Shown here piece after piece: positions 1 to 64,000 of a stretch of DNA of 64,000 bases. The stretch comes from Eledone cirrhosa (taxonomy: Eukaryota): positions 266,910,001-266,974,000 of the forward strand of contig OZ024740.1 in the NCBI GenBank assembly GCA_964016885.1, given 5' to 3'. Position 1 is the first letter of the stretch. Each line of letters begins with the position of its first letter. The notes beneath the pieces were generated by a model. The model searched no databases. It was not told the DNA's origin and worked only from the letters and a program-made list of their open reading frames with translations. The position numbers and the translations under genes were made by a program.

Positions 1-476
1 ATACTCGTTATAACGAAACCAAGTACTTCACTTACCATATTATACTTTACTCTGTAGAACTCTGCTGCTCTCATTCTTGTGATATACTTATTTGCAATTC
101 CAGGACGACAGACGATTAAATAATGAATTATTTAAAGTTTTTATTTTATTTTATTGTAGAATACTATAGTAATACGGATTGTATATTAAATCGCAATGAT
201 AACAATAACGAGGGTTTTAAGAGAACACACACATGCACGTACGCACACAGACACTCACACACACACAAACTCTCACACACACACACATATATATATATAA
301 CAGTAGAACACTCAAGGGTTATATCCGTAGTAGTAGAGCACTCGGTCCATGGGACGAGTTTGGTAGAAGTAGTTCCACAACAGTTAGTTCACCATACCCG
401 AGCTAAGGTTCCGCATAGGGTGAAATATTTGTTCACGGTATGGTAAACTAACTTTTGTGGAACTACTTCTCTCTCT

Positions 477-586
<110 letters not shown>

Positions 587-769
587 ATATGTGTGTGTAT
601 GTGTGTGTGTGTGTGTGTAGCTGACGGATGACAGCAAAGAGTACTCAGTACGGAAGTTGTGTTTAAATATTCATTTATTACGGCTAAGTAGTGAGTCCTG
701 TCACTCATCTGCGCACTCGCAGGTGAAACTCTAGAGTAACAAGACTCACCACTTAACCATAATAAATGA

Positions 770-855
<86 letters not shown>

Positions 856-972
856 ACATATATATATATATATGTGCAAAAGTTTTATTTAAAATTGTTG
901 GGTTACAACGAGTAAATATTTTATAACTGATATAAAAGCACTCAACAAGTTTTGGAGTATTTTACGATATTA

Positions 973-1162
973 TTCACTCCAACTAATTAGTTTCTGTAAG
1001 GGAATAAATATGGTTACAGAGCATATCCACAGAGAAACCTTACGTCATCAGGGAGTCTATTCTCAGCTTAGCTGAGAATAGACTCCTTGATGTAAGGTTT
1101 CTCTGTGGATATGCTCTGTAACCATATTTATTCCCTTACAGAAACTAATTAGTTGGAGTGAA
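973..1162. repeat. Near-perfect palindrome (~95-bp arms) derived from a hammerhead-bearing PLE terminal repeat
   Basis: ttcactccaactaattagtttctgtaagg...ctcagct-t-agctgag...ccttacagaaactaattagttggagtgaa; the arms differ mainly at the CTGATGA core. Confidence 0.9.
976..1056 (-). ncRNA. Type I hammerhead ribozyme motif (minimal palindromic stem III)
   Basis: Minus strand reads ACTCC-CTGATGA-cGTAAGG...CCTTACa-GAAAC-TAATTA-GTT-GGAGT. Stems I and II pair; the GUU cleavage triplet is suboptimal. Confidence 0.7.
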
Positions 1163-1323
1163 ATTTTAGTAAGTAAGTCAATTTTCATAACTTTCTTATT
1201 TACGTCTTTCATATAATTGTTCTGCATCCCCTTGCATAGAACCGCAAAGTTACTAAGACAAAACATATATATTTTCTAGCATAGATATGCATCTGTATAC
1301 ATATGTTGGTAGATATACTAATT

Positions 1324-1370
<47 letters not shown>

Positions 1371-1454
1371 CTTTCACTCTTTTAAGTTGTGAAATAGACT
1401 GGTTATCTACGCACGCAGCTGACACATTTCAGCTCGCTACTATATTGCTATATA

Positions 1455-1640
1455 ATTGTTTCTACTTTAGGCACAAGGCCAGCAATTACCCAGTACATTA
1501 CTGGTACTTTATTTTATCGACCCAGTAAGGATGAAAGGCAAATTTAACCTCGGCGGGATTTGAACTCAGATCGTAAAGGGACGTAACTACGCTGCAAAGC
1601 TTGTCCGACCCTCTACCAATACTGTCAATTCACCGCCCTT
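1455..1640 (-). mobile_element. tRNA-derived SINE (octopus OR/Meta-type)
   Basis: A box tggcagtattggtag-like, B box gagttcaaatcc, core gcctttcatccttac...gtcgataaaataaagtacc, tail ccttgtgcctaaagtagaaacaatt; many copies in the window. Confidence 0.85.
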
Positions 1641-2046
1641 TTATTGCTATATAATGGATAATCGCATTTAAAGTCCGTTAAAGGTTCTTGGCACTACCAT
1701 TGTTACCATCGCTTTCCTCTATCCATGGGGCTTGGAGACATGAACTGGATGCTACCATTCTATTTTATATCAATGTGAACTGCTATTTCTAATAGCCATC
1801 TTTTCACCCCTTGATAATTTGAGTGTGAGACACGTTGGCTTAGGCTTCTGACAGGAACGAAAAGATTGATTCTTTTTAGCTTCCCGTCCCCACGTAAAAT
1901 GTGTAAATCAGTGGCTAGTTGAGAGATAGAGTCCTATCGGGTGCCAGTTGCTAATAGCTTTACCGTGTCAGTCGTCACAAATAGTCATGGCCAGCATAGA
2001 CTGGTCTTAGGATTCTGTCGATCAATTGGTTATTGATTAGGCGATA

Positions 2047-2156
2047 CCCGCTGATGAAGCCGCATAAGCCGATTGTGCATTGTTGCATAACATATGCAGA
2101 CAGATGGTGCAGTGCACTTTACTGCTGCATTAGTGCAGCAGAAACTCGAGTCCGGG
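2047..2156 (+). ncRNA. Type I hammerhead ribozyme motif with long stem II region
   Basis: CCCG-CTGATGA-(~83 nt including hairpin ctgctgcattagtgcagcag)-GAAAC-TCGA-GTC-CGGG; core intact, GUC site, palindromic stem III ACTCGAGT. Confidence 0.7.
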
Positions 2157-2638
2157 AACCTTATAGGCACCCGTTTTACGTGTGTTGTTTTGAAGCGAAA
2201 AACTTTGTGTATACTCTGGTAATGTATCTTACATTGCCCATGGAGTGCGCTGAGATACAACCGGTACTGGCATTGATAAATATGCTGGGCCCGTCCACCC
2301 TTAATATATATATATATATATATATAATGTTACCAGGCGTTTTGCCCGATATAGGTCTGTTATTTTTCTTAATTTACTACGTAAAATTAAGTCTGACAAA
2401 CCTTATTGCTGTAGTTAGTATTTTTTCACCCTAGCAAAACTAGTCCTTACAATTCGAACACATGTTTGTTTATATTAGTGTTCATCTCTCTTGTTTATTC
2501 AATTATATCTTACGGTTCGGAAAGGCTTTTTTCTTAGAGCTATTTAATTGTAAGAGACTACTCTGAGTTTCTAACTCACTATATATATATATATATAAAA
2601 ATGAGGTGTTTAATGTTTGTTTGTTCTGCTCATCAATT

Positions 2639-2678
<40 letters not shown>

Positions 2679-2896
2679 GTGAGAGTTAGAAAGAGAGAGA
2701 GAGAGAATGAGAGAGAGAGAGAGGGGAGAGAGAGAGAGAGTCAGGCATTTTCTGTCTAAATGGCAAGAACTCATCCGTCACGCCCTGACTCTACTATATT
2801 TACACTCTACTTCCCAAGTACTTAGTACTCTGCTGAATAATGGTCTTACTAGTTTAAAATTGGTATATTCCTGATCCCCTCCCCCCTCTCTCTCTG

Positions 2897-2952
<56 letters not shown>

Positions 2953-2954
2953 AG

Positions 2955-3167
2955 GGTGGTGTATTGGCAGTACCAGTAGAGGGTTGGACACCATGCTTTG
3001 CACCATAGAGTTACGGCCCTTTATGATCTGAGTTCAAATCCCGCCGAGGTTAACTTTGCCTTTCATCCTTACGGGGTCGATAAAATAAAGTACCAGTCAC
3101 GCACTGGTGTCGATTTAATCGATTTTCCCTCCCCCAAATTTGGTGGCGTTTGCCTATATAAGAAACC
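2955..3167 (+). mobile_element. tRNA-derived SINE copy
   Basis: Same A/B boxes and core as the other copies; sits in (TA)n. Confidence 0.85.
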
Positions 3168-3715
3168 ATATATATATACATATAAATATATATATGTGTC
3201 CGATGAAATGATGGAGGATCAATGTATTTTAAATTGAGTCTCACTATCTTTCGCGTTTAGCAATTTCTAGACTACTCTATCATAGAAACAATTGTCAGAC
3301 TATAAATAAATAAATATATATATATATATATACCGTATGTATCGGCTTATAAGGCGCATGGGCTTATAAGACGCGCCTAAATGGGTTTAAACTACGAATA
3401 TCAAGTTTGTACATCATCTTCTTTTATTACCATTCTACATCGTAATTTTTGTTCAAATATTTAGTACATTTTTGAAATAAAAGAAAGTGAAAATATATTT
3501 ATTTTATTATAGGGTGTTTCAAAAGATTTGATATCATTTGCAATGTTCCCAAGGTTGTTACATCAAAATATATCTTGTGAATTAGTGTTATATTGACAAA
3601 TTTTGAGGAATAAATCTTATGATGCTCAGCATTAAGCCTACTCAGTCTCGTTGTCCTAGACTTTGTAGTTTCTGGGATATTAAAAAAAATACTTATCTAT
3701 AGTATATATATATAA

Positions 3716-4942
3716 CTAACAGTGGTACCTGGCGTTGCACGGGATAAGGTATTTTGGAACGCGGACCGCCAACAGACCTAATCGTGGAAAAACTGCATGC
3801 CTCGACAATATGTAAAGAAAGTAAACCGAATACTCTGATGCAATTAGCATTACGTATGCTTCTCCTTCCACGTGGAGAAAATCGTCTTGGTGCTTTTGTA
3901 CTTGGATAAAGTGGCCTGAGTCAGCAGGATAGATGTCACCACTTATGTCAGAGGGAAGTCTGTAATGCTTGAGCAAGGCATGACGTGCAATCGGACAGAA
4001 CTGTGGGAATAATTTAACAAATTTAAAGAGGAATGGTGCAATAAAATGGGCTCCGAGGCGTGTGCGCGTTCACTTGCAGCCCTAAACGAAAGGGTCACCA
4101 TCAGCTATTTCAAGGGCCCTTAAAAGGGCCGTGTAATCCATTCACTGACACCCCAGTAAGGAGGGGTAAACATCAACAATTTCAAGTGGTGGCCCTAAAA
4201 AGGGCCATGTGAGCGTTCACTTGTAGTCCTTAATAGTGACTTTAACTGCGTTCTCTGACATTTGAAGGAGGGTATTACGGTTGCTTCCACTCACAGCCTT
4301 TAGAATGAATCAGAATGTATTCGCCGTTCGTTTAACAGCCATACATTGACGCGCCGAGTGCGAAGCGGAAGGTCCATCTCTGAAGGTAGTCACCTGAAGC
4401 CGAGGGAAAACGTATTTCAGGTAATAGGTCGTATAATAGGTCGTAGATTGCCTTAAGAAATGTTGATAACGAACCTACCTCGTCTTTGTGAAAATGCAAG
4501 AAGACTCTTCCAGCTGCCAACTCTAGAGCACCCAACGAACTACGATCCGCTTAACGACCTTACATTCCCGCACCAATTGTCAAGGGGAAGGTTCTTAGCT
4601 GAAGGGTACCTTAAACCATAGAAAAAAACGCATTTCAGTGTGGGAAGTGACGTAATACAGACAGCCAGACATACAGACAGATATTATAAGGACATGACGT
4701 TATATGTATGTATCTATCTAAAAAGAGAAAGACTAAGAGTTATAGAGAGAGAGAGATCGCTAAATCGCCTAATGCGGCCCCTAGGGTATTAAAAATGTTA
4801 AGCTTTATTTGCTCAGAACACTCCCTGAAACATAAGTATTACATGTGTAAAGTTTGAAAACAGTCGGTTGGGTGCTTCTCGAGATTTGGGGATTCAAACT
4901 CACACACACACAGACAGACATCCTCACTTTTATATATATAGA
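3716..4942 (-). mobile_element. Non-autonomous Helitron
   Basis: Minus strand starts TCTATATATATAAAA followed by (GTCT)/(GT) microsatellite and ends with hairpin cccgtgcaacgccagg and TTAG (CTAG variant). Confidence 0.65.
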
Positions 4943-5539
4943 CTAGCAGAAAACCACCCGGGGGCGGTTTTCTGCTAGTCTATATATCTAAAACAGAGAA
5001 TGTCTGTCTGTCTGTCAGCTCACTAAAACTTGAGAACCATCCAACTGATTGTTTTCAAACTTTAGACATGTAATACTTATGGTCCTGTGAGTGTTTTGAG
5101 CAAAAATTATTTCAAATTTTCAATGCCCTAGGGACCGCATTAGGCGATTTAGCGTTCTCTATATATAATTCTTAGTCTTTCTTTTTAGATAGATACATAG
5201 ATATAACGTTGCGCCCTTATAATATCTGTCTGTATGTCTGCATTACGTCATTATGACGCGCTCAACGCGATTCCCTCGGCCTCAGTGACCAAAGTCAGTG
5301 GAGAGAGGAATGTAATGTTTCTGTAGCACGTGTTTTAGCGTCTATTCACTCTCTCTCTCCCTCTCTCTCTCCCGCTATCCCCCTCTCGTAGTCTGTCTCT
5401 TTCTTTCACTCTCACTCTCACTCTCTCTCTACGCACGTGTTTCCACTGTCGGACAGACAGACAGAGAAATTGCTGGTTATATATATAAGTAGACTAGCAG
5501 AAAACCACCCGGTGGGCGGTTTTCTGCTAGCAAATCTAG
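4943..5539. mobile_element. Composite Helitron-derived segment with palindromic CTAG hairpins at both ends
   Basis: ctagcagaaaaccacccgg...gcggttttctgctag at ~4943-4978 and ~5493-5530; 4979-5240 is a diverged inverted copy of ~4670-4942. Confidence 0.55.
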
Positions 5540-6044
5540 TGTATATACTGATATTGTTGAGATTTGGATGAGAAATGTTTTCGGCACCACATGTTCACCG
5601 TCTCTCGGTGTGTCTTTTATGCATGTATAAATATATGTTATCTATACGGTGAAATCTTTGAAATAAATATATGTTAAAACGAAAAAGGAGAAAAAGAGAT
5701 TAGTGACGGAAATATAAACGTTATGATACATAAACGTTATGATATAACGATGGAAATATCTCTTCAAATGGTCCTTGGCATGGTGTCAAGTCAGAACCGC
5801 CTCGAACTGATTACTTCTGGCTTGTGCAAGATGTCTCTATAGCAACCAGCGATTCCCTCGGCCTCAGTGACCAAAGTCAGTGGAGAGGGGAAGGTAATGT
5901 TTCTATAGCGACAGTGTTTCTCTTGGTAGTACCAAAGTGGAGAAAGGAAGGGGACGGTAATATTTCTGTAGCATCTACATTTGAGTTTTAGGGAAGGACA
6001 GACAGACAGACAGACAGACAAACAGAGAAATGCCCATATATTTC

Positions 6045-6093
<49 letters not shown>

Positions 6094-6119
6094 CACACAC
6101 AGAAATGTATATATATTTC

Positions 6120-6160
<41 letters not shown>

Positions 6161-6307
6161 CACACACAGAAATGTATATATATTTCTTAGAACAAAATTA
6201 TTATTAATGTTTTGCTGTTCATAACAATTGGAATTGAAAAATTACTTTTGAAATTATTAGTTATTTTACTAATGCTTAGGTATGTAAAAATGAAGCAATG
6301 TTTCTAA

Positions 6308-6500
6308 TAATTGTTTCTACTTTTGGTACAAGGCCAGCAATTACCCAGTACATTACTGGTACTTTATTTTATCGACCCCGTGAGGATGAAAGGCAAAGTT
6401 AACCTCGGCGGTATTTGAACTCAGACCATAAAGGGACGTAACTCCATGCTATGAAGCATGGTGTCCGATTCTCTACAGATTCTGCCAATCCACCGCCCTA
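6308..6500 (-). mobile_element. tRNA-derived SINE copy
   Basis: Full-length match to the SINE family by eye. Confidence 0.85.
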
Positions 6501-6776
6501 ATGTCTGTACGTAATGAGGGAGTGAGAGGGGAGAGAAAGAAAGGCAGAGGTGAAGTGACGAAGTGACTCTCTCCTCCTCCTCCTCCTCCTCCATCTCCCC
6601 ATTCGTCACAGCGATAGAGGGAGGGAATGTTAGTGTGTTACAAAGAGAAAGAGTGAGAGAAACAGACAGATTAAAAGAGAGGGATAGCTGGAGAGAGAGA
6701 GAGATAGCAACCACGCGCGCACGTGTTTCCACTGTCGGACAGACAGAGAAATTGCTGGTTATATATTATAAGGAGA

Positions 6777-6940
6777 TAATTGTTTCTACTTTTTGGCACA
6801 AGGCCAGCAATTACCCAGTACATTACTGGTACTTTATTTTATATCGACCCCGTAAGGATGAAAGGCAAAGTTAACCTCGGCGGGATTTGAACTCAGAATA
6901 GCAAGAGCCGTAATTCTATGCGTCAAAGCATGGCGTCCAA
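6777..6940 (-). mobile_element. tRNA-derived SINE copy (5' truncated)
   Basis: Tail, core and B box are present. Confidence 0.8.
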
Positions 6941-7322
6941 GGGAACAAAAAAATCAGTGTTGTATCATATACATTTTTGATTAGATATTACATGTTTCTC
7001 TGTAGATCAGCTCGAGGAACGATCTATTAATGATCGAACCTGACTCTGGAATCGGAAGCTCCTCAGATATGTTTTAACATGTAGACTCGAGTCTGAGAGT
7101 GGTTGAATATTAACCCGATTCTTTCTTATATGCTACCACAAACCCTGTCATAGGGGAGTGTCACTGTATTCCACTTGTTGGTTTGTCTTCAGTCAGATCA
7201 CACCCGGGGGCGTCCTATAATTTAGTGGCTATTTTCTTCTGTGGTCAAACTGCCGTACGCTGCTATATTGTTTGAAGTAAGCATTAAGGAGGTAAGGCAA
7301 TACAAGAATATATATATATATA

Positions 7323-7895
7323 TACAAATGAATATATGAGAGGGATGAACACCGATACAAGTATACATGTGTTCGAATTGTAAATGAGCAAGTTAGCTAG
7401 GTTGAAAAATATTAATTTAAAATAATATGGTTTGTCTGTCTCGATTTAAAGTAATAAATCAATAAAAATAACAAACCTATATTCGGCAATGACCGTGATA
7501 CTCGGACAGATTCTAAATCTGTTTCGCAACAATTATTAAGTGAAAGTCATTATCCCTGTGCTCTTCTGCGGGTATCTAGGAAATTCGTACCTTTCACTTC
7601 ACTATGTGTTGTTGAACGCATATGTCACAGCACCTAACGCGTCTCATACTGGTGCCGCTAAAAATAGCAGCCGGTTTTATGGGGCTAAAGTTAGCTCTAC
7701 GTATGGAGCCGAGAATATCATATATTGAGTTATAAACTCAAAATAGTCTTTTACAATTAAATAGCTCAATTCGAACACATGTATACTTGTATCGGTGCTC
7801 ATCCCTCTCATATATTCATTTGTATTACACGGCTCGGAAATATTCCCTTCTTTGAGCTATTTAATTGTAAAAGACTATTTTCAGTTTATAACTCA
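7323..7895 (-). mobile_element. Non-autonomous PLE-like element with inverted repeat and degenerate hammerhead
   Basis: Inverted repeat 7323-7380 vs 7768-7825. Minus strand 7499-7574 reads TACCCG-CAGAAGA-GCA...TGC-GAAAC-AGATT-TAG-AATCT-GTC-CGAGTA (core U>A). Related sequence at ~2345-2580. Confidence 0.55.
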
Positions 7896-7980
7896 ATATA
7901 TGATATATATATATATATATATAAACGGAAAAAATGAAACGAAATTTCATTTCCCACTCTTAGTACGGCTGTTACTTAAA

Positions 7981-8288
7981 TATAAGTATGTACACGTACA
8001 TACACATATGTATACAGACGTACAGCAGTATGTATATATATATACATACATGCACACATATATATATGTACGTATGGATTCACCGAACATTTATTATAAT
8101 GCTCGGTGTGTTTGTAAACAAACATCCCGTATTAAGCCGCAGTGTCCAGCAACCATCGTTGCTCGTTTGTTCATACGTACATATATATACGTACATATAT
8201 ATATGTGTGCATGTATGTATATATATATATATATACATACTACTGTACGTCTGTATACATATGTGTATGTACGTGTACATACTTATAT
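7981..8288. repeat. Foldback: ~100-bp inverted arms of RY-rich sequence around a ~95-bp spacer
   Basis: tataagtatgtacacgtacatacacatatgtatacagacgtacag... is mirrored by ...ctgtacgtctgtatacatatgtgtatgtacgtgtacatacttata. Confidence 0.8.
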
Positions 8289-9214
8289 ATATATATATAT
8301 ACAAATATATATATATATATATATTTATGGAAGAAGCCGACTGTATTCGAATCTGGAAAGAAAGGTTTCACCAGATTTAAATACCCAATGCAGTGGTGTA
8401 AAATTCACAACACCTCGACTGCTCTACAAGGAGTTATGAGTCCATCGATTGCATAGCTGGGGTTATTAGGTTTACAGGTAAGTTTACAAGAAATATGTCA
8501 ACTAAAGGTTTGAGGTAAGAAAATATGAAATGGAATAAGACAGCCTGATTGATAAAGTCTCCCTTATAGAGAAGTTTTACTGCGCAGAATTCTAGACAGT
8601 TGCCAACAAAGTAAAACTATTTTGTTTGAGTAAGACAATTCCACAGATTTGTAGATAGGAGTGTCCGTTAATGTGTGCATGTATCTTACCTATGTACTTG
8701 CCCTCATGTGATGGGTGGACGTGACCTATACGCATGTAATTGTGTGAATGCCTTCGTTCTAGGAAATTCAAAATAATTATCTCAAAGATGTCTAACAAAT
8801 AATCACTGTAACACTAAGCAACTGAATTTTGCTTTCTTTTAATTTTAATTAAAATTTTTTTTTACGAAAAACGCTGCATTTTCAGGTATTTATGCAAATT
8901 TGAAGTTCCATAGTCATGATAATATGTAAAAATAAAAATACATAGACAGAATACAAGAAACTGTAAGATACACATCATTCACCCACATAACTATTTTCTT
9001 TTTCTTCATCCATAAACGATGCAATCACATCGCCTGAGCAGCTGAACTCTACAACGGTGCATGACTTTTGTTCCTTGCTCCATAAAATTACGAGGGCTGG
9101 CTGAAAAGTTCATAGGCTGAACAACATATTCCCGTGGAATGACCAAATGAGGTTTATATTTCAACATAGTGGCTGGAAAGAAACAATGAAGTTATTAGTA
9201 ACAAGTGTTGTAAT

Positions 9215-9405
9215 TAATTGTTTCTACTTTTGGCACAAGGCCAGCAATTACCCAGTACATTACTGGTACTTTATTTTATCGACCCCGTAAGGATGAAAGG
9301 CAAAGTTAACCTCCGCGGGATTTGAACTCAGAATGGCAAGGGCCGTAACTACATGCGTCAAAGCATGGCATCCTACCCTCTACCGAGACTGCCAATCCAG
9401 TGCCC
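9215..9405 (-). mobile_element. tRNA-derived SINE copy
   Basis: Full-length match to the SINE family. Confidence 0.85.
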
Positions 9406-9518
9406 TTGAAATTAATGCATGCAAGTCTTTCCAGATATTTAATACGATTTCTATTATTATTGATATTCCTAACTGTTCGATTAGGTCCTGTTTCCTTTAC
9501 TTGATATAAATCCCACAT

Positions 9519-9578
9519 TGAGGTGTATTTTCTTTACATTGTCGCCTGTGTCTTGGGCCCTTGTGGCCAATAAAAGAA

Positions 9579-9626
<48 letters not shown>
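9519..9626 (+). mobile_element. Very short 3'-end remnant of a Tx1-type LINE with (ATT)n tail
   Basis: cccttgtggccaataaaagaa-(att)16, the same 3' terminus as the downstream full-length elements. Confidence 0.7.
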
Positions 9627-9861
9627 TGGACGCAATGTGTGAAAACAGTACAAGTCTGCGGGGGAAAAGACTCGTAACTTTAAGCTGTTTTAAAGTATCA
9701 TTTTTTGTATTTTCTTGTCGTTAACAAAACATAAGGTACCCAACTTGGTTTCAAGAGAGGGATACCTCTCAATATTCGGGCTTTAAGCCCGAATATTCAG
9801 ATTTATTTAAAAAAAGTTCGAAAAAAAAAATCGGCCCCCCCCCCCCCCCCTCCCCCCAAAA

Positions 9862-11812
9862 ATGGAAATGTTCGACCTTCAAACGGTAAACAACGTACAG
9901 GTCAAAAGTTTAAAAGCAGCCACTGTAGATTTCACCACAACTACGACGGCTACAGACATGCCGTCGTCCACTCTACTGAATGTGAAGGCAAAACTCAAAA
10001 GCTACCATCACAACCTTCTGTGATAGCAGCAGTATCATCTGAAAACGACATCACCACCGCCACCACCACCACAACAACAACAATTCAGAGCAACAACGAC
10101 AATAACACCGACAGCTTCAATGTAAACACGGATGGCGGTGGCCAACAGCATCAACAAACAAAACAACAACAACAATACCAATAACAACAGCAAGAACGAC
10201 AACACCAACAACAAGAGCATCAGAGGCACCACATTTGCTGCAGCAGCAGCAAAAACAAAGCGCTTATTGGATATTGATATTAGCGATAAAGACGAACAGT
10301 TGGCCCAAGCGTGGAGGCTAATTAAACGGGAGAAGTCCTGGGCAAACCTGACCATCCCGGACGAGGCAATAGCGGCCATGCAAAGGAGGACGGTGTACTT
10401 TCGATGCATTTCGGTGCAAACACGAAAAGTGGAACTTGCCAGCCAAGCAGAGGTCGAGGCTGCCTTGGAGTGCATCGGAAGTAACATAGAGTATAAAGCA
10501 AGAGCCAAACAGTTCGGTACCATCTCGGTACTGTTCAAAACCGAGGCCCTTGCTATTAAGCACTCGGTGACCCCCTGCAGAACGGAACGCATTATTATGC
10601 ACCCGTCCTACATGGGTAAAAGGACAGTAAAGGTCCGCATTCCCAGCATCCCACCAGGAATGAACATATGGTGGCTGCTGAGATGCGTAATCGAGGAGGG
10701 GACAGACACTACCCTCCTGGATATCAAAAGGCCAGAGAGAGAAGACTGGTCCGGAATGGATTTGGAGATTCTTCTCCAAATGAAACCGGAGGACATGAAC
10801 AGCATCTCGGATTTTGCCCGCCTGCAGGACGGGACAACAATCCAAATAATCACTGAGAGAAGAAGGCCACACTACTTCGTCTGCGGGGAAGCAACGCATC
10901 TGCAAGCCTTCTGCCGTCAGCGCAAAAATGCAGGGGGTCGCAAACCTCCTTTGTTGCCAACGCCAGTGTCAGCACGGAAAGCTGCACCACCACCACCAAA
11001 AACAACACCAACAAAGACACGGACACCAACATCAAAAACAGCCGGACCACCACCAACACCGAAACCAATCCAGGGGGAAAACGAGGAAAGCTCTCCCATT
11101 CCCCCCCCCCCCCAATTATACACATAGACAAAACAATAAACGCACACACAGACACAGAGACAATCATAGCCACAGACCCTTTGTCTTCCAGCAGCGAAGA
11201 TGAAGGAAAACCCAAAAGTGCAAAAAAAACAGAGAAAACTCACAAAAAAGCCCCAACAAAACACAAAAACATACACAACAAAAAATACAGACACCACTAA
11301 CGCAAACACTTCCCCAATAACATCATCACCAACAGCAACATCGACACCACCCTCACAATCCCCGAAACGCAAACAACCTAAACACACAAATACCTGAAAT
11401 TGCAGACACCACACCTACAACAAACACAGACATACCCGAAACAACACCACCAAAACCATCACCACCACAGTCACCAAAACGAAAACAAATAAAACCACAC
11501 CAACAAAATGTCAAAAACTTCGTGCTTGTCAGAAGGGCCAACGATAAACTGATGGCCCTCTTAGCACGAAGCGAGGACATTCAAACAGAGGGGGAGATTT
11601 TTGAAATGAGCACATTTTGCGTGCCAGAAGATTTGCTTCTGGTCCGAATGTTACTCGATTCCTTCAAAGAAATTCAAGAGAGCTTACCTCAAGACGTGGG
11701 AACCCCGAATGTGAAACCCACATCGAGACTTTTAAAGGGGTTCCCAAAAGAAACCCCACCAACCATGGAGGTCGAACCACTCGACCTTCACAAGACCCCG
11801 GGAGGTAAGTAA
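9862..11812 (+). pseudogene. Tx1 family A ORF1 (degenerate CCHC knuckle, P/T/K-rich tail), frameshifted
   Basis: YFVCGEATHLQAFC knuckle; homologous to ORF1 of the following elements; broken at several points including the poly-C at 11101-11113. Confidence 0.75.
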
Positions 11813-11841
11813 ACTTTCCCTCTCTCTTTTAGCTTGCTAAC

Positions 11842-14800
11842 ATGGCCATAATAAGAGTAGGAAGTTTAAATGTTCGCGGCCTGGGGTCACCCTGGAAGCA
11901 GGGTCTCCTGCTCAACGACCTCAGGTCGCTGGAAATGGATGTGATTGCCGTCAGCGAGACCAGAATTTCCGATACGCGCGCACTAGCCCCCATTTTCGAC
12001 GACTATCAGATCTTCGCATCTGTTAGCAGGCCGGGAATGGGGGCTGGGGTGGAAGTGCTGTTTAGGAAAGGACTGGATCTCGAGTTAAGGTCGATCTTCC
12101 GGGACCCGGACGGTAAGTTGGTGGTCTTGGATGTGAGCAGTAGCGAAGGTGGTGCCTTTAGACTGCTGGCCGTCTACGCCCCTACAGGGGCCGGACGACC
12201 GGTCTTCTTTAGGCGCCTGGAGACCTTTCTGGGTACGTCTCGCCCTTTACTGTTAGCGGGGGACTGGAATGGCATCTTAGACGCACGCTGGGATTGTGTG
12301 GGAGTAGTCGATAGGAGAGGGGGGTGCAAAAGCCTCAAGCACCTACTCAGCCAGTTCCAACTGTCTGACAGGTATCGACTAGATTTCCCCAATGTGCCAG
12401 TATGGACATGGGCCAACCGAATGGGGTCATCTAGATCGTATATAGACAGGATCTTCATTAAGAAAATAGATAGAAATAGTGTAGGCTGCCCACTTTTTAA
12501 AACGGTCGCCTATTCAGATCACAAATTTGTGATCTGTATGGTCGACCTAGATAAAACGCGTAGGTTAGGACCGGGTTACTGGAAGCTGAACATGTCATTT
12601 CCGGCACGTAAGGCTTACAGGGACCGAGTCAACAATTTAGTTAAGCAAAAGTTGACAGGGGGATCAACAACAGATGGTGGGGGTCTCTCAAAAGAGAGAT
12701 TATAGTTACTTCGATAGAGTTCAGCAAAGAACTAGCGTTAGAGAAAAATAGAAAGGAGGAGGAGCTGGTAGATAAGTTAGATAAGGCTATTTGTAGTGGC
12801 ATTGCAACTGACGTGCTAGCGGCGAGAATGGCATTAGACCATTTCTTCAATGCGAAACACGAAGGTTGCATTGTCAGAGCTAAGGCGCGTGCGCTGAGAA
12901 ACGAGGGAAACCAAAGCTGTTCGATGGAACCGCGTGGTGGAGGCGCAGCGTGGTAATAAAACCACAATTCGGTCTTTGGCGGACCGAAACGGACACGAGA
13001 TAAGCGATTCCAAGCGGATGTGTGAGGCCTTTCGCCAGCACTTTGCTCGGTTGTTCGGGGAGAGTGGCGAGTTAGAGAGAGTAGCGGATTTCAGTCCCTA
13101 CCTTGACGGCTTGCCGCGCATCTCGACGGTCGACGCTGAGCGCTGCGAAAGGCCGATTACTTCAGCCGAAATTCAGGACGCCCTTGTCGGCTGCATGAGG
13201 CGCAAGTCACCCGGTTTGGATGGCCTGACCTACGAGCTTTACATAAATATGCCAGACTTGTTCTCCGATCTCCTCGAAGCACTCTACTGCAACTGGCAGC
13301 AGAATGGGAGTATTCCCAGTTCTGTGAGCAGGAGAGTGGTGACGCTGATAAGGAAAGACGAGAACAAGAGGGATACATTAGACAACTTCAGGCCCATAAC
13401 CCTGCTCAACACAGAGTTTAAGATTTTGGCCAAGGTGTTAGAAAAGAGATTGGCGCTTGTCGTCGAAGATTTGGTTGGGGAGGCGCAAACTTGCGCAATC
13501 CCAGCCAGGTCCATACACGACAATCTCCACCTCATGCGATACATCATAGAGAGGGTAGGGTGTAAACCTGGCTTTGATGGGGCACTGATCAATTTAGATA
13601 AATCGAATGCATTCGATAGGGTCGACCATCGGTATCTGCAGTTTGTCCTCAAAGCAGCTGGCTTCGGCCCTGTCTTCAGAAGCTGGATCGCTGCACTTCA
13701 CAGCGGTACACGCTCGGTGGTCAAGGTTAATGGCCACCTCTCGGAACCATTTCGGCTCTCCCGATCGGTCCGTCAAGGATGCCCTCTCTCTTCCCTTCTG
13801 TACGTATTGACTCTCGAGCCTTTACTGCGGAAGCTGGAGCTGTAGCAGTGCATCCCGCTCGAACCGGGACGTGGAAAGGCGGTGTCGGCTTATGCGGACG
13901 ACATCACCGTGATGGTGTCGAACACCTCAGAAATCGAGGTGGTCTGCACCTTATTGAAGGAATATGAAAGGTTGACAGGAGCCAAACTTAACCCGGAAAA
14001 GTCGGTGGGCTTGCAGCTCGGAACCTGGAGAGGAAAGCCCATGCCGTCCAACAGCGTTGTGGAGCGCTGGACGGACGGACCGGTAAAGTTGTTGGGGGTT
14101 TGGTTCGGACCAGACCTCCAGGTGGAAAAGAATTGGGACGAGGTAACGAGCAGAGTAGCCAGTCTCACCCCAAAATGGGCTGGGAGGAAGCTATCACTGA
14201 AAAGTCGCGCGGAGGTGGCGAATGCATACATCGCGTCCGTCATCTACTACCGCCTGACCGTCGTGCTTTGCCCCCGTCCGCGCCTCGTCAAGTTGGAACG
14301 TCTCCTCTACAAATTCTTGTGGGGGGGACAAGTTCCGTTGGTGAGGCGATCCATCTGCTGCCAGCACCCTCTACGCGGAGGGCTGGGCATGCCGTGGCTA
14401 ATGATGCGCAGTTGAGGCTGCGACATCTCCAGATATTCTGCCTAAACGGTGAACAGGTGTAGTCGCCGTTTATCAGACGGGCCTTTCCGCAGCTCATTTC
14501 TTTGACTGAGCTGCAGTCCTTGGTCAAGAAGAGACCGAGACTGGGTGACTGGCACCTGGAATGTTGCCAGGCACTCACTGCCCTCTACCAAGCGGGCAAC
14601 TCGATCAGTGGAACTTCCACTCTCGAGTTCTATAGAGGATTAGTGGTGGGCAAGTGCGATGACGCACTCGGAGAAGCTTTGGGCCTCTACGAAGTCGAAC
14701 TGACCAGTTTGAACCGGAGGACTTTCGAGCCGGGGACGATGGACAATTTCCAGAAATCCCTCGCTTGGCAGTGCTACCGGGGGGCACTGCCGGTTCGGGA

Positions 14801-15254
14801 TAAACTCTACAGGCACGAAAGTGCTGTCAGACGGACCTGCCCAAGATGCGCACAGAACGACGAAACCGTTCTGCACGCACTTGTCCAATGTCCGTGCATT
14901 ACTGACTTGTGGAGTTATGTCGAACAGCTACTATCGCGTGTGGAACGAATCCGGCTATAGGCCGAGTCCATAGTGAAGATCGACCCGCCGCCTTCCTTAG
15001 GTCAGGAAAAGCAGGAAATGTTCCTCTGTCTGGTGGCAGTTGCGAAAGAGGTTATATGGTGGACCAGATTAAAAGGACTGAAGACAGACACTTTTCTCTT
15101 CGTTCAATCCCTCATCAACTTCTTCAAGATTCACCTGGAAAGGAAGGTGAGGGTGGAGAGAGAAGTGCTTCCCCCCAGTACATTTGCTAAAAGGTGGATG
15201 AATGTGGCGAGAATGGCTCGTGTGAATGGGCCTACTCTCACCATGCGCCTATAG
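11842..15254 (+). pseudogene. Tx1 family A ORF2 (APE endonuclease + RT + zinc finger), disrupted
   Basis: SLNVRGL, GDWN, SDH, PGLDG, RPITLLN, QGCPLS, YADD and CPRC...H...C motifs spread over several ORF pieces by stops and frameshifts. Confidence 0.92.
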
Positions 15255-15510
15255 GCTAGCTAACTTGAGGAGAGGGGTGCTCTCCCTGGGTGCCCTAGAA
15301 GCGGAGGGTGGTTCAGCATTGGTGGGGTACCCGAGTCACCCCAGGGAATTTATTTTGTTATATTTATGCATAGTTTATTTTATATTTTTATATCTTCATT
15401 GTTAAATTAGTCTTGCCATTGTGCACTTTTACTCGACCTTATTGTAAACCCCCACTCTCCCTGTCTTTGTATTGTCCCCTACATGTCGGCTCTTGTGGCT
15501 AATAAATGAA

Positions 15511-15564
<54 letters not shown>

Positions 15565-15778
15565 GAATGTCATGGTTGACGGAGGCTCGGCTCTGTAAGG
15601 TATAGTAATTTTTAACCGCTATAACAATTGTAAATTGTTTAAAACTTTAGCCAAATTGTAGATTAAAAACACCCTCCTCCTCGTGAGAGGGGTCTTTCTC
15701 CCCGTTATTTGTCCCTTCGGGGTTAAATAACCGCTTATTGGGGTTTTGTGCCCAATATTCATTTTAAACCAAAAAAAC

Positions 15779-17950
15779 ATGGCTACAAAAAAGAATTTTC
15801 ACAAGTCACTCCCACTCATTCCGTCTTCTTCTTCTTCAATCGTCACTACACCAGATAGAAGATTGTCTCTCTCCCTCCCTTCTCTAAATCTGCCTCTCTC
15901 CCTCCCTTCTCTTTCGCAAGCGACGCCAGTAAAGAAAAAGAAAAATATAGTTTCTGATAGTTTCCAAGAGCACGTGCATACCGTGGAACATTTCTCCACG
16001 ACGACGACAACGACGAAAAATGTGTGCGGTAAATGCGGAAAGCCATTTCATTCGTCTGACGTCATGAATAATAGCAGTAGCAGTCGTAATAACAGCAGCA
16101 GCAGCAACAGTGACAAGGAAAACAATAGTAGCAGCCGCAACAGCATCATCAGCAGCATAAACAACAACAGCAGCAGCAACAACAACAACAACAGCAACAG
16201 CAGCAGCAACAACAACAACAACCACAGCAACAGCGGCGGCGGCAGTCGTAGTACCAGCAGCAACAACAAAAGTAACAGCAGCTCTGACGTCGACAAAAAC
16301 AACAACAAGAAAGAAAAACCAATCTTGTTTGCAGGTATCGCAAAGAACTTGGAAACCATCCTTATAACAAATGAGGAATTACAGGAAGCAAAGAAGATGG
16401 TGACGAAAACCGGACACCGAGCAATCTGCAAAGCAGCCGAAAAGTTTTTCGAAACCCAACAGCACTGTACGGTCACGTACCGTACAGTAAGCACAAAATC
16501 CCGTAGGGTTGAAAGAGCCACATAGGCTCAAGTACAAAAAGCCTTGGGGTCTGTGTGGCAGCGGAAAACGCATATCACCCCAGGCAAAAAGTATGCCACC
16601 GAGGACGTGCTCTTTGCCACACCCCAAGAGGCAAAGGCTCAATCCTTATTGACCCTAAGGAGCGAGGAAATAGCGTTGGTGCCCTCCTACTGCGGGCAAA
16701 AAATTGTGAGGGTCAAACTGACCCACGTCGTCTCCCCCCCCCCCCCGCGATCGCCCCTTTTTGGCTGGCCGCGTCTGTCCTCGTCGGAATCGAGGACAAA
16801 ACAACTGTAATGCAAGTACAGAAAAAAGTAAGAGAAGATTGGGTCGGCACCTCCATTGCGATGTTAATCCAAACCAACCAGGAGTGCATAGAAGCTATCC
16901 CGGATGTGATAGACTTCGATAACGGCACTCAACTGCCGATAAGTGTTGAGGGCAAACGCCCGAAATGCTTTCGCTGTGGATCGAAGACTCACCTCAGGGC
17001 CTTCTGCAATGAGAAGAGCCTGAGAAAGGAGAAACCCCCCCTCCTTCCGAAACCGGCTCCACTGCTACCAGCAACAGGACAGGCGGCAACCAGGAAGGAT
17101 AGGTCCGTGGCACCCATACCCACGCCACGGAAATCAAGAACAGCAGCAGCAGTGGAAGTATTAACAACAACAACAGTAATACCAACTGCAGCTGCAACAG
17201 AGACTCCATTGCAAACATCACCAACAACAACAAGTGAAAGAGTGGAGCTGGTACCCCTCCCCGACCTCACAGAATCGGACATGGAGTGTGAGGTGGGAGA
17301 GGGATGGCAAAAGGTCGCAAGAAGGCACAAACGCAGAAGCAGCGCATCGTCGCCTTCGAAAAGGGAGGAAAGAAATGAAAAAAGGGTAAAGGCTACTGCA
17401 AAGAGACTTACAGCAGCAACACCACCAACACCATCACTACCCACACTAGCACCACCAGAACCACCGGCGGCAACCCCACCGCCAACAACAACAACACCTT
17501 CAACACCACCACCACAAGCACCAACATCGCAAACACACCAACAAAACACATACACCCTGCAACAACGACAAGAAAATAGCAGAACCACACCCACCCCCAG
17601 AAAAACAAATGCACAGCAATAAATACACACAACAAGAAACTAATGACTTACATAATTGAACACACAGACATTTCACAGCACGACTACATAATACCAGCAC
17701 TAATCAAAACACCAACGAACATAAGACTGGTAAGAATAGCACAGAAACAATACACAAACATTAAAACGAAATTCCCCAACGCAGTTGGTGATTTCAGAGA
17801 CCTAGGAGGGACACTCAACCGGAGAGTATATTCGGATATACTCACAGAAGAGCCGACGACCAGCCGAAGGGACGATTCAACGGTCCCTTCACCAGACGAT
17901 CAAGTGAAAAGGGATGGAGAAACCATTCTTCCTCTACGAGAAGTAAGGTG
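15779..17950 (+). pseudogene. Tx1 family B ORF1, disrupted
   Basis: MATKK start, N/S-rich tract, CFRCGSKTHLRAFC knuckle; stop at ~16523 and frameshifts. Confidence 0.85.
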
Positions 17951-17978
17951 TTTCCCATCTTTTCCACTCCATTTCAAC

Positions 17979-20900
17979 ATGACCTCACTCAGAATAGGCA
18001 GCATAAATGCGCGTGGCTTGGGGTCGTCATGGAAGCAGGGCCACCTGTTCAACGACCTCAAGTCACTAAAAATAGATGTAGTGGCCATCAGCGAGACCAG
18101 AATCTCCGAAGCACGGGCCTTCGCACCGATCTTCGGCGGCTACGATGTGTACGCATCTCCCAGCCGTCCTGGATCGGGGGTAGGAGTTGCTGTGCTTTTT
18201 CGGAGAGGCTTGGATCTCGCCATACGGGCCATCTTCCTGGACCCAGAAGGTAAGTTGGTGGTGCTGGATGTGACCAGCGGAGACGGGCAAACTTTCAGGC
18301 TAGTGGCCGTCTATGCCCCGACAGGCGCAGGGCGGCCTGATTTCTTCCGGCGTCTGGAGACCTTTCTAGGAGCGTCCCGCTCTTTAGTGTAAAGTGGGCG
18401 ACTGGAACGGAATCTTAGATGCACGCTGGGACTGTGTGGGATTAGCGGATAGGGGAAGAGGGTGCAAAAGCCTCACCAAACTAGTCAGGCGTTTTGAAAT
18501 GTCTGACAGATAACGATTGGATTTTCCGAATGTGCCAATGTGGACTTGGACAAACCGCATAGGGTCATCCAGATCATATCTAGATAGAGTATTTTGTAGG
18601 GAAAAAGATAGGTCTAGCATAGGCTGTCCACAATTCAAGATAGTCAGCTACACGGACCACAAATTCGTGATCTGTGTGCTTGACTTAGATAGGCTTCATA
18701 GACGAGGACCCGGCTACTGGAAGCTAAACGCGTCCTTACCAGCGCGCAAGGCCTACAGAGACCGGATTAGCGAACTAGTTAAGCGGGCGTTGACGGGGGC
18801 CATCGTCAACAACAAGTGGTGGTTTGCTCTGAAAAGAGCGATTAGAATAGAATCCATTAGGTTTAGTAAGGCTTTAGCAATAGAGAAAAATAGAGCAGAG
18901 GGAGAACTAGTTATAAAATTAGACGAGGCGCTTAGCAAAGGCATCGCGACCGACGTGCTTGCGGCGAAATTGGCCCTTGACCAATTCTTCAATGCAAAGC
19001 ACGAATGCTGCGTTGTCAGAGCAAGGGTGCGTGCTCTCAGACACGAGGAGACGAAAGCCGTTCAATGGGCCCGAGTGGCGGAGGCGCGTCGTGGCAACAA
19101 ATCCACGATCCGGTCTTTGGTGGACCACGACGGGCGCATGCTACTCGATCCCGGATAAATGTGTGAAGCTTTTCAGCGACACTTCGCTCAGCTGTTCGGG
19201 GGCAGCGGTGGGCCGGGTCGAGGAATGGACTTTAGTGTCTACCTCGACGGACTGCCGCGGCTCTCGGCCACTGAGGCAGAGTGTTGCGAAAAGCCGATAA
19301 CAGCCGCTGAAGTACGGGAGGCAATGACTGGCTGCACAAGGGGTAAATCGCTTGGTTTGGATGGTCTGCCCTATGAGCTTTACGCACAGATGCCAGACTT
19401 GTTCGGAGGCCTCTTGGCGGACGTCTACTGAAACTGGCAACAGAACGGGAGAATTCCCAGTTCTGTGAGCCGATGAGCGGTGACGCTGCTGAGAAAGGAT
19501 CCGAACAAGGGGGATAACATAGATAATATCAGGCCCATAACTCTGCTAAACACAGAGTTCAAGATTTTAGCCAAGGTGCTAGCAAAGAGGTTGGCGCTTG
19601 TCGTTGGTGGTCTGGTGGAGGAGGCGCAGACATGCACCATTCCCGACAGATCCATCCACGACAACCTCCACCTCATGCGATACATCGTAGAGAGGGTAGC
19701 TAGGGAACCTGGCACGGGTGGGTCCTTGATCAATTTAGATCAGTCGAAAGCTTTCCATAGGGTCGACCATCGTTACCTAGCGGCAGTCCTGAGGGCGGCT
19801 GGCTTTGGGCCCGTCTTCAGAGGCTGGATTGCTGCCATGCACAGCGACATCTGCTCTGTGGTGAGAGTGAACGGTCACCTTTCGGAACCGTTCAACATCA
19901 TGTGTTCGGTCCGCCAAGGATGTCCCCTCTCGTCCCTCTTGCACGTATTGACTCTCGAGCCATTACTGCACAAACTGGAGACGTTGAGGGGTGTCCCGCG
20001 CGAACTAGGATACGGAAGATCCGTGTCATATGCGGACGATGTCACCGTAGTGGTGTCGAACGCCAAACACATTGAGGCGATCGGCACTACACTAAGAGAA
20101 TACGAAGCGGTGACAGGAGCAATGATCAACCAGGAAAAGTCAGTGGGCCTGCAGCTCGGCACCTGGAGAAGCAGGTCCATCCCGTCCAACACCGTCGTCG
20201 GGCGCTGGACGGACGGACCGGTTAAATTGCTAGGGGTCTGGTTCGGTCCGGACCTCCAGACGGACAAAAACTGGGACGAGGTGACGAGCAGGCTGGCTTC
20301 TCTCACCCAGAAATGGGCAGAGAGGAAGCTATCCCTGAGGTCGAGCGGAGGTGGTTAATGCGTACATCGCGTCCGTCATCTGCTAACGCCTGACCGTCGT
20401 ACCTTGTCCTAAGCCCCGCCTGACTGCGCTGGAACGTTTGCTCTTTCGCTTTTTGTGGAAGGGACGCGCTCCGATGGTCAGGCGGTCCATCTGTTGTCAA
20501 CACCCGCTACGTGGAGGGCTGAGCATGCCGTGGCTGATGATGCGCAGACACGCGCTCAGGCTACGACATCTCCATCTCTTCCTCGACGGTGATCAAGTGT
20601 GGTCGCCGTTTGCTAGACGCGTCTTTCCCCAGCTCGTCTCCTTGACGGAGCTGCAGTCCTGGGTCAAGCGAAGACCGAGAGGGAGCGCTTGGAGACTGGA
20701 ATGTCTTCAGGCGATCACAGCTATCGACCAATCGGACAATGTGATCGGTGGAATCTCCACCTCAGCGTTCTATAGAGGATTAGTGGAGGGGAAGAGCGAC
20801 GATGTACTTGGGGAAACTCTAGGCCTCGACGAAAATTAACTTCTTTGGAAGAACTTTCGGGCCGGGGCCTGTGGACAACTTCCAGAAATCCCTGGCCTGG

Positions 20901-21386
20901 CAGTGCTACCGAGGAGCCTTGCCAGTTCGGGATAAACTCTACAGGCATGGAGGTGCCGTCAGCCGGGAATGTCCGAGATGCACGCAGGGCGACGAAACCG
21001 TCCTGCACTCACTCGTCCAGTGTCCGAGAATTACTGACTTGTGGGTTTATGTCGATCACCTGCTGTCGCGTGTAGGACGGATCCGACTATCATCTGAGTC
21101 CATCGTGAGGATTGCCCCGCTCTCTTCCTTTAGCCGGGAAGGGCAGGCAATTTTTATCTGTCTGGTGGCCATGGCGAAAGAGAGAGTATGGTGGATACGT
21201 TTGAAAGGGCTGAAGACGAGTACTTACCTCTTCGGTGATGCCCTGATTGACTTTTTCAAATTTCATTTGAAAAGGAAAATCAGGGTAAAGAGGGAAGTGC
21301 TGTCTTCCCAGCATTTTGTTGAAAGATGGGTGAGAGAAGCAAGAATGGCCCGAGTAAATGGGCCTACTCTGAGTATGTGTCTGTAA
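17979..21386 (+). pseudogene. Tx1 family B ORF2, disrupted
   Basis: Collinear with the intact ORF2 at 24792-28211 but carries multiple stops and indels. Confidence 0.93.
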
Positions 21387-21652
21387 ATTAAAGGTGGGAA
21401 AGGGCACTGTATATTAAAACTGGGAAAGGGCACTTACTCTGGTGGTCAGGGTCACTGTGGCCTTTTAATGGGCTTTCTCCACAAATGTCCCTCCGAAGTC
21501 TCCCCCCTATTGGGGAATTTTTCATTGTTATTTTTTTGTTACATCCTCTGTTTTTGTTTTTTACACGCAGAAATGCCCATTTGTACCGTCCCGTATTTCC
21601 TGTACTGTCCTTAATGTCTACTTTATGTAAACCCTTGTGGCCAATAAAGAAA

Positions 21653-21684
<32 letters not shown>

Positions 21685-22402
21685 TTGCGCATTATCACTG
21701 CATTACTGAGCGTAGCTCTGTGCGCTTTGGGCATGTACAGTGTTGTTTTTGGTGGTGTTTATTCTATTGTATTGAGAATACTCTTGGTAAAATGTGTGCA
21801 GTGCCTAGTAGTGCTATTTGTTTTGTATGTTGTATATATTTGTAAGTCCTGGGGTTTGGGCTATGTATTTGTCTGTGTTTTTTTTAGGATTCCCAGAGCA
21901 CCTATTATTATAGGTATTGTTTCTATTTTCATTTTCCACATTCGAATTATCTCTTGATCTTTATATTTGGAGAGTTTCTCTACTTCATTGGAAGATATAT
22001 TGTCGTCTGTGGGCATTCATACATAGCAAGATAGCAATCTTTGTGGTCTTTGACTATAACATCTGGTCGGTTGGCTTTGATCTCTCTGTCTGTATGTATT
22101 GGCATATCCCAGAGAATAGTTGTTTTGTTATCCTCTGATACCGTTTCTCGTATGTGTTTGTACCATCGTCATTCTGTTGGTATTTCACAATGCTGGCATA
22201 ACTTCCAATGTATGAAGGTCCCAACTCTATTTTTCCTGTGGATATATTCCTTTTTGACTAGAGCTGGGCATCCAGTAACAATGTGGTTGATTGTTTCTTC
22301 ACTATCTGCACATATTCTACTTATTGTGCTTTGTTTCATTGTGTACTTCTAGTAGTTTCTGGGAGATAGGCTTTGGTCTTGTGCCTCGGAGCCAGTTTTG
22401 TG

Positions 22403-22403
<1 letters not shown>
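21685..22403 (-). mobile_element. R4/Dong-clade RLE non-LTR element, 5'-truncated, inside (TAA)n
   Basis: My minus-strand translation gives AQDQ...ETINHIVTGC...ILWDMPIHTDREIKANRPD...KYKD...IPIIIGALG; (TAA)n on both sides. Confidence 0.8.
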
Positions 22404-22441
<38 letters not shown>

Positions 22442-22654
22442 GAATGCCATGGTTGACGGAGGCTCGGCTCTGTAAGGTATAGTAATTTTTAACCGTTAAA
22501 ACAATTGTAAATTGTTTAAAACTTGAACCAAATTGTTGATAAAGACACCCTCCTCCTCGTGAGAGGGGTCTTTCTGTCCGTTATTTGGCCCTTCGGGGTT
22601 AAATAACCAGTTATTGGGGTTTTGTACCCAAAATTTCATTTTAAACAAAAAAAC

Positions 22655-24756
22655 ATGGCTACCAAAAAGAAATTTCATACGTCACTCCCACTCATTCCGT
22701 CTTCTTCTTCCTCAATCATCACTACAGCAGAGAGAAGATTGTCTCTCTCCCTCCCTTCTTTAAATGTGTCTCTCTCCCTCCTCCCTCCCTTCTCTTTCGC
22801 AAGCGACGAAAGAAAAGAAAAGTCTCGTGCAAAGCGTGCAAGGTTTCTCCACGACGACGACGACAGCGACGAAACAGGTGTGCGGGAAATACGAAAACCC
22901 AGTTCATTCGTCTGACGTCAGGAATAATAGCAGTAGCAGCCGTAATAACAACAGCAACAGTGACAATGAAAACAACAGTAGCAGCCGCAACAGCATCACC
23001 AGCAGCATAAACAACAACAGCATTAGCAGCAGCAACACCAACAACAACCACAGCAACAGCGGCAGTAGTCGTAGTACCTGCAGCAACAACAAAAGTACCA
23101 GCAGCTCTGACGACAACAACAACAGCAGAGAAAAACCAATCTCATTTGCAGGTATTGCGAAAAACTTGGAAACAATCCTCATAACAAATGAGGAATTAGA
23201 GGAAGCGAAGAAGATGGTGACAAAGAACGGACACCGAGCAATCTGCAAGGCAGCGAAAAATTTTTTCGAAACCCAAGAGCACTGTACGGTCACGTACCGT
23301 ACAGTAAGTACAAAATCCCGTAGGGTGGAAAGAGCCACAGAGGCCCAAATACAAAAAGCCTTGGGGTCTGTGTGGCAGAGGAAAACGCACATCACCCGAG
23401 GCAAAAAATACGCCACCGTAGACGTACTTTTTGCCACACCCCAGGAGGCAAAGGCCCAATCAGTAGTGACCCTAAGGAGCGAGGAAATGGTGTTGGTGCC
23501 CTCCTACTGCGGGCAAAAAATTGTGAGGGTCAAACTGACCCACGTCCCCCCCCCCCGGAATGACCCCTTCTTGGCTGGCCGCGTCTGTCCTCGTCGGAAT
23601 CGAGGACAAAACAACTGTACTGCAAGTACAGAAAAAAGTAAGAGAAGATTGGGTCGGCTCCTCCATTGAGATGCTAATCCAAACCAACCAGGAGTGCATC
23701 GAAGCTATCCCGGATGTGATAGACTTCGATAACGGCACTCAACTGCCCATAAGTGTTGAGGGCAAACGCCCGAAATGCTTTCGCTGTGGATCGAAGACTC
23801 ACCTCAGGGCCTTCTGCAACGAGAAGACCCTGAGAAAGGAGAAAACCCCCCTCCTTCCGAATCCGGCTCCACGGCTACCAGCAACAGGACAAGCGGCAAC
23901 CAGGAACGATAGGTCCGTGGCACCCATACCCACTCCACGGAAATCAAAGACAGCAGCAGCAGTGGAAATATTAACAACAACAACAGCAATACCAAATGCA
24001 GCTGCAACAGAGACTCCAGTGCAAACATCACCAACAACAACAAGTGAAAGAGTGGAGCTGGTACCCCTCCCCGACCTTACAGAATTAGACATGGAGTGTG
24101 AGGTGGGAGAGGGATGGCAAAAGGTCGCAAGAAGGCACAAACGCAGAAGCAGCGCATCGTCGCCTTTGAAAAGGGAGGAAAGAAATGAGAAAAGGGTAAA
24201 GTCTACTGCAAAGAGACCCACAGCAGCAACACCACCAACACCATCACCACCCACACCAGCACCACCATCACCACCGGCGACAACCCCACCGCCAACAACA
24301 CCTTCAACACCACCACCACAAGCACCAACATCGCAAACACAACAACAAAACACACACACCCAGCAACAACGACAAGAAAATAGCAGAACCACACCCCACC
24401 CCCAGAAAAACAAATGCACGGCAATAAACACACACAACAAGAAACTAATGACTTACATAATTGAACACACAGACATTTCACAACAGGACTACATAATACC
24501 AGCACCAATCAAAACGCCAACTAACATAAGACTGCTAAAAATAGCACAGAAACAATACACAAACATTAAAACGAAATTCCCCAACGCAGTTGGTGATTTC
24601 AGGGACCTAGGAGGAACCATTAATCGAAGAGTATATTCAGACATTCTCTTAGAAGAGCCGACGACCAGCCGAAGGGACGATTCAACGGTCCCTTCACCAG
24701 ACGATCAAGTGAAAAGGGATGTAAAAACCATCCCTCCTCTACCAAAAGTACGGTAA
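22655..24756 (+). CDS. Tx1 ORF1 nucleic-acid-binding protein with CCHC knuckle (two frameshifts in low-complexity tracts)
   Basis: ORF pieces 22622-22915, 22764-23669 and 23560-24756 join at a CT-rich tract (~22790) and a C11 run (23546-23556). Confidence 0.75.
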
Positions 24757-24791
24757 GTGGTCTTTCTCATCTTTTCCACTCTATTTTAAAC

Positions 24792-27700
24792 ATGACCTCA
24801 CTCAGAATAGGCAGCATAAATGCGCGTGGCTTGGGGTCGTCATGGAAGCAGGGTCACCTGCTCAACGACCTCAGGTCACTAAACATAGATGTAGTGGCCA
24901 TCAGCGAGACCAGAATCTCCGAAGCACGGGCCTTCGCACCGATCTTCGGCGGCTACGATGTGTACGCATCTCCCAGCCGTCCTGGATCGGGTGGAGGAGT
25001 TGCTGTGCTTTTTCGGAGAGGTTTGGATCTCGCCATACGGGCCATCTTCCTGGACCCAGAGGGTAAGCTGGTGGTGCTGGACGTGACCAGCGGAGACGGG
25101 CAAGCTTTCAGGCTAGTGGCCGTCTATGCCCCGACAGGAGCAGGGCGGCCTGATTTCTTCCGGCGTCTGGAGACCTTTCTTGGAACGTCCCGCTCTTTAG
25201 TGTTAGTGGGCGACTGGAACGGGATCTTAGATGCACGCTGGGACTGTGTGGGATTAGCGGATAGGGGTGGAGGGTGCAAGAGCCTCACCAACCTGCTCAG
25301 GCGTTTTGAACTGTCTGACAGGTACCGATTGGATTTCCCGAATGTGCCAATGTGGACTTGGACAAACCGCATAGGGTCATCCAGATCATATCTAGATAGA
25401 GTATTTTGTAGGGAAATAGATAGGTCTAGCATAGGCTGTCCACAATTCAAGATAGTCAGCTACACGGACCACAAATTCGTGACCTGTGTGCTTGACTTAG
25501 ATAGGCTTCATAGACGAGGACCCGGCTACTGGAAGTTAAACGCGTCCTTACCAGCGCGCAAGGCCTACAGAGACCGGATTAGCGAACTAGTTAAGCGGGC
25601 GTTGACGGGGGCCATCGTCAACAACAAGTGGTGGTTTGCTCTGAAAAGAGCGATTAGAATAGAATCGATTAGGTTTAGTAAGGCTTTAGCAATAGAGAAA
25701 AATAGAGCAGAGGGAGAACTAGTTAGAAAATTAGACGAGGCGCTTAGCAAAGGCATTGCGACCGACGTGCTTGCGGCGAAATTGGCCCTTGACCAATTCT
25801 TCAATGCAAAGCACGAAGGCTGCGTTGTCAGAGCTAGGGTGCGTGCTCTCAGACACGAGGGGACGAAAGCCGTTCAATGGGCCCGAGTGGCGGAGGCGCG
25901 TCGTGGCAACAAAGCCACGATCCGGTCTTTGGTGGACCACGACGGGCGCATGCTACTCGATCCCGGGCAAATGTGTGAAGCTTTTCAGCGACACTTCGCT
26001 CAGCTGTTCGGGGGCAGCGGGGGGCCGGGTAGAGGGATAGACTTTAGTGTCTACCTCGACGGACTGCCGCGGCTCTCGGCCACTGAGGCGAGGTGTTGCG
26101 AAAAGCCGATAACAGCCGCTGAAGTACGGGAGGCAATGACTGGCTGCACAAGGGGTAAATCGCCTGGTTTGGATGGTCTGCCCTATGAACTTTACGTACA
26201 GATGCCAGACTTGTTCGGAGGCCTCTTGGCGGACGTCTACTGCAACTGGCAACAGAACGGGAGAATTCCCAGTTCTGTGAGCCGAGGAGCGGTGGCACTG
26301 CTGAGAAAGGATCCGAACAAGGGGGATAACATAGACAATTTCCGGCCCATAACTCTGCTAAACACAGAGTTTAAGATTTTGGCCAAGGTGCTAGCAAAGA
26401 GGTTGGCGCTTGTCGTTGGTGGTCTGGTGGGAGAGGCGCAGACATGCGCCATTCCCGACAGATCCATCCACGACAACCTCCACCTCATGCGATACATCGT
26501 AGAGAGGGTAGCTAGGGAACCTGGCACGGGTGGGTCCTTGATCAATTTAGATCAGTCGAAAGCTTTCGATAGGGTCGACCATCGTTACCTAGCGGCAGTC
26601 CTGAGGGCGGCTGGCTTTGGGCCCGTCTTCAGAGGCTGGATCGCTGCCATGCACAGCGACATCTGCTCTGTGGTGAGAGTGAACGGTCACCTATCGGAAC
26701 CGTTCAACATCATGCGCTCGGTCCGCCAAGGATGTCCCCTCTCGTCCCTCTTGTACGTATTGACTCTCGAGCCATTACTGCACAAACTGGAGACGTTGAG
26801 GGGAGTCCCGCGCGAACTAGGATGCGGAAGATCCGTGTCAGCATATGCGGACGATGTCACCGTAGTGGTGTCGAACGCCAAACACATCGAGGCGATCGGC
26901 ACTACACTAAGAGAATACGAAGCGGTGACAGGAGCAATGATCAACCAGGAAAAGTCAGTGGGCCTGCAGCTCGGCACCTGGAGAGGCAGGTCCATGCTGT
27001 CTAACAGCGTCGTCGGGCGCTGGACGGACGGACCGGTTAAATTGCTAGGGGTCTGGTTCGGTCCGGACCTCCAGACGGACAAAAACTGGGACGAGGTGAC
27101 GAGCAGGGTGGCTTCTCTCACCCAGAAATGGGCGGAGAGGAAGCTATCCCTGAAAGGTCGAGCGGAGGTGGCTAACGCGTACATCGCGTCTGTTATCTGC
27201 TACCGCCTAACCGTCGTACCTTGTCCTAAGCCTCGCCTGACTGCGCTGGAGCGTTTGCTCTTTCGCTTTTTGTGGAAGGGACGTGCTCCGATGGTCAGGC
27301 GGTCCATCTGTTGTCAACACCCGCTACGTGGAGGGCTGGGCATGCCGTGGCTGATGATGCGCAGGCACGCGCTCAGGCTACGACATCTCCACCTCTTCCT
27401 CGACGGTGATCAGGTGTGGTCGCCGTTTGCTAGACGCGTTTTTCCCCAGCTCGTTTCCTTGACGGAGCTGCAGTCCTGGGTCAAGCGAAGACCGAGAGGG
27501 AGCGCCTGGAGACTGGAATGTCTTCAGGCGCTCACAGCCCTCGACCAATCGGGCAATGTGATCGGTGGAAACTCCACCTCGGCGTTCTATAGAGGATTAG
27601 TGGAGGGGAAGAGCGACGACGTACTTGGGGAAACTCTAGGCGTCGACGAAAATCAACTAGCCAATCTCTTCGGAAGAACTTTCGGGCCAGGGCCTATGGA

Positions 27701-28211
27701 CAACTTCCAGAAATCTCTGGCCTGGCAGTGCTACCGAGGAGCCTTGCCAGTTCGGGATAAACTCTACAGGCATGGAGGTGCCGTCAGCCGGGCATGTCCG
27801 AGATGCGCGCATGGCGACGAAACCGTCCTGCACGCACTCGTCCAGTGTCCGAAAATTGCTGACTTGTGGGTTTATGTCGAACACCTGCTGTCGCGTTTAG
27901 GACGGATCCAGCTATCATCTGAGTCTATCGTGAGGATTGCCCCGCCCTCCTCCTTTAGCCGGGAAGGGCAGGCAGTTTTTATCTGTCTGGTGGCCATGGC
28001 GAAAGAGATAGTATGGTGGACACGTTTGAAAGGGCTGAAGACGAGCACTTACCTCTTCGGTGATGCTCTAATTGACTTTTTCAAATTTCATTTGAAAAGG
28101 AAAATCAGAGTAGAGAGGGAAGTGCTCTCTTCCCAGCATTTTGTTGAAAGATGGGTGAGAGAAGCAAGAATGGCCCGAGTGAATGGGCCGACTCTGAGTA
28201 TATATCTGTAA
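24792..28211 (+). CDS. Tx1 ORF2: APE endonuclease, reverse transcriptase, C-terminal zinc finger (1139 aa, uninterrupted)
   Basis: SINARGL, SET, GDWN, YLDR, TDH; SPGLDG, FRPITLLN, LDQSKAFDRV, RQGCPLS, YADD; CPRC...H...C. Confidence 0.97.
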   Translation: MTSLRIGSINARGLGSSWKQGHLLNDLRSLNIDVVAISETRISEARAFAPIFGGYDVYASPSRPGSGGGVAVLFRRGLDLAIRAIFLDPEGKLVVLDVTSGDGQAFRLVAVYAPTGAGRPDFFRRLETFLGTSRSLVLVGDWNGILDARWDCVGLADRGGGCKSLTNLLRRFELSDRYRLDFPNVPMWTWTNRIGSSRSYLDRVFCREIDRSSIGCPQFKIVSYTDHKFVTCVLDLDRLHRRGPGYWKLNASLPARKAYRDRISELVKRALTGAIVNNKWWFALKRAIRIESIRFSKALAIEKNRAEGELVRKLDEALSKGIATDVLAAKLALDQFFNAKHEGCVVRARVRALRHEGTKAVQWARVAEARRGNKATIRSLVDHDGRMLLDPGQMCEAFQRHFAQLFGGSGGPGRGIDFSVYLDGLPRLSATEARCCEKPITAAEVREAMTGCTRGKSPGLDGLPYELYVQMPDLFGGLLADVYCNWQQNGRIPSSVSRGAVALLRKDPNKGDNIDNFRPITLLNTEFKILAKVLAKRLALVVGGLVGEAQTCAIPDRSIHDNLHLMRYIVERVAREPGTGGSLINLDQSKAFDRVDHRYLAAVLRAAGFGPVFRGWIAAMHSDICSVVRVNGHLSEPFNIMRSVRQGCPLSSLLYVLTLEPLLHKLETLRGVPRELGCGRSVSAYADDVTVVVSNAKHIEAIGTTLREYEAVTGAMINQEKSVGLQLGTWRGRSMLSNSVVGRWTDGPVKLLGVWFGPDLQTDKNWDEVTSRVASLTQKWAERKLSLKGRAEVANAYIASVICYRLTVVPCPKPRLTALERLLFRFLWKGRAPMVRRSICCQHPLRGGLGMPWLMMRRHALRLRHLHLFLDGDQVWSPFARRVFPQLVSLTELQSWVKRRPRGSAWRLECLQALTALDQSGNVIGGNSTSAFYRGLVEGKSDDVLGETLGVDENQLANLFGRTFGPGPMDNFQKSLAWQCYRGALPVRDKLYRHGGAVSRACPRCAHGDETVLHALVQCPKIADLWVYVEHLLSRLGRIQLSSESIVRIAPPSSFSREGQAVFICLVAMAKEIVWWTRLKGLKTSTYLFGDALIDFFKFHLKRKIRVEREVLSSQHFVERWVREARMARVNGPTLSIYL

Positions 28212-28472
28212 ACTAAAGGTGGAAAACTGGGAGAGGGCACTTGCCTTGGTGGTCAGGGTCATTGTGGCTTTTTACTGGGCTTTCTCCACAAATGTCCCTC
28301 CGAAGTCTCCCCCCTATTGGGGAATTTTTCATTGTTATTTTCATTTTTATTTTTGTTACATCCTCTGTTTTTGTTATTTTTACACGCAGAAATGCCCATT
28401 TGTACCGTCCTGCATTGTCCTGCACTGTCCTTAATGTCTACTTTATGTAAACCCTTGTGGCTAATAAAGAAA

Positions 28473-28956
<484 letters not shown>

Positions 28957-28959
28957 GTT

Positions 28960-29470
28960 AGGGCAGTGGATTGGCAGTATCGGTAGAGGGTCGGACGCCA
29001 TGCTTTGCAGCATAGAGTTATGGCCCTTTATGATCTGAGTTCAAATCCCGCCGAGGTTAACTTTGCCTTTCATCCTTACGGGGTCGATAAAATAAAGTAC
29101 CAGTAATGCACTGGGATAATTGCTGGCCTTGTGCCAAAAGTAAAAATAATGATAATAATTATTATTATTATTGTTAGGGCAGTGGATTGGCAGTATCGGT
29201 AGAGGGTCGGACGCCATGCTTTGCAGCATAGAGTTACGGCCCTTTATGATCTGAGTTAAAATCCCCCCGAGGTTAACTTTGCCTTTCATCCTTACAGGAT
29301 CGATAAAATAAAGTACCAGTCACGCACTGGGGTCGATTTAATCGACTTTTCCCTCCCCCAAAATTGATGGCCTTGTGCCTATATAAGAAATCATTGATTG
29401 GAGTGGCGGTGGATTGGCAGTATCGGTAGAGAGTCGGACGCCATGCTGTGCCAAAATTAGAAACAATTAT
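28960..29470 (+). mobile_element. Three tandem SINE copies (28960-29140, 29176-29395, internally deleted 29405-29470)
   Basis: Repeated ggcRgtggattggcagtatcggtagag heads separated by ATT-rich tracts. Confidence 0.85.
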
Positions 29471-29835
29471 TATTGTTGTTGTTATCTTCCTTGGATATCT
29501 GCATATTCAGATATCTCCCACCGGGCCTCAGCAATGGGCCTGGAGTGGCTGATCGTTTGTTATGACACATTTTCCAGCTCCGTGGATAACTGATTGTTGC
29601 AAATTATATAATAGATAAAACGTACCATTTTATATATGGTTACAACAAGGTTTGCCCTCCCAACATTACATTGACAATGCTTTCCACAAAATGTGAGCAG
29701 TATTAGTAAGTACGATTTAAAAAAAAATCCTTTTATACAAGGTTTACCTGGCATGTGATCGAAGAGTTTGTCAGTTCCTTTCCTTGTCCGGCTCAGTGCT
29801 CCAACTATAATTGGATTATTGTTATTATTATTATT

Positions 29836-30172
29836 TTCTTGGAGTCTCAGTCATTGATGTTATTTAACTGGAAAGTTTGTTCAAATGAACATCAAGCCGC
29901 TCCCTGCAGCCTCAGATATTCAGGACGTATCGGAGGTTTCTTGATGTTCCCAGCAAGCATGCCTTTTCAAGTGTTCCAAAACGAGGGTGTGTGGGTGGGG
30001 TGGACTAATATTCTTAAACCATCCTTGAAAACTCTTCGAGATAGTGCCTAGTGCTCCTATGACAATCGGGACGACCTTGATTTCATGACAGTCCCAAATC
30101 CTTTTTAATTCCCACTTTAAATCCTGGTATCGGTTAATTTTCTCCTTCTCCTTTTCTTGCACTCTCGTGTCA
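29836..30172 (-). mobile_element. R4/Dong-clade 3' segment (same family as 28583-28911)
   Basis: DTRVQEKEKEKINRYQDLKWELKRIW...IVIGALG; 3' end abuts (TTA)n. Confidence 0.85.
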
Positions 30173-31936
30173 ACCTTCTCAGTTTTATAAAGAACTCGCT
30201 GATAAATGCAAACCGAAGCACGTGTTTCCTGATTCAGTTGAGGCAATTGAATTTTGAAATAATATCTGAGAAATACCTTCTTCTCATAATGATGAGATAG
30301 AGTGGCTTCAAAGAGTAAAACATCAACCAAACCATAATATGAAACAAAATAACATAAGCATTTACTCTAGTGATGTCAAACAGTTTGTTACAAGAACGGC
30401 AAGCTGGAAGGTACCTAGCTCTGACGGCCTCCAAGGATTCTGGTTCAAGAAAATGAGCAATACGCCTGATAAGATAGCCGAGCACTTGGACAAGTGCTTC
30501 CAGCTAGAAGTCCCTAATTGGATGACCAAGTGTTGAACAGTCTTTATAATGACGGATAAGCGAAAGGAAATGTGGCTGCCAATTACTGACCAATGGCATG
30601 CCTGCCAATCATTTGGAAATTGGTGACTGGAATTATTGGGTACAAGATATACAAACGTCTCGAAGAGGCAAATCTCCTCCTAAATGAACAGAAAGGGCGT
30701 CGTAGAGGGTTCAGAGAAAAAAATACCAGTTATTAACTGATAAGGCAATGTTAAGCAACTGCAAGTGAACGAAAAAAAAGACTTGACAATGGCTTTCATA
30801 GATTACAAGAACGCCTATGACATGCTCCCCACTCCCACCCCAGTCTTGGTTAAAGGAAACACTTAACCTTGTAGGTCTAGGAGACAACATCAAGGAAATG
30901 CTATTCAAAGATATGAAGCAGTGGAGAACGGAATTGACATCTGGTAATGAAGTTCTAGATGTTCGCATCAGACAAGATATTTTCCAAGGGAACTCATTAT
31001 CACCTTTGTTGTTTATCATTATACTGATTTCCTTTACACTTGTTCTTAGAGAAACAACTTGTGGATACTACATGTCGAAAGAGCCCATGCCTATAAACCA
31101 GCTATTGTTCATGGACGATTTAAAGCTGTATGGCTTTACTGAAAGAGAACTTCATTCACTTGTCCACACAGTGAAGATTGTATCTGATGACAAATGCATG
31201 AAGTTTGATTTAGACAAGTGCAAAAAGATTATCAATGAAAAGGGCAAATTGGTTGCAATCGATGATATTGAAATGCCTGATGGCGAAAGAATGTCACAAA
31301 TTGAAGAAACAGGTTACAAATACTTGGGCCTGTTGCAGGATGTAGGGATTAGAACAGGCGAAATGAAGGAAAAGATTGAAAATACTAGGAGAGTGAAACA
31401 ATTGTCCAAATCACAACTGTATGCAGGAAATTTAACCTCTGGAATAAAACAATAGGTCTTGGGAGTAGTGGGGTATAGTGCTGGAATAGTTGATTGGACG
31501 AGACAAGACCTTGAAAGAATTGAAAGACGCACATGCAAGATCTTAACTTGCAATGGGGGCTTATTGCACCTTAACAGGAAGGAAGGTGAGAGAGGATTAA
31601 TTTAGGTTGAACAATGTGTATGTATTGAGTGCAACAGTTTGTAGGAGTATCTAACATTAACTAAAGAAACACTGCTCAGAGAAGTTCTGAAGGAAGACTT
31701 TATAACAGAAAGTCAAGGTAAGAAAGTATTCAACAAAGCCTTTAGAGAGAAACAAGAACAGGCATGGAAAGAAAAGGCTCTTCGTGGAAAATTTCCAGCT
31801 GATATTAAAGACATTATTGATCCTTTGGTCTTGGCTTTGGCTTAGGTCAGAACAAATTGAATAAAAGCTTAAAATCGATGAACAAAATTGCTCGCCGTTT
31901 TGCAGAGCGTGCCATAAAGCAGACGAATCTGTGGAA
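30173..31936 (+). pseudogene. R4/Dong-clade RT segment, inverted relative to its 3' segment
   Basis: WKVPSSDGLQGFWFK, IDYKNAYD, IFQGNSLSP, LLFMDDLK, YKYLG; ends at CRACHKADESVE (start of the CCHC finger). Confidence 0.85.
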
Positions 31937-32103
31937 AAGTCGATTACATCGATTTCAATGCATTACTGGTATTTTATTTTATCGACGCCATAAGGACGAA
32001 ATGCAAAGCTAACCTTGGCGGGATTTGAACTCAGAACGTAAAGAGAAGTAACTATATGCCGCAAATGATGTTGCCCGATACTCTACAAACTCTGTCAATC
32101 CCA
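31937..32103 (-). mobile_element. tRNA-derived SINE copy, diverged
   Basis: Core and B box recognisable. Confidence 0.7.
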
Positions 32104-32182
32104 CGTCTGTTGAGATAAGGAACTGTTAATTATTATTCTCAAATTTCTACAATATTCAATTTACAATATTTCTCTGTTTCAG

Positions 32183-32314
32183 GTGCGTTCCTCCTTCCAT
32201 ATTTCATGACAGTATTGGTAGCTGGAATACCAATGTATTTGTTGGAACTTACTCTTGGCCAAATGTGCAGCTCGGGTGGTTTGACAGTCTGGAAAATCAC
32301 ACCAATCTTCAAAG
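32183..32314 (+). CDS. slc6a1: SLC6 sodium/chloride-dependent GABA transporter (GAT1-like), TM2 exon
   Basis: tttcag|...|gtatgg; [27 protein letters not shown]...WKITPIFKG; phase 1-1. Family is secure, orthology less so. Confidence 0.92.
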
Positions 32315-32362
32315 GTATGGATATGCTACTTTCTTTTTAAATATACTTGTGTTTCTTTATAG

Positions 32363-32547
32363 CAGGGTTTCCCAAACTTTTTCAAATACGAAACCCTTTT
32401 TTGTTCAGAAACGTTTGGGAGAACCCCAAAGTCTAATGCTGTTATATGATCGTAATATAAATATACTCTTCTACCTTTTTTCGCGGGACCCCAGACACTC
32501 CTTTGTGGAATCCTCGGGTTCAGCGGAACCCACTTTGGGAACCACTG
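32363..32547. mobile_element. hAT-type MITE
   Basis: TIRs cagggtttcccaaa / tttgggaaccactg; 8-bp TSD ctttatag/ttttatag. Confidence 0.8.
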
Positions 32548-32769
32548 TTTTATAGAAATAGAACGCAAATTTGACTGTGTTAGCAGAGTTGAAAGAACAT
32601 TTTTCTTAAATGGGAGTCCATGATACACGATACTAGTTTTTAACACCTTGAACCTGAATTAAACTTCTTAGATAGTGGTTTTCGTGACGGGGTTTTGTAT
32701 CAAAGAAGAACAAGCTGTAAACTGGAGAACGAAATTGGTTAAATGAATGGAGCATTAACATTCAATAGC

Positions 32770-33072
32770 TGCGTTTCTTAACCTTTTTACCCTTGTGGAA
32801 CCTCTAAAATAGTTTTCATGTCTCAGGGAACCCCTGTATAAAAATGATTACATACCATTATTAATATATATCTCTTTCAGAGGTTGATACCTTTACTATA
32901 ATAACTAAAGATTTTCCAACACTATACCATATGTCTTTAGAAAAATTACGAATATAAAATGGATATAAAATTACTAAATAATGCATTAGCTAATTTATCA
33001 CTGTTTCTCGCGGAATCCCGAGCGACCTCATGTAGAACCCTAGGGTTCTGGGGAACACCGGTTGAGAAATTG
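32770..33072. mobile_element. Degenerate hAT-type MITE
   Basis: gtttcttaacc...ggttgagaaat ends and ggaaccc subterminal motifs; no clear TSD. Confidence 0.5.
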
Positions 33073-33511
33073 ACATATTAACACTACAACTACCCCTGAT
33101 AAAAAACAGCTTTTAAAGTGTTGTTTATAATAAAACTGAAATGAGTCACCGCCTTTAATTTCAAGGTGTTAACGATCATAACGAGGCGGGTTTCATTCCT
33201 TTATTGAGCGGCACATTGAGGTTACATTCACGTAGCTCTGGTCCACGTAGTTGAAAAAATAATGAGTATCAACAACTTCCATGGATTAATACTGTTAACT
33301 TTGCCTTTCATCCTTACGGGATCGATAAAATAATGTACCAATAATGCACTGGGGTCGATTTAATCGACGTTCCTTTTCCCTTCAAATTGCTGACCTTGTG
33401 TCATAAGTAGAAACAATTATTAATCTGAATCATTATAGATTATGAGAATTTTATTTTTAAACACATTCATTATTCACTGTGTTATAAATATCATTGTGTT
33501 ATATCTTGCAG

Positions 33512-33839
33512 GTGTCGGATATGCGTCGGTGGTGATCGCATTTTGGCTCAACATATGGTATATCGTGCCATTGGCGTGGGCTCTCTTTTATCTATTTAAT
33601 TCGTTCAAAAGCGTTCTACCGTGGTCCAACTGCGATAATTCGTGGAACAGTCATCGTTGTCAGTCGGAATACGAACGACAGTTCCTTCCTTACAATTGTT
33701 CCAATTCCACATATTGGAAAGAGGTAATACCTATAAAAAGCATTAACGTCACCTACCTCTTGTCCAATTATTCACACATGAATTGCTCTCGGGAATACGA
33801 TTGGGGTTCGTTCACGTCACCTGTTCGCGAATATTGGGA
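33512..33839 (+). CDS. slc6a1: GAT1-like transporter, TM3 + extracellular loop 2 exon
   Basis: ttgcag|...ga|gtgagt; [19 protein letters not shown]...[11 protein letters not shown]...TSPVREYWE; phases match both neighbours. Confidence 0.93.
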
Positions 33840-34086
33840 GTGAGTAAACCTTTAATACTGATTAACAAGGAATGCTCAATTGACTAAGTGATTGATTTAT
33901 TTGTCGATGGATTTTTTAAATTGGTTGATTTATTAATATAATCGTTGGTTTCCATTAAAACGTCTATATACTGCTCATATAAACCCATTATTTTCTTGTA
34001 TTAATTAATCTCTTAAAACGCACCCATACTTATAGATTACACACGTATATATCAAACACTCCAGACATCTCTATTTTCTTTCTTAG

Positions 34087-34219
34087 ACGTCGTGCTCTTC
34101 AAATCACTGATGGAATCACAGATGTTGGTGGTATGCGTTGGGAGTTAGCAGCAACCCTCCTCTTGACTTGGGTCCTTTGTTATTTCTGTATTTGGCGTGG
34201 TGTCAAGTGGACTGGAAAG
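34087..34219 (+). CDS. slc6a1: GAT1-like transporter, TM4 exon
   Basis: tcttag|...aag|gtaaga; [44 protein letters not shown]. Confidence 0.93.
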
Positions 34220-35436
34220 GTAAGAGACAACATTTACTTAATCATATATTCATGTATTTAGGGACAGTTTTAGAATCAGCAGCAAATAATAGTTGTAGAG
34301 TAGTGACAAAGAGAGAGGGGCGGAGGAAAATAAAATAAAGAAAAATAAAGAAGCAGAACACATGAGGATGGAGAAAAATCTACAATCTTGGCTGGACAGT
34401 TTACCACAGCTACATCCCGCGGACAAGATCGTGAAAGTATTGCTGTGAAGCCTTCCTTCTGAACTGGAGGAAGAAAATGGCAGTCTGTAGATTAAGGACA
34501 TTAGAGGTCTCGATGCCGACCGGCACAAAATGGAGATGGTCAGTTAGACAACATGCTTACTTCCTTTTCTCAGACTTTCTCGTGTTTTATTATCTTACAT
34601 CTATATTTTTGTACATGAGGATGGTAGGAGCCGAGACGTTGGGTAGATTGACTTGTCTGATGAATATGGTTTTAGAGATGGTAATGCGAGATGAATATCC
34701 TCGATGCAGGATAAACTGTCGGTGGTTGGAATTGCTAAGAAAATGGTGCAGGCAGTATCTGATGTTGTTGTTCATTAGCCCAGATAAGTCCTGAACGAGC
34801 AGACCCAAGAAGAAATTCATTTTAGCTGTTATCACCCCGTATTTCCTCGGTGGGGGTTATAGTGTGTTTGAATTTTCTATGTTCCAATGTAGCCAGGTGT
34901 GTATTATGCAATTTTTATAAAGAAGAGTACAGCGTGATTTGAGAAGGATGTCGCTGACATTTCTTTCAGTTCGAGTGATCAATTAAGGGTCCTTCATGAA
35001 TAAGAGTGAGAAAGAGAGACTTTGAGCTAAAGTAATCAGACATTCTTATTGCAAATACCCAGGTGAATGAGGTAAGTGTCGAACAGAAAGAAATCGTCAT
35101 ATGTACAGATACCATCATTCAGAATTTTGAATTGTAGAGTGTAGTAGGTCTGTAGAATATATATACTATGTAGTATATATATACAATATATACTATAGTA
35201 TATATATATATTATGAATAAGAGAGACGGTTTTAAAAGATTCCACCCCTTCTACAGCTGTTACAGAAAGAAGCGCTCGATTATGATAGGAACAGAATATT
35301 ATATATATAAGCAGAAAATTGCTTATTGTGATCCAGTTCGTGGTTAAGAAAGCCAGTTTCATTAACGGTTTCAACGTACGGTTAGGGGTAACTCCACAAG
35401 TTTGTAAGAATTCCGTTCAATCTTGGAGTCTAAAGT

Positions 35437-37864
35437 ATAAAAGAGAAAACACAGGTAAGTATTAAGAGAAGGATTTTATCCAGGTATTTACGACCGTTTC
35501 ATTGGTAAGTGCAACCTTATATTGCTATACTGCAAATAGCAGCCACTCAATTATAATTGTTGTTCACGTCCAAATTTTCAAAATAGTGAGTAAGTTACTC
35601 TTGAAATAGTTCTTAATATATAGAGAAAAACATTTTTTTGGAATTGTATTTACTAGTATAGAGAGAGAGGAAGAGGAATTAGAAAGTGAGGGGACAAACG
35701 GAATAGTATAGAGAGAGAGGAAGAGGGAGAAGAGTTAGGAAGTAGAGTGACAAACTGGGATGGAGGGAGGGGTAGAGGTGGAAGGATTCCTTGATCAGTT
35801 TTGATACGTAGACTTCATGTCGTCTATTGTAGTGAGTTAAAGAGAATTAAATTGATCATAGTGGGAGGGATGGAGAGAGAGAGAGGGGGGAGATATAAAG
35901 AGATAAATATATATATATAAAATAACGATAAAAATAATAATGATAAAAATAAAAGTAAAGTTGGGGGAGAAAGAAGAAAAGAAAAGATAGCCAAAAAGGG
36001 GAGGGAAGAAAGGAAGAAAACGAAGAAATAGAAGAGGAATGAAGGAGAAGGGAGGGATATAGGTATTGGTTTTTGTGGGTAATTAAAGGGGTTAGATACA
36101 ATAAGAGGGTATAAAGTCTAAGTATATGCAGTTTGTCAGTTGGTAGTAAGAGGTTAAGGGCTCGATTTGCACTTGTAGTGCGAGAACTTCTCTTTAAGTC
36201 TATGGTTACAATAAATTGATATTTCGATTTTATTGTTGAGTAACCTATTCTTCGAACTCAAAGTGTGGAACAGCTCAAGGTCACATAATCGACAGCTTCT
36301 CATACCACTCCGATATGGGGGCGCGTTCGATCATTTTTTCCACTTCAGGGTGTATTGATGGTTACTTTCCCTCAGTTGCCAGGTCTTGTTTGCAAGGGTA
36401 GTTACATAACGATGCTGGGAATGTTCATTGCGTAACGGTGTGTATACCAACGGGCTTTAAATGCATTCTCAGTCACTCCGATGTAATACCATCTCTGGTT
36501 GTCTGATTTCACTGTGCATTGGTAAACCAGGTTAGGCTGCATACATTCATTATGTAATGGACAGGTTTTAGGTAGGTGGCAGTTACAATTCTTGTCATGG
36601 GCAACTTTGGCATTATTTGTGGGCTGCGATGCCTGTACAAGTGTGTTACGTTTTGTTTGCCTATTATTGGGTGGTTGTGTATTAGATATTCTGTTGTGTT
36701 CAATGGTGATTGTATTGTTATTGTTATAAATTTGTGTTCTGGTGTTGTTATGTATCTTTTTAGCGTTAAGCATCTTAATGTGTGCCTCTATATTTGGTGC
36801 CGTGGAGTAAGATAGTCTAATAGATTTAGTGTTAAGGATTTTGCTGTATCTATGTGAATCTGGAAAGTGCTTATTTATTATTCTAAAGAAGGTAGAGGGT
36901 AGGTTAGTACTAATAGAGGTGTTAAATATGGGGTTATACCAAATATATTTTCTACTGCGTGACTTGTTTGATTTCGATGTTGTATTTCTATTTACCGTAT
37001 AATTTGTAGTTCTATGCGTAAATGCGTGTGTGCGTGTGTTTCTGGAGTTTGTGTTATGCGTGTTCGTGTGCGCTTTGCGGAGGCTTTCATCTATATATTC
37101 TACTCTATCTAAGTGGCCTGCCTTGTCTAATGCGGTATTGTAGTATTCTGCATGTTCCTCGAAGATTTGTCGGTTAGACGAGAGGCGGGAGATCCTAAGA
37201 GATATGCTGCGTGGAATGGATTTAATTATGGATAGTGGGTGGTTTGAGTTACAGTTGATGTATGCTAAGTTTTCATTAATCTTGTGAAAAGGTCTTATAA
37301 GTCCTGTATTTAGGTTAAGTGTCGCGTCTAGAAAGTTAATTGTTTTAGTGCTATACTCATACGTTATGCTAGGGCTTAGTTTCCCGAGAGTCTTTCTAAT
37401 ATTCTTACGGAGTCTTTCTATGCTCTGGTTATTTAGGTTCTTAACTAAGAGAAGGGCGTCATCTCTGTAGATTCCACCGTGAAGGTCGCTAAACTCACTC
37501 TGTAAACTATGGGCTATGTAAATACCTACTAAATCTGTGACTTGAGCCGAGTCGTTCGCCCCCATCGTGATGTCAAAGTTATTTAATGTATCCTTACGTT
37601 CCCAATAGGCGTTTTCAAATTTAATTATTGTTTTCCTAGCAGCTAATATGATTTTTAATTCCAAAAAAATGGTTTTCTCTATATATTAAGAACTATTTCA
37701 AGAGTAACTTACTCACTATTTTGAAAATTTGGACGTGAACAACAATTATAATTGAGTGGCTGCTATTTGCAGTATAGCAATATAAGGTTGCACTTACCAA
37801 TGAAACGGTCGTAAATACCTGGATAAAATCCTTCTCTTAATGCTTACCTGTGTTTTCTCTTTTA
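35437..37864 (-). mobile_element. Penelope-like element (Naiad-like), 5'-truncated, with inverted pseudo-LTR
   Basis: ~208-bp inverted repeats at 35437-35645 and 37657-37864 around an RT/GIY-YIG ORF and a purine-rich (plus strand) 3' UTR. Confidence 0.85.
36154..37656 (-). pseudogene. PLE RT + GIY-YIG endonuclease, partial and frameshifted near the C terminus
   Basis: DITMGANDSAQVTDLVG, IYRDD, INFLD, CNC..CPL...C, VY...YIG; continues after frameshifts to CRLCDLE...CNH. Confidence 0.88.
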
Positions 37865-38775
37865 TCTATATATATAAAACTGTGGTTGTCTGTCTGTCTA
37901 TCGATTTTTGGCACACATCTCCTCTTAGAATCTCTCACGGAATTGCACCGAAATTGCTATACTTGTACATTGAGCCCTAGCGAAGACATCGGAAAAAAAA
38001 AAGATTTCAAATTGACCCACCCTATGTGACGAAATAGAATATAATGTATCGATTTTTGAGCGTAAGTGATCAGTTATTTCCCTTTGTTCTGTTTACATTG
38101 AGCGTCTTACGTAAAAAATTACGCTGGCTTTCTCAGCGTTTAAAATGACATTAACACAATAAATTCCATTTAAAAGCATTTTAAAACAATATTTTTACTT
38201 GAAAACAAGTCTATTTAAAGACTACGTAAAAGAAGCAAATATTTCGTAAAAAAAAGCAAAAATTATATAAGTTTATTTAAAATATATGTATCTGTAAATT
38301 TCGTTAGGCGTGCAGACAGACAGTCGTGCAGAGAGGTGATATACGCGTGCAGACAGACAGTCGTGCAGAGAGGTGATATAGGCGTGCAGACAGATAGTCG
38401 TGCAGAGAGGTGATATAGGCGTGCAGACAGACAGTCGTGCAGAGAGGTGATATAGGCGTGCAGACAGACATAACTGATAATTTGGTTACGCTAATGTTTT
38501 TCTCTGCGTTGCAGTGTTTACATTTTCGATCTTTGTTAATAAATAACCAGTGCAGTTTCTATCCCCAGCATCCTCTTTTGTTATAACATTCGGGTTATCG
38601 TTATGTTTTCTTAACTTCATAAGGCATATTGTTGGTTGATGGAATATTAATCAAAAACACCACATGCAAGTCTGCACAGTAGACACTACAGTTTTTAAGC
38701 CAAGAAAGAAACTTAACATTGTAACTTTAACACAGCTACTGAGCGACCCCGAGCAACGCCGGGCTTTACTGCTAG
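37865..38775 (+). mobile_element. Non-autonomous Helitron with internal 37-bp minisatellite
   Basis: A|TCTATATATATAAAA...cccgagcaacgccggg...CTAG|T; ggcgtgcagacagacagtcgtgcagagaggtgatata repeated ~4.5 times at ~38306-38470. Confidence 0.85.
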
Positions 38776-38982
38776 TACTATATATATATATAACGAATTG
38801 TTTGATGTCTAGCGTCTTTTGCAGCGATAGAAGTCTGAAAACTTTTATGACCTCAACTAAAGCTAATAGCAGTCGCCTTGTCTCTGACTGACTGGTGTGT
38901 CTCCATATGAGGGAATGAATTATGTGAGAGAACATCGTTATTTTTTCTCCCTCATATCAAGAATTTGAAGACAATTCATTTT

Positions 38983-39054
38983 CACCTGATGAGATCAGTG
39001 ATAATCGATCATGGCTTCACAATCGATCTATCTCTTATCGAAACATGTTTCGTG
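38983..39054 (+). ncRNA. Degenerate type I hammerhead motif
   Basis: TCAC-CTGATGA-GAT...ATC-GAAAC-ATGT-TTC-GTGA; cleavage-site register is imperfect. Confidence 0.45.
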
Positions 39055-39238
39055 ATTAAATGATTGGAATTTTACCTTGCCTTCGGATTTTCATTTTGAT
39101 ACTTATACTCCGTTTTACATCATCTAGCTGTTCCCTCGAATGGAATTGGAGATATACAAAAGCGTGGAGAACTTAATATTGCTAACATAAAGTTATTGGA
39201 CCATTTTACACAACCAATAATGCACCTTACTATATAAC

Positions 39239-39324
<86 letters not shown>

Positions 39325-39326
<2 letters not shown>

Positions 39327-39570
39327 CAAAGGAATTGTGGTAAGGAACCAGATGGACCATAACGCACCAGAGTACTCAATACTTAGGGTAGTAGAGTGGG
39401 AAATAGGAAAAAGTATGACCCCGACGGCAGAGCTCAAGCCGTTTTGACGGCTATTTCTGGACTAAATTGTATTTAGTCCAGAACGGCTATTTCTGGACTA
39501 ATTGTATTTAGTCCAGAAATAGCCGTCAAAACGGCTTGAGCTCTGCCGTCGGAGTTATACTTTTTCCTAT
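39325..39570. mobile_element. Foldback fragment of a PLE-like short element in (TA)n
   Basis: Inverted arms ataggaaaaagtat...ctggactaa / ttagtccag...atactttttcctat; same family as 44766-44978. Confidence 0.65.
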
Positions 39571-39581
39571 ATATATATATA

Positions 39582-40508
39582 CTAGCATTAAAGCCCGGCG
39601 TTGCTCAGGAAGCAGGAGCTGCACCAGCAGTGACAATTGTAGTTTCCCCTATGGATATTATTTCTGTGCAAAGAAGCGTTGAAATTTATTGTTTCACAGT
39701 ACTTGCGCAACACGCGCGTAGACGATGCCAGCCGAACAACAGAGCTGCGATGGAGTTGTTCTGCATGGTTGTCTAATGTGTGTTTTCTAAATTGAAGACA
39801 GTAGGGAGGGGTGTGATATGGGGAGAGTTAGCTGCTATTTCTAGCAGGTTTAGTGACCTCATAGAGTATATGTTTTCTAAATTTAAGACAGTAGGGAGTG
39901 GTGTGATATGGGGGAGAGTTAGCTGCTGTTTCTAGCAGGTTTAGTGACCTCATAGAGGATATTATTGTGTATAGTAAATGAACTGATATTTCTTTCTTCC
40001 ACGTTCGTTGATAGATGTTTTAAAAAAGATTTATCGCTATTTTTTTTGTTGTTGAATAAATGTATCTGTTGCTTTTGAATAATTGTTATTTCGTATGAAA
40101 TGTAATAAGTTCTCTTTGTCATTGAAGTAAATAAATGTTTGACCGTTCTACACTCAAAAACAAACGTTCCCTCTCTCTCCCTCTCACTCTCTCTCTCTCT
40201 CTCTTAAAGTATGTAAGTTTAATCGTATATAAGAGAAAGTTGCAGCATGCATGTAGTTTTATCGAATTTTAAGGGGAGTAGAGAGAGTAAATCAGATTGT
40301 ATTAGAGGGGTAAAGCGTCATGTATTTAGTTTTATCGATTATTTCCGTAATTGTTGGTGAGTTTGAATGAAATAAATAGTCGTTGACCTAAGTTAGACCA
40401 TTTACAACATACTTTGAGTCCAATCGGTTTGAAATTGTGCAAATGTATAAACATGGAACATCCACACACACACACACACAGCAACAATCTGCCTTTTATA
40501 GATAATGA
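39582..40508 (-). mobile_element. Non-autonomous Helitron
   Basis: Minus strand A|TCATTATCTATAAAA + (GT)n ... gagcaacgccgggc hairpin ... CTAG|T. Confidence 0.75.
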
Positions 40509-40680
40509 TGTATATATATATATATTAATATGTGTAGAAGTAAACACAGTAAACCCGTGTCTAAAATTACGAGGGTAGATTACACCACAAATGTTACATA
40601 TCATTCAACCTGAATCGTATGGGATGTTACAAGATTTCTTACAAGATTTCTCATATATACCATATCAATAACCATTTCAT

Positions 40681-40768
40681 CTCCCGGACAGACTAAAGAT
40701 TTAATCTGTTTCGCCCTGAATGAATCGTGTTTGTAACAAGTAATCCGTAGGCATTTCGTCAGCAGGAG
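40681..40768 (-). ncRNA. Type I hammerhead ribozyme with stable stem III
   Basis: CTCCTG-CTGACGA-aatGCC...GGC-GAA-ACAGATTA-aatctt-TAGTCTGT-C-CGGGAG; 6-bp stem I, 8-bp stem III, GUC site. Confidence 0.75.
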
Positions 40769-40999
40769 ATAAGACTAAATGTTACATAACACCTATAACA
40801 ATAAACTCAGTAAAGTTTACACCTCGTGCGTTGAAAGTCATATGTGGTGCGAGTGGTTATGCTAGAAATAATAGCCTGTTTACACTCATTTTTATAAGCT
40901 CAACAGATAAGGAGCCGAAATACAAATAAAATATAGAGTTATTAACTCATATAGATACCCTGCAATTAACAAGCTCAAAGTATAAGTACTGAGCATTAT

Positions 41000-41187
41000 A
41001 GTGGATTGGCAGTACTGGTAGAGGGTCGGACGCCATGCTTTGACGTATAGAGTTACGGCCCTTGCCATTCTGAGTTCAAATCCCGCCGAGGTTAACTTTG
41101 CCTTTCATCCTTACGGGGTCGATAAAATAAAGTACCAGTAATGCACTGGGTAATTGCTGGCCATGTGCCTTAAGTAGAAACAATTAT
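41000..41187 (+). mobile_element. tRNA-derived SINE copy nested in the hammerhead-bearing element (~40524-41383)
   Basis: Full SINE; flanking pieces are duplicated in direct and inverted orientation (40524-40568 = 41191-41235; 40921-40985 inverted at ~41319-41383). Confidence 0.85.
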
Positions 41188-41379
41188 AATATTAATATGT
41201 GTAGAAGTAAACACAGTAAACCCGTGTCTAAAATTTGTGGTGTAATCTACCCTCGAAATTTTAAACACGGGTTTACTGTGTTTACTTATACACATATTAA
41301 TATTATAATGGTCAGTAATTATACTTTGAGCTTGTTAATTGCAGGGTATCTATATGAGTTAATAACTCTATATTTTATT

Positions 41380-41439
<60 letters not shown>

Positions 41440-42128
41440 ATCAAAAGATGGTTAAAGGAGTTCCATGTATTTTATTATGCGCATTTCAAAAACAAACATC
41501 ATCATGCAATAATATTTGTGTTTTCATCAGATAAAACAGGAGAACATGATATGAAGGCTAAAAAACACTTGTGGATAGTGCAGTTTTAAATCAACATATA
41601 TATATATATAGTTGAAAAGTGGGGTAAAGTTCCATACAACAAAAAAGGTTATAGTTAAAAATGAAGGTGAAAATGCAAGGAAGTATATTTAAAGATTATT
41701 TTCCTTTAATCTGACAGAATGAATAATTTTATGATTGTTGTTTTAGATAATATAATATGAAAAGAGTCTTAACGGTTCGGACGCTAGTACTTCATCAAAA
41801 AATAGAATGAGAAATTAAAGAAAAAATAGAAAGATAGATGAGAGTGAGCAGTGACAGAAATGAAAAATATATTTCTTGAAGGAAAAGTCCGTCTGTGCAG
41901 ATCACCAACACTCTCTCTCTTCCCCCCCTCTCTCTCTATATATATATATACAATGTTTCAATTATATATAATTATATATAATTCTCTGTATGTGCATGAG
42001 TGTGAATAGTATATTAAGATAACATAATGTCATAAATGTCTATTAATATGTCCATTAATGAATTTTGTTTTTCTCTAACAGCTAATGACGATCTCTGACA
42101 AATGTTTCTTTTTTACTTGCTATTTCAG

Positions 42129-42263
42129 GTTGTCTATTTTACAGCATTATTTCCATACTTTCTTCTTTTTATCCTGCTGATACGTGGTCTCACGCTCCCT
42201 GGTGCTATTGATGGCATCAAATACTACATTTATCCAGATATAAGTCGATTAAAAGATTCTCAG
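42129..42263 (+). CDS. slc6a1: GAT1-like transporter, TM5 exon
   Basis: tttcag|...cag|gtttgt; [45 protein letters not shown]; phase 0-0. Confidence 0.93.
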
Positions 42264-42520
42264 GTTTGTTTTATTTCTCTTCAACAACTGTACAGAAATA
42301 TGTTCATTTATGCTTATCCAGACTAGAGGATGACTTCGTCTCTCTGTCTCAATCTCTCTCTCTCTCCCTCTCCCCCCCCTCTCTCTCTCTCTCTCTCTTT
42401 CTCTGTATATATATATATACTTCGAGCGATTAACGGCCTCTAGACTCACCTGATCAATGAAACAATTGTTAATACCTAAAATACCTTGTTGTACAGCCGA
42501 CCATGTTACTCTTCAATCTT

Positions 42521-42647
<127 letters not shown>

Positions 42648-42652
42648 GTATG

Positions 42653-42725
<73 letters not shown>

Positions 42726-42731
<6 letters not shown>

Positions 42732-44205
42732 AAGTAAGTCCTTCATCAGTGACCCTCCAACCGTCCCAGGCATTTCATCGCTTTAAGGGCCATATGCCTC
42801 AGGTTGGTGCGAACAACGGCTAAAAAAAGTCGTTGGGACACGTAAATAAAGGGGACGTTAGGGTAACAAACAAAATGGTTTAAGCAACGGAAAGTGAGAA
42901 GAAATAGACAAGTCCCAGATCTCTATGAATATAAACTCGGTGAAATCGTGAACAAGAGACAAAAGACCATCAAACCTGGTTGAAATGTGAGCAAGGAAGG
43001 AATTTCGCACAGGTCTAACGGGGGGGAAGAAAAAGAAGAAGAAGAAGAAGAAGAAGAAGAAGAAGAAGAAGAAGAAGAAGAAGAAGAAGAAGAAGAAGAA
43101 GAAGAAGAAGGGGGTCTGGTCTACGAATTCGGTAAACATAAGTTTTGTGAAGTCGCAGACGAAAGAGAGAGAGAGAAAAAAATTCCATACCAGCTTGACC
43201 AAGACCGCGCGAGAAAAGAATTACACACAGGTCAAACTTGAAGGAGGAGGAGGAAAGAGGAGGAGGAGAGGTAGTGACAGAGAATGAGTGAGTGAAAGTT
43301 GAGGAGGAGGCTAACAGAGAGAGAGACTGCTAGAAAGTGTAAAAGGTACAAAGAACGAGAAAGGGTAAAAGGTACAAAGAACGAAACAGACGGGTGGCAG
43401 CAGAAGAAAAATTATGTGTAAATATGATAATAATGATGGCTGCGCGTTGCAAATGGTGGTGCATATGAAAAAGTAAGTCCTTCATCGGTGACCCTCCAAC
43501 CGTCCCAGGCATTTCATCGCTTTAAGGGCCATATGCCTCAGGTTGGTGCGAACAACGGCTAAAAAAAGTCGTTGGGACACGTAAATAAAGGGGACGTTAG
43601 GGTAACAAACAAAATGGTTTAAGCAACGGAAAGTGAGAAGAAATAGACAAGTCCCAGATCTCTATGAATATAAACTCGGTGAAATCGTGAACAAGAGACA
43701 AAAGACCATCAAACCTGGTTGAAATGTGAGCAAGGAAGGAATTTCGCACAGGTCTAACGGGGGGGAAGAAAAAGAAGAAGAAGAAGAAGAAGAAGAAGAA
43801 GAAGAAGAAGAAGAAGAAGAAGAAGAAGAAGAAGAAGAAGGGGGTCTGGTCTACGAATTCGGTAAACATAAGTTTTGTGAAGTCGCAGACGAAAGAGAGA
43901 GAGAGAAAAAAATTCCATACCAGCTTGACCAAGACCGCGCGAGAAAAGAATTACACACAGGTCAAACTTGAAGGAGGAGGAGGAAAGAGGAGGAGGAGAG
44001 GTAGTGACAGAGAATGAGTGAGTGAAAGTTGAGGAGGAGGCTAACAGAGAGAGAGACTGCTAGAAAGGGTAAAAGGTACAAAGAACGAGAAAGGGTAAAA
44101 GGTACAAAGAACGAAACAGACGGGTGGCAGCAGAAGAAAAATTATGTGTAAATATGATAATAATGATGGCTGCGCGTTGCAAATGGTGGTGCATATGAAA
44201 AAGTA
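42726..44205. repeat. Tandem dimer of a 739/730-bp unit with internal (GAA)n, embedded in (TA)n
   Basis: atgaaaaagta at 42726, 43465 and 44195; the units are nearly identical except for GAA copy number. Confidence 0.9.
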
Positions 44206-44765
<560 letters not shown>

Positions 44766-44978
44766 ACCAAGGAAGTGTGGCAAGGAACCAGATGGACCAT
44801 AACGCACCAGAGTACTCAATACTTAGGGCAGTAGAGTGGGTAATAGGAAAATGTTCAAGACTCCGACGGCAGAGCTCAAGCAGTTTCGACGGCTATTTCT
44901 GGACTACTATTTTCGGACTAGTCCAGAAATACCCGTCGAAACGGCTTGAGCTCTGCCGTCGGGGTCTTGAACATTTTC
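44766..44978. mobile_element. Foldback fragment of a PLE-like short element (3' half of a hammerhead)
   Basis: GAAAC-GGC-ttgagctct-GCC-GTC-GGGGTC on one arm, mirrored on the other. Confidence 0.65.
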
Positions 44979-45333
44979 ATATATATATATAAACATGAAG
45001 TATAAGTCAACATGTTGATTTATACTTCATGTTTATAAATATACTCCGGAGTAAACAGTCCCACCTGCGCACTTCGTCGAGTGCTCTTTCCTGCATACTT
45101 CAGTGTCGGGGATTAACTACACATACTCTAATTAATATATATATTGATATATATTATTTCCGAAGAAGATGGTATGATTGATCGAACCCGTATATTGTGT
45201 CTGATAGTATACAGTTCTCTAACTGCTATAGATCAGTCAATATATCAATATGATCAACCCTCCGAAACGACCGTAAAACAATGAATGAAATATGTAAAAT
45301 AACTTGCCTATGTTACTAAAAAAATAAAACTAA

Positions 45334-45405
45334 GGTTCCAGCGTGTTTCGAACTCACGATCTTCTGCGTGTTAAGCAGATGTGATAACCACTATACCATG
45401 GAACC
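45334..45405 (-). pseudogene. tRNA-Val(AAC)-like, three substitutions
   Basis: Array consensus body with D-stem, T-stem and variable-loop changes. Confidence 0.75.
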
Positions 45406-45525
45406 AGATAAAGGGCGCCGAACAAATATTGTCTTATCAAACATATTTACATTTGTTTCAATTTAGCGAAACTGAAACAAATGTAAATGTGTTTGATGAG
45501 AATATTTGTTTTAGATCAATCGTCT

Positions 45526-45597
45526 GGTTCCATGGTGTAGTGGTTATCACATCTGCTTTACACGCAGAAGGTCGTGAGTTCGAAACTCGCTGGAACC
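45526..45597 (+). tRNA. tRNA-Val(TAC)
   Basis: GGTTCCA/TGGAACC acceptor, TCTGC-TT-TAC-AC-GCAGA, GTTCGAAAC, downstream T-run. Confidence 0.88.
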
Positions 45598-46853
45598 TTA
45601 GTCTCGCTCTTTTATTTTTTTTTCTCAGTTGTGTTGTATTTGTCAGAATCTCCCATATTTCCTCTATTTATCTCTTCTATAATTTCTATATCCAGTGTTT
45701 TTTACTTTTCTAATGCTGGAACTGCTGACCTAATTTATCAAAAAATACTTGTTGTAGAATAGGTGACGAATTGGCAGTGTCGTTACAACGTCAGATAGAA
45801 TGTTTAAATAAAAAAAGTACCAGTATAGTACTGTGGTCGATTGATTTTTCCTTTCTATGTCTTTCACATTTCCTCTATCCCACTTTCTTTCTCTGAAAGA
45901 AATCTGCTGTTCTCCGACCCGGAGAGGGAAGGGCTCCGCCAGGCCTAAAATATCCAAGAATCGCCGTACGTCAATAGAGCGTCCCTACTACTCTCTCAGG
46001 AGTTACAGGACCATACCATACTTGATGATAAAAATATGTATCCGTTAATATCATAGTACTTACATAGTTAATCAATTGCTTCTAAATTTATACAACTTTC
46101 ACTAAATTGAAAGTAATATGAACGTGTTTAATAAGGCAATATATGATAGGGGGCTACTGTTTGGTTCCATGTTGTACTAAACTAGCAAGATGTCGTGGGT
46201 TCGATATTGACTGCAATCACTCTTATTATACAATTTAAAAAAAAAAAAAAAACTTTTTATTTACATCTAAAGATGGTTACTATTGTTTCGAAAATTTTGA
46301 AATTATTGAAATATACGTTATATAGTTTTAGGATTAAAAATTAAATACATTCCATCCTAGGTTCCAAAATAGAACTCAATTATAGACAGGGTTGCTTAAA
46401 TGTATGCTGAACAACTATATTCATAATTTAGAACTAAACTGATATTTATAAACATATTCAATTTTATAAACTGTCACACTAACTTTTCTGGATTGTACAG
46501 AATATAAATTCCAAAGTCACAAGATACATATAGAATGAAATTAATTAATAAAATGACTGCGTTTGGTTCCATTGAGAAGTGGGTTAAATTCGTGTTTGTT
46601 AGAGGCTCAATTATTTATTCAGGCTACCTAGTCGATAATTTCCATATTCAGTGGCGCATAATATTAATTATAGTTGAATTGATCTGAGCTGTGTCATACA
46701 ACAGTACAAGAATTAGATATTAAATATAAGTAACACCTCATTATCATTAGATGGTTAATCAACTGTTTCTAAATTTCCACATCTTTTTTTAAACAAATTT
46801 AAACAAATGTAAATGTGTTTGATGAGGCAATATTTGTTTTAAAGCAATCGTGT

Positions 46854-46925
46854 GGTTCCATGGTGTAGTGGTTATCACATCTGCTTAACACACAGATGGT
46901 CGTGAATTCGAAACTCGCTGGAACC
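46854..46925 (+). pseudogene. tRNA-Val(AAC)-like, degenerate
   Basis: Anticodon-stem mismatch and altered B box (gaattcg). Confidence 0.75.
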
Positions 46926-47068
46926 TTTGGCTCTCCTCTTCTTTTTCCTATACTTTCAGAAAAAAAAGTAACCATCTTTAGCTGTAAATAAAATATATTT
47001 TTTTCTAAATTAAAATTGTATAATATGTGTGATTGCACAGAATATTGAACACACGGCAATTTGTCTAA

Positions 47069-47140
47069 GGGTCCAGCGAGTTTCAAACTCATGACCGTCT
47101 GGGTGTTAAACAGATGTGATAACAACTACACAATGGAACC
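47069..47140 (-). pseudogene. tRNA-Val-derived pseudogene
   Basis: Multiple stem mismatches; further relics at ~46163 and ~47435-47506. Confidence 0.7.
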
Positions 47141-47903
47141 AGCAAATGGCTTCAAAACAAATATTGGCCTATCAAACACATTTACATTTGTTTCAATTTA
47201 GCGAAAGATGTGGAAATTTAGAAGCAGTTGATTAACCATCTAATTATAATGAGGTGTTACTTATATTTAGTATCTTATGCTGGTAATCATGTATGAAGCA
47301 GGTCAGAACAATTATAGCATAGGTAAATATATACACCACTGTATATTAGAATTATCGATTGGATAGATGGAATAAACATCTGAGCATCTCAGAATCACGA
47401 CACAACAGAACTTAAATTAAATGAAAAAAAATGGGGTTCCACCAATATTCGAACACACGAACATCTGCGTATAAAACAGACGTAATAAACACTACATAAT
47501 GTAACCAATCGCGGTACTTTTTATCGAATAATTTTCTTTTACACATATATTAGGATTTTGAAATATTTTATCTTGACTAATATTTATAAGTATAGTCTAG
47601 ACTTAGAAAAGCTAGTAACCAAAGGGTTGCATCCTAACAAATATTGCCTTATCAAACACGTTTACGTTTCTCCCAATTTAGTGAAAGTTGTATCAGTTTG
47701 GAGTCAGTTGATTAACAATGTAGATACAATGTTATGAATGGTTGCGTCAAGTACTTATGTAAAAGCCAGGTCAGCACAATTCCAACATTGGTAAAATATA
47801 CAGTACTGGATATAGTCTTCTGACTAACTACTCAGAAGAAATATCTGAGATTCTATCAAACACAACACAATATGAAATAGAAGGAAAAAAAGAAGCATAT
47901 AAA

Positions 47904-47975
47904 GGTTCCAGCGAGTTTCGAACTCACGACCTTCTGCGTGTAAAGCAGATGTGATAACCACTACACCATGGAACC
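47904..47975 (-). tRNA. tRNA-Val(TAC)
   Basis: Intact cloverleaf, downstream T-run. Confidence 0.88.
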
Positions 47976-48096
47976 AGATGATTGCTTCGATCAAATATTG
48001 TCTTATCAAACACATTTACATTTGTTTTAATTAAGTAAAATTGAAACAAATATAAATGTGCTTGATGAGGCAATATTTGGTGGACAGCAAGCGTAT

Positions 48097-48168
48097 GGTT
48101 CCATGGTGTAGTGGTTATCACATCTGCTTCACACGCAGAAGGTCGTGAGTTCGAAACTCGCTGGAACC
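48097..48168 (+). tRNA. tRNA-Val(CAC)
   Basis: Same body, loop TT-CAC-AC. Confidence 0.85.
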
Positions 48169-48549
48169 TTACTTTCGCTCTTTTATTTTATTTTCTCAGT
48201 TGTGTTTTATTTGTCAGCATCTCACATATTTCCTATATCTATCTCTTCCATTATTTCTAATCCCGCCGAGGTTGACTTTGCCTTTTATCCTTACGGGGTC
48301 GATGAAATAAAGTACCAGTAATGCAATGGGTAATTGCTGGCCTTGTGCCTAAAGTAGAGACAATTATTTCTATATCCAGTGCTGCTTAGTTTTCCAATGA
48401 TGGAAAACTTTAGCTCTTCTCCCTTTTTTAAAATACTTTAAAAACAAAAGGAAGCATCTTTAGATGTAAATGAAATATTATTTTTTTAAATTAAAATTTA
48501 ATATTAAGTGTGATTATAACGAATATTGAACTCCCGACAATTTGACTGA

Positions 48550-48621
48550 GGTTCCAGTGAATCTGAAACTCATGACCTTCTGTGTGCTAAGCAGACGGGA
48601 TAGCCACTACACTATGGGAGC
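48550..48621 (-). pseudogene. Val-derived tRNA pseudogene with AGC anticodon (repeated at ~50204, 51742, 53292, 54941, 56489, 56693, 59040)
   Basis: Consensus gctcccatagtgtagtggctatcacgtctgc-tt-AGC-ac-acaga...gtttgagac...tggaacc; acceptor mismatches and broken TTCG. Confidence 0.8.
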
Positions 48622-48763
48622 AATTACGGTCCATTTTATCGAATAATTTTCTGTTACAGATATCTTGTTATTTTGAATATTTTTATCTTGACTAATATTT
48701 ATATGTATAGTCTAGACTTAGAAAAGCTAGTAACCAAAGGGTTGCATCCTAACAAATATTGCC

Positions 48764-49289
48764 TCGCGATATATCAACGACTATCTATAGGTTAGCGAAT
48801 TTCTTCAATTTTTGTTAACGACAAAGTATGATTTTCAAATTTGATTGTTATTTCTAGCAGTTCCAAAAACAGCGTAGAACCTCTTTGGCTGGCTAATCTT
48901 TTTATATTTGGAAGTGTTTAAATACGGAAACTCTATAGATAATGAACACAACCACAAGGATATAGTCCCAACGTGGAAGAGCTTAACTCTCACTGTCATC
49001 GCCTCCATCACTCTCGCCCTCCCCCATCTTTCTGTATGGTGAAAAAATGGGGTACCACATGTTGGCCTCCCCACAGCCCGGGCGGACAGAATGGAGAAGG
49101 CGTTTTCCCGGAGGTTAGTAAGGAATATGCACTGGAAGAGCCATTCTAACTCCGAGGCCCAACCCTGCGTCTAGCCAGCTCAGCGCCAATTGTGGTGCGT
49201 AGGGAAGTAGCCCTAGAGCCAAGTACACCAGAAGTCTCTACTGCCGAGGGCACGACCGCAAACCTGTCGTAGAGGGATCGGTTCTTGCC
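48764..49289. other. Unidentified ~526-bp insert present in array units 2-8
   Basis: Flanked by a ttgcc direct repeat; empty site atattgccttatcaaacacg at 47641-47660. Confidence 0.75.
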
Positions 49290-49563
49290 CTGTCAAACAC
49301 GTTTACGTTTCTCCCAATTTAGTGAAAGTTGTACAAATTTAGAAGCTGTTGATTGACAATGTAAATACAACGTTATGAATGGTTACTAATATTTAGCATC
49401 TACGTCAAGTACTTTTGTCAAACCCAGGTCAGCACAATTCCAACATTGGTAAAATATACAGTACTGAATATAGTAATAGACGGGAAGTTAGTCAGAAGAA
49501 ATATCTGAGATTCTATCAAACACAACACAATATGAATTAGAAGGAAAAAAATAAGCATAAAAA

Positions 49564-49635
49564 GATTCCAGCGAGTTTCGAACTCACGACCTTCTGCGTG
49601 TAAAGCAGATGTGATAACCACTACACCATGGAAAC
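49564..49635 (-). tRNA. tRNA-Val(TAC), acceptor pair 2:71 mismatched
   Basis: GTTTCCA/TGGAATC. Confidence 0.7.
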
Positions 49636-49744
49636 AGATAAAATATTGTCTTATCAAACACATTTTCATAGGTTTTAATAAAGTGAAATTGAAACAGATA
49701 TAAATGTGCTTGATGGGGTAATATTTGGTGAACAGTAAACGTAT

Positions 49745-49816
49745 GGTTCCATGGTGTAGTGGTTATCACATCTGCTTCACACGCAGAAGGTCGTGAGTTC
49801 GAAACTCGCTGGAACC
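49745..49816 (+). tRNA. tRNA-Val(CAC)
   Basis: Intact cloverleaf. Confidence 0.85.
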
Positions 49817-51205
49817 TTACTTTCGCTCTATTATTTTTTTTTATCAGTTGTGTTTTATTTGTCAGCATCTCACATATTTCCTTTATCTATCTCTTCCATT
49901 ATTTCTAATCCCGCCGATGATGACTTTGCCTTTCATCCTTACCGGGTCGATAAAATAAAGTACAGGTAATGCACTAGGTAAAATTGCTGGCTTTGTGCCT
50001 AAAGTAGAAACAACTATTTCTATATCCAGTGTTGTTTACTTTTCCAATGATGGAAAATTTTAGCCCTTCTTCCTTTTTTCAATTACTTTAAAAGCAAAAG
50101 GAAGCATCTTTAGATGTAAATGAAATATTTTTTTTATTTTTAAATTAAAATTTAATATTAAGTGTGATTATACCGAATATTGAACTCCCGACAATTTGAC
50201 TAAGGTTCCAGTGAGTCTCAAACTCATGACCGTCTGTGTGCTAAGCAGACGTGATAGCCACTACACTATGGGAGCAATTACGGTCCAGTTTATCGAATAA
50301 TTTTCTTTTATACATATATTTTGATTTTGAATTTTTTTATCTTGACTAATATTTATATGTATAGTCTAGACTTAGAAAAGCTAGTAACCAAAGGGTTGCA
50401 TCCTAACAAATATTGCCTCGCGATATATCAACGACTATCTATACGTTAGCGAATTTCTTCAATTTTTTTTTAACGACAAAGTATGATTTTTAAAGTTGAT
50501 TGTTATTTCTAGCAGTTCCAAAAACAGCGTAGATCCTCTTTGGCTGGCTAATCTTTTTATATTTGGAAGAGTTTAAATACGGAAACTCTATATATAATGA
50601 ACACAACCACAAGTATAGGGTCCGAACGTGGAAGAGCTGAACTCTCACTGTCATCGCCTCCATCACTCTCGCCCTCCCCATCTTTCTGTATGGTGTAAAA
50701 ATGGGGTCCCACGTGTTGGTCTCCCCACAGCCCCGGCGGACAGAATGGAGAACGCGTTTTCCCGGAGGTTAGTAAGGAAGATGCACTGGTAGAGCCATTC
50801 TAACTCCGAGGCCCAAACCTGCATCTAGCCAGCTCATCGCCAATTGTGGTGCGTAGGGAAGTAGCCCTAGGGCCAAGAACACCAGAAGTCTCTACTGCCG
50901 AGGACACGACCGCAAACCTGTCGTAGAGCGATCAGTACTTGCCCTGTCAAACACGTTTACGTTTCTCCCAATTTAGTGAAAGTTGTATAAATTTAGAAGC
51001 TGTTGATTAACAATGTAAATAAAACGTTATGAATGGTTACTAATATTTAGCATCTACGTCAAGTACTTTTGTCAAACCCAGGTCAGCACAATTCCAACAT
51101 TGGTAAAATATTCAGTACTGGATATAGTAATCGACGGGAAGTTAGTCAGAAGAAATATCTGAGATTCTGTCAAACACAACACAATATGAATTAGAAGCAG
51201 ATAAA

Positions 51206-51277
51206 GGTTTCAGCGAGTTTCGAACTCACGACCTTCTGCGTGTAAAGCAGATGTGATAACCACTACACCATGGAACC
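51206..51277 (-). tRNA. tRNA-Val(TAC), one acceptor mismatch
   Basis: 3' strand reads TGAAACC. Confidence 0.72.
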
Positions 51278-51398
51278 AGATGATTGCTTCGAACAAATAT
51301 TGTCTTATCAAACACATTTACATTTGCTTTAATTTAGTGAAATTGAAACAAATATAAATGTGGTTGATGAGGCAATATTTGGTGAACGGTAAACGTAT

Positions 51399-51470
51399 GG
51401 TTCCATGGTGTAGTGGTTATCACATCTGCTTAACACGCAGAAGGTCGTGAGTTCGAAACTCGCTGGTACT
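51399..51470 (+). tRNA. tRNA-Val(AAC), acceptor stem damaged
   Basis: 3' strand reads TGGTACT. Confidence 0.65.
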
Positions 51471-52755
51471 TTAATATCGCTCTATTATTTTTTTTTCCTC
51501 AGTTATGTTTTATTCGTCAGCATTTCACATATTTCCTCTATCTATCTCTTCCATTATTTCTATATCCAGTGTTGTTTACTTTTACAATGACGGAAAACTT
51601 TAGCTCTTCTTCCTTTTTTCAAATACTTTAAACACAAAAGGAAGCATTTTTAGATGTAAATGAAATATTATTGTTTTTTTAATAAAAATTTAATATTAAG
51701 TGTGATTATACTGAATATTGAGTTCCCGAATTTTTTACTAAGGTTCCAGTGAGTCTCAAACTCATGACCTTCTGTGTGCTAAGCAGACGTGATAGCCACT
51801 ACACTATGGGAGCAATTACGGTCCATTTTATCGAATAATTTTCTTTTATACATATATTTTGATTTTGAATTTTTTTATCTTGACTAATATTTATATGTAT
51901 AGTCTAGACTTAGAAAAGCTAGTAACCAAAGGGTTGCATCCTAACAAATATTGCCTTGCGATATATCAACGACTATCTAGACGTTAGCGAATTTCTTCAA
52001 TTTTTTTTTAACGACAAAGTATGATCTTTAAATTTGATTGTTATTTCTAGCAGTTCCAAAAACAGCGTAGAACCTCTTTGGCTGGCTAATATTTTTATAT
52101 TTGGAAGTGCTTAAATACGGAAACTCTATAGATAATGAACACAACCACAAGGATATAGTCCCAACGTGGAAGAGCTGAACTCTCACTGACATCGCCTCCA
52201 TCACTCTTGCCCTCCCCATCTTTCTGTATGGTGAAAAAATGGGGTCCCACGTGTTGGTCTCCCCACAGCCCCGGCGGACAGAATGGAGAAGGCGTTTTCC
52301 CGGAGGTTAGTAAGGAATATGCACTGGAAGAGCCATTCTAACTCCGAGGCCCAACCCTGCGTCTAGCCAGCTCAGTGCCAATTGTGGTGCGTAGGGAAGT
52401 ACTCCTAGAGCCAAGTACACCAGAAGTCTTTACTGCAGAGGGCACGGCCGCAAACCTGTCGTAGGGCGATCGGTTCTTGCCCTGTCAAACACGTTTACGT
52501 TTCTCCCAATTTAGTGAAAGTTGTATAAATTTAGAAGCTGTTGATTAACAATGTAAATACAACGTTATGAATGGTTACTAATATTTAGCATCTACGTCAA
52601 GTACTTTCGTCAAACCCAGGTCAGCACAATTCCAACATTGGTAAAATATACAGTACTGGATATAGTAATCGACGGGAAGTTAGTCAGACGAAATATCTGA
52701 GATTCTATCAAACACAACACAATATGAAATAGAAGGAAAAAAAGAAGCATATAAA

Positions 52756-52827
52756 GGTTCCAGCGAGTTTCGAACTCACGACCTTCTGCGTGTAAAGCAG
52801 ATGTGATAACCACTACACCATGGAACC
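52756..52827 (-). tRNA. tRNA-Val(TAC)
   Basis: Intact cloverleaf. Confidence 0.88.
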
Positions 52828-52948
52828 AGATGATTGCTTCGATCAAATATTTTCTTATCAAACACATTTACATTTGTTTTAATTTAGTGAAATTGAAACA
52901 AATATAAATGTGCTTGATGAGGCAATATTTGGTCGACAATTAATGTAC

Positions 52949-53020
52949 GGTTCCATGGTGTAGTGGTTATCACATCTGCTTAACACGCAGAAGGTCGTGA
53001 GTTCGAAACTCGCTGGAACC
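52949..53020 (+). tRNA. tRNA-Val(AAC)
   Basis: Intact cloverleaf, loop TT-AAC-AC. Confidence 0.85.
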
Positions 53021-54291
53021 TTAGTCTCGCTCTATTATTTTTCTTTTCTCAGTTGTGTTTTATTCGTCAGCATCTCGCATATTTCCTCTATCTATCTCTT
53101 CCATTATTTCTATATCCAGTGTTGTTTACTTTTACAATGATGGAAAACTTTAGCCCTTCTTCCTTTTTTCAAATACATTAAAAACAAAAGGAAGCATCTT
53201 TAGATGTAAATGAAATATTATTGATTTTTTAATTAAAATTTAATATTAAGTGTGATTATACCGAATATTGAACTCCCGAAAATTTGACTAAGGTTCCAGT
53301 GAGTCTCAAACTCATGACCTTCTGTGCGCTAAGAAGATGTGACAGCCACTACACTATGGGAGCAATTACGGTCCATTTTATCGAATAATTTTCTTTTATG
53401 GATATCTTGTAATTTTGAAATTTTTTATCTTGACTAATATTTATATGTATAGTCTAGACTTAGAAAAGCTAGTAACCAAAGGGTTGCATCCTAACAAATA
53501 TTGCCTCGCGATATATCAACGACTAGCTATACTTTAGCGAATTTCTTCAATTTTTTTTTAACGACAAAGTATGATTTTAAACTTGATGGTTATTTTTAGC
53601 AGTTCGAAAAATAGCGTAGAACCTCTTTGGCTGGCTAATATTTTTATATTTGGAAGTGTTTAAATACGGAAACTCTATAGATAATGAACACAACCACAAG
53701 GATATAGTCCAAACGTGGAAGAGCTGAACTCTCACTGTCATCGCCTCCATCACTCTCGCTTTCCCCATCTTTCTGTATAGTGAAAATTGGGGTCCCACGT
53801 GTTGGTCTCCCCACAGACCCGGCGGACAGAATGGAGAAGGCGTTTTCCCGGAGGTTAGTAAGAAATATGCACTGGAAGAGCCATTCTAACTCCGAGGCCC
53901 AAACCTGCGTCTAGCCAGCTCAGCGCAAATTGTGGTGCCTAGGGAAGTATCCCTAGAGCCAAGTACACCAGAAGTCTTTACTGCAGAGGGCACGACCGCA
54001 AACCTGTTGTAGAGCGATCGGTTCTTGCCCTGTCAAACACGTTTACGTTTCTCCCAATTTAGTGAATGTTGTATAAATTTAGAAGCTGTTGATTAACAAT
54101 GTAAATACAACGTTATGAATGGTTACTAATATTTAGCATCTACGTCAAGTACTTTTGTCAAACCCAGGTCAGCACAATTTCAATATTGGTAAAATATACA
54201 GTACAGGATATAGTAATCGACGGGAAGTTAGTCAGAAGAAATATCTGAGATTCTATCAAACACAACACAATATGAAATAGAAGCATATGAA

Positions 54292-54363
54292 GGTTCCAGC
54301 GAGTTTCGAACTCACGACCTTCTGCGTGTAAAGCAGATGTGATAACCACTACACCATGGAACC
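54292..54363 (-). tRNA. tRNA-Val(TAC)
   Basis: Intact cloverleaf; the downstream T-run region is partly deleted. Confidence 0.85.
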
Positions 54364-54483
54364 GTTTATTGCTTCGATCAAATATTGTCTTATCAAACAC
54401 ATTTTCATAGGCTTTAATTTAGTGAAATTGAAACAAATATAAATGTGGTTGATGAGGCAATATTTGGTGAACAGTAAACGTAT

Positions 54484-54555
54484 GGTTCCATGGTGTAGTG
54501 GTTATCACATCTGCTTCACACGCAGAAGGTCGTGAGTTCGAAACTCGCTGGAACC
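54484..54555 (+). tRNA. tRNA-Val(CAC)
   Basis: Intact cloverleaf. Confidence 0.85.
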
Positions 54556-55955
54556 TTACTTTCGCTCTATTATTTTTTTTCTCAGTTGTGTTTTATTTGT
54601 CAGCATCTCACATATTTCCTTTATCTATCTCTTCCATTATTTCTAATCCCGCCGAGGTTGACTTTGCCTTTCATCCTTACCGGGTCGATAAAATAAAGTA
54701 CAGGTAATGCACTGGGTAAAATTGCTGGCCTTGTGCCTAAAGTAGAATCAATTATTTCTATATCCAGTGTTGCTTAGTTTTCCAATGATGGAAAACTTTA
54801 GACCTTCTTCTTTTTTCAAATACTTTAAAAGCAAAAGGAAGCATCTTTATATGTAAATGAAATATTTTTTTTATTTTTAAATTAAAATTTAATATTAAGT
54901 GTGATTATACCGAATATTGAACTCCAGACAATTTGACTAATATTCCAATGAGTCTCAAACTCATGACCTTCTTTGTGCTAAGCAGACGTGATAGCCACTA
55001 CACTATGGGAGCAATTACGGTCCATTTTATCGAATAATTTTCTTTTATAGATATCTTGTGAATTTGAATTTTTTTATCTTGACTAATATTTATATGTATA
55101 GTCTAGACTTAGAAAAGCTAGTAACCAAAGGGTTGCATCCTAACAAATATTGCCTCGCGATATATCAACGACTATCTATACGTTAGCAAATTTCTTCAAC
55201 TTTTTTTTAACGAAAAAGTATGACTTTTAAATTTCATTAGTTATTTCTAGCAGTTCGAAAAACAGCGTAGAACCTCTTTGGCTGGCTAATCTTTTTATAT
55301 TTGGAAGTGTCTAAGTACGGAAACTATACAGTTAATGAACAAAACCACAAGGATATAGTCCCAACGTGGAAGAACTGAACTCTCACTGTCATCGCCTCCA
55401 TCACTCTCGCCCTCCCCATCTTTCTGTATGGTGTAAAAATGGGGTCCCACGTGTTGGTCTCCCCACAGCCCCGGCGGACAGAATGGAGAACGCGTTTTCC
55501 CGGAGGTTAGTAAGGAAGATGCACTGGTAGAGCCATTCTAACTCCGAGGCCCAACCCTGCGTCTAGCCAGCTCAGTGCCAATTGTGGTGCGTAGGGAAGT
55601 AGCACTAGGGCCAAGTACATGAGAAGTCTCTACTGCCGAGGGCACGACCACAAACCTGTCGTAGAGCGATCAGTACTTGCCCTGTCAAACACGTTTACGT
55701 TTCTCCCAATTTAGTGAAAGTTGTATAAATTTAGAAGCTGTTGATTAACAATGTAAATAAAACGTTATGAATGGTTACTAATATTTAGCATCTAGGTCAA
55801 GTACTTTTGTCAAACCCAGATCAGCACAATTCCAACATTGGTAAAATATACAGTACTGGATATAGTAATCGACGGGAAGTTAGTCAGACGAAATATCTGA
55901 GATTCTATCAAACACAACACAATATGAAATAGAAGGAAAAAAAGAAGCATATTAA

Positions 55956-56027
55956 GGTTCCAGCGGGTTTCAAACTCACGAGCTTCTACGTGTAAAGCAG
56001 ATGTGATAACCACTACACCATGGAACC
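55956..56027 (-). pseudogene. tRNA-Val(TAC), degenerate
   Basis: TTTG T-loop plus T-stem and anticodon-stem changes. Confidence 0.75.
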
Positions 56028-56148
56028 AGATGATTGCTTCGATCAAATATTGTCTTATCAAACACATTTACATTTGTTTTAATTTAGTGAAATTGAAACA
56101 AATATAAATGTACTTGATGAGGCAATATTTGGTGAACAATAAACGTGC

Positions 56149-56220
56149 GGTTCCATGGTGTTGTGGTTATCACATCTGCTTAACACGCAGAAGGTCGTGC
56201 GTTCGAAACTCGCTGGAACC
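56149..56220 (+). pseudogene. tRNA-Val(AAC), degenerate
   Basis: A14>T and a T-stem mismatch. Confidence 0.7.
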
Positions 56221-56860
56221 TTTGTTTCGCTATATTTTTTTTTTCCTCAGTTGTGTTTCATTCGTCAGCATCTCACATATTTCCTCTATCTATTTTTTCA
56301 ATTATTTCTATATCCAGTGTTGTTTACTTTTCCAATGATGGAAAACTTTAGCTCTTCTTCCTTTTTCCAAATACTTTAAAAACAAAAGGAAGCATTTTTA
56401 GATGTAAATGAAATATTATTTTTTAAAAATTAAAATTTAATATTAAGTGTGATTATACTGAATATTGAATTCCCGAATTTTTTGCTAAGGTTCCAGTGAG
56501 TCTCAAACTCATGACCTTCTGTGTGCTAAGCAGACGTGATAACCACTACACTATGGGAGCAATTACGGTCCATTTTATCGAATCATTTTCTTTCATAGAT
56601 ATCTTGTGATTTTGAAATAATATTTTTTTAAAATTAAAATGTTATAATAATAGTGATTATACCGAATATTGAACTCGCGACAATTTGACTAAGGTTCCAG
56701 TGAATCTCAAACTCATGACCTTCTGTGTGCTAAGCAGACGTTATAACCACTATACCATGGGAGCAATTAGGGTCCATTTTATCGAATCATTTTCTTTTAT
56801 ACATACCTTTTGATTTTGAATTTTTTTATCTTGACTAATATTTATATGTATAGTCTAGAC

Positions 56861-57533
56861 CAAAGGTTCTCAACGGGGGGCATATACACCCCCGGAGGGG
56901 CGTCTCAGAACTCCAGAGGAGGGGGCGTTTGGAGCTTTGTTAGGGAGCGCTGGAAGTCTCTTTATTTTGGTAAGTTTTATAAGCCATATTTGTATGTCTT
57001 TGAGACAGCCAGTGTGAATGCATTTGAATGAGCTTGCAGCCAACATAACTATAGTCTGACCGCAGCTGTTAGCAGATGTGCAGGCATGTCCGGCAATTGA
57101 GACGTTAACCGGTAATTGAGATCCTAAAAATGGAAAAACCCACAGTCAACTGAGTCAAGACACTTTGAGCGCAGCCAGTTAGAATCTTATTTTTCCTTCA
57201 CCGATAACAATGTATTTCATGTATGAAATTATTGACTCAACTGCAACGAGTTAACACTATGTAGATCTATTTTATTCCCTATTGTATAAATAATATTACG
57301 AATAAAAAAAAGAAAAGAAAAAAACAGAAGCGAGTAGCACACACATCTAGGACCACATACAACACATAATCAGATAATACACACGTCTTTGGAATATTGT
57401 TAATCAATTTTTTATTAATCTACTGTTATAAAAATCAGTAGTATATTGAAAAATGGAAAAATAGGGGAGGGCGCGTTTCGTGATTTCGGGGGACAAAAGG
57501 AGGCGTTTGGCCTAAATGGGTTGAGAACCTGTG
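56861..57533. mobile_element. hAT-type MITE inserted in one array unit
   Basis: TIRs caaaggttctcaac / gttgagaacctgtg; 8-bp TSD gtctagac; the other units show the empty site. Confidence 0.9.
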
Positions 57534-58387
57534 GTCTAGACTAAGAAAAGCTAGTAACTAAAGGGTTGCATCCTAACAAATATTGCCTCGCGATATATCA
57601 ACGACTATCTATACGTTAGCGAATTTCTTCAATTTTTTTTTAACGACAAATTATGATTTTAAAATTTGATTGTTATTTCTAGCAGTTCGAAAAACAGCGT
57701 AGATCCTCTTTGGCTGGCTAATCTTTTTATATTTGGAAGTCTTTAAATACGGAAACTCTATAGATAATGAACACAACCACAAGGATATAGTCCCAACGTG
57801 GAAGAGCTGAACTCTCACTGTCATCGCCTCCATCACTCTCGCCCACCCCATCTTTCTGTATGGTGAAAAAATGGGGTCCCACGTGTTGGTCCCCCCACAG
57901 CCCCGGCGGACAGAATGGAGAAGGCGTTTTCCCGGAGGTTAGTAAGGAATATGCACTGGAAGAGCCATTCTAACTCCGAGGCTCAAACCTGCGTCTAGCC
58001 AGCTCAGCGCCAATTGTGGTGCGTAGGGAAGTAGCACTAGGGCCAAGTACACCAGAAGTCTTTACTGCAGAGGGCACGACCGCAAACCTGTCGTAGAGGG
58101 ATCGGTTCTTGCCCTGTCAAACACGTTTACGTTTCTCCCAATTTAGTGAAAGTTGTATAAATTTAGAAGCTGTTGATTAACAATGAAAATACAACGTTAT
58201 GAATGGTTACTAATATTTAGCATCTACGTCAAGTACTTTTGTCAAACCCAGGTCAGCACAATTCCAACATTGGTAAAATATACAGTACTGGATATAGTAA
58301 TCGAGGGGAAGTTTATCAGAAGAAATATCTGAGATTCTATCAAACACAACACAATATGAAATAGAAGGAAAAAAAGAAGCATATAAA

Positions 58388-58459
58388 GGTTCCAGCGAGT
58401 TTCGAACTCACGACCTTCTGCGTGTAAAGCAGATGTGATAACCACTACACCATGGAACC
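58388..58459 (-). tRNA. tRNA-Val(TAC)
   Basis: Intact cloverleaf. Confidence 0.88.
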
Positions 58460-58580
58460 AGATGATTGCTTCGATCAAATATTTTCTTATCAAACACATT
58501 TACATTTGTTTTAATTTAGTGAAATTGAAACAAATATAAATGTGCTAGATGAAGCAATATTTGGTGAACAGTAAACGTAT

Positions 58581-58652
58581 GGTTCCATGGTGTAGTGGTT
58601 ATCACATCTGCTTCACACGCAGAAGGTCGTGAGTTCGAAACTCACTGGAACC
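58581..58652 (+). tRNA. tRNA-Val(CAC)
   Basis: Intact; T stem fully Watson-Crick (gtgag/ctcac). Confidence 0.85.
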
Positions 58653-60055
58653 TTGGTTTTGCTCTTTTATTTTTTTTTCTCAGTTGTGTTTTATTTGTCA
58701 GCATCTCACATATTTCCTTTATCTATCTCTTCCATTATTTCTAATCCCGCCGAGGTTGACTTTGCCTTTCATCCTTACCGGGTCGATAAAATAAAGTACA
58801 GGTAATGCACTGGGCAAAATTGCTGGCCTTGTGCCTGAATTAGAAACAATTATTTCTATATCCAGTGTTGTTTACTTTTCCAATGATGGAAAACTTTAGC
58901 CCTTCTTCCTTTTTTCAAGTAATATAAAAAGAAAAGTAAGCATCTTTAGATGTAAATGAAATATTTTTTTTATTTTTACATTAAAATTTAATATTAAGTG
59001 TGATTATACCGGATAATGAACTCCCGACAATTTGACTAAGGTTCCAGTGAGTCTCAAAATCATGACCTTCTGTGTGCTAAGCAGACGGGATAGCCACTAC
59101 ACTATGGGAGCAATTACGGTCCAGTTTATCGAATAATTTTCTTTTATAGATATCTTGTGAATTTGAATTTTTTTTATCTTGACTAATATTTATATGTATA
59201 GTCTAGACTTAGAAAAGCTAGTAACCAAAGGGTTGCATCCTAACAAATATAGCCTCGCCATATATCAACGACTATCTATACTTTAGCGAATTTCTTCAAT
59301 TTTTTTTTGAACGACAAAATATGATTTTCAAATTTGATTGTTATTTCTAGCAGTTCAAAAAACATCGTAGAACCTCTTTGGCTGGCTAATCTTTTTATAT
59401 TTGGAAGTGTTTAAATACGGAAACTCTATAGATAATGAACACAACCACAAGTATAAGGTCCGAATGTGGAAGAGCTTAACTCTCACTGTCATCGCCTCCA
59501 TCACTCTCGCTTTCCCCATCTTTCTGTATGGTGAAAAAATGGGGTCCCACGTGTTGGTCTCCCCACAGCCCCGGCGGACAGAATGGAGAAGGCGTTTTCC
59601 CGGAGGTTAGTAAGGAATATGCACTGGAAGAGCCATTCTAACTCCGAGGCGCAAACCTGCGTCTAGGCAGCTCAACGCCAATTGTGGTGCGTAGGGAAGT
59701 AGCCCTAGAGCCAAGTACACCAGAAGTCTCTACTGCAGAGGGCACGACCGCAAACCTGTCGTAGAGCTAGCGGTTCTTGCCCTGTCAAACACGTTTACGT
59801 TTCTCCCAATTTAGTGAAAGTTGTATAAATTTAGAAGCTGTTGATTAACAATGTAAATACAACGTTATGAATGGTTACTAATATTTAGCATCTACGTCAA
59901 GTACTTTTGTCAAACGAAGGTCAGCACAATTCCAACATTGGTAAAATATACAGACTGGATATAGTAATTGACGAGAAGTTAGTCAGAAGAAATATCTGAG
60001 ATTCTATCAAACACAACACAATATGAAATAGAAGGAAAAAAAAGAAGCATATAAA

Positions 60056-60127
60056 GGTTCCAGCGAGTTTCGAACTCACGACCTTCTGCGTGTAAAGCAG
60101 ATGTGATAACCACTACACTATGGAACC
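60056..60127 (-). tRNA. tRNA-Val(TAC)
   Basis: Intact cloverleaf (A9 variant). Confidence 0.88.
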
Positions 60128-60248
60128 AGATGATTGCTTCGATCAAATATTGTCTTATCAAACACATTTACATTTGATTTAATTTAGTGAAATTGAAACA
60201 AATATAAATGTGCTTGATGAGGCAATATTTGGTGAACAGTAAACGTGT

Positions 60249-60320
60249 GGTTCCATGGTGTAGTGGTTATCACATCTGCTTCGCACGCGGAAGGTCGTGA
60301 GTTCGAAACTCGCTGGAACC
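60249..60320 (+). tRNA. Val-body tRNA with CGC (Ala) anticodon
   Basis: TCTGC-TT-CGC-AC-GCGGA; the rest is identical to the Val consensus. Confidence 0.7.
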
Positions 60321-60693
60321 TTACTTTCGCTCTATTATTTTTTTAAATCAGTTGTGTTTTATTTGTCAGCATCTCACATATTTCCTTTATCTATCTCTTC
60401 CATTAGTTCTAATCCCGCGAGGATGACTTTGCCTTTCATCCTTACCGGGTCGATAAAATAAAGTACATGTAATGCACTGGGTAAAATTGCTGGCCTTGAG
60501 CCTAAAGTAGAAACTATTGGTCTCCCCACAGCCTCGGCGGACAGAATGGAGAAGGCGTTTTCCCGGAGGTTAGTAAGGAATATGCACTGGAAGAGCCATT
60601 CTAACTCCGAGGCCCAAACCTGCGTCTAGCCAGCTCAGCGCCAATTGTGGTACGTAGGGAAGTAGCCCTAGGGCCAAGTACTCCAGAAGTCTC

Positions 60694-61019
60694 TGTTGTT
60701 AGAAAAAGCTATCTCACTTACCGCTTTTCACAGGCGCCGCTAAATTCCACTGCAGGTTACTCCTCTTCCACGTGCGTCCAACTGCTTAACACCGGGAGCT
60801 GCCCAAAACTCGCGTCCACACCGTGTTCTGGTCACCACTAGAGAGAGGCCCTCTGCTGGCCCTTCCGGTCGAGCATCCTTCCGGCCAAAAGACACTTCCG
60901 GTCGAGCGCTCCCCCGCCTCCGGCCACCGCACGCCACACACCTTCCGGTCGAGCACTCCCAAGCCTCCGGCCACCGAACGCCACTCCATACCCACACGCC
61001 CCTCTGATCTCAAGGATCA
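60694..61019 (-). repeat. Putative 3' LTR with internal cttccggtcgagc repeats
   Basis: Lies between the PPT and the point where array sequence stops; left edge is uncertain by ~3 nt and the partner LTR is not in the window. Confidence 0.7.
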
Positions 61020-62215
61020 ATTTCCCCCTCGTCCCTCTGCATATGAAAGTCTGCTGTCCAGGTCGTTTGTCTACGACTCCGTTGCGATCTTCGTAGCATT
61101 GGGGCAGGGCTCTGGGTTTCCACCTCATCTTGGGTTTCCTCTTCCTCGGAGTCCGTCGACACAGTGATTCTTCTTACATCTAGGACATGACGTGGTACCC
61201 CGTCCACGGACACATTGTTCTTTGAATTTACGGCCGTCACCGTTCCCCTTCCCCATTGAGATGTGCAACGTGCATCTGGCGGCTTAACCCAGACTTCTTC
61301 GCCCACCTGCACGAATGCACTCTCTCTCCCCACTGGCCGTTGTGGTGGCGAGCACGGGTGCCGCCACTCGTATTTGAATACTGCTCTGTCTGGCACCGAT
61401 TCCTTGACCTGTCCAACCCGAGGGGACATATTGTACCAGAACACTGCCTCCATTGGTGAGATATGGCCCCGCTCCGCCATTGCCTTGATCGTCCGGTGGT
61501 GTCGCTCCACGATTCCATTCCCGCTCGGCCTGTGCGCTGCTCTGAAGAAACGGTCCACCTTCCATCCATCGAGCATCTCCCTCAGTGCCTCCGAGCGGAA
61601 CGCTGCGCTGTTGTCCATCAGCAATTCGTCCACAGGGCCCCGCTCCAAGAACACCTCTCTCAACGTCCGCACGATTTCCTCGGCCGTTCCAGTCTTCATC
61701 TCCCTCCATATCGCCATTCGACCTGGTCCACAGTCGACCATCGAGAGGTACGTTCCCTGCCGGTAGTGCGTCACATCCACCGCTAATCGCTTCCAGTCGC
61801 GATCCACCGGGAGGCTTCCCGTTTCGTGTACACCCGGGGCGGGATCAATGGACTGACATCGGACGCAGCCTCTAACCACCACCCGAACACTGTGTCTGCT
61901 AACGTCCGAGTCGATTCTCCTGGCTAGGAACAGGCTCCTATCCACCCCCATGTGGTGCATGTCATGCAACCCCTTCAGGTCTAACTCGGTCAGCCGACAC
62001 ACGGCAGCTATCTCATCCTCTACCTCCTCCGGCGCTTCCATCCAGGCTTTCTTCACTCTAGTTAAGATGTCCGCCCTATTTTTCTCTGGGGGCACGAACA
62101 CTACGCTCAGCTTCAGGTCGAACTCGGTGGCCAGCTCTCCTAACGTTCCCATGCGGCGCTTTATCAGCATCTCCGCCGCGCCTCTCGTTCGCACTCTCTT
62201 CTCACTGGTGAGCAC
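61010..62215 (-). CDS. Gypsy integrase
   Basis: HHCC (HDMHHMG...CVRC), DDE core (AVDVT, MDNSAAF, GNGIVER), GPY/F-like C terminus. Confidence 0.92.
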   Translation of the reverse strand: MLTSEKRVRTRGAAEMLIKRRMGTLGELATEFDLKLSVVFVPPEKNRADILTRVKKAWMEAPEEVEDEIAAVCRLTELDLKGLHDMHHMGVDRSLFLARRIDSDVSRHSVRVVVRGCVRCQSIDPAPGVHETGSLPVDRDWKRLAVDVTHYRQGTYLSMVDCGPGRMAIWREMKTGTAEEIVRTLREVFLERGPVDELLMDNSAAFRSEALREMLDGWKVDRFFRAAHRPSGNGIVERHHRTIKAMAERGHISPMEAVFWYNMSPRVGQVKESVPDRAVFKYEWRHPCSPPQRPVGRESAFVQVGEEVWVKPPDARCTSQWGRGTVTAVNSKNNVSVDGVPRHVLDVRRITVSTDSEEEETQDEVETQSPAPMLRRSQRSRRQTTWTADFHMQRDEGEIDP

Positions 62216-62220
62216 TGATC

Positions 62221-63345
62221 TTACCCATCCGAGTACAGTAGCCGAGTCGGTGCGTATCTAGATGGTGCGCAGCCCCACCGCAGGGCGAGGTTCACCCTTC
62301 TCAACACCGCGTCCAGCTCGGCCACATTGATGTGGCTGCAGTCGTCCTTCTTTCTAAGCCAGGCTGCATCCTCGACCTCAACACCTCCTATCTCCAACGT
62401 GACACCCAGCGCTATGCTGCTGGCATCGCACCATACGGTCCCGCTCTGTGATTTGGGAACGTACCAGCGCCCCCGCACTGGGTCGTCGGCCTTCTCCCTC
62501 CCCACGATCTCCTGCATCAGGGCCACCGTCCTCTCTCCCACTCTGTCACTCCAAGTCACCCCTCCCGCTCGTCTCTTGACATAGCTGCATGCCGTCCGGA
62601 GCCACCCAGCGATCGGGTAGTGACCCACCAGCTTTCCACACACCGAGAAAAGCTCCCGCCTATTCATACTTGGGCCCAGTTCCGGAACTTCGTTTCCCCT
62701 CTGGAACACCAAAACGCCCGTCTTGTCTCGCCGTAGCCTAAGTCCCAGCGCGGCTCCTCCCTCCAATGCTTCTGATGGCTTCGCAGTCAGTCCGTACCTC
62801 CGCAAATGGCTCGTGACCTCCGCCGTCGACACCACCGACTCGTCCACTAGGATGTCGTCAATATAGGAGTTAGTAGCCCACTTTATCTTGTCGGCCCTCC
62901 CCAGAGCGGTCTTGAGGACCGCCGCCATGATCTTCGGTGCGGAGCTCAGCCCGAAACCGAGCCTGGTCAGGCAATATGTCCGGCCCTTATACCTGACCAG
63001 CTGATACCGCCAGAGCTTCTCATCTATATGCAACTGCAAGTAAGCCGACTTTAGATCCACGATCGCTGAACCCCCCGTCATGCGTCTCCACTCACGCAGG
63101 ATTTCCCCACAGACATCCGTGACCTCGCCGCCCGTGTGGCATGACACGTGCTCGTTCAGCTCCCGATAGTCCAGCACCGGCCTCACCTTGCTCTTCGTGG
63201 GTTGCACCACCGCCATCAACGGCAATACTCCGCACTTCACCTCCTCCTTCCAGGGAAGCAGTATGCCCTCTTCGATCCATCTCTCTACTTCTCGCTCGAA
63301 CTCGCTCCTAGCGTTTCCCTTCAATGTGTGTTGATAGCAGCCCAC
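62221..63345 (-). CDS. Gypsy reverse transcriptase + RNase H (frameshifted at both ends)
   Basis: RPVLDYRELN, VDLKSAY, LGFGL, YIDD, WCDASS, HINVAEL. Confidence 0.92.
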   Translation of the reverse strand: MGCYQHTLKGNARSEFEREVERWIEEGILLPWKEEVKCGVLPLMAVVQPTKSKVRPVLDYRELNEHVSCHTGGEVTDVCGEILREWRRMTGGSAIVDLKSAYLQLHIDEKLWRYQLVRYKGRTYCLTRLGFGLSSAPKIMAAVLKTALGRADKIKWATNSYIDDILVDESVVSTAEVTSHLRRYGLTAKPSEALEGGAALGLRLRRDKTGVLVFQRGNEVPELGPSMNRRELFSVCGKLVGHYPIAGWLRTACSYVKRRAGGVTWSDRVGERTVALMQEIVGREKADDPVRGRWYVPKSQSGTVWCDASSIALGVTLEIGGVEVEDAAWLRKKDDCSHINVAELDAVLRRVNLALRWGCAPSRYAPTRLLYSDG

Positions 63346-63478
63346 TTTGGTCTTCAGTGTTCGTGGTTCTCCCTTCCAGTACCACTCAACAACCCATCGC
63401 TGCCCATCAAATACGGTCTTGAAGTCTTTGTCTTATACAGTGTAAGCGGGATATTCCTCCTCGTGGGCCTTCTGGTTC

Positions 63479-64000
63479 TCATGACGTACTCACAGCGCAT
63501 ACCGATGCAGCGGCGCCAAACGACACACCGACATTGTTCACCGTGACGCCCCCTAGACGGCCAATCGCGTCCATGCCCATAACCACGCCGATCCCATCCA
63601 CCACATTGTCTACCACGATGGCGGAAAGCCTTATCCTCCTTCCCTGTACCGCTATTTCCATCTCGCTGCGATCTCGGCATTCAATTTTCCTGCCGTCGAC
63701 TGCCCTTACGCTGCTCTTCCCTCCCCACCTCTGCGCCACCCCCGCGGTCACCAGTGTCGTCGTACAGCCCGTATCCACGAGGGCTCGCTGTGGCTTCCCC
63801 CTCGCGAAGACTTCCACCACGGGCAGCGCCGCTACTCGTAAGGGGAAACTACCGGCGCAGTAGTTCCCCTTGGATCGTTTCCCTGGTCGCAGTTAGTAGC
63901 GATGTGGCCTGGTCGCTTACACCGGTAGCAAATTATCTCCGGCTTCGACTCTCTACAGTCTCTAGCCATGTGCGGGCCCTGGCACCGAAAACAGCGCCCC
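63479..64000 (-). CDS. Gypsy gag zinc knuckles and aspartic protease (partial, frame change between them)
   Basis: CFRCQGPHMARDC and CYRCKRPGHIATNC at ~63890-63995; ALVDTGC...MGMD in 63479-63820. Confidence 0.88.

Follow-up and report, generated by a model that had tools for sequence, protein, structure and literature searches.

A large array of tRNA genes sharing a single valine body occupies one intron of an SLC6 (GAT1-like) gene of Eledone cirrhosa, and the presence of the anticodons TAC, AAC, and CAC on this backbone is likely the outcome of ordinary tandem amplification combined with single-base changes, requiring no special invention. The array is real, contains isoacceptor shifts, and is of a kind already known, while its expression is a prediction from sequence. 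The array spans about 148 kb (45333 to 193599, in coordinates counted from the first base of the window and continued past its end), of which the window, i.e., the whole analyzed stretch of 64 kb, shows only the first tenth.

ARAGORN predictions for the window and the neighboring stretches amount to 187 genes and 91 divergent pairs in the whole array, to which 78 decayed relics have to be added. The original prediction of an intronic location was correct: the host exons at 32161-42323 resume at 195652 beyond the array (tblastn exon map), the complete array lies within one intron of about 153 kb, and octopod homologues match the host gene at 77 to 90% identity. The eight units between 47903 and 60321 are based on divergent pairs about 121 nt apart and follow each other with a period of 1.54 to 1.67 kb, one of them being longer (2.43 kb). 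Units were copied singly and in blocks of about 34 kb. Higher-order repeats of 28 to 34 kb match each other at 98 to 99% identity, e.g., 99.1% for 58849-81624 versus 92907-115647, and individual units differ from each other by 1 to 20%. The remnant of an LTR-type retroelement was duplicated together with the ~34-kb higher-order repeat.

Within the window, 19 tRNA-like genes built on a common body of 73 nt were identified between 45333 and 60321 (Table 1), 18 of which pass the Rfam tRNA model (RF00005) with 47.8 to 66.3 bits at a gathering score of 29; in this search of the window genes, gene 46854 was not among the matches at the gathering score. The anticodon counts reported earlier were exactly confirmed, with TAC in all eight left genes and CAC (four), AAC (three), or CGC (one) in the right genes. 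Contrary to the earlier statement, the body varies among the genes: only 9 of the 19 are perfect outside the wobble base, and four of the eight left genes as well as four of the eight right genes deviate from the consensus by one to four bases. The window also harbors a flipped pair (AAC on the minus strand at 45333, TAC on the plus strand at 45526) and a solo AAC gene at 46854.

Table 1. Features of the window and its part of the valine tDNA array
Feature	Position	Strand	Basis or remark
Host SLC6 (GAT1-like) upstream exons	32161-32337, 33466-33840, 34085-34222, 42126-42323	+	Pfam SNF, tblastn exon map
Array start	45333..64000	.	ARAGORN; direct-repeat families, 1.54-1.67 kb period
Val-AAC-like, 3 body changes, in flipped first pair	45333..45405	-	ARAGORN; Rfam 47.8 bits
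Val-TAC, perfect consensus body	45526..45598	+	ARAGORN
Solo Val-AAC-like, 3 changes including G53A	46854..46926	+	ARAGORN
Val-TAC, perfect	47903..47975	-	ARAGORN
Val-CAC, perfect body	48097..48169	+	ARAGORN
Val-TAC, G2T and C71T	49563..49635	-	ARAGORN
Val-CAC, perfect body	49745..49817	+	ARAGORN
Val-TAC, G68A breaking acceptor pair 5:68	51205..51277	-	ARAGORN
Val-AAC, A69T and C72T, damaged acceptor stem	51399..51471	+	ARAGORN
Val-TAC, perfect	52755..52827	-	ARAGORN
Divergent-pair spacer, 121 nt	52828..52948	.	Halves are homologous upstream regions, TATA-like TATAAA/TGTAAA near -46
Val-AAC, perfect body; sole perfect AAC of the window	52949..53021	+	ARAGORN
Relic example, anticodon AGC	53291..53363	-	Four of four CpGs lost, 5' acceptor unpaired
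Val-TAC, perfect	54291..54363	-	ARAGORN
Val-CAC, perfect body	54484..54556	+	ARAGORN
Val-TAC, 4 changes (C40T, G46C, C56T, T62C)	55955..56027	-	ARAGORN
Val-AAC, A14T and A52C	56149..56221	+	ARAGORN
Val-TAC, perfect	58387..58459	-	ARAGORN
Val-CAC, G64A	58581..58653	+	ARAGORN
Val-TAC, G9A	60055..60127	-	ARAGORN
CGC anticodon (formally Ala) on a valine body	60249..60321	+	ARAGORN
Other relics	47068-47140, 48549-48621, 50203-50275, 51741-51813, 54940-55012	-	BLAST
Other relics, continued	56488-56560, 56692-56764, 59039-59111	-	BLAST
Relic fragment, 49 nt	47448-47496	-	BLAST
LTR-type retroelement pol remnant (integrase, RT), interrupting the array	61013..63892	-	Pfam rve, RVT_1

A third element, a decayed relic derived from a valine gene, is present in each unit, always on the minus strand; these relics were detected as BLAST pieces outside the ARAGORN predictions. 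The aligned relics show 9 to 16 differences, and one of those in the window still exceeds the Rfam tRNA threshold (36.6 bits). They had been missed in the original prediction, and the array continues far past the window, to 193599. The spacer 52828..52948 forms a long palindrome together with its two genes (hairpin of -213 kcal/mol, z of -26.8), and the homology between the upstream regions of the minus- and plus-strand genes shows that an inverted duplication gave rise to the pair. TATAAA is found at -46 of 89 of the 95 plus-strand genes, and a run of four or more T within 30 nt downstream accompanies all 95 plus-strand genes and 51 of the 92 minus-strand genes (146/187 overall). A- and B-box-like sequences were recognized by inspection within the body.

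Valine anticodons of the NAC type (TAC, AAC, CAC) are present in 182 of the 187 array genes, the remainder being CGC (one), CCC (two), and AAT (two). In a tree based on flanking sequences only, the right genes need 6 changes between AAC and CAC, compared with a mean of 26 to 28 after shuffling (0 of 500 shuffles as low), and a single clade of 41 units contains 34 of the 35 CAC units. Five to six changes in the CAC and AAC groups are already forced by the starred branches of this tree; among the left genes, four anticodon changes are necessary. Because 6 changes are required instead of about 27, the anticodon pattern mostly reflects the amplification of an AAC-type and a CAC-type unit, supplemented by a few switches. 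The repeated wobble switching that had been postulated is thus retained with respect to the six right and four left changes, but it is not the main source of the pattern. Genes with homologous flanks differ at position 34 and keep their amino acid, i.e., they show isoacceptor shifts, for which a de novo mutation of base 34 is indistinguishable on the flank tree from recombination or gene conversion between neighboring units. Homoplasy at sites 40 to 42 suggests that exchange between neighboring units occurs. The wobble position is not exceptionally variable: body sites 40 (11 changes), 42, and 68 (6 changes) change as often as the wobble base or more often.

The two small clusters and the second large array (array 2) found elsewhere in the genome use the same valine body. 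All detected genes with valine anticodons belong to one body family with flanks that are still alignable, which indicates one fairly recent common ancestor locus. The proposed origin of the valine set from one ancestor is compatible with this result. CGC is not an anticodon of valine: the copy at 60249 is a CAC-type gene with A35G and A41G that retained U3:A70, and in the flank tree it groups with the copies at 94305 and 127602 (window coordinates), which read CCC. Exact-pattern searches of the 3-Gb genome gave no match for the vertebrate-type arm motif, for this D-arm combined with a different anticodon stem, or for the same anticodon arm followed by a different T-stem start; the conclusion that there is no other valine body is based on four such searches, with 157 matches for the positive control. 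A vertebrate-type split, with a separate AAC/CAC body and a different anticodon stem, was accordingly not seen in the genome, and with regard to the earlier question of whether canonical AAC/CAC genes coexist with the array, no exact-pattern match to a vertebrate-type arm speaks for such genes.

In a strong form of the original prediction, a TAC-type gene would have been recently and repeatedly wobble-switched under selection, and a complete replacement set would have displaced the canonical AAC/CAC body. The exact-pattern searches, in which neither the vertebrate-type anticodon arm nor an alternative body was found, the shared and fairly recent ancestor locus of all valine loci, and the at least ten wobble changes on the flank tree fit this proposal. 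The same applies to the downstream flank of the window TAC gene, which is closer to an array 2 AAC gene (82.6%) than to an array 2 TAC gene (71.7%; BLAST), although, with respect to TAC/AAC orthology between the arrays, the single-gene flank tree supports neither alternative. The assumed baseline of a distinct AAC/CAC body, however, is not general: in environmental eukaryote contigs, at least 86 full-length genes for Val-AAC/CAC (41 different sequences) with the same D-arm and anticodon arm were counted in 80 loci of 98 matching metagenome stretches. TAC shares the body with CAC or AAC in two of these loci (L035, identical save for the wobble base; L074, 3 differences). The rule that AAC and CAC use a different body thus does not hold outside vertebrates. 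Since the three valine anticodons occur with this anticodon arm in these contigs, sometimes on a single body, the split seen in vertebrates serves poorly as a baseline. In view of the mostly clonal amplification, the equally frequent changes at several body sites, and an analysis in which nothing shows selection for the switches, we regard selected displacement as unlikely.

The 187 copies comprise 28 perfect bodies, 39 foldable variants, 92 with a broken stem pair, 17 with changes at invariant sites, and 11 with indels, the last three classes representing the 120 copies that look impaired. Nucleotide diversity is 0.048 to 0.053 in the bodies compared with 0.096 upstream and 0.16 to 0.20 downstream, making the bodies two to four times less diverse than the flanks. 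The number of changes per site on the tree is likewise not equal (0.99 to 1.22 in bodies versus 1.78 in flanks), but the ratio of body to flank is only about 0.6. The earlier statement that the bodies are better conserved than their flanks is therefore valid, but with 28 of 187 perfect copies, the constraint on them is weak. The spacer center and the TATA-like element at -46 are also conserved above the flanks. Diversity is steepest in the immediate gene flanks, a pattern that has been reported for transcribed tRNA genes (10.1101/661942). Body substitutions are more frequent at CpG positions (10.5 versus 4.8 per site elsewhere), but copies that were inherited are part of these counts, and the CpG observed/expected ratio of the array is 0.9, i.e., not depleted relative to 0.71 to 0.83 in the surroundings; CpG decay was hence set aside as a sign of silencing.

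Since 120 of the 187 copies are impaired and only 51 of the 92 minus-strand genes have kept a T-run, the array could be largely or wholly silent. In the extreme case, it would be a dead tRNA-derived satellite, a decaying intronic repeat, and the functional valine genes would be located elsewhere. Besides the impaired copies and the 41 minus-strand genes that lack a nearby T-run, the loss of all four CpGs from the relic of every unit and the silencing of clustered tDNAs described in Arabidopsis (PMC7544208, PMC12308677) point in this direction. On the other hand, 12 of the 14 perfect Val-TAC genes of the whole assembly are located in this array, whereas the TAC copies seen in array 2 all carry five or more substitutions. 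Bodies, spacer center, and the -46 element are more conserved than the flanks, and CpG is not depleted, which is why we assign a low probability to a completely dead array. Hardly credible is an artificial or mobile origin: highly similar repeats are difficult to assemble and tRNA-derived SINEs are common in molluscs (PMC4758252), but an assembly overexpansion of a short cluster was rejected because the units differ by 1 to 20% and the higher-order copies are 97 to 99% and not 100% identical, a SINE family was rejected because the copies are strictly head-to-tail and not dispersed, with fixed spacing, shared unique flanks, and no poly-A tails in the flank listing, and the same unit type is present at three other loci.

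The explanation that we consider probable is a tandem array, expanded in all likelihood through unequal crossing-over and segmental duplication, in which single-base changes at position 34 interconvert three valine isoacceptors. Its unit consists of a palindromic pair, with TAC on the minus strand and either AAC or CAC opposite to it on the plus strand, and an older decayed relic. AAC-type and CAC-type units account for most of the pattern, supplemented by at least six extra AAC/CAC changes and the four changes of left genes. In Escherichia coli and yeast, valyl-tRNA synthetase recognizes A35 and C36, not base 34, and a wobble change would therefore leave charging intact and be nearly neutral in a redundant array. 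The minority of copies that are intact would be transcribed by RNA polymerase III, as suggested by the A and B boxes, the upstream TATA-like element, and the downstream T-runs, and these copies would likely supply most of the cellular tRNA-Val(UAC). The CGC, CCC, and AAT copies are probably poorly charged by-products of decay. A reading in which the array does more than store tRNA genes appears quite improbable. In this reading, each of the approximately 91 units is a near-perfect palindrome of about 165 bp, and the pre-mRNA of the neuronal-type SLC6 host gene would form some ninety long double-stranded hairpins in a single intron, a very large ADAR or small-RNA substrate for a cephalopod. RNA polymerase III activity would also interfere with transcription of the host gene, and a few valine bodies with an anticodon for Ala, Gly, or Ile would be expressed as mistranslating tRNAs.

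The array represents a clear and quantifiable example of tRNA family turnover, in which genes were amplified to hundreds, wobble-shifted, and are decaying in place, and a single intron of this 3-Gb cephalopod genome contains almost its entire set of intact Val-UAC genes. If the intact copies are expressed, the supply of valine tRNA would change directly with copy number variation in such an unstable array. The present analysis also corrects a tempting inference: the split between TAC and AAC/CAC bodies in vertebrates is not a general rule, and a shared body is thus not in itself evidence of a recent innovation.

The 5' half of vertebrate tRNA-Val-TAC, with GGTTCCA in the acceptor, the D-arm, and TCTGC in the anticodon stem, presumably almost coincides with that of the window body, whereas the T-arm presumably differs and the discriminator of the array body is T73 rather than A73; the resemblance is to be taken as a lead. 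Unlike in the vertebrate family, AAC and CAC are found on this body as well in the E. cirrhosa genome. A literature search for nuclear tRNA arrays of cephalopods or molluscs returned almost only mitochondrial papers and found no description. Isoacceptor shifts in eukaryotic tRNA genes, 39 of 44 of which were reported at the first anticodon base, are more common at a high redundancy of tRNA genes (Rogers and Griffiths-Jones 2014, PMC3923123). The shifts in the array resemble them in the altered single anticodon base, nearly always position 34, and the conserved body and amino acid identity. They differ in that they occurred, according to the flank tree, between tandem paralogues instead of orthologues at syntenic positions in related species, that AAC, CAC, and TAC are all present, and that the shifted copies were amplified tens of times. 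With paired genes about 121 nt apart, gaps within the unit below ~1 kb when the relic is counted, and nearly all copies being valine genes, the array corresponds to a homogeneous tandem tDNA cluster as defined in a survey (PMC2888827). As in such clusters, many tRNA genes for the same amino acid follow each other in a repeated unit at distances below 1 kb. Repeating units are likewise typical of tandem tRNA arrays such as the human 1q23.3 tRNA VNTR (PMC4041453) and the Ser/Tyr cluster of Arabidopsis (PMC12308677, PMC7544208), which have an unstable copy number, interspersed pseudogenes, and an uncertain or silenced expression in common with the array described here. Most clustered pairs in the survey are parallel (PMC2888827), whereas the unit of this array is a head-to-head palindromic pair with a relic. 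The array is further set apart from known tDNA clusters by its 187 genes, its location entirely within one intron, and its possession of most of the intact TAC genes of the genome.

The scanned region comprised the window (C1:266910001-266974000) with flanks of 20 kb on its upstream and 180 kb on its downstream side, i.e., 264 kb of a 3.0-Gb assembly, in which ARAGORN found 187 genes, all of them within window coordinates 45333-193599 and carrying the anticodons TAC (86), AAC (56), CAC (40), CCC (2), AAT (2), and CGC (1). The array contains 91 divergent pairs, and blocks of 28 to 34 kb recur in it at 98 to 99% identity. These blocks include the pol remnant of an LTR-type retroelement, which interrupts the array; since it recurs in every ~34-kb higher-order copy, the block duplications are later than its insertion. 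Three open frames of the window match the Pfam SNF profile (positions 76 to 258 of 524) and are most closely related to octopod SLC6 (GAT1-like) proteins, with 77 to 90% identity, which marks the genome as that of an octopod-type cephalopod and agrees with the mention of molluscs in the original prediction. The exons of this host gene, which were placed by tblastn with two octopod SLC6 proteins, resume only at 195652, and the entire array therefore lies within one intron of ~153 kb.

The window itself holds 19 tRNA-like genes with one common 73-nt body (45333-60321; ARAGORN), 18 of which pass the Rfam tRNA model (47.8 to 66.3 bits). From 47903 onward they form eight divergent pairs with a period of 1.54 to 1.67 kb, apart from a single unit of 2.43 kb. 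The anticodon tally of the original prediction was matched exactly: the left gene on the minus strand is TAC in all eight pairs, and the right gene on the plus strand, ~121 nt away, is CAC in four, AAC in three, and CGC in one. Its claim that the bodies are identical did not hold, as only 9 of the 19 equal the consensus outside the wobble position; the remaining 10 carry one to four substitutions each, several of them in stems. The first pair (45333-45598) has the reversed arrangement, the minus-strand gene being AAC and the plus-strand gene TAC, and a long branch on the flank tree; a palindrome-mediated flip at the array edge may account for its order.

Positions of features at the start of the valine tDNA array and in its host gene
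Feature	Window position	Strand	Remark
LINE-type retrotransposon copies	10126-28208		several (endonuclease and RT), 5' of the first SLC6 exon match (32161)
LINE-type open frame	24624-28208		1195 aa
SLC6 exons, first group	32161-42323	plus	
TA, TC, and GAA microsatellites	41382-44765		long, immediately upstream of the array start; one (TA)n tract of 562 bp
Perfect TAC bodies	45526, 47903, 52755, 54291, 58387		consensus match outside wobble
Solo AAC copy	46854		damaged
Relics	47068-59111	minus	once per unit
Perfect CAC bodies	48097, 49745, 54484		consensus match outside wobble
Perfect AAC body	52949		consensus match outside wobble
Tandem duplication	56409-56820		204 bp, doubles one relic
pol remnant (integrase, RT, DUF7047)	61013-63892	minus	LTR type
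SLC6 exons, second group	195652-216545	plus	

Beyond the ARAGORN calls, BLAST with the body detected 78 more pieces, all 78 on the minus strand and each ~270 nt downstream of a plus-strand gene, which are a third, older valine-derived copy, one per unit. A typical relic has the anticodon AGC and 11 to 16 differences from the body; its 5' acceptor strand is unpaired, and transitions have removed each of the four body CpGs. The relic at 47068 has nine differences and the anticodon AAC. The pairs are palindromic, e.g., the TAC/NAC pair with its spacer and near flanks at 52700-53080 is predicted to fold into a near-perfect hairpin of ~165 bp (-213 kcal/mol; z, -26.8). Such a near-perfect hairpin is ascribed to every pair of the array, and the RNA of the host intron would accordingly carry about 90 long double-stranded stems.

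Most of the 187 copies are degraded. Only 28 are perfect (12 TAC, 7 AAC, and 9 CAC) and 39 are variants with all stem pairs kept; 92 have at least one broken stem pair, 17 are changed at near-universal positions, and 11 contain indels. Better conservation of the bodies than of their flanks, as originally proposed, was borne out both by nucleotide diversity without the wobble position (0.048 in left and 0.053 in right genes, versus 0.096 in the upstream and 0.16 to 0.20 in the downstream flanks) and by the changes per site on a flank-only tree (0.99 to 1.22 in bodies versus 1.78 in flank columns), and the constraint is weak. Diversity peaks within the first 25 nt flanking each gene end and is low in a patch at the center of the spacer. 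The immediate flanks of transcribed tRNA genes are described as highly divergent in a previous report (10.1101/661942), and by analogy the divergent immediate flanks of the array hint at transcription. A T-run within 30 nt downstream is present in all 95 plus-strand genes but in only 51 of the 92 minus-strand genes, and TATAAA is located at -46 in 89 of the 95 plus-strand genes. The intact minority of copies is putatively transcribed by Pol III.

The original prediction explained the set of valine anticodons by repeated wobble switching from one ancestor. One family and some switching were recovered, but most of the anticodon pattern stems from two amplified unit types, with a few switches added; for these switches, point mutation and exchange between neighboring units are indistinguishable. 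On a tree of the 91 units, which was computed from the spacer and the 350-nt flanks of both sides, excluding the tRNA bodies, AAC and CAC are strongly clustered, with 6 changes versus a mean of 26 to 28 after shuffling (none of 500 shuffles was as low), and 34 of the 35 CAC units fall into a clade of 41 units. The wobble position needs four changes in the left gene (TAC to CAC or AAC) and seven in the right gene when all states are counted, in comparison with 6 changes at site 68 and 11, 5, and 6 at sites 40, 41, and 42, and is no outlier among the body sites. The CGC copy (60249-60321) is of the CAC type and carries A35G and A41G; its closest relatives are the two CCC copies at 94305 and 127602 (region of loci L002-L006), both in higher-order copies, and one CAC copy sharing G41. 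Position 35 was therefore changed two times within a single small lineage.

A genome-wide BLAST search with the body returned 497 first-look candidates, and the exact 33-base core with any wobble base, which served as a positive control for the pattern searches, occurs 157 times. Exact-pattern searches of the genome matched no canonical AAC/CAC genes that could coexist with this body: they gave no match for a vertebrate-type anticodon arm, for the same D-arm with a different anticodon stem, or for the same anticodon arm with a different T-stem start. A second array at C1:176748903-176864853 (loci L021-L032) extends over at least 116 kb and has a 1.88-kb unit of three genes, namely, a variant CAC, a degenerate TAC, and a perfect AAC. 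Its CAC body has five changes, one of which turns the T-stem wobble pair 50:64 into G-C; the array also includes copies whose anticodon loop has gained one inserted base, as well as a single TGC copy. Small clusters on C3 and C5 combine two or three of the anticodons on the same body, and the flanks of all valine loci are still alignable (~70 to 83%). Within the reach of exact patterns, the valine bodies of the genome thus appear to form a single family that goes back to a fairly recent common ancestor. The perfect TAC gene is present 14 times in the assembly, 12 times in the array, which is the putative main source of tRNA-Val(UAC).

The premise that AAC and CAC genes use another body than TAC was weakened by environmental sequences. 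A metagenome collection was scanned for AAC or CAC genes with the same combination of D-arm and anticodon arm, and 80 of the 98 stretches found were read, giving at least 86 full-length genes of 41 distinct sequences with many different acceptor stems. Four of these types match the array body in its GGTTCCA acceptor and otherwise show just four to five differences from it. The discriminator is T73 in every valine gene of the genome and in 29 of the 41 environmental types; A73 is usual for the valine tRNAs of yeast and vertebrates. ARAGORN found at least four TAC genes in the 300-nt flanks of the 80 loci. At L035, a TAC and a CAC gene differ at the wobble position alone; at L074, CAC, TAC, and AAC occur on one body within 1.1 kb, with TAC differing at three further sites; and L076 has nine valine genes in 3 kb. 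Judging from these sequences, separate AAC/CAC and TAC bodies are clearly not a general rule, and the original prediction is partly right, in that there is one family with some switching.

The best reading of the locus is a birth-and-death tandem tDNA array. A palindromic pair would have been created by inverted duplication and then multiplied through unequal crossing-over and block duplication, while single-base changes at position 34 may have moved copies between isoacceptors. The identity of valine tRNAs is set by A35 and C36, and changes at position 34 would therefore leave charging unaffected. Most copies would subsequently decay, as allowed by redundancy. The finding is real and far larger than originally seen, and the kind of system is already known: two previous studies document isoacceptor shifts through the first base of the anticodon (PMC3923123) and homogeneous tDNA clusters (PMC2888827).
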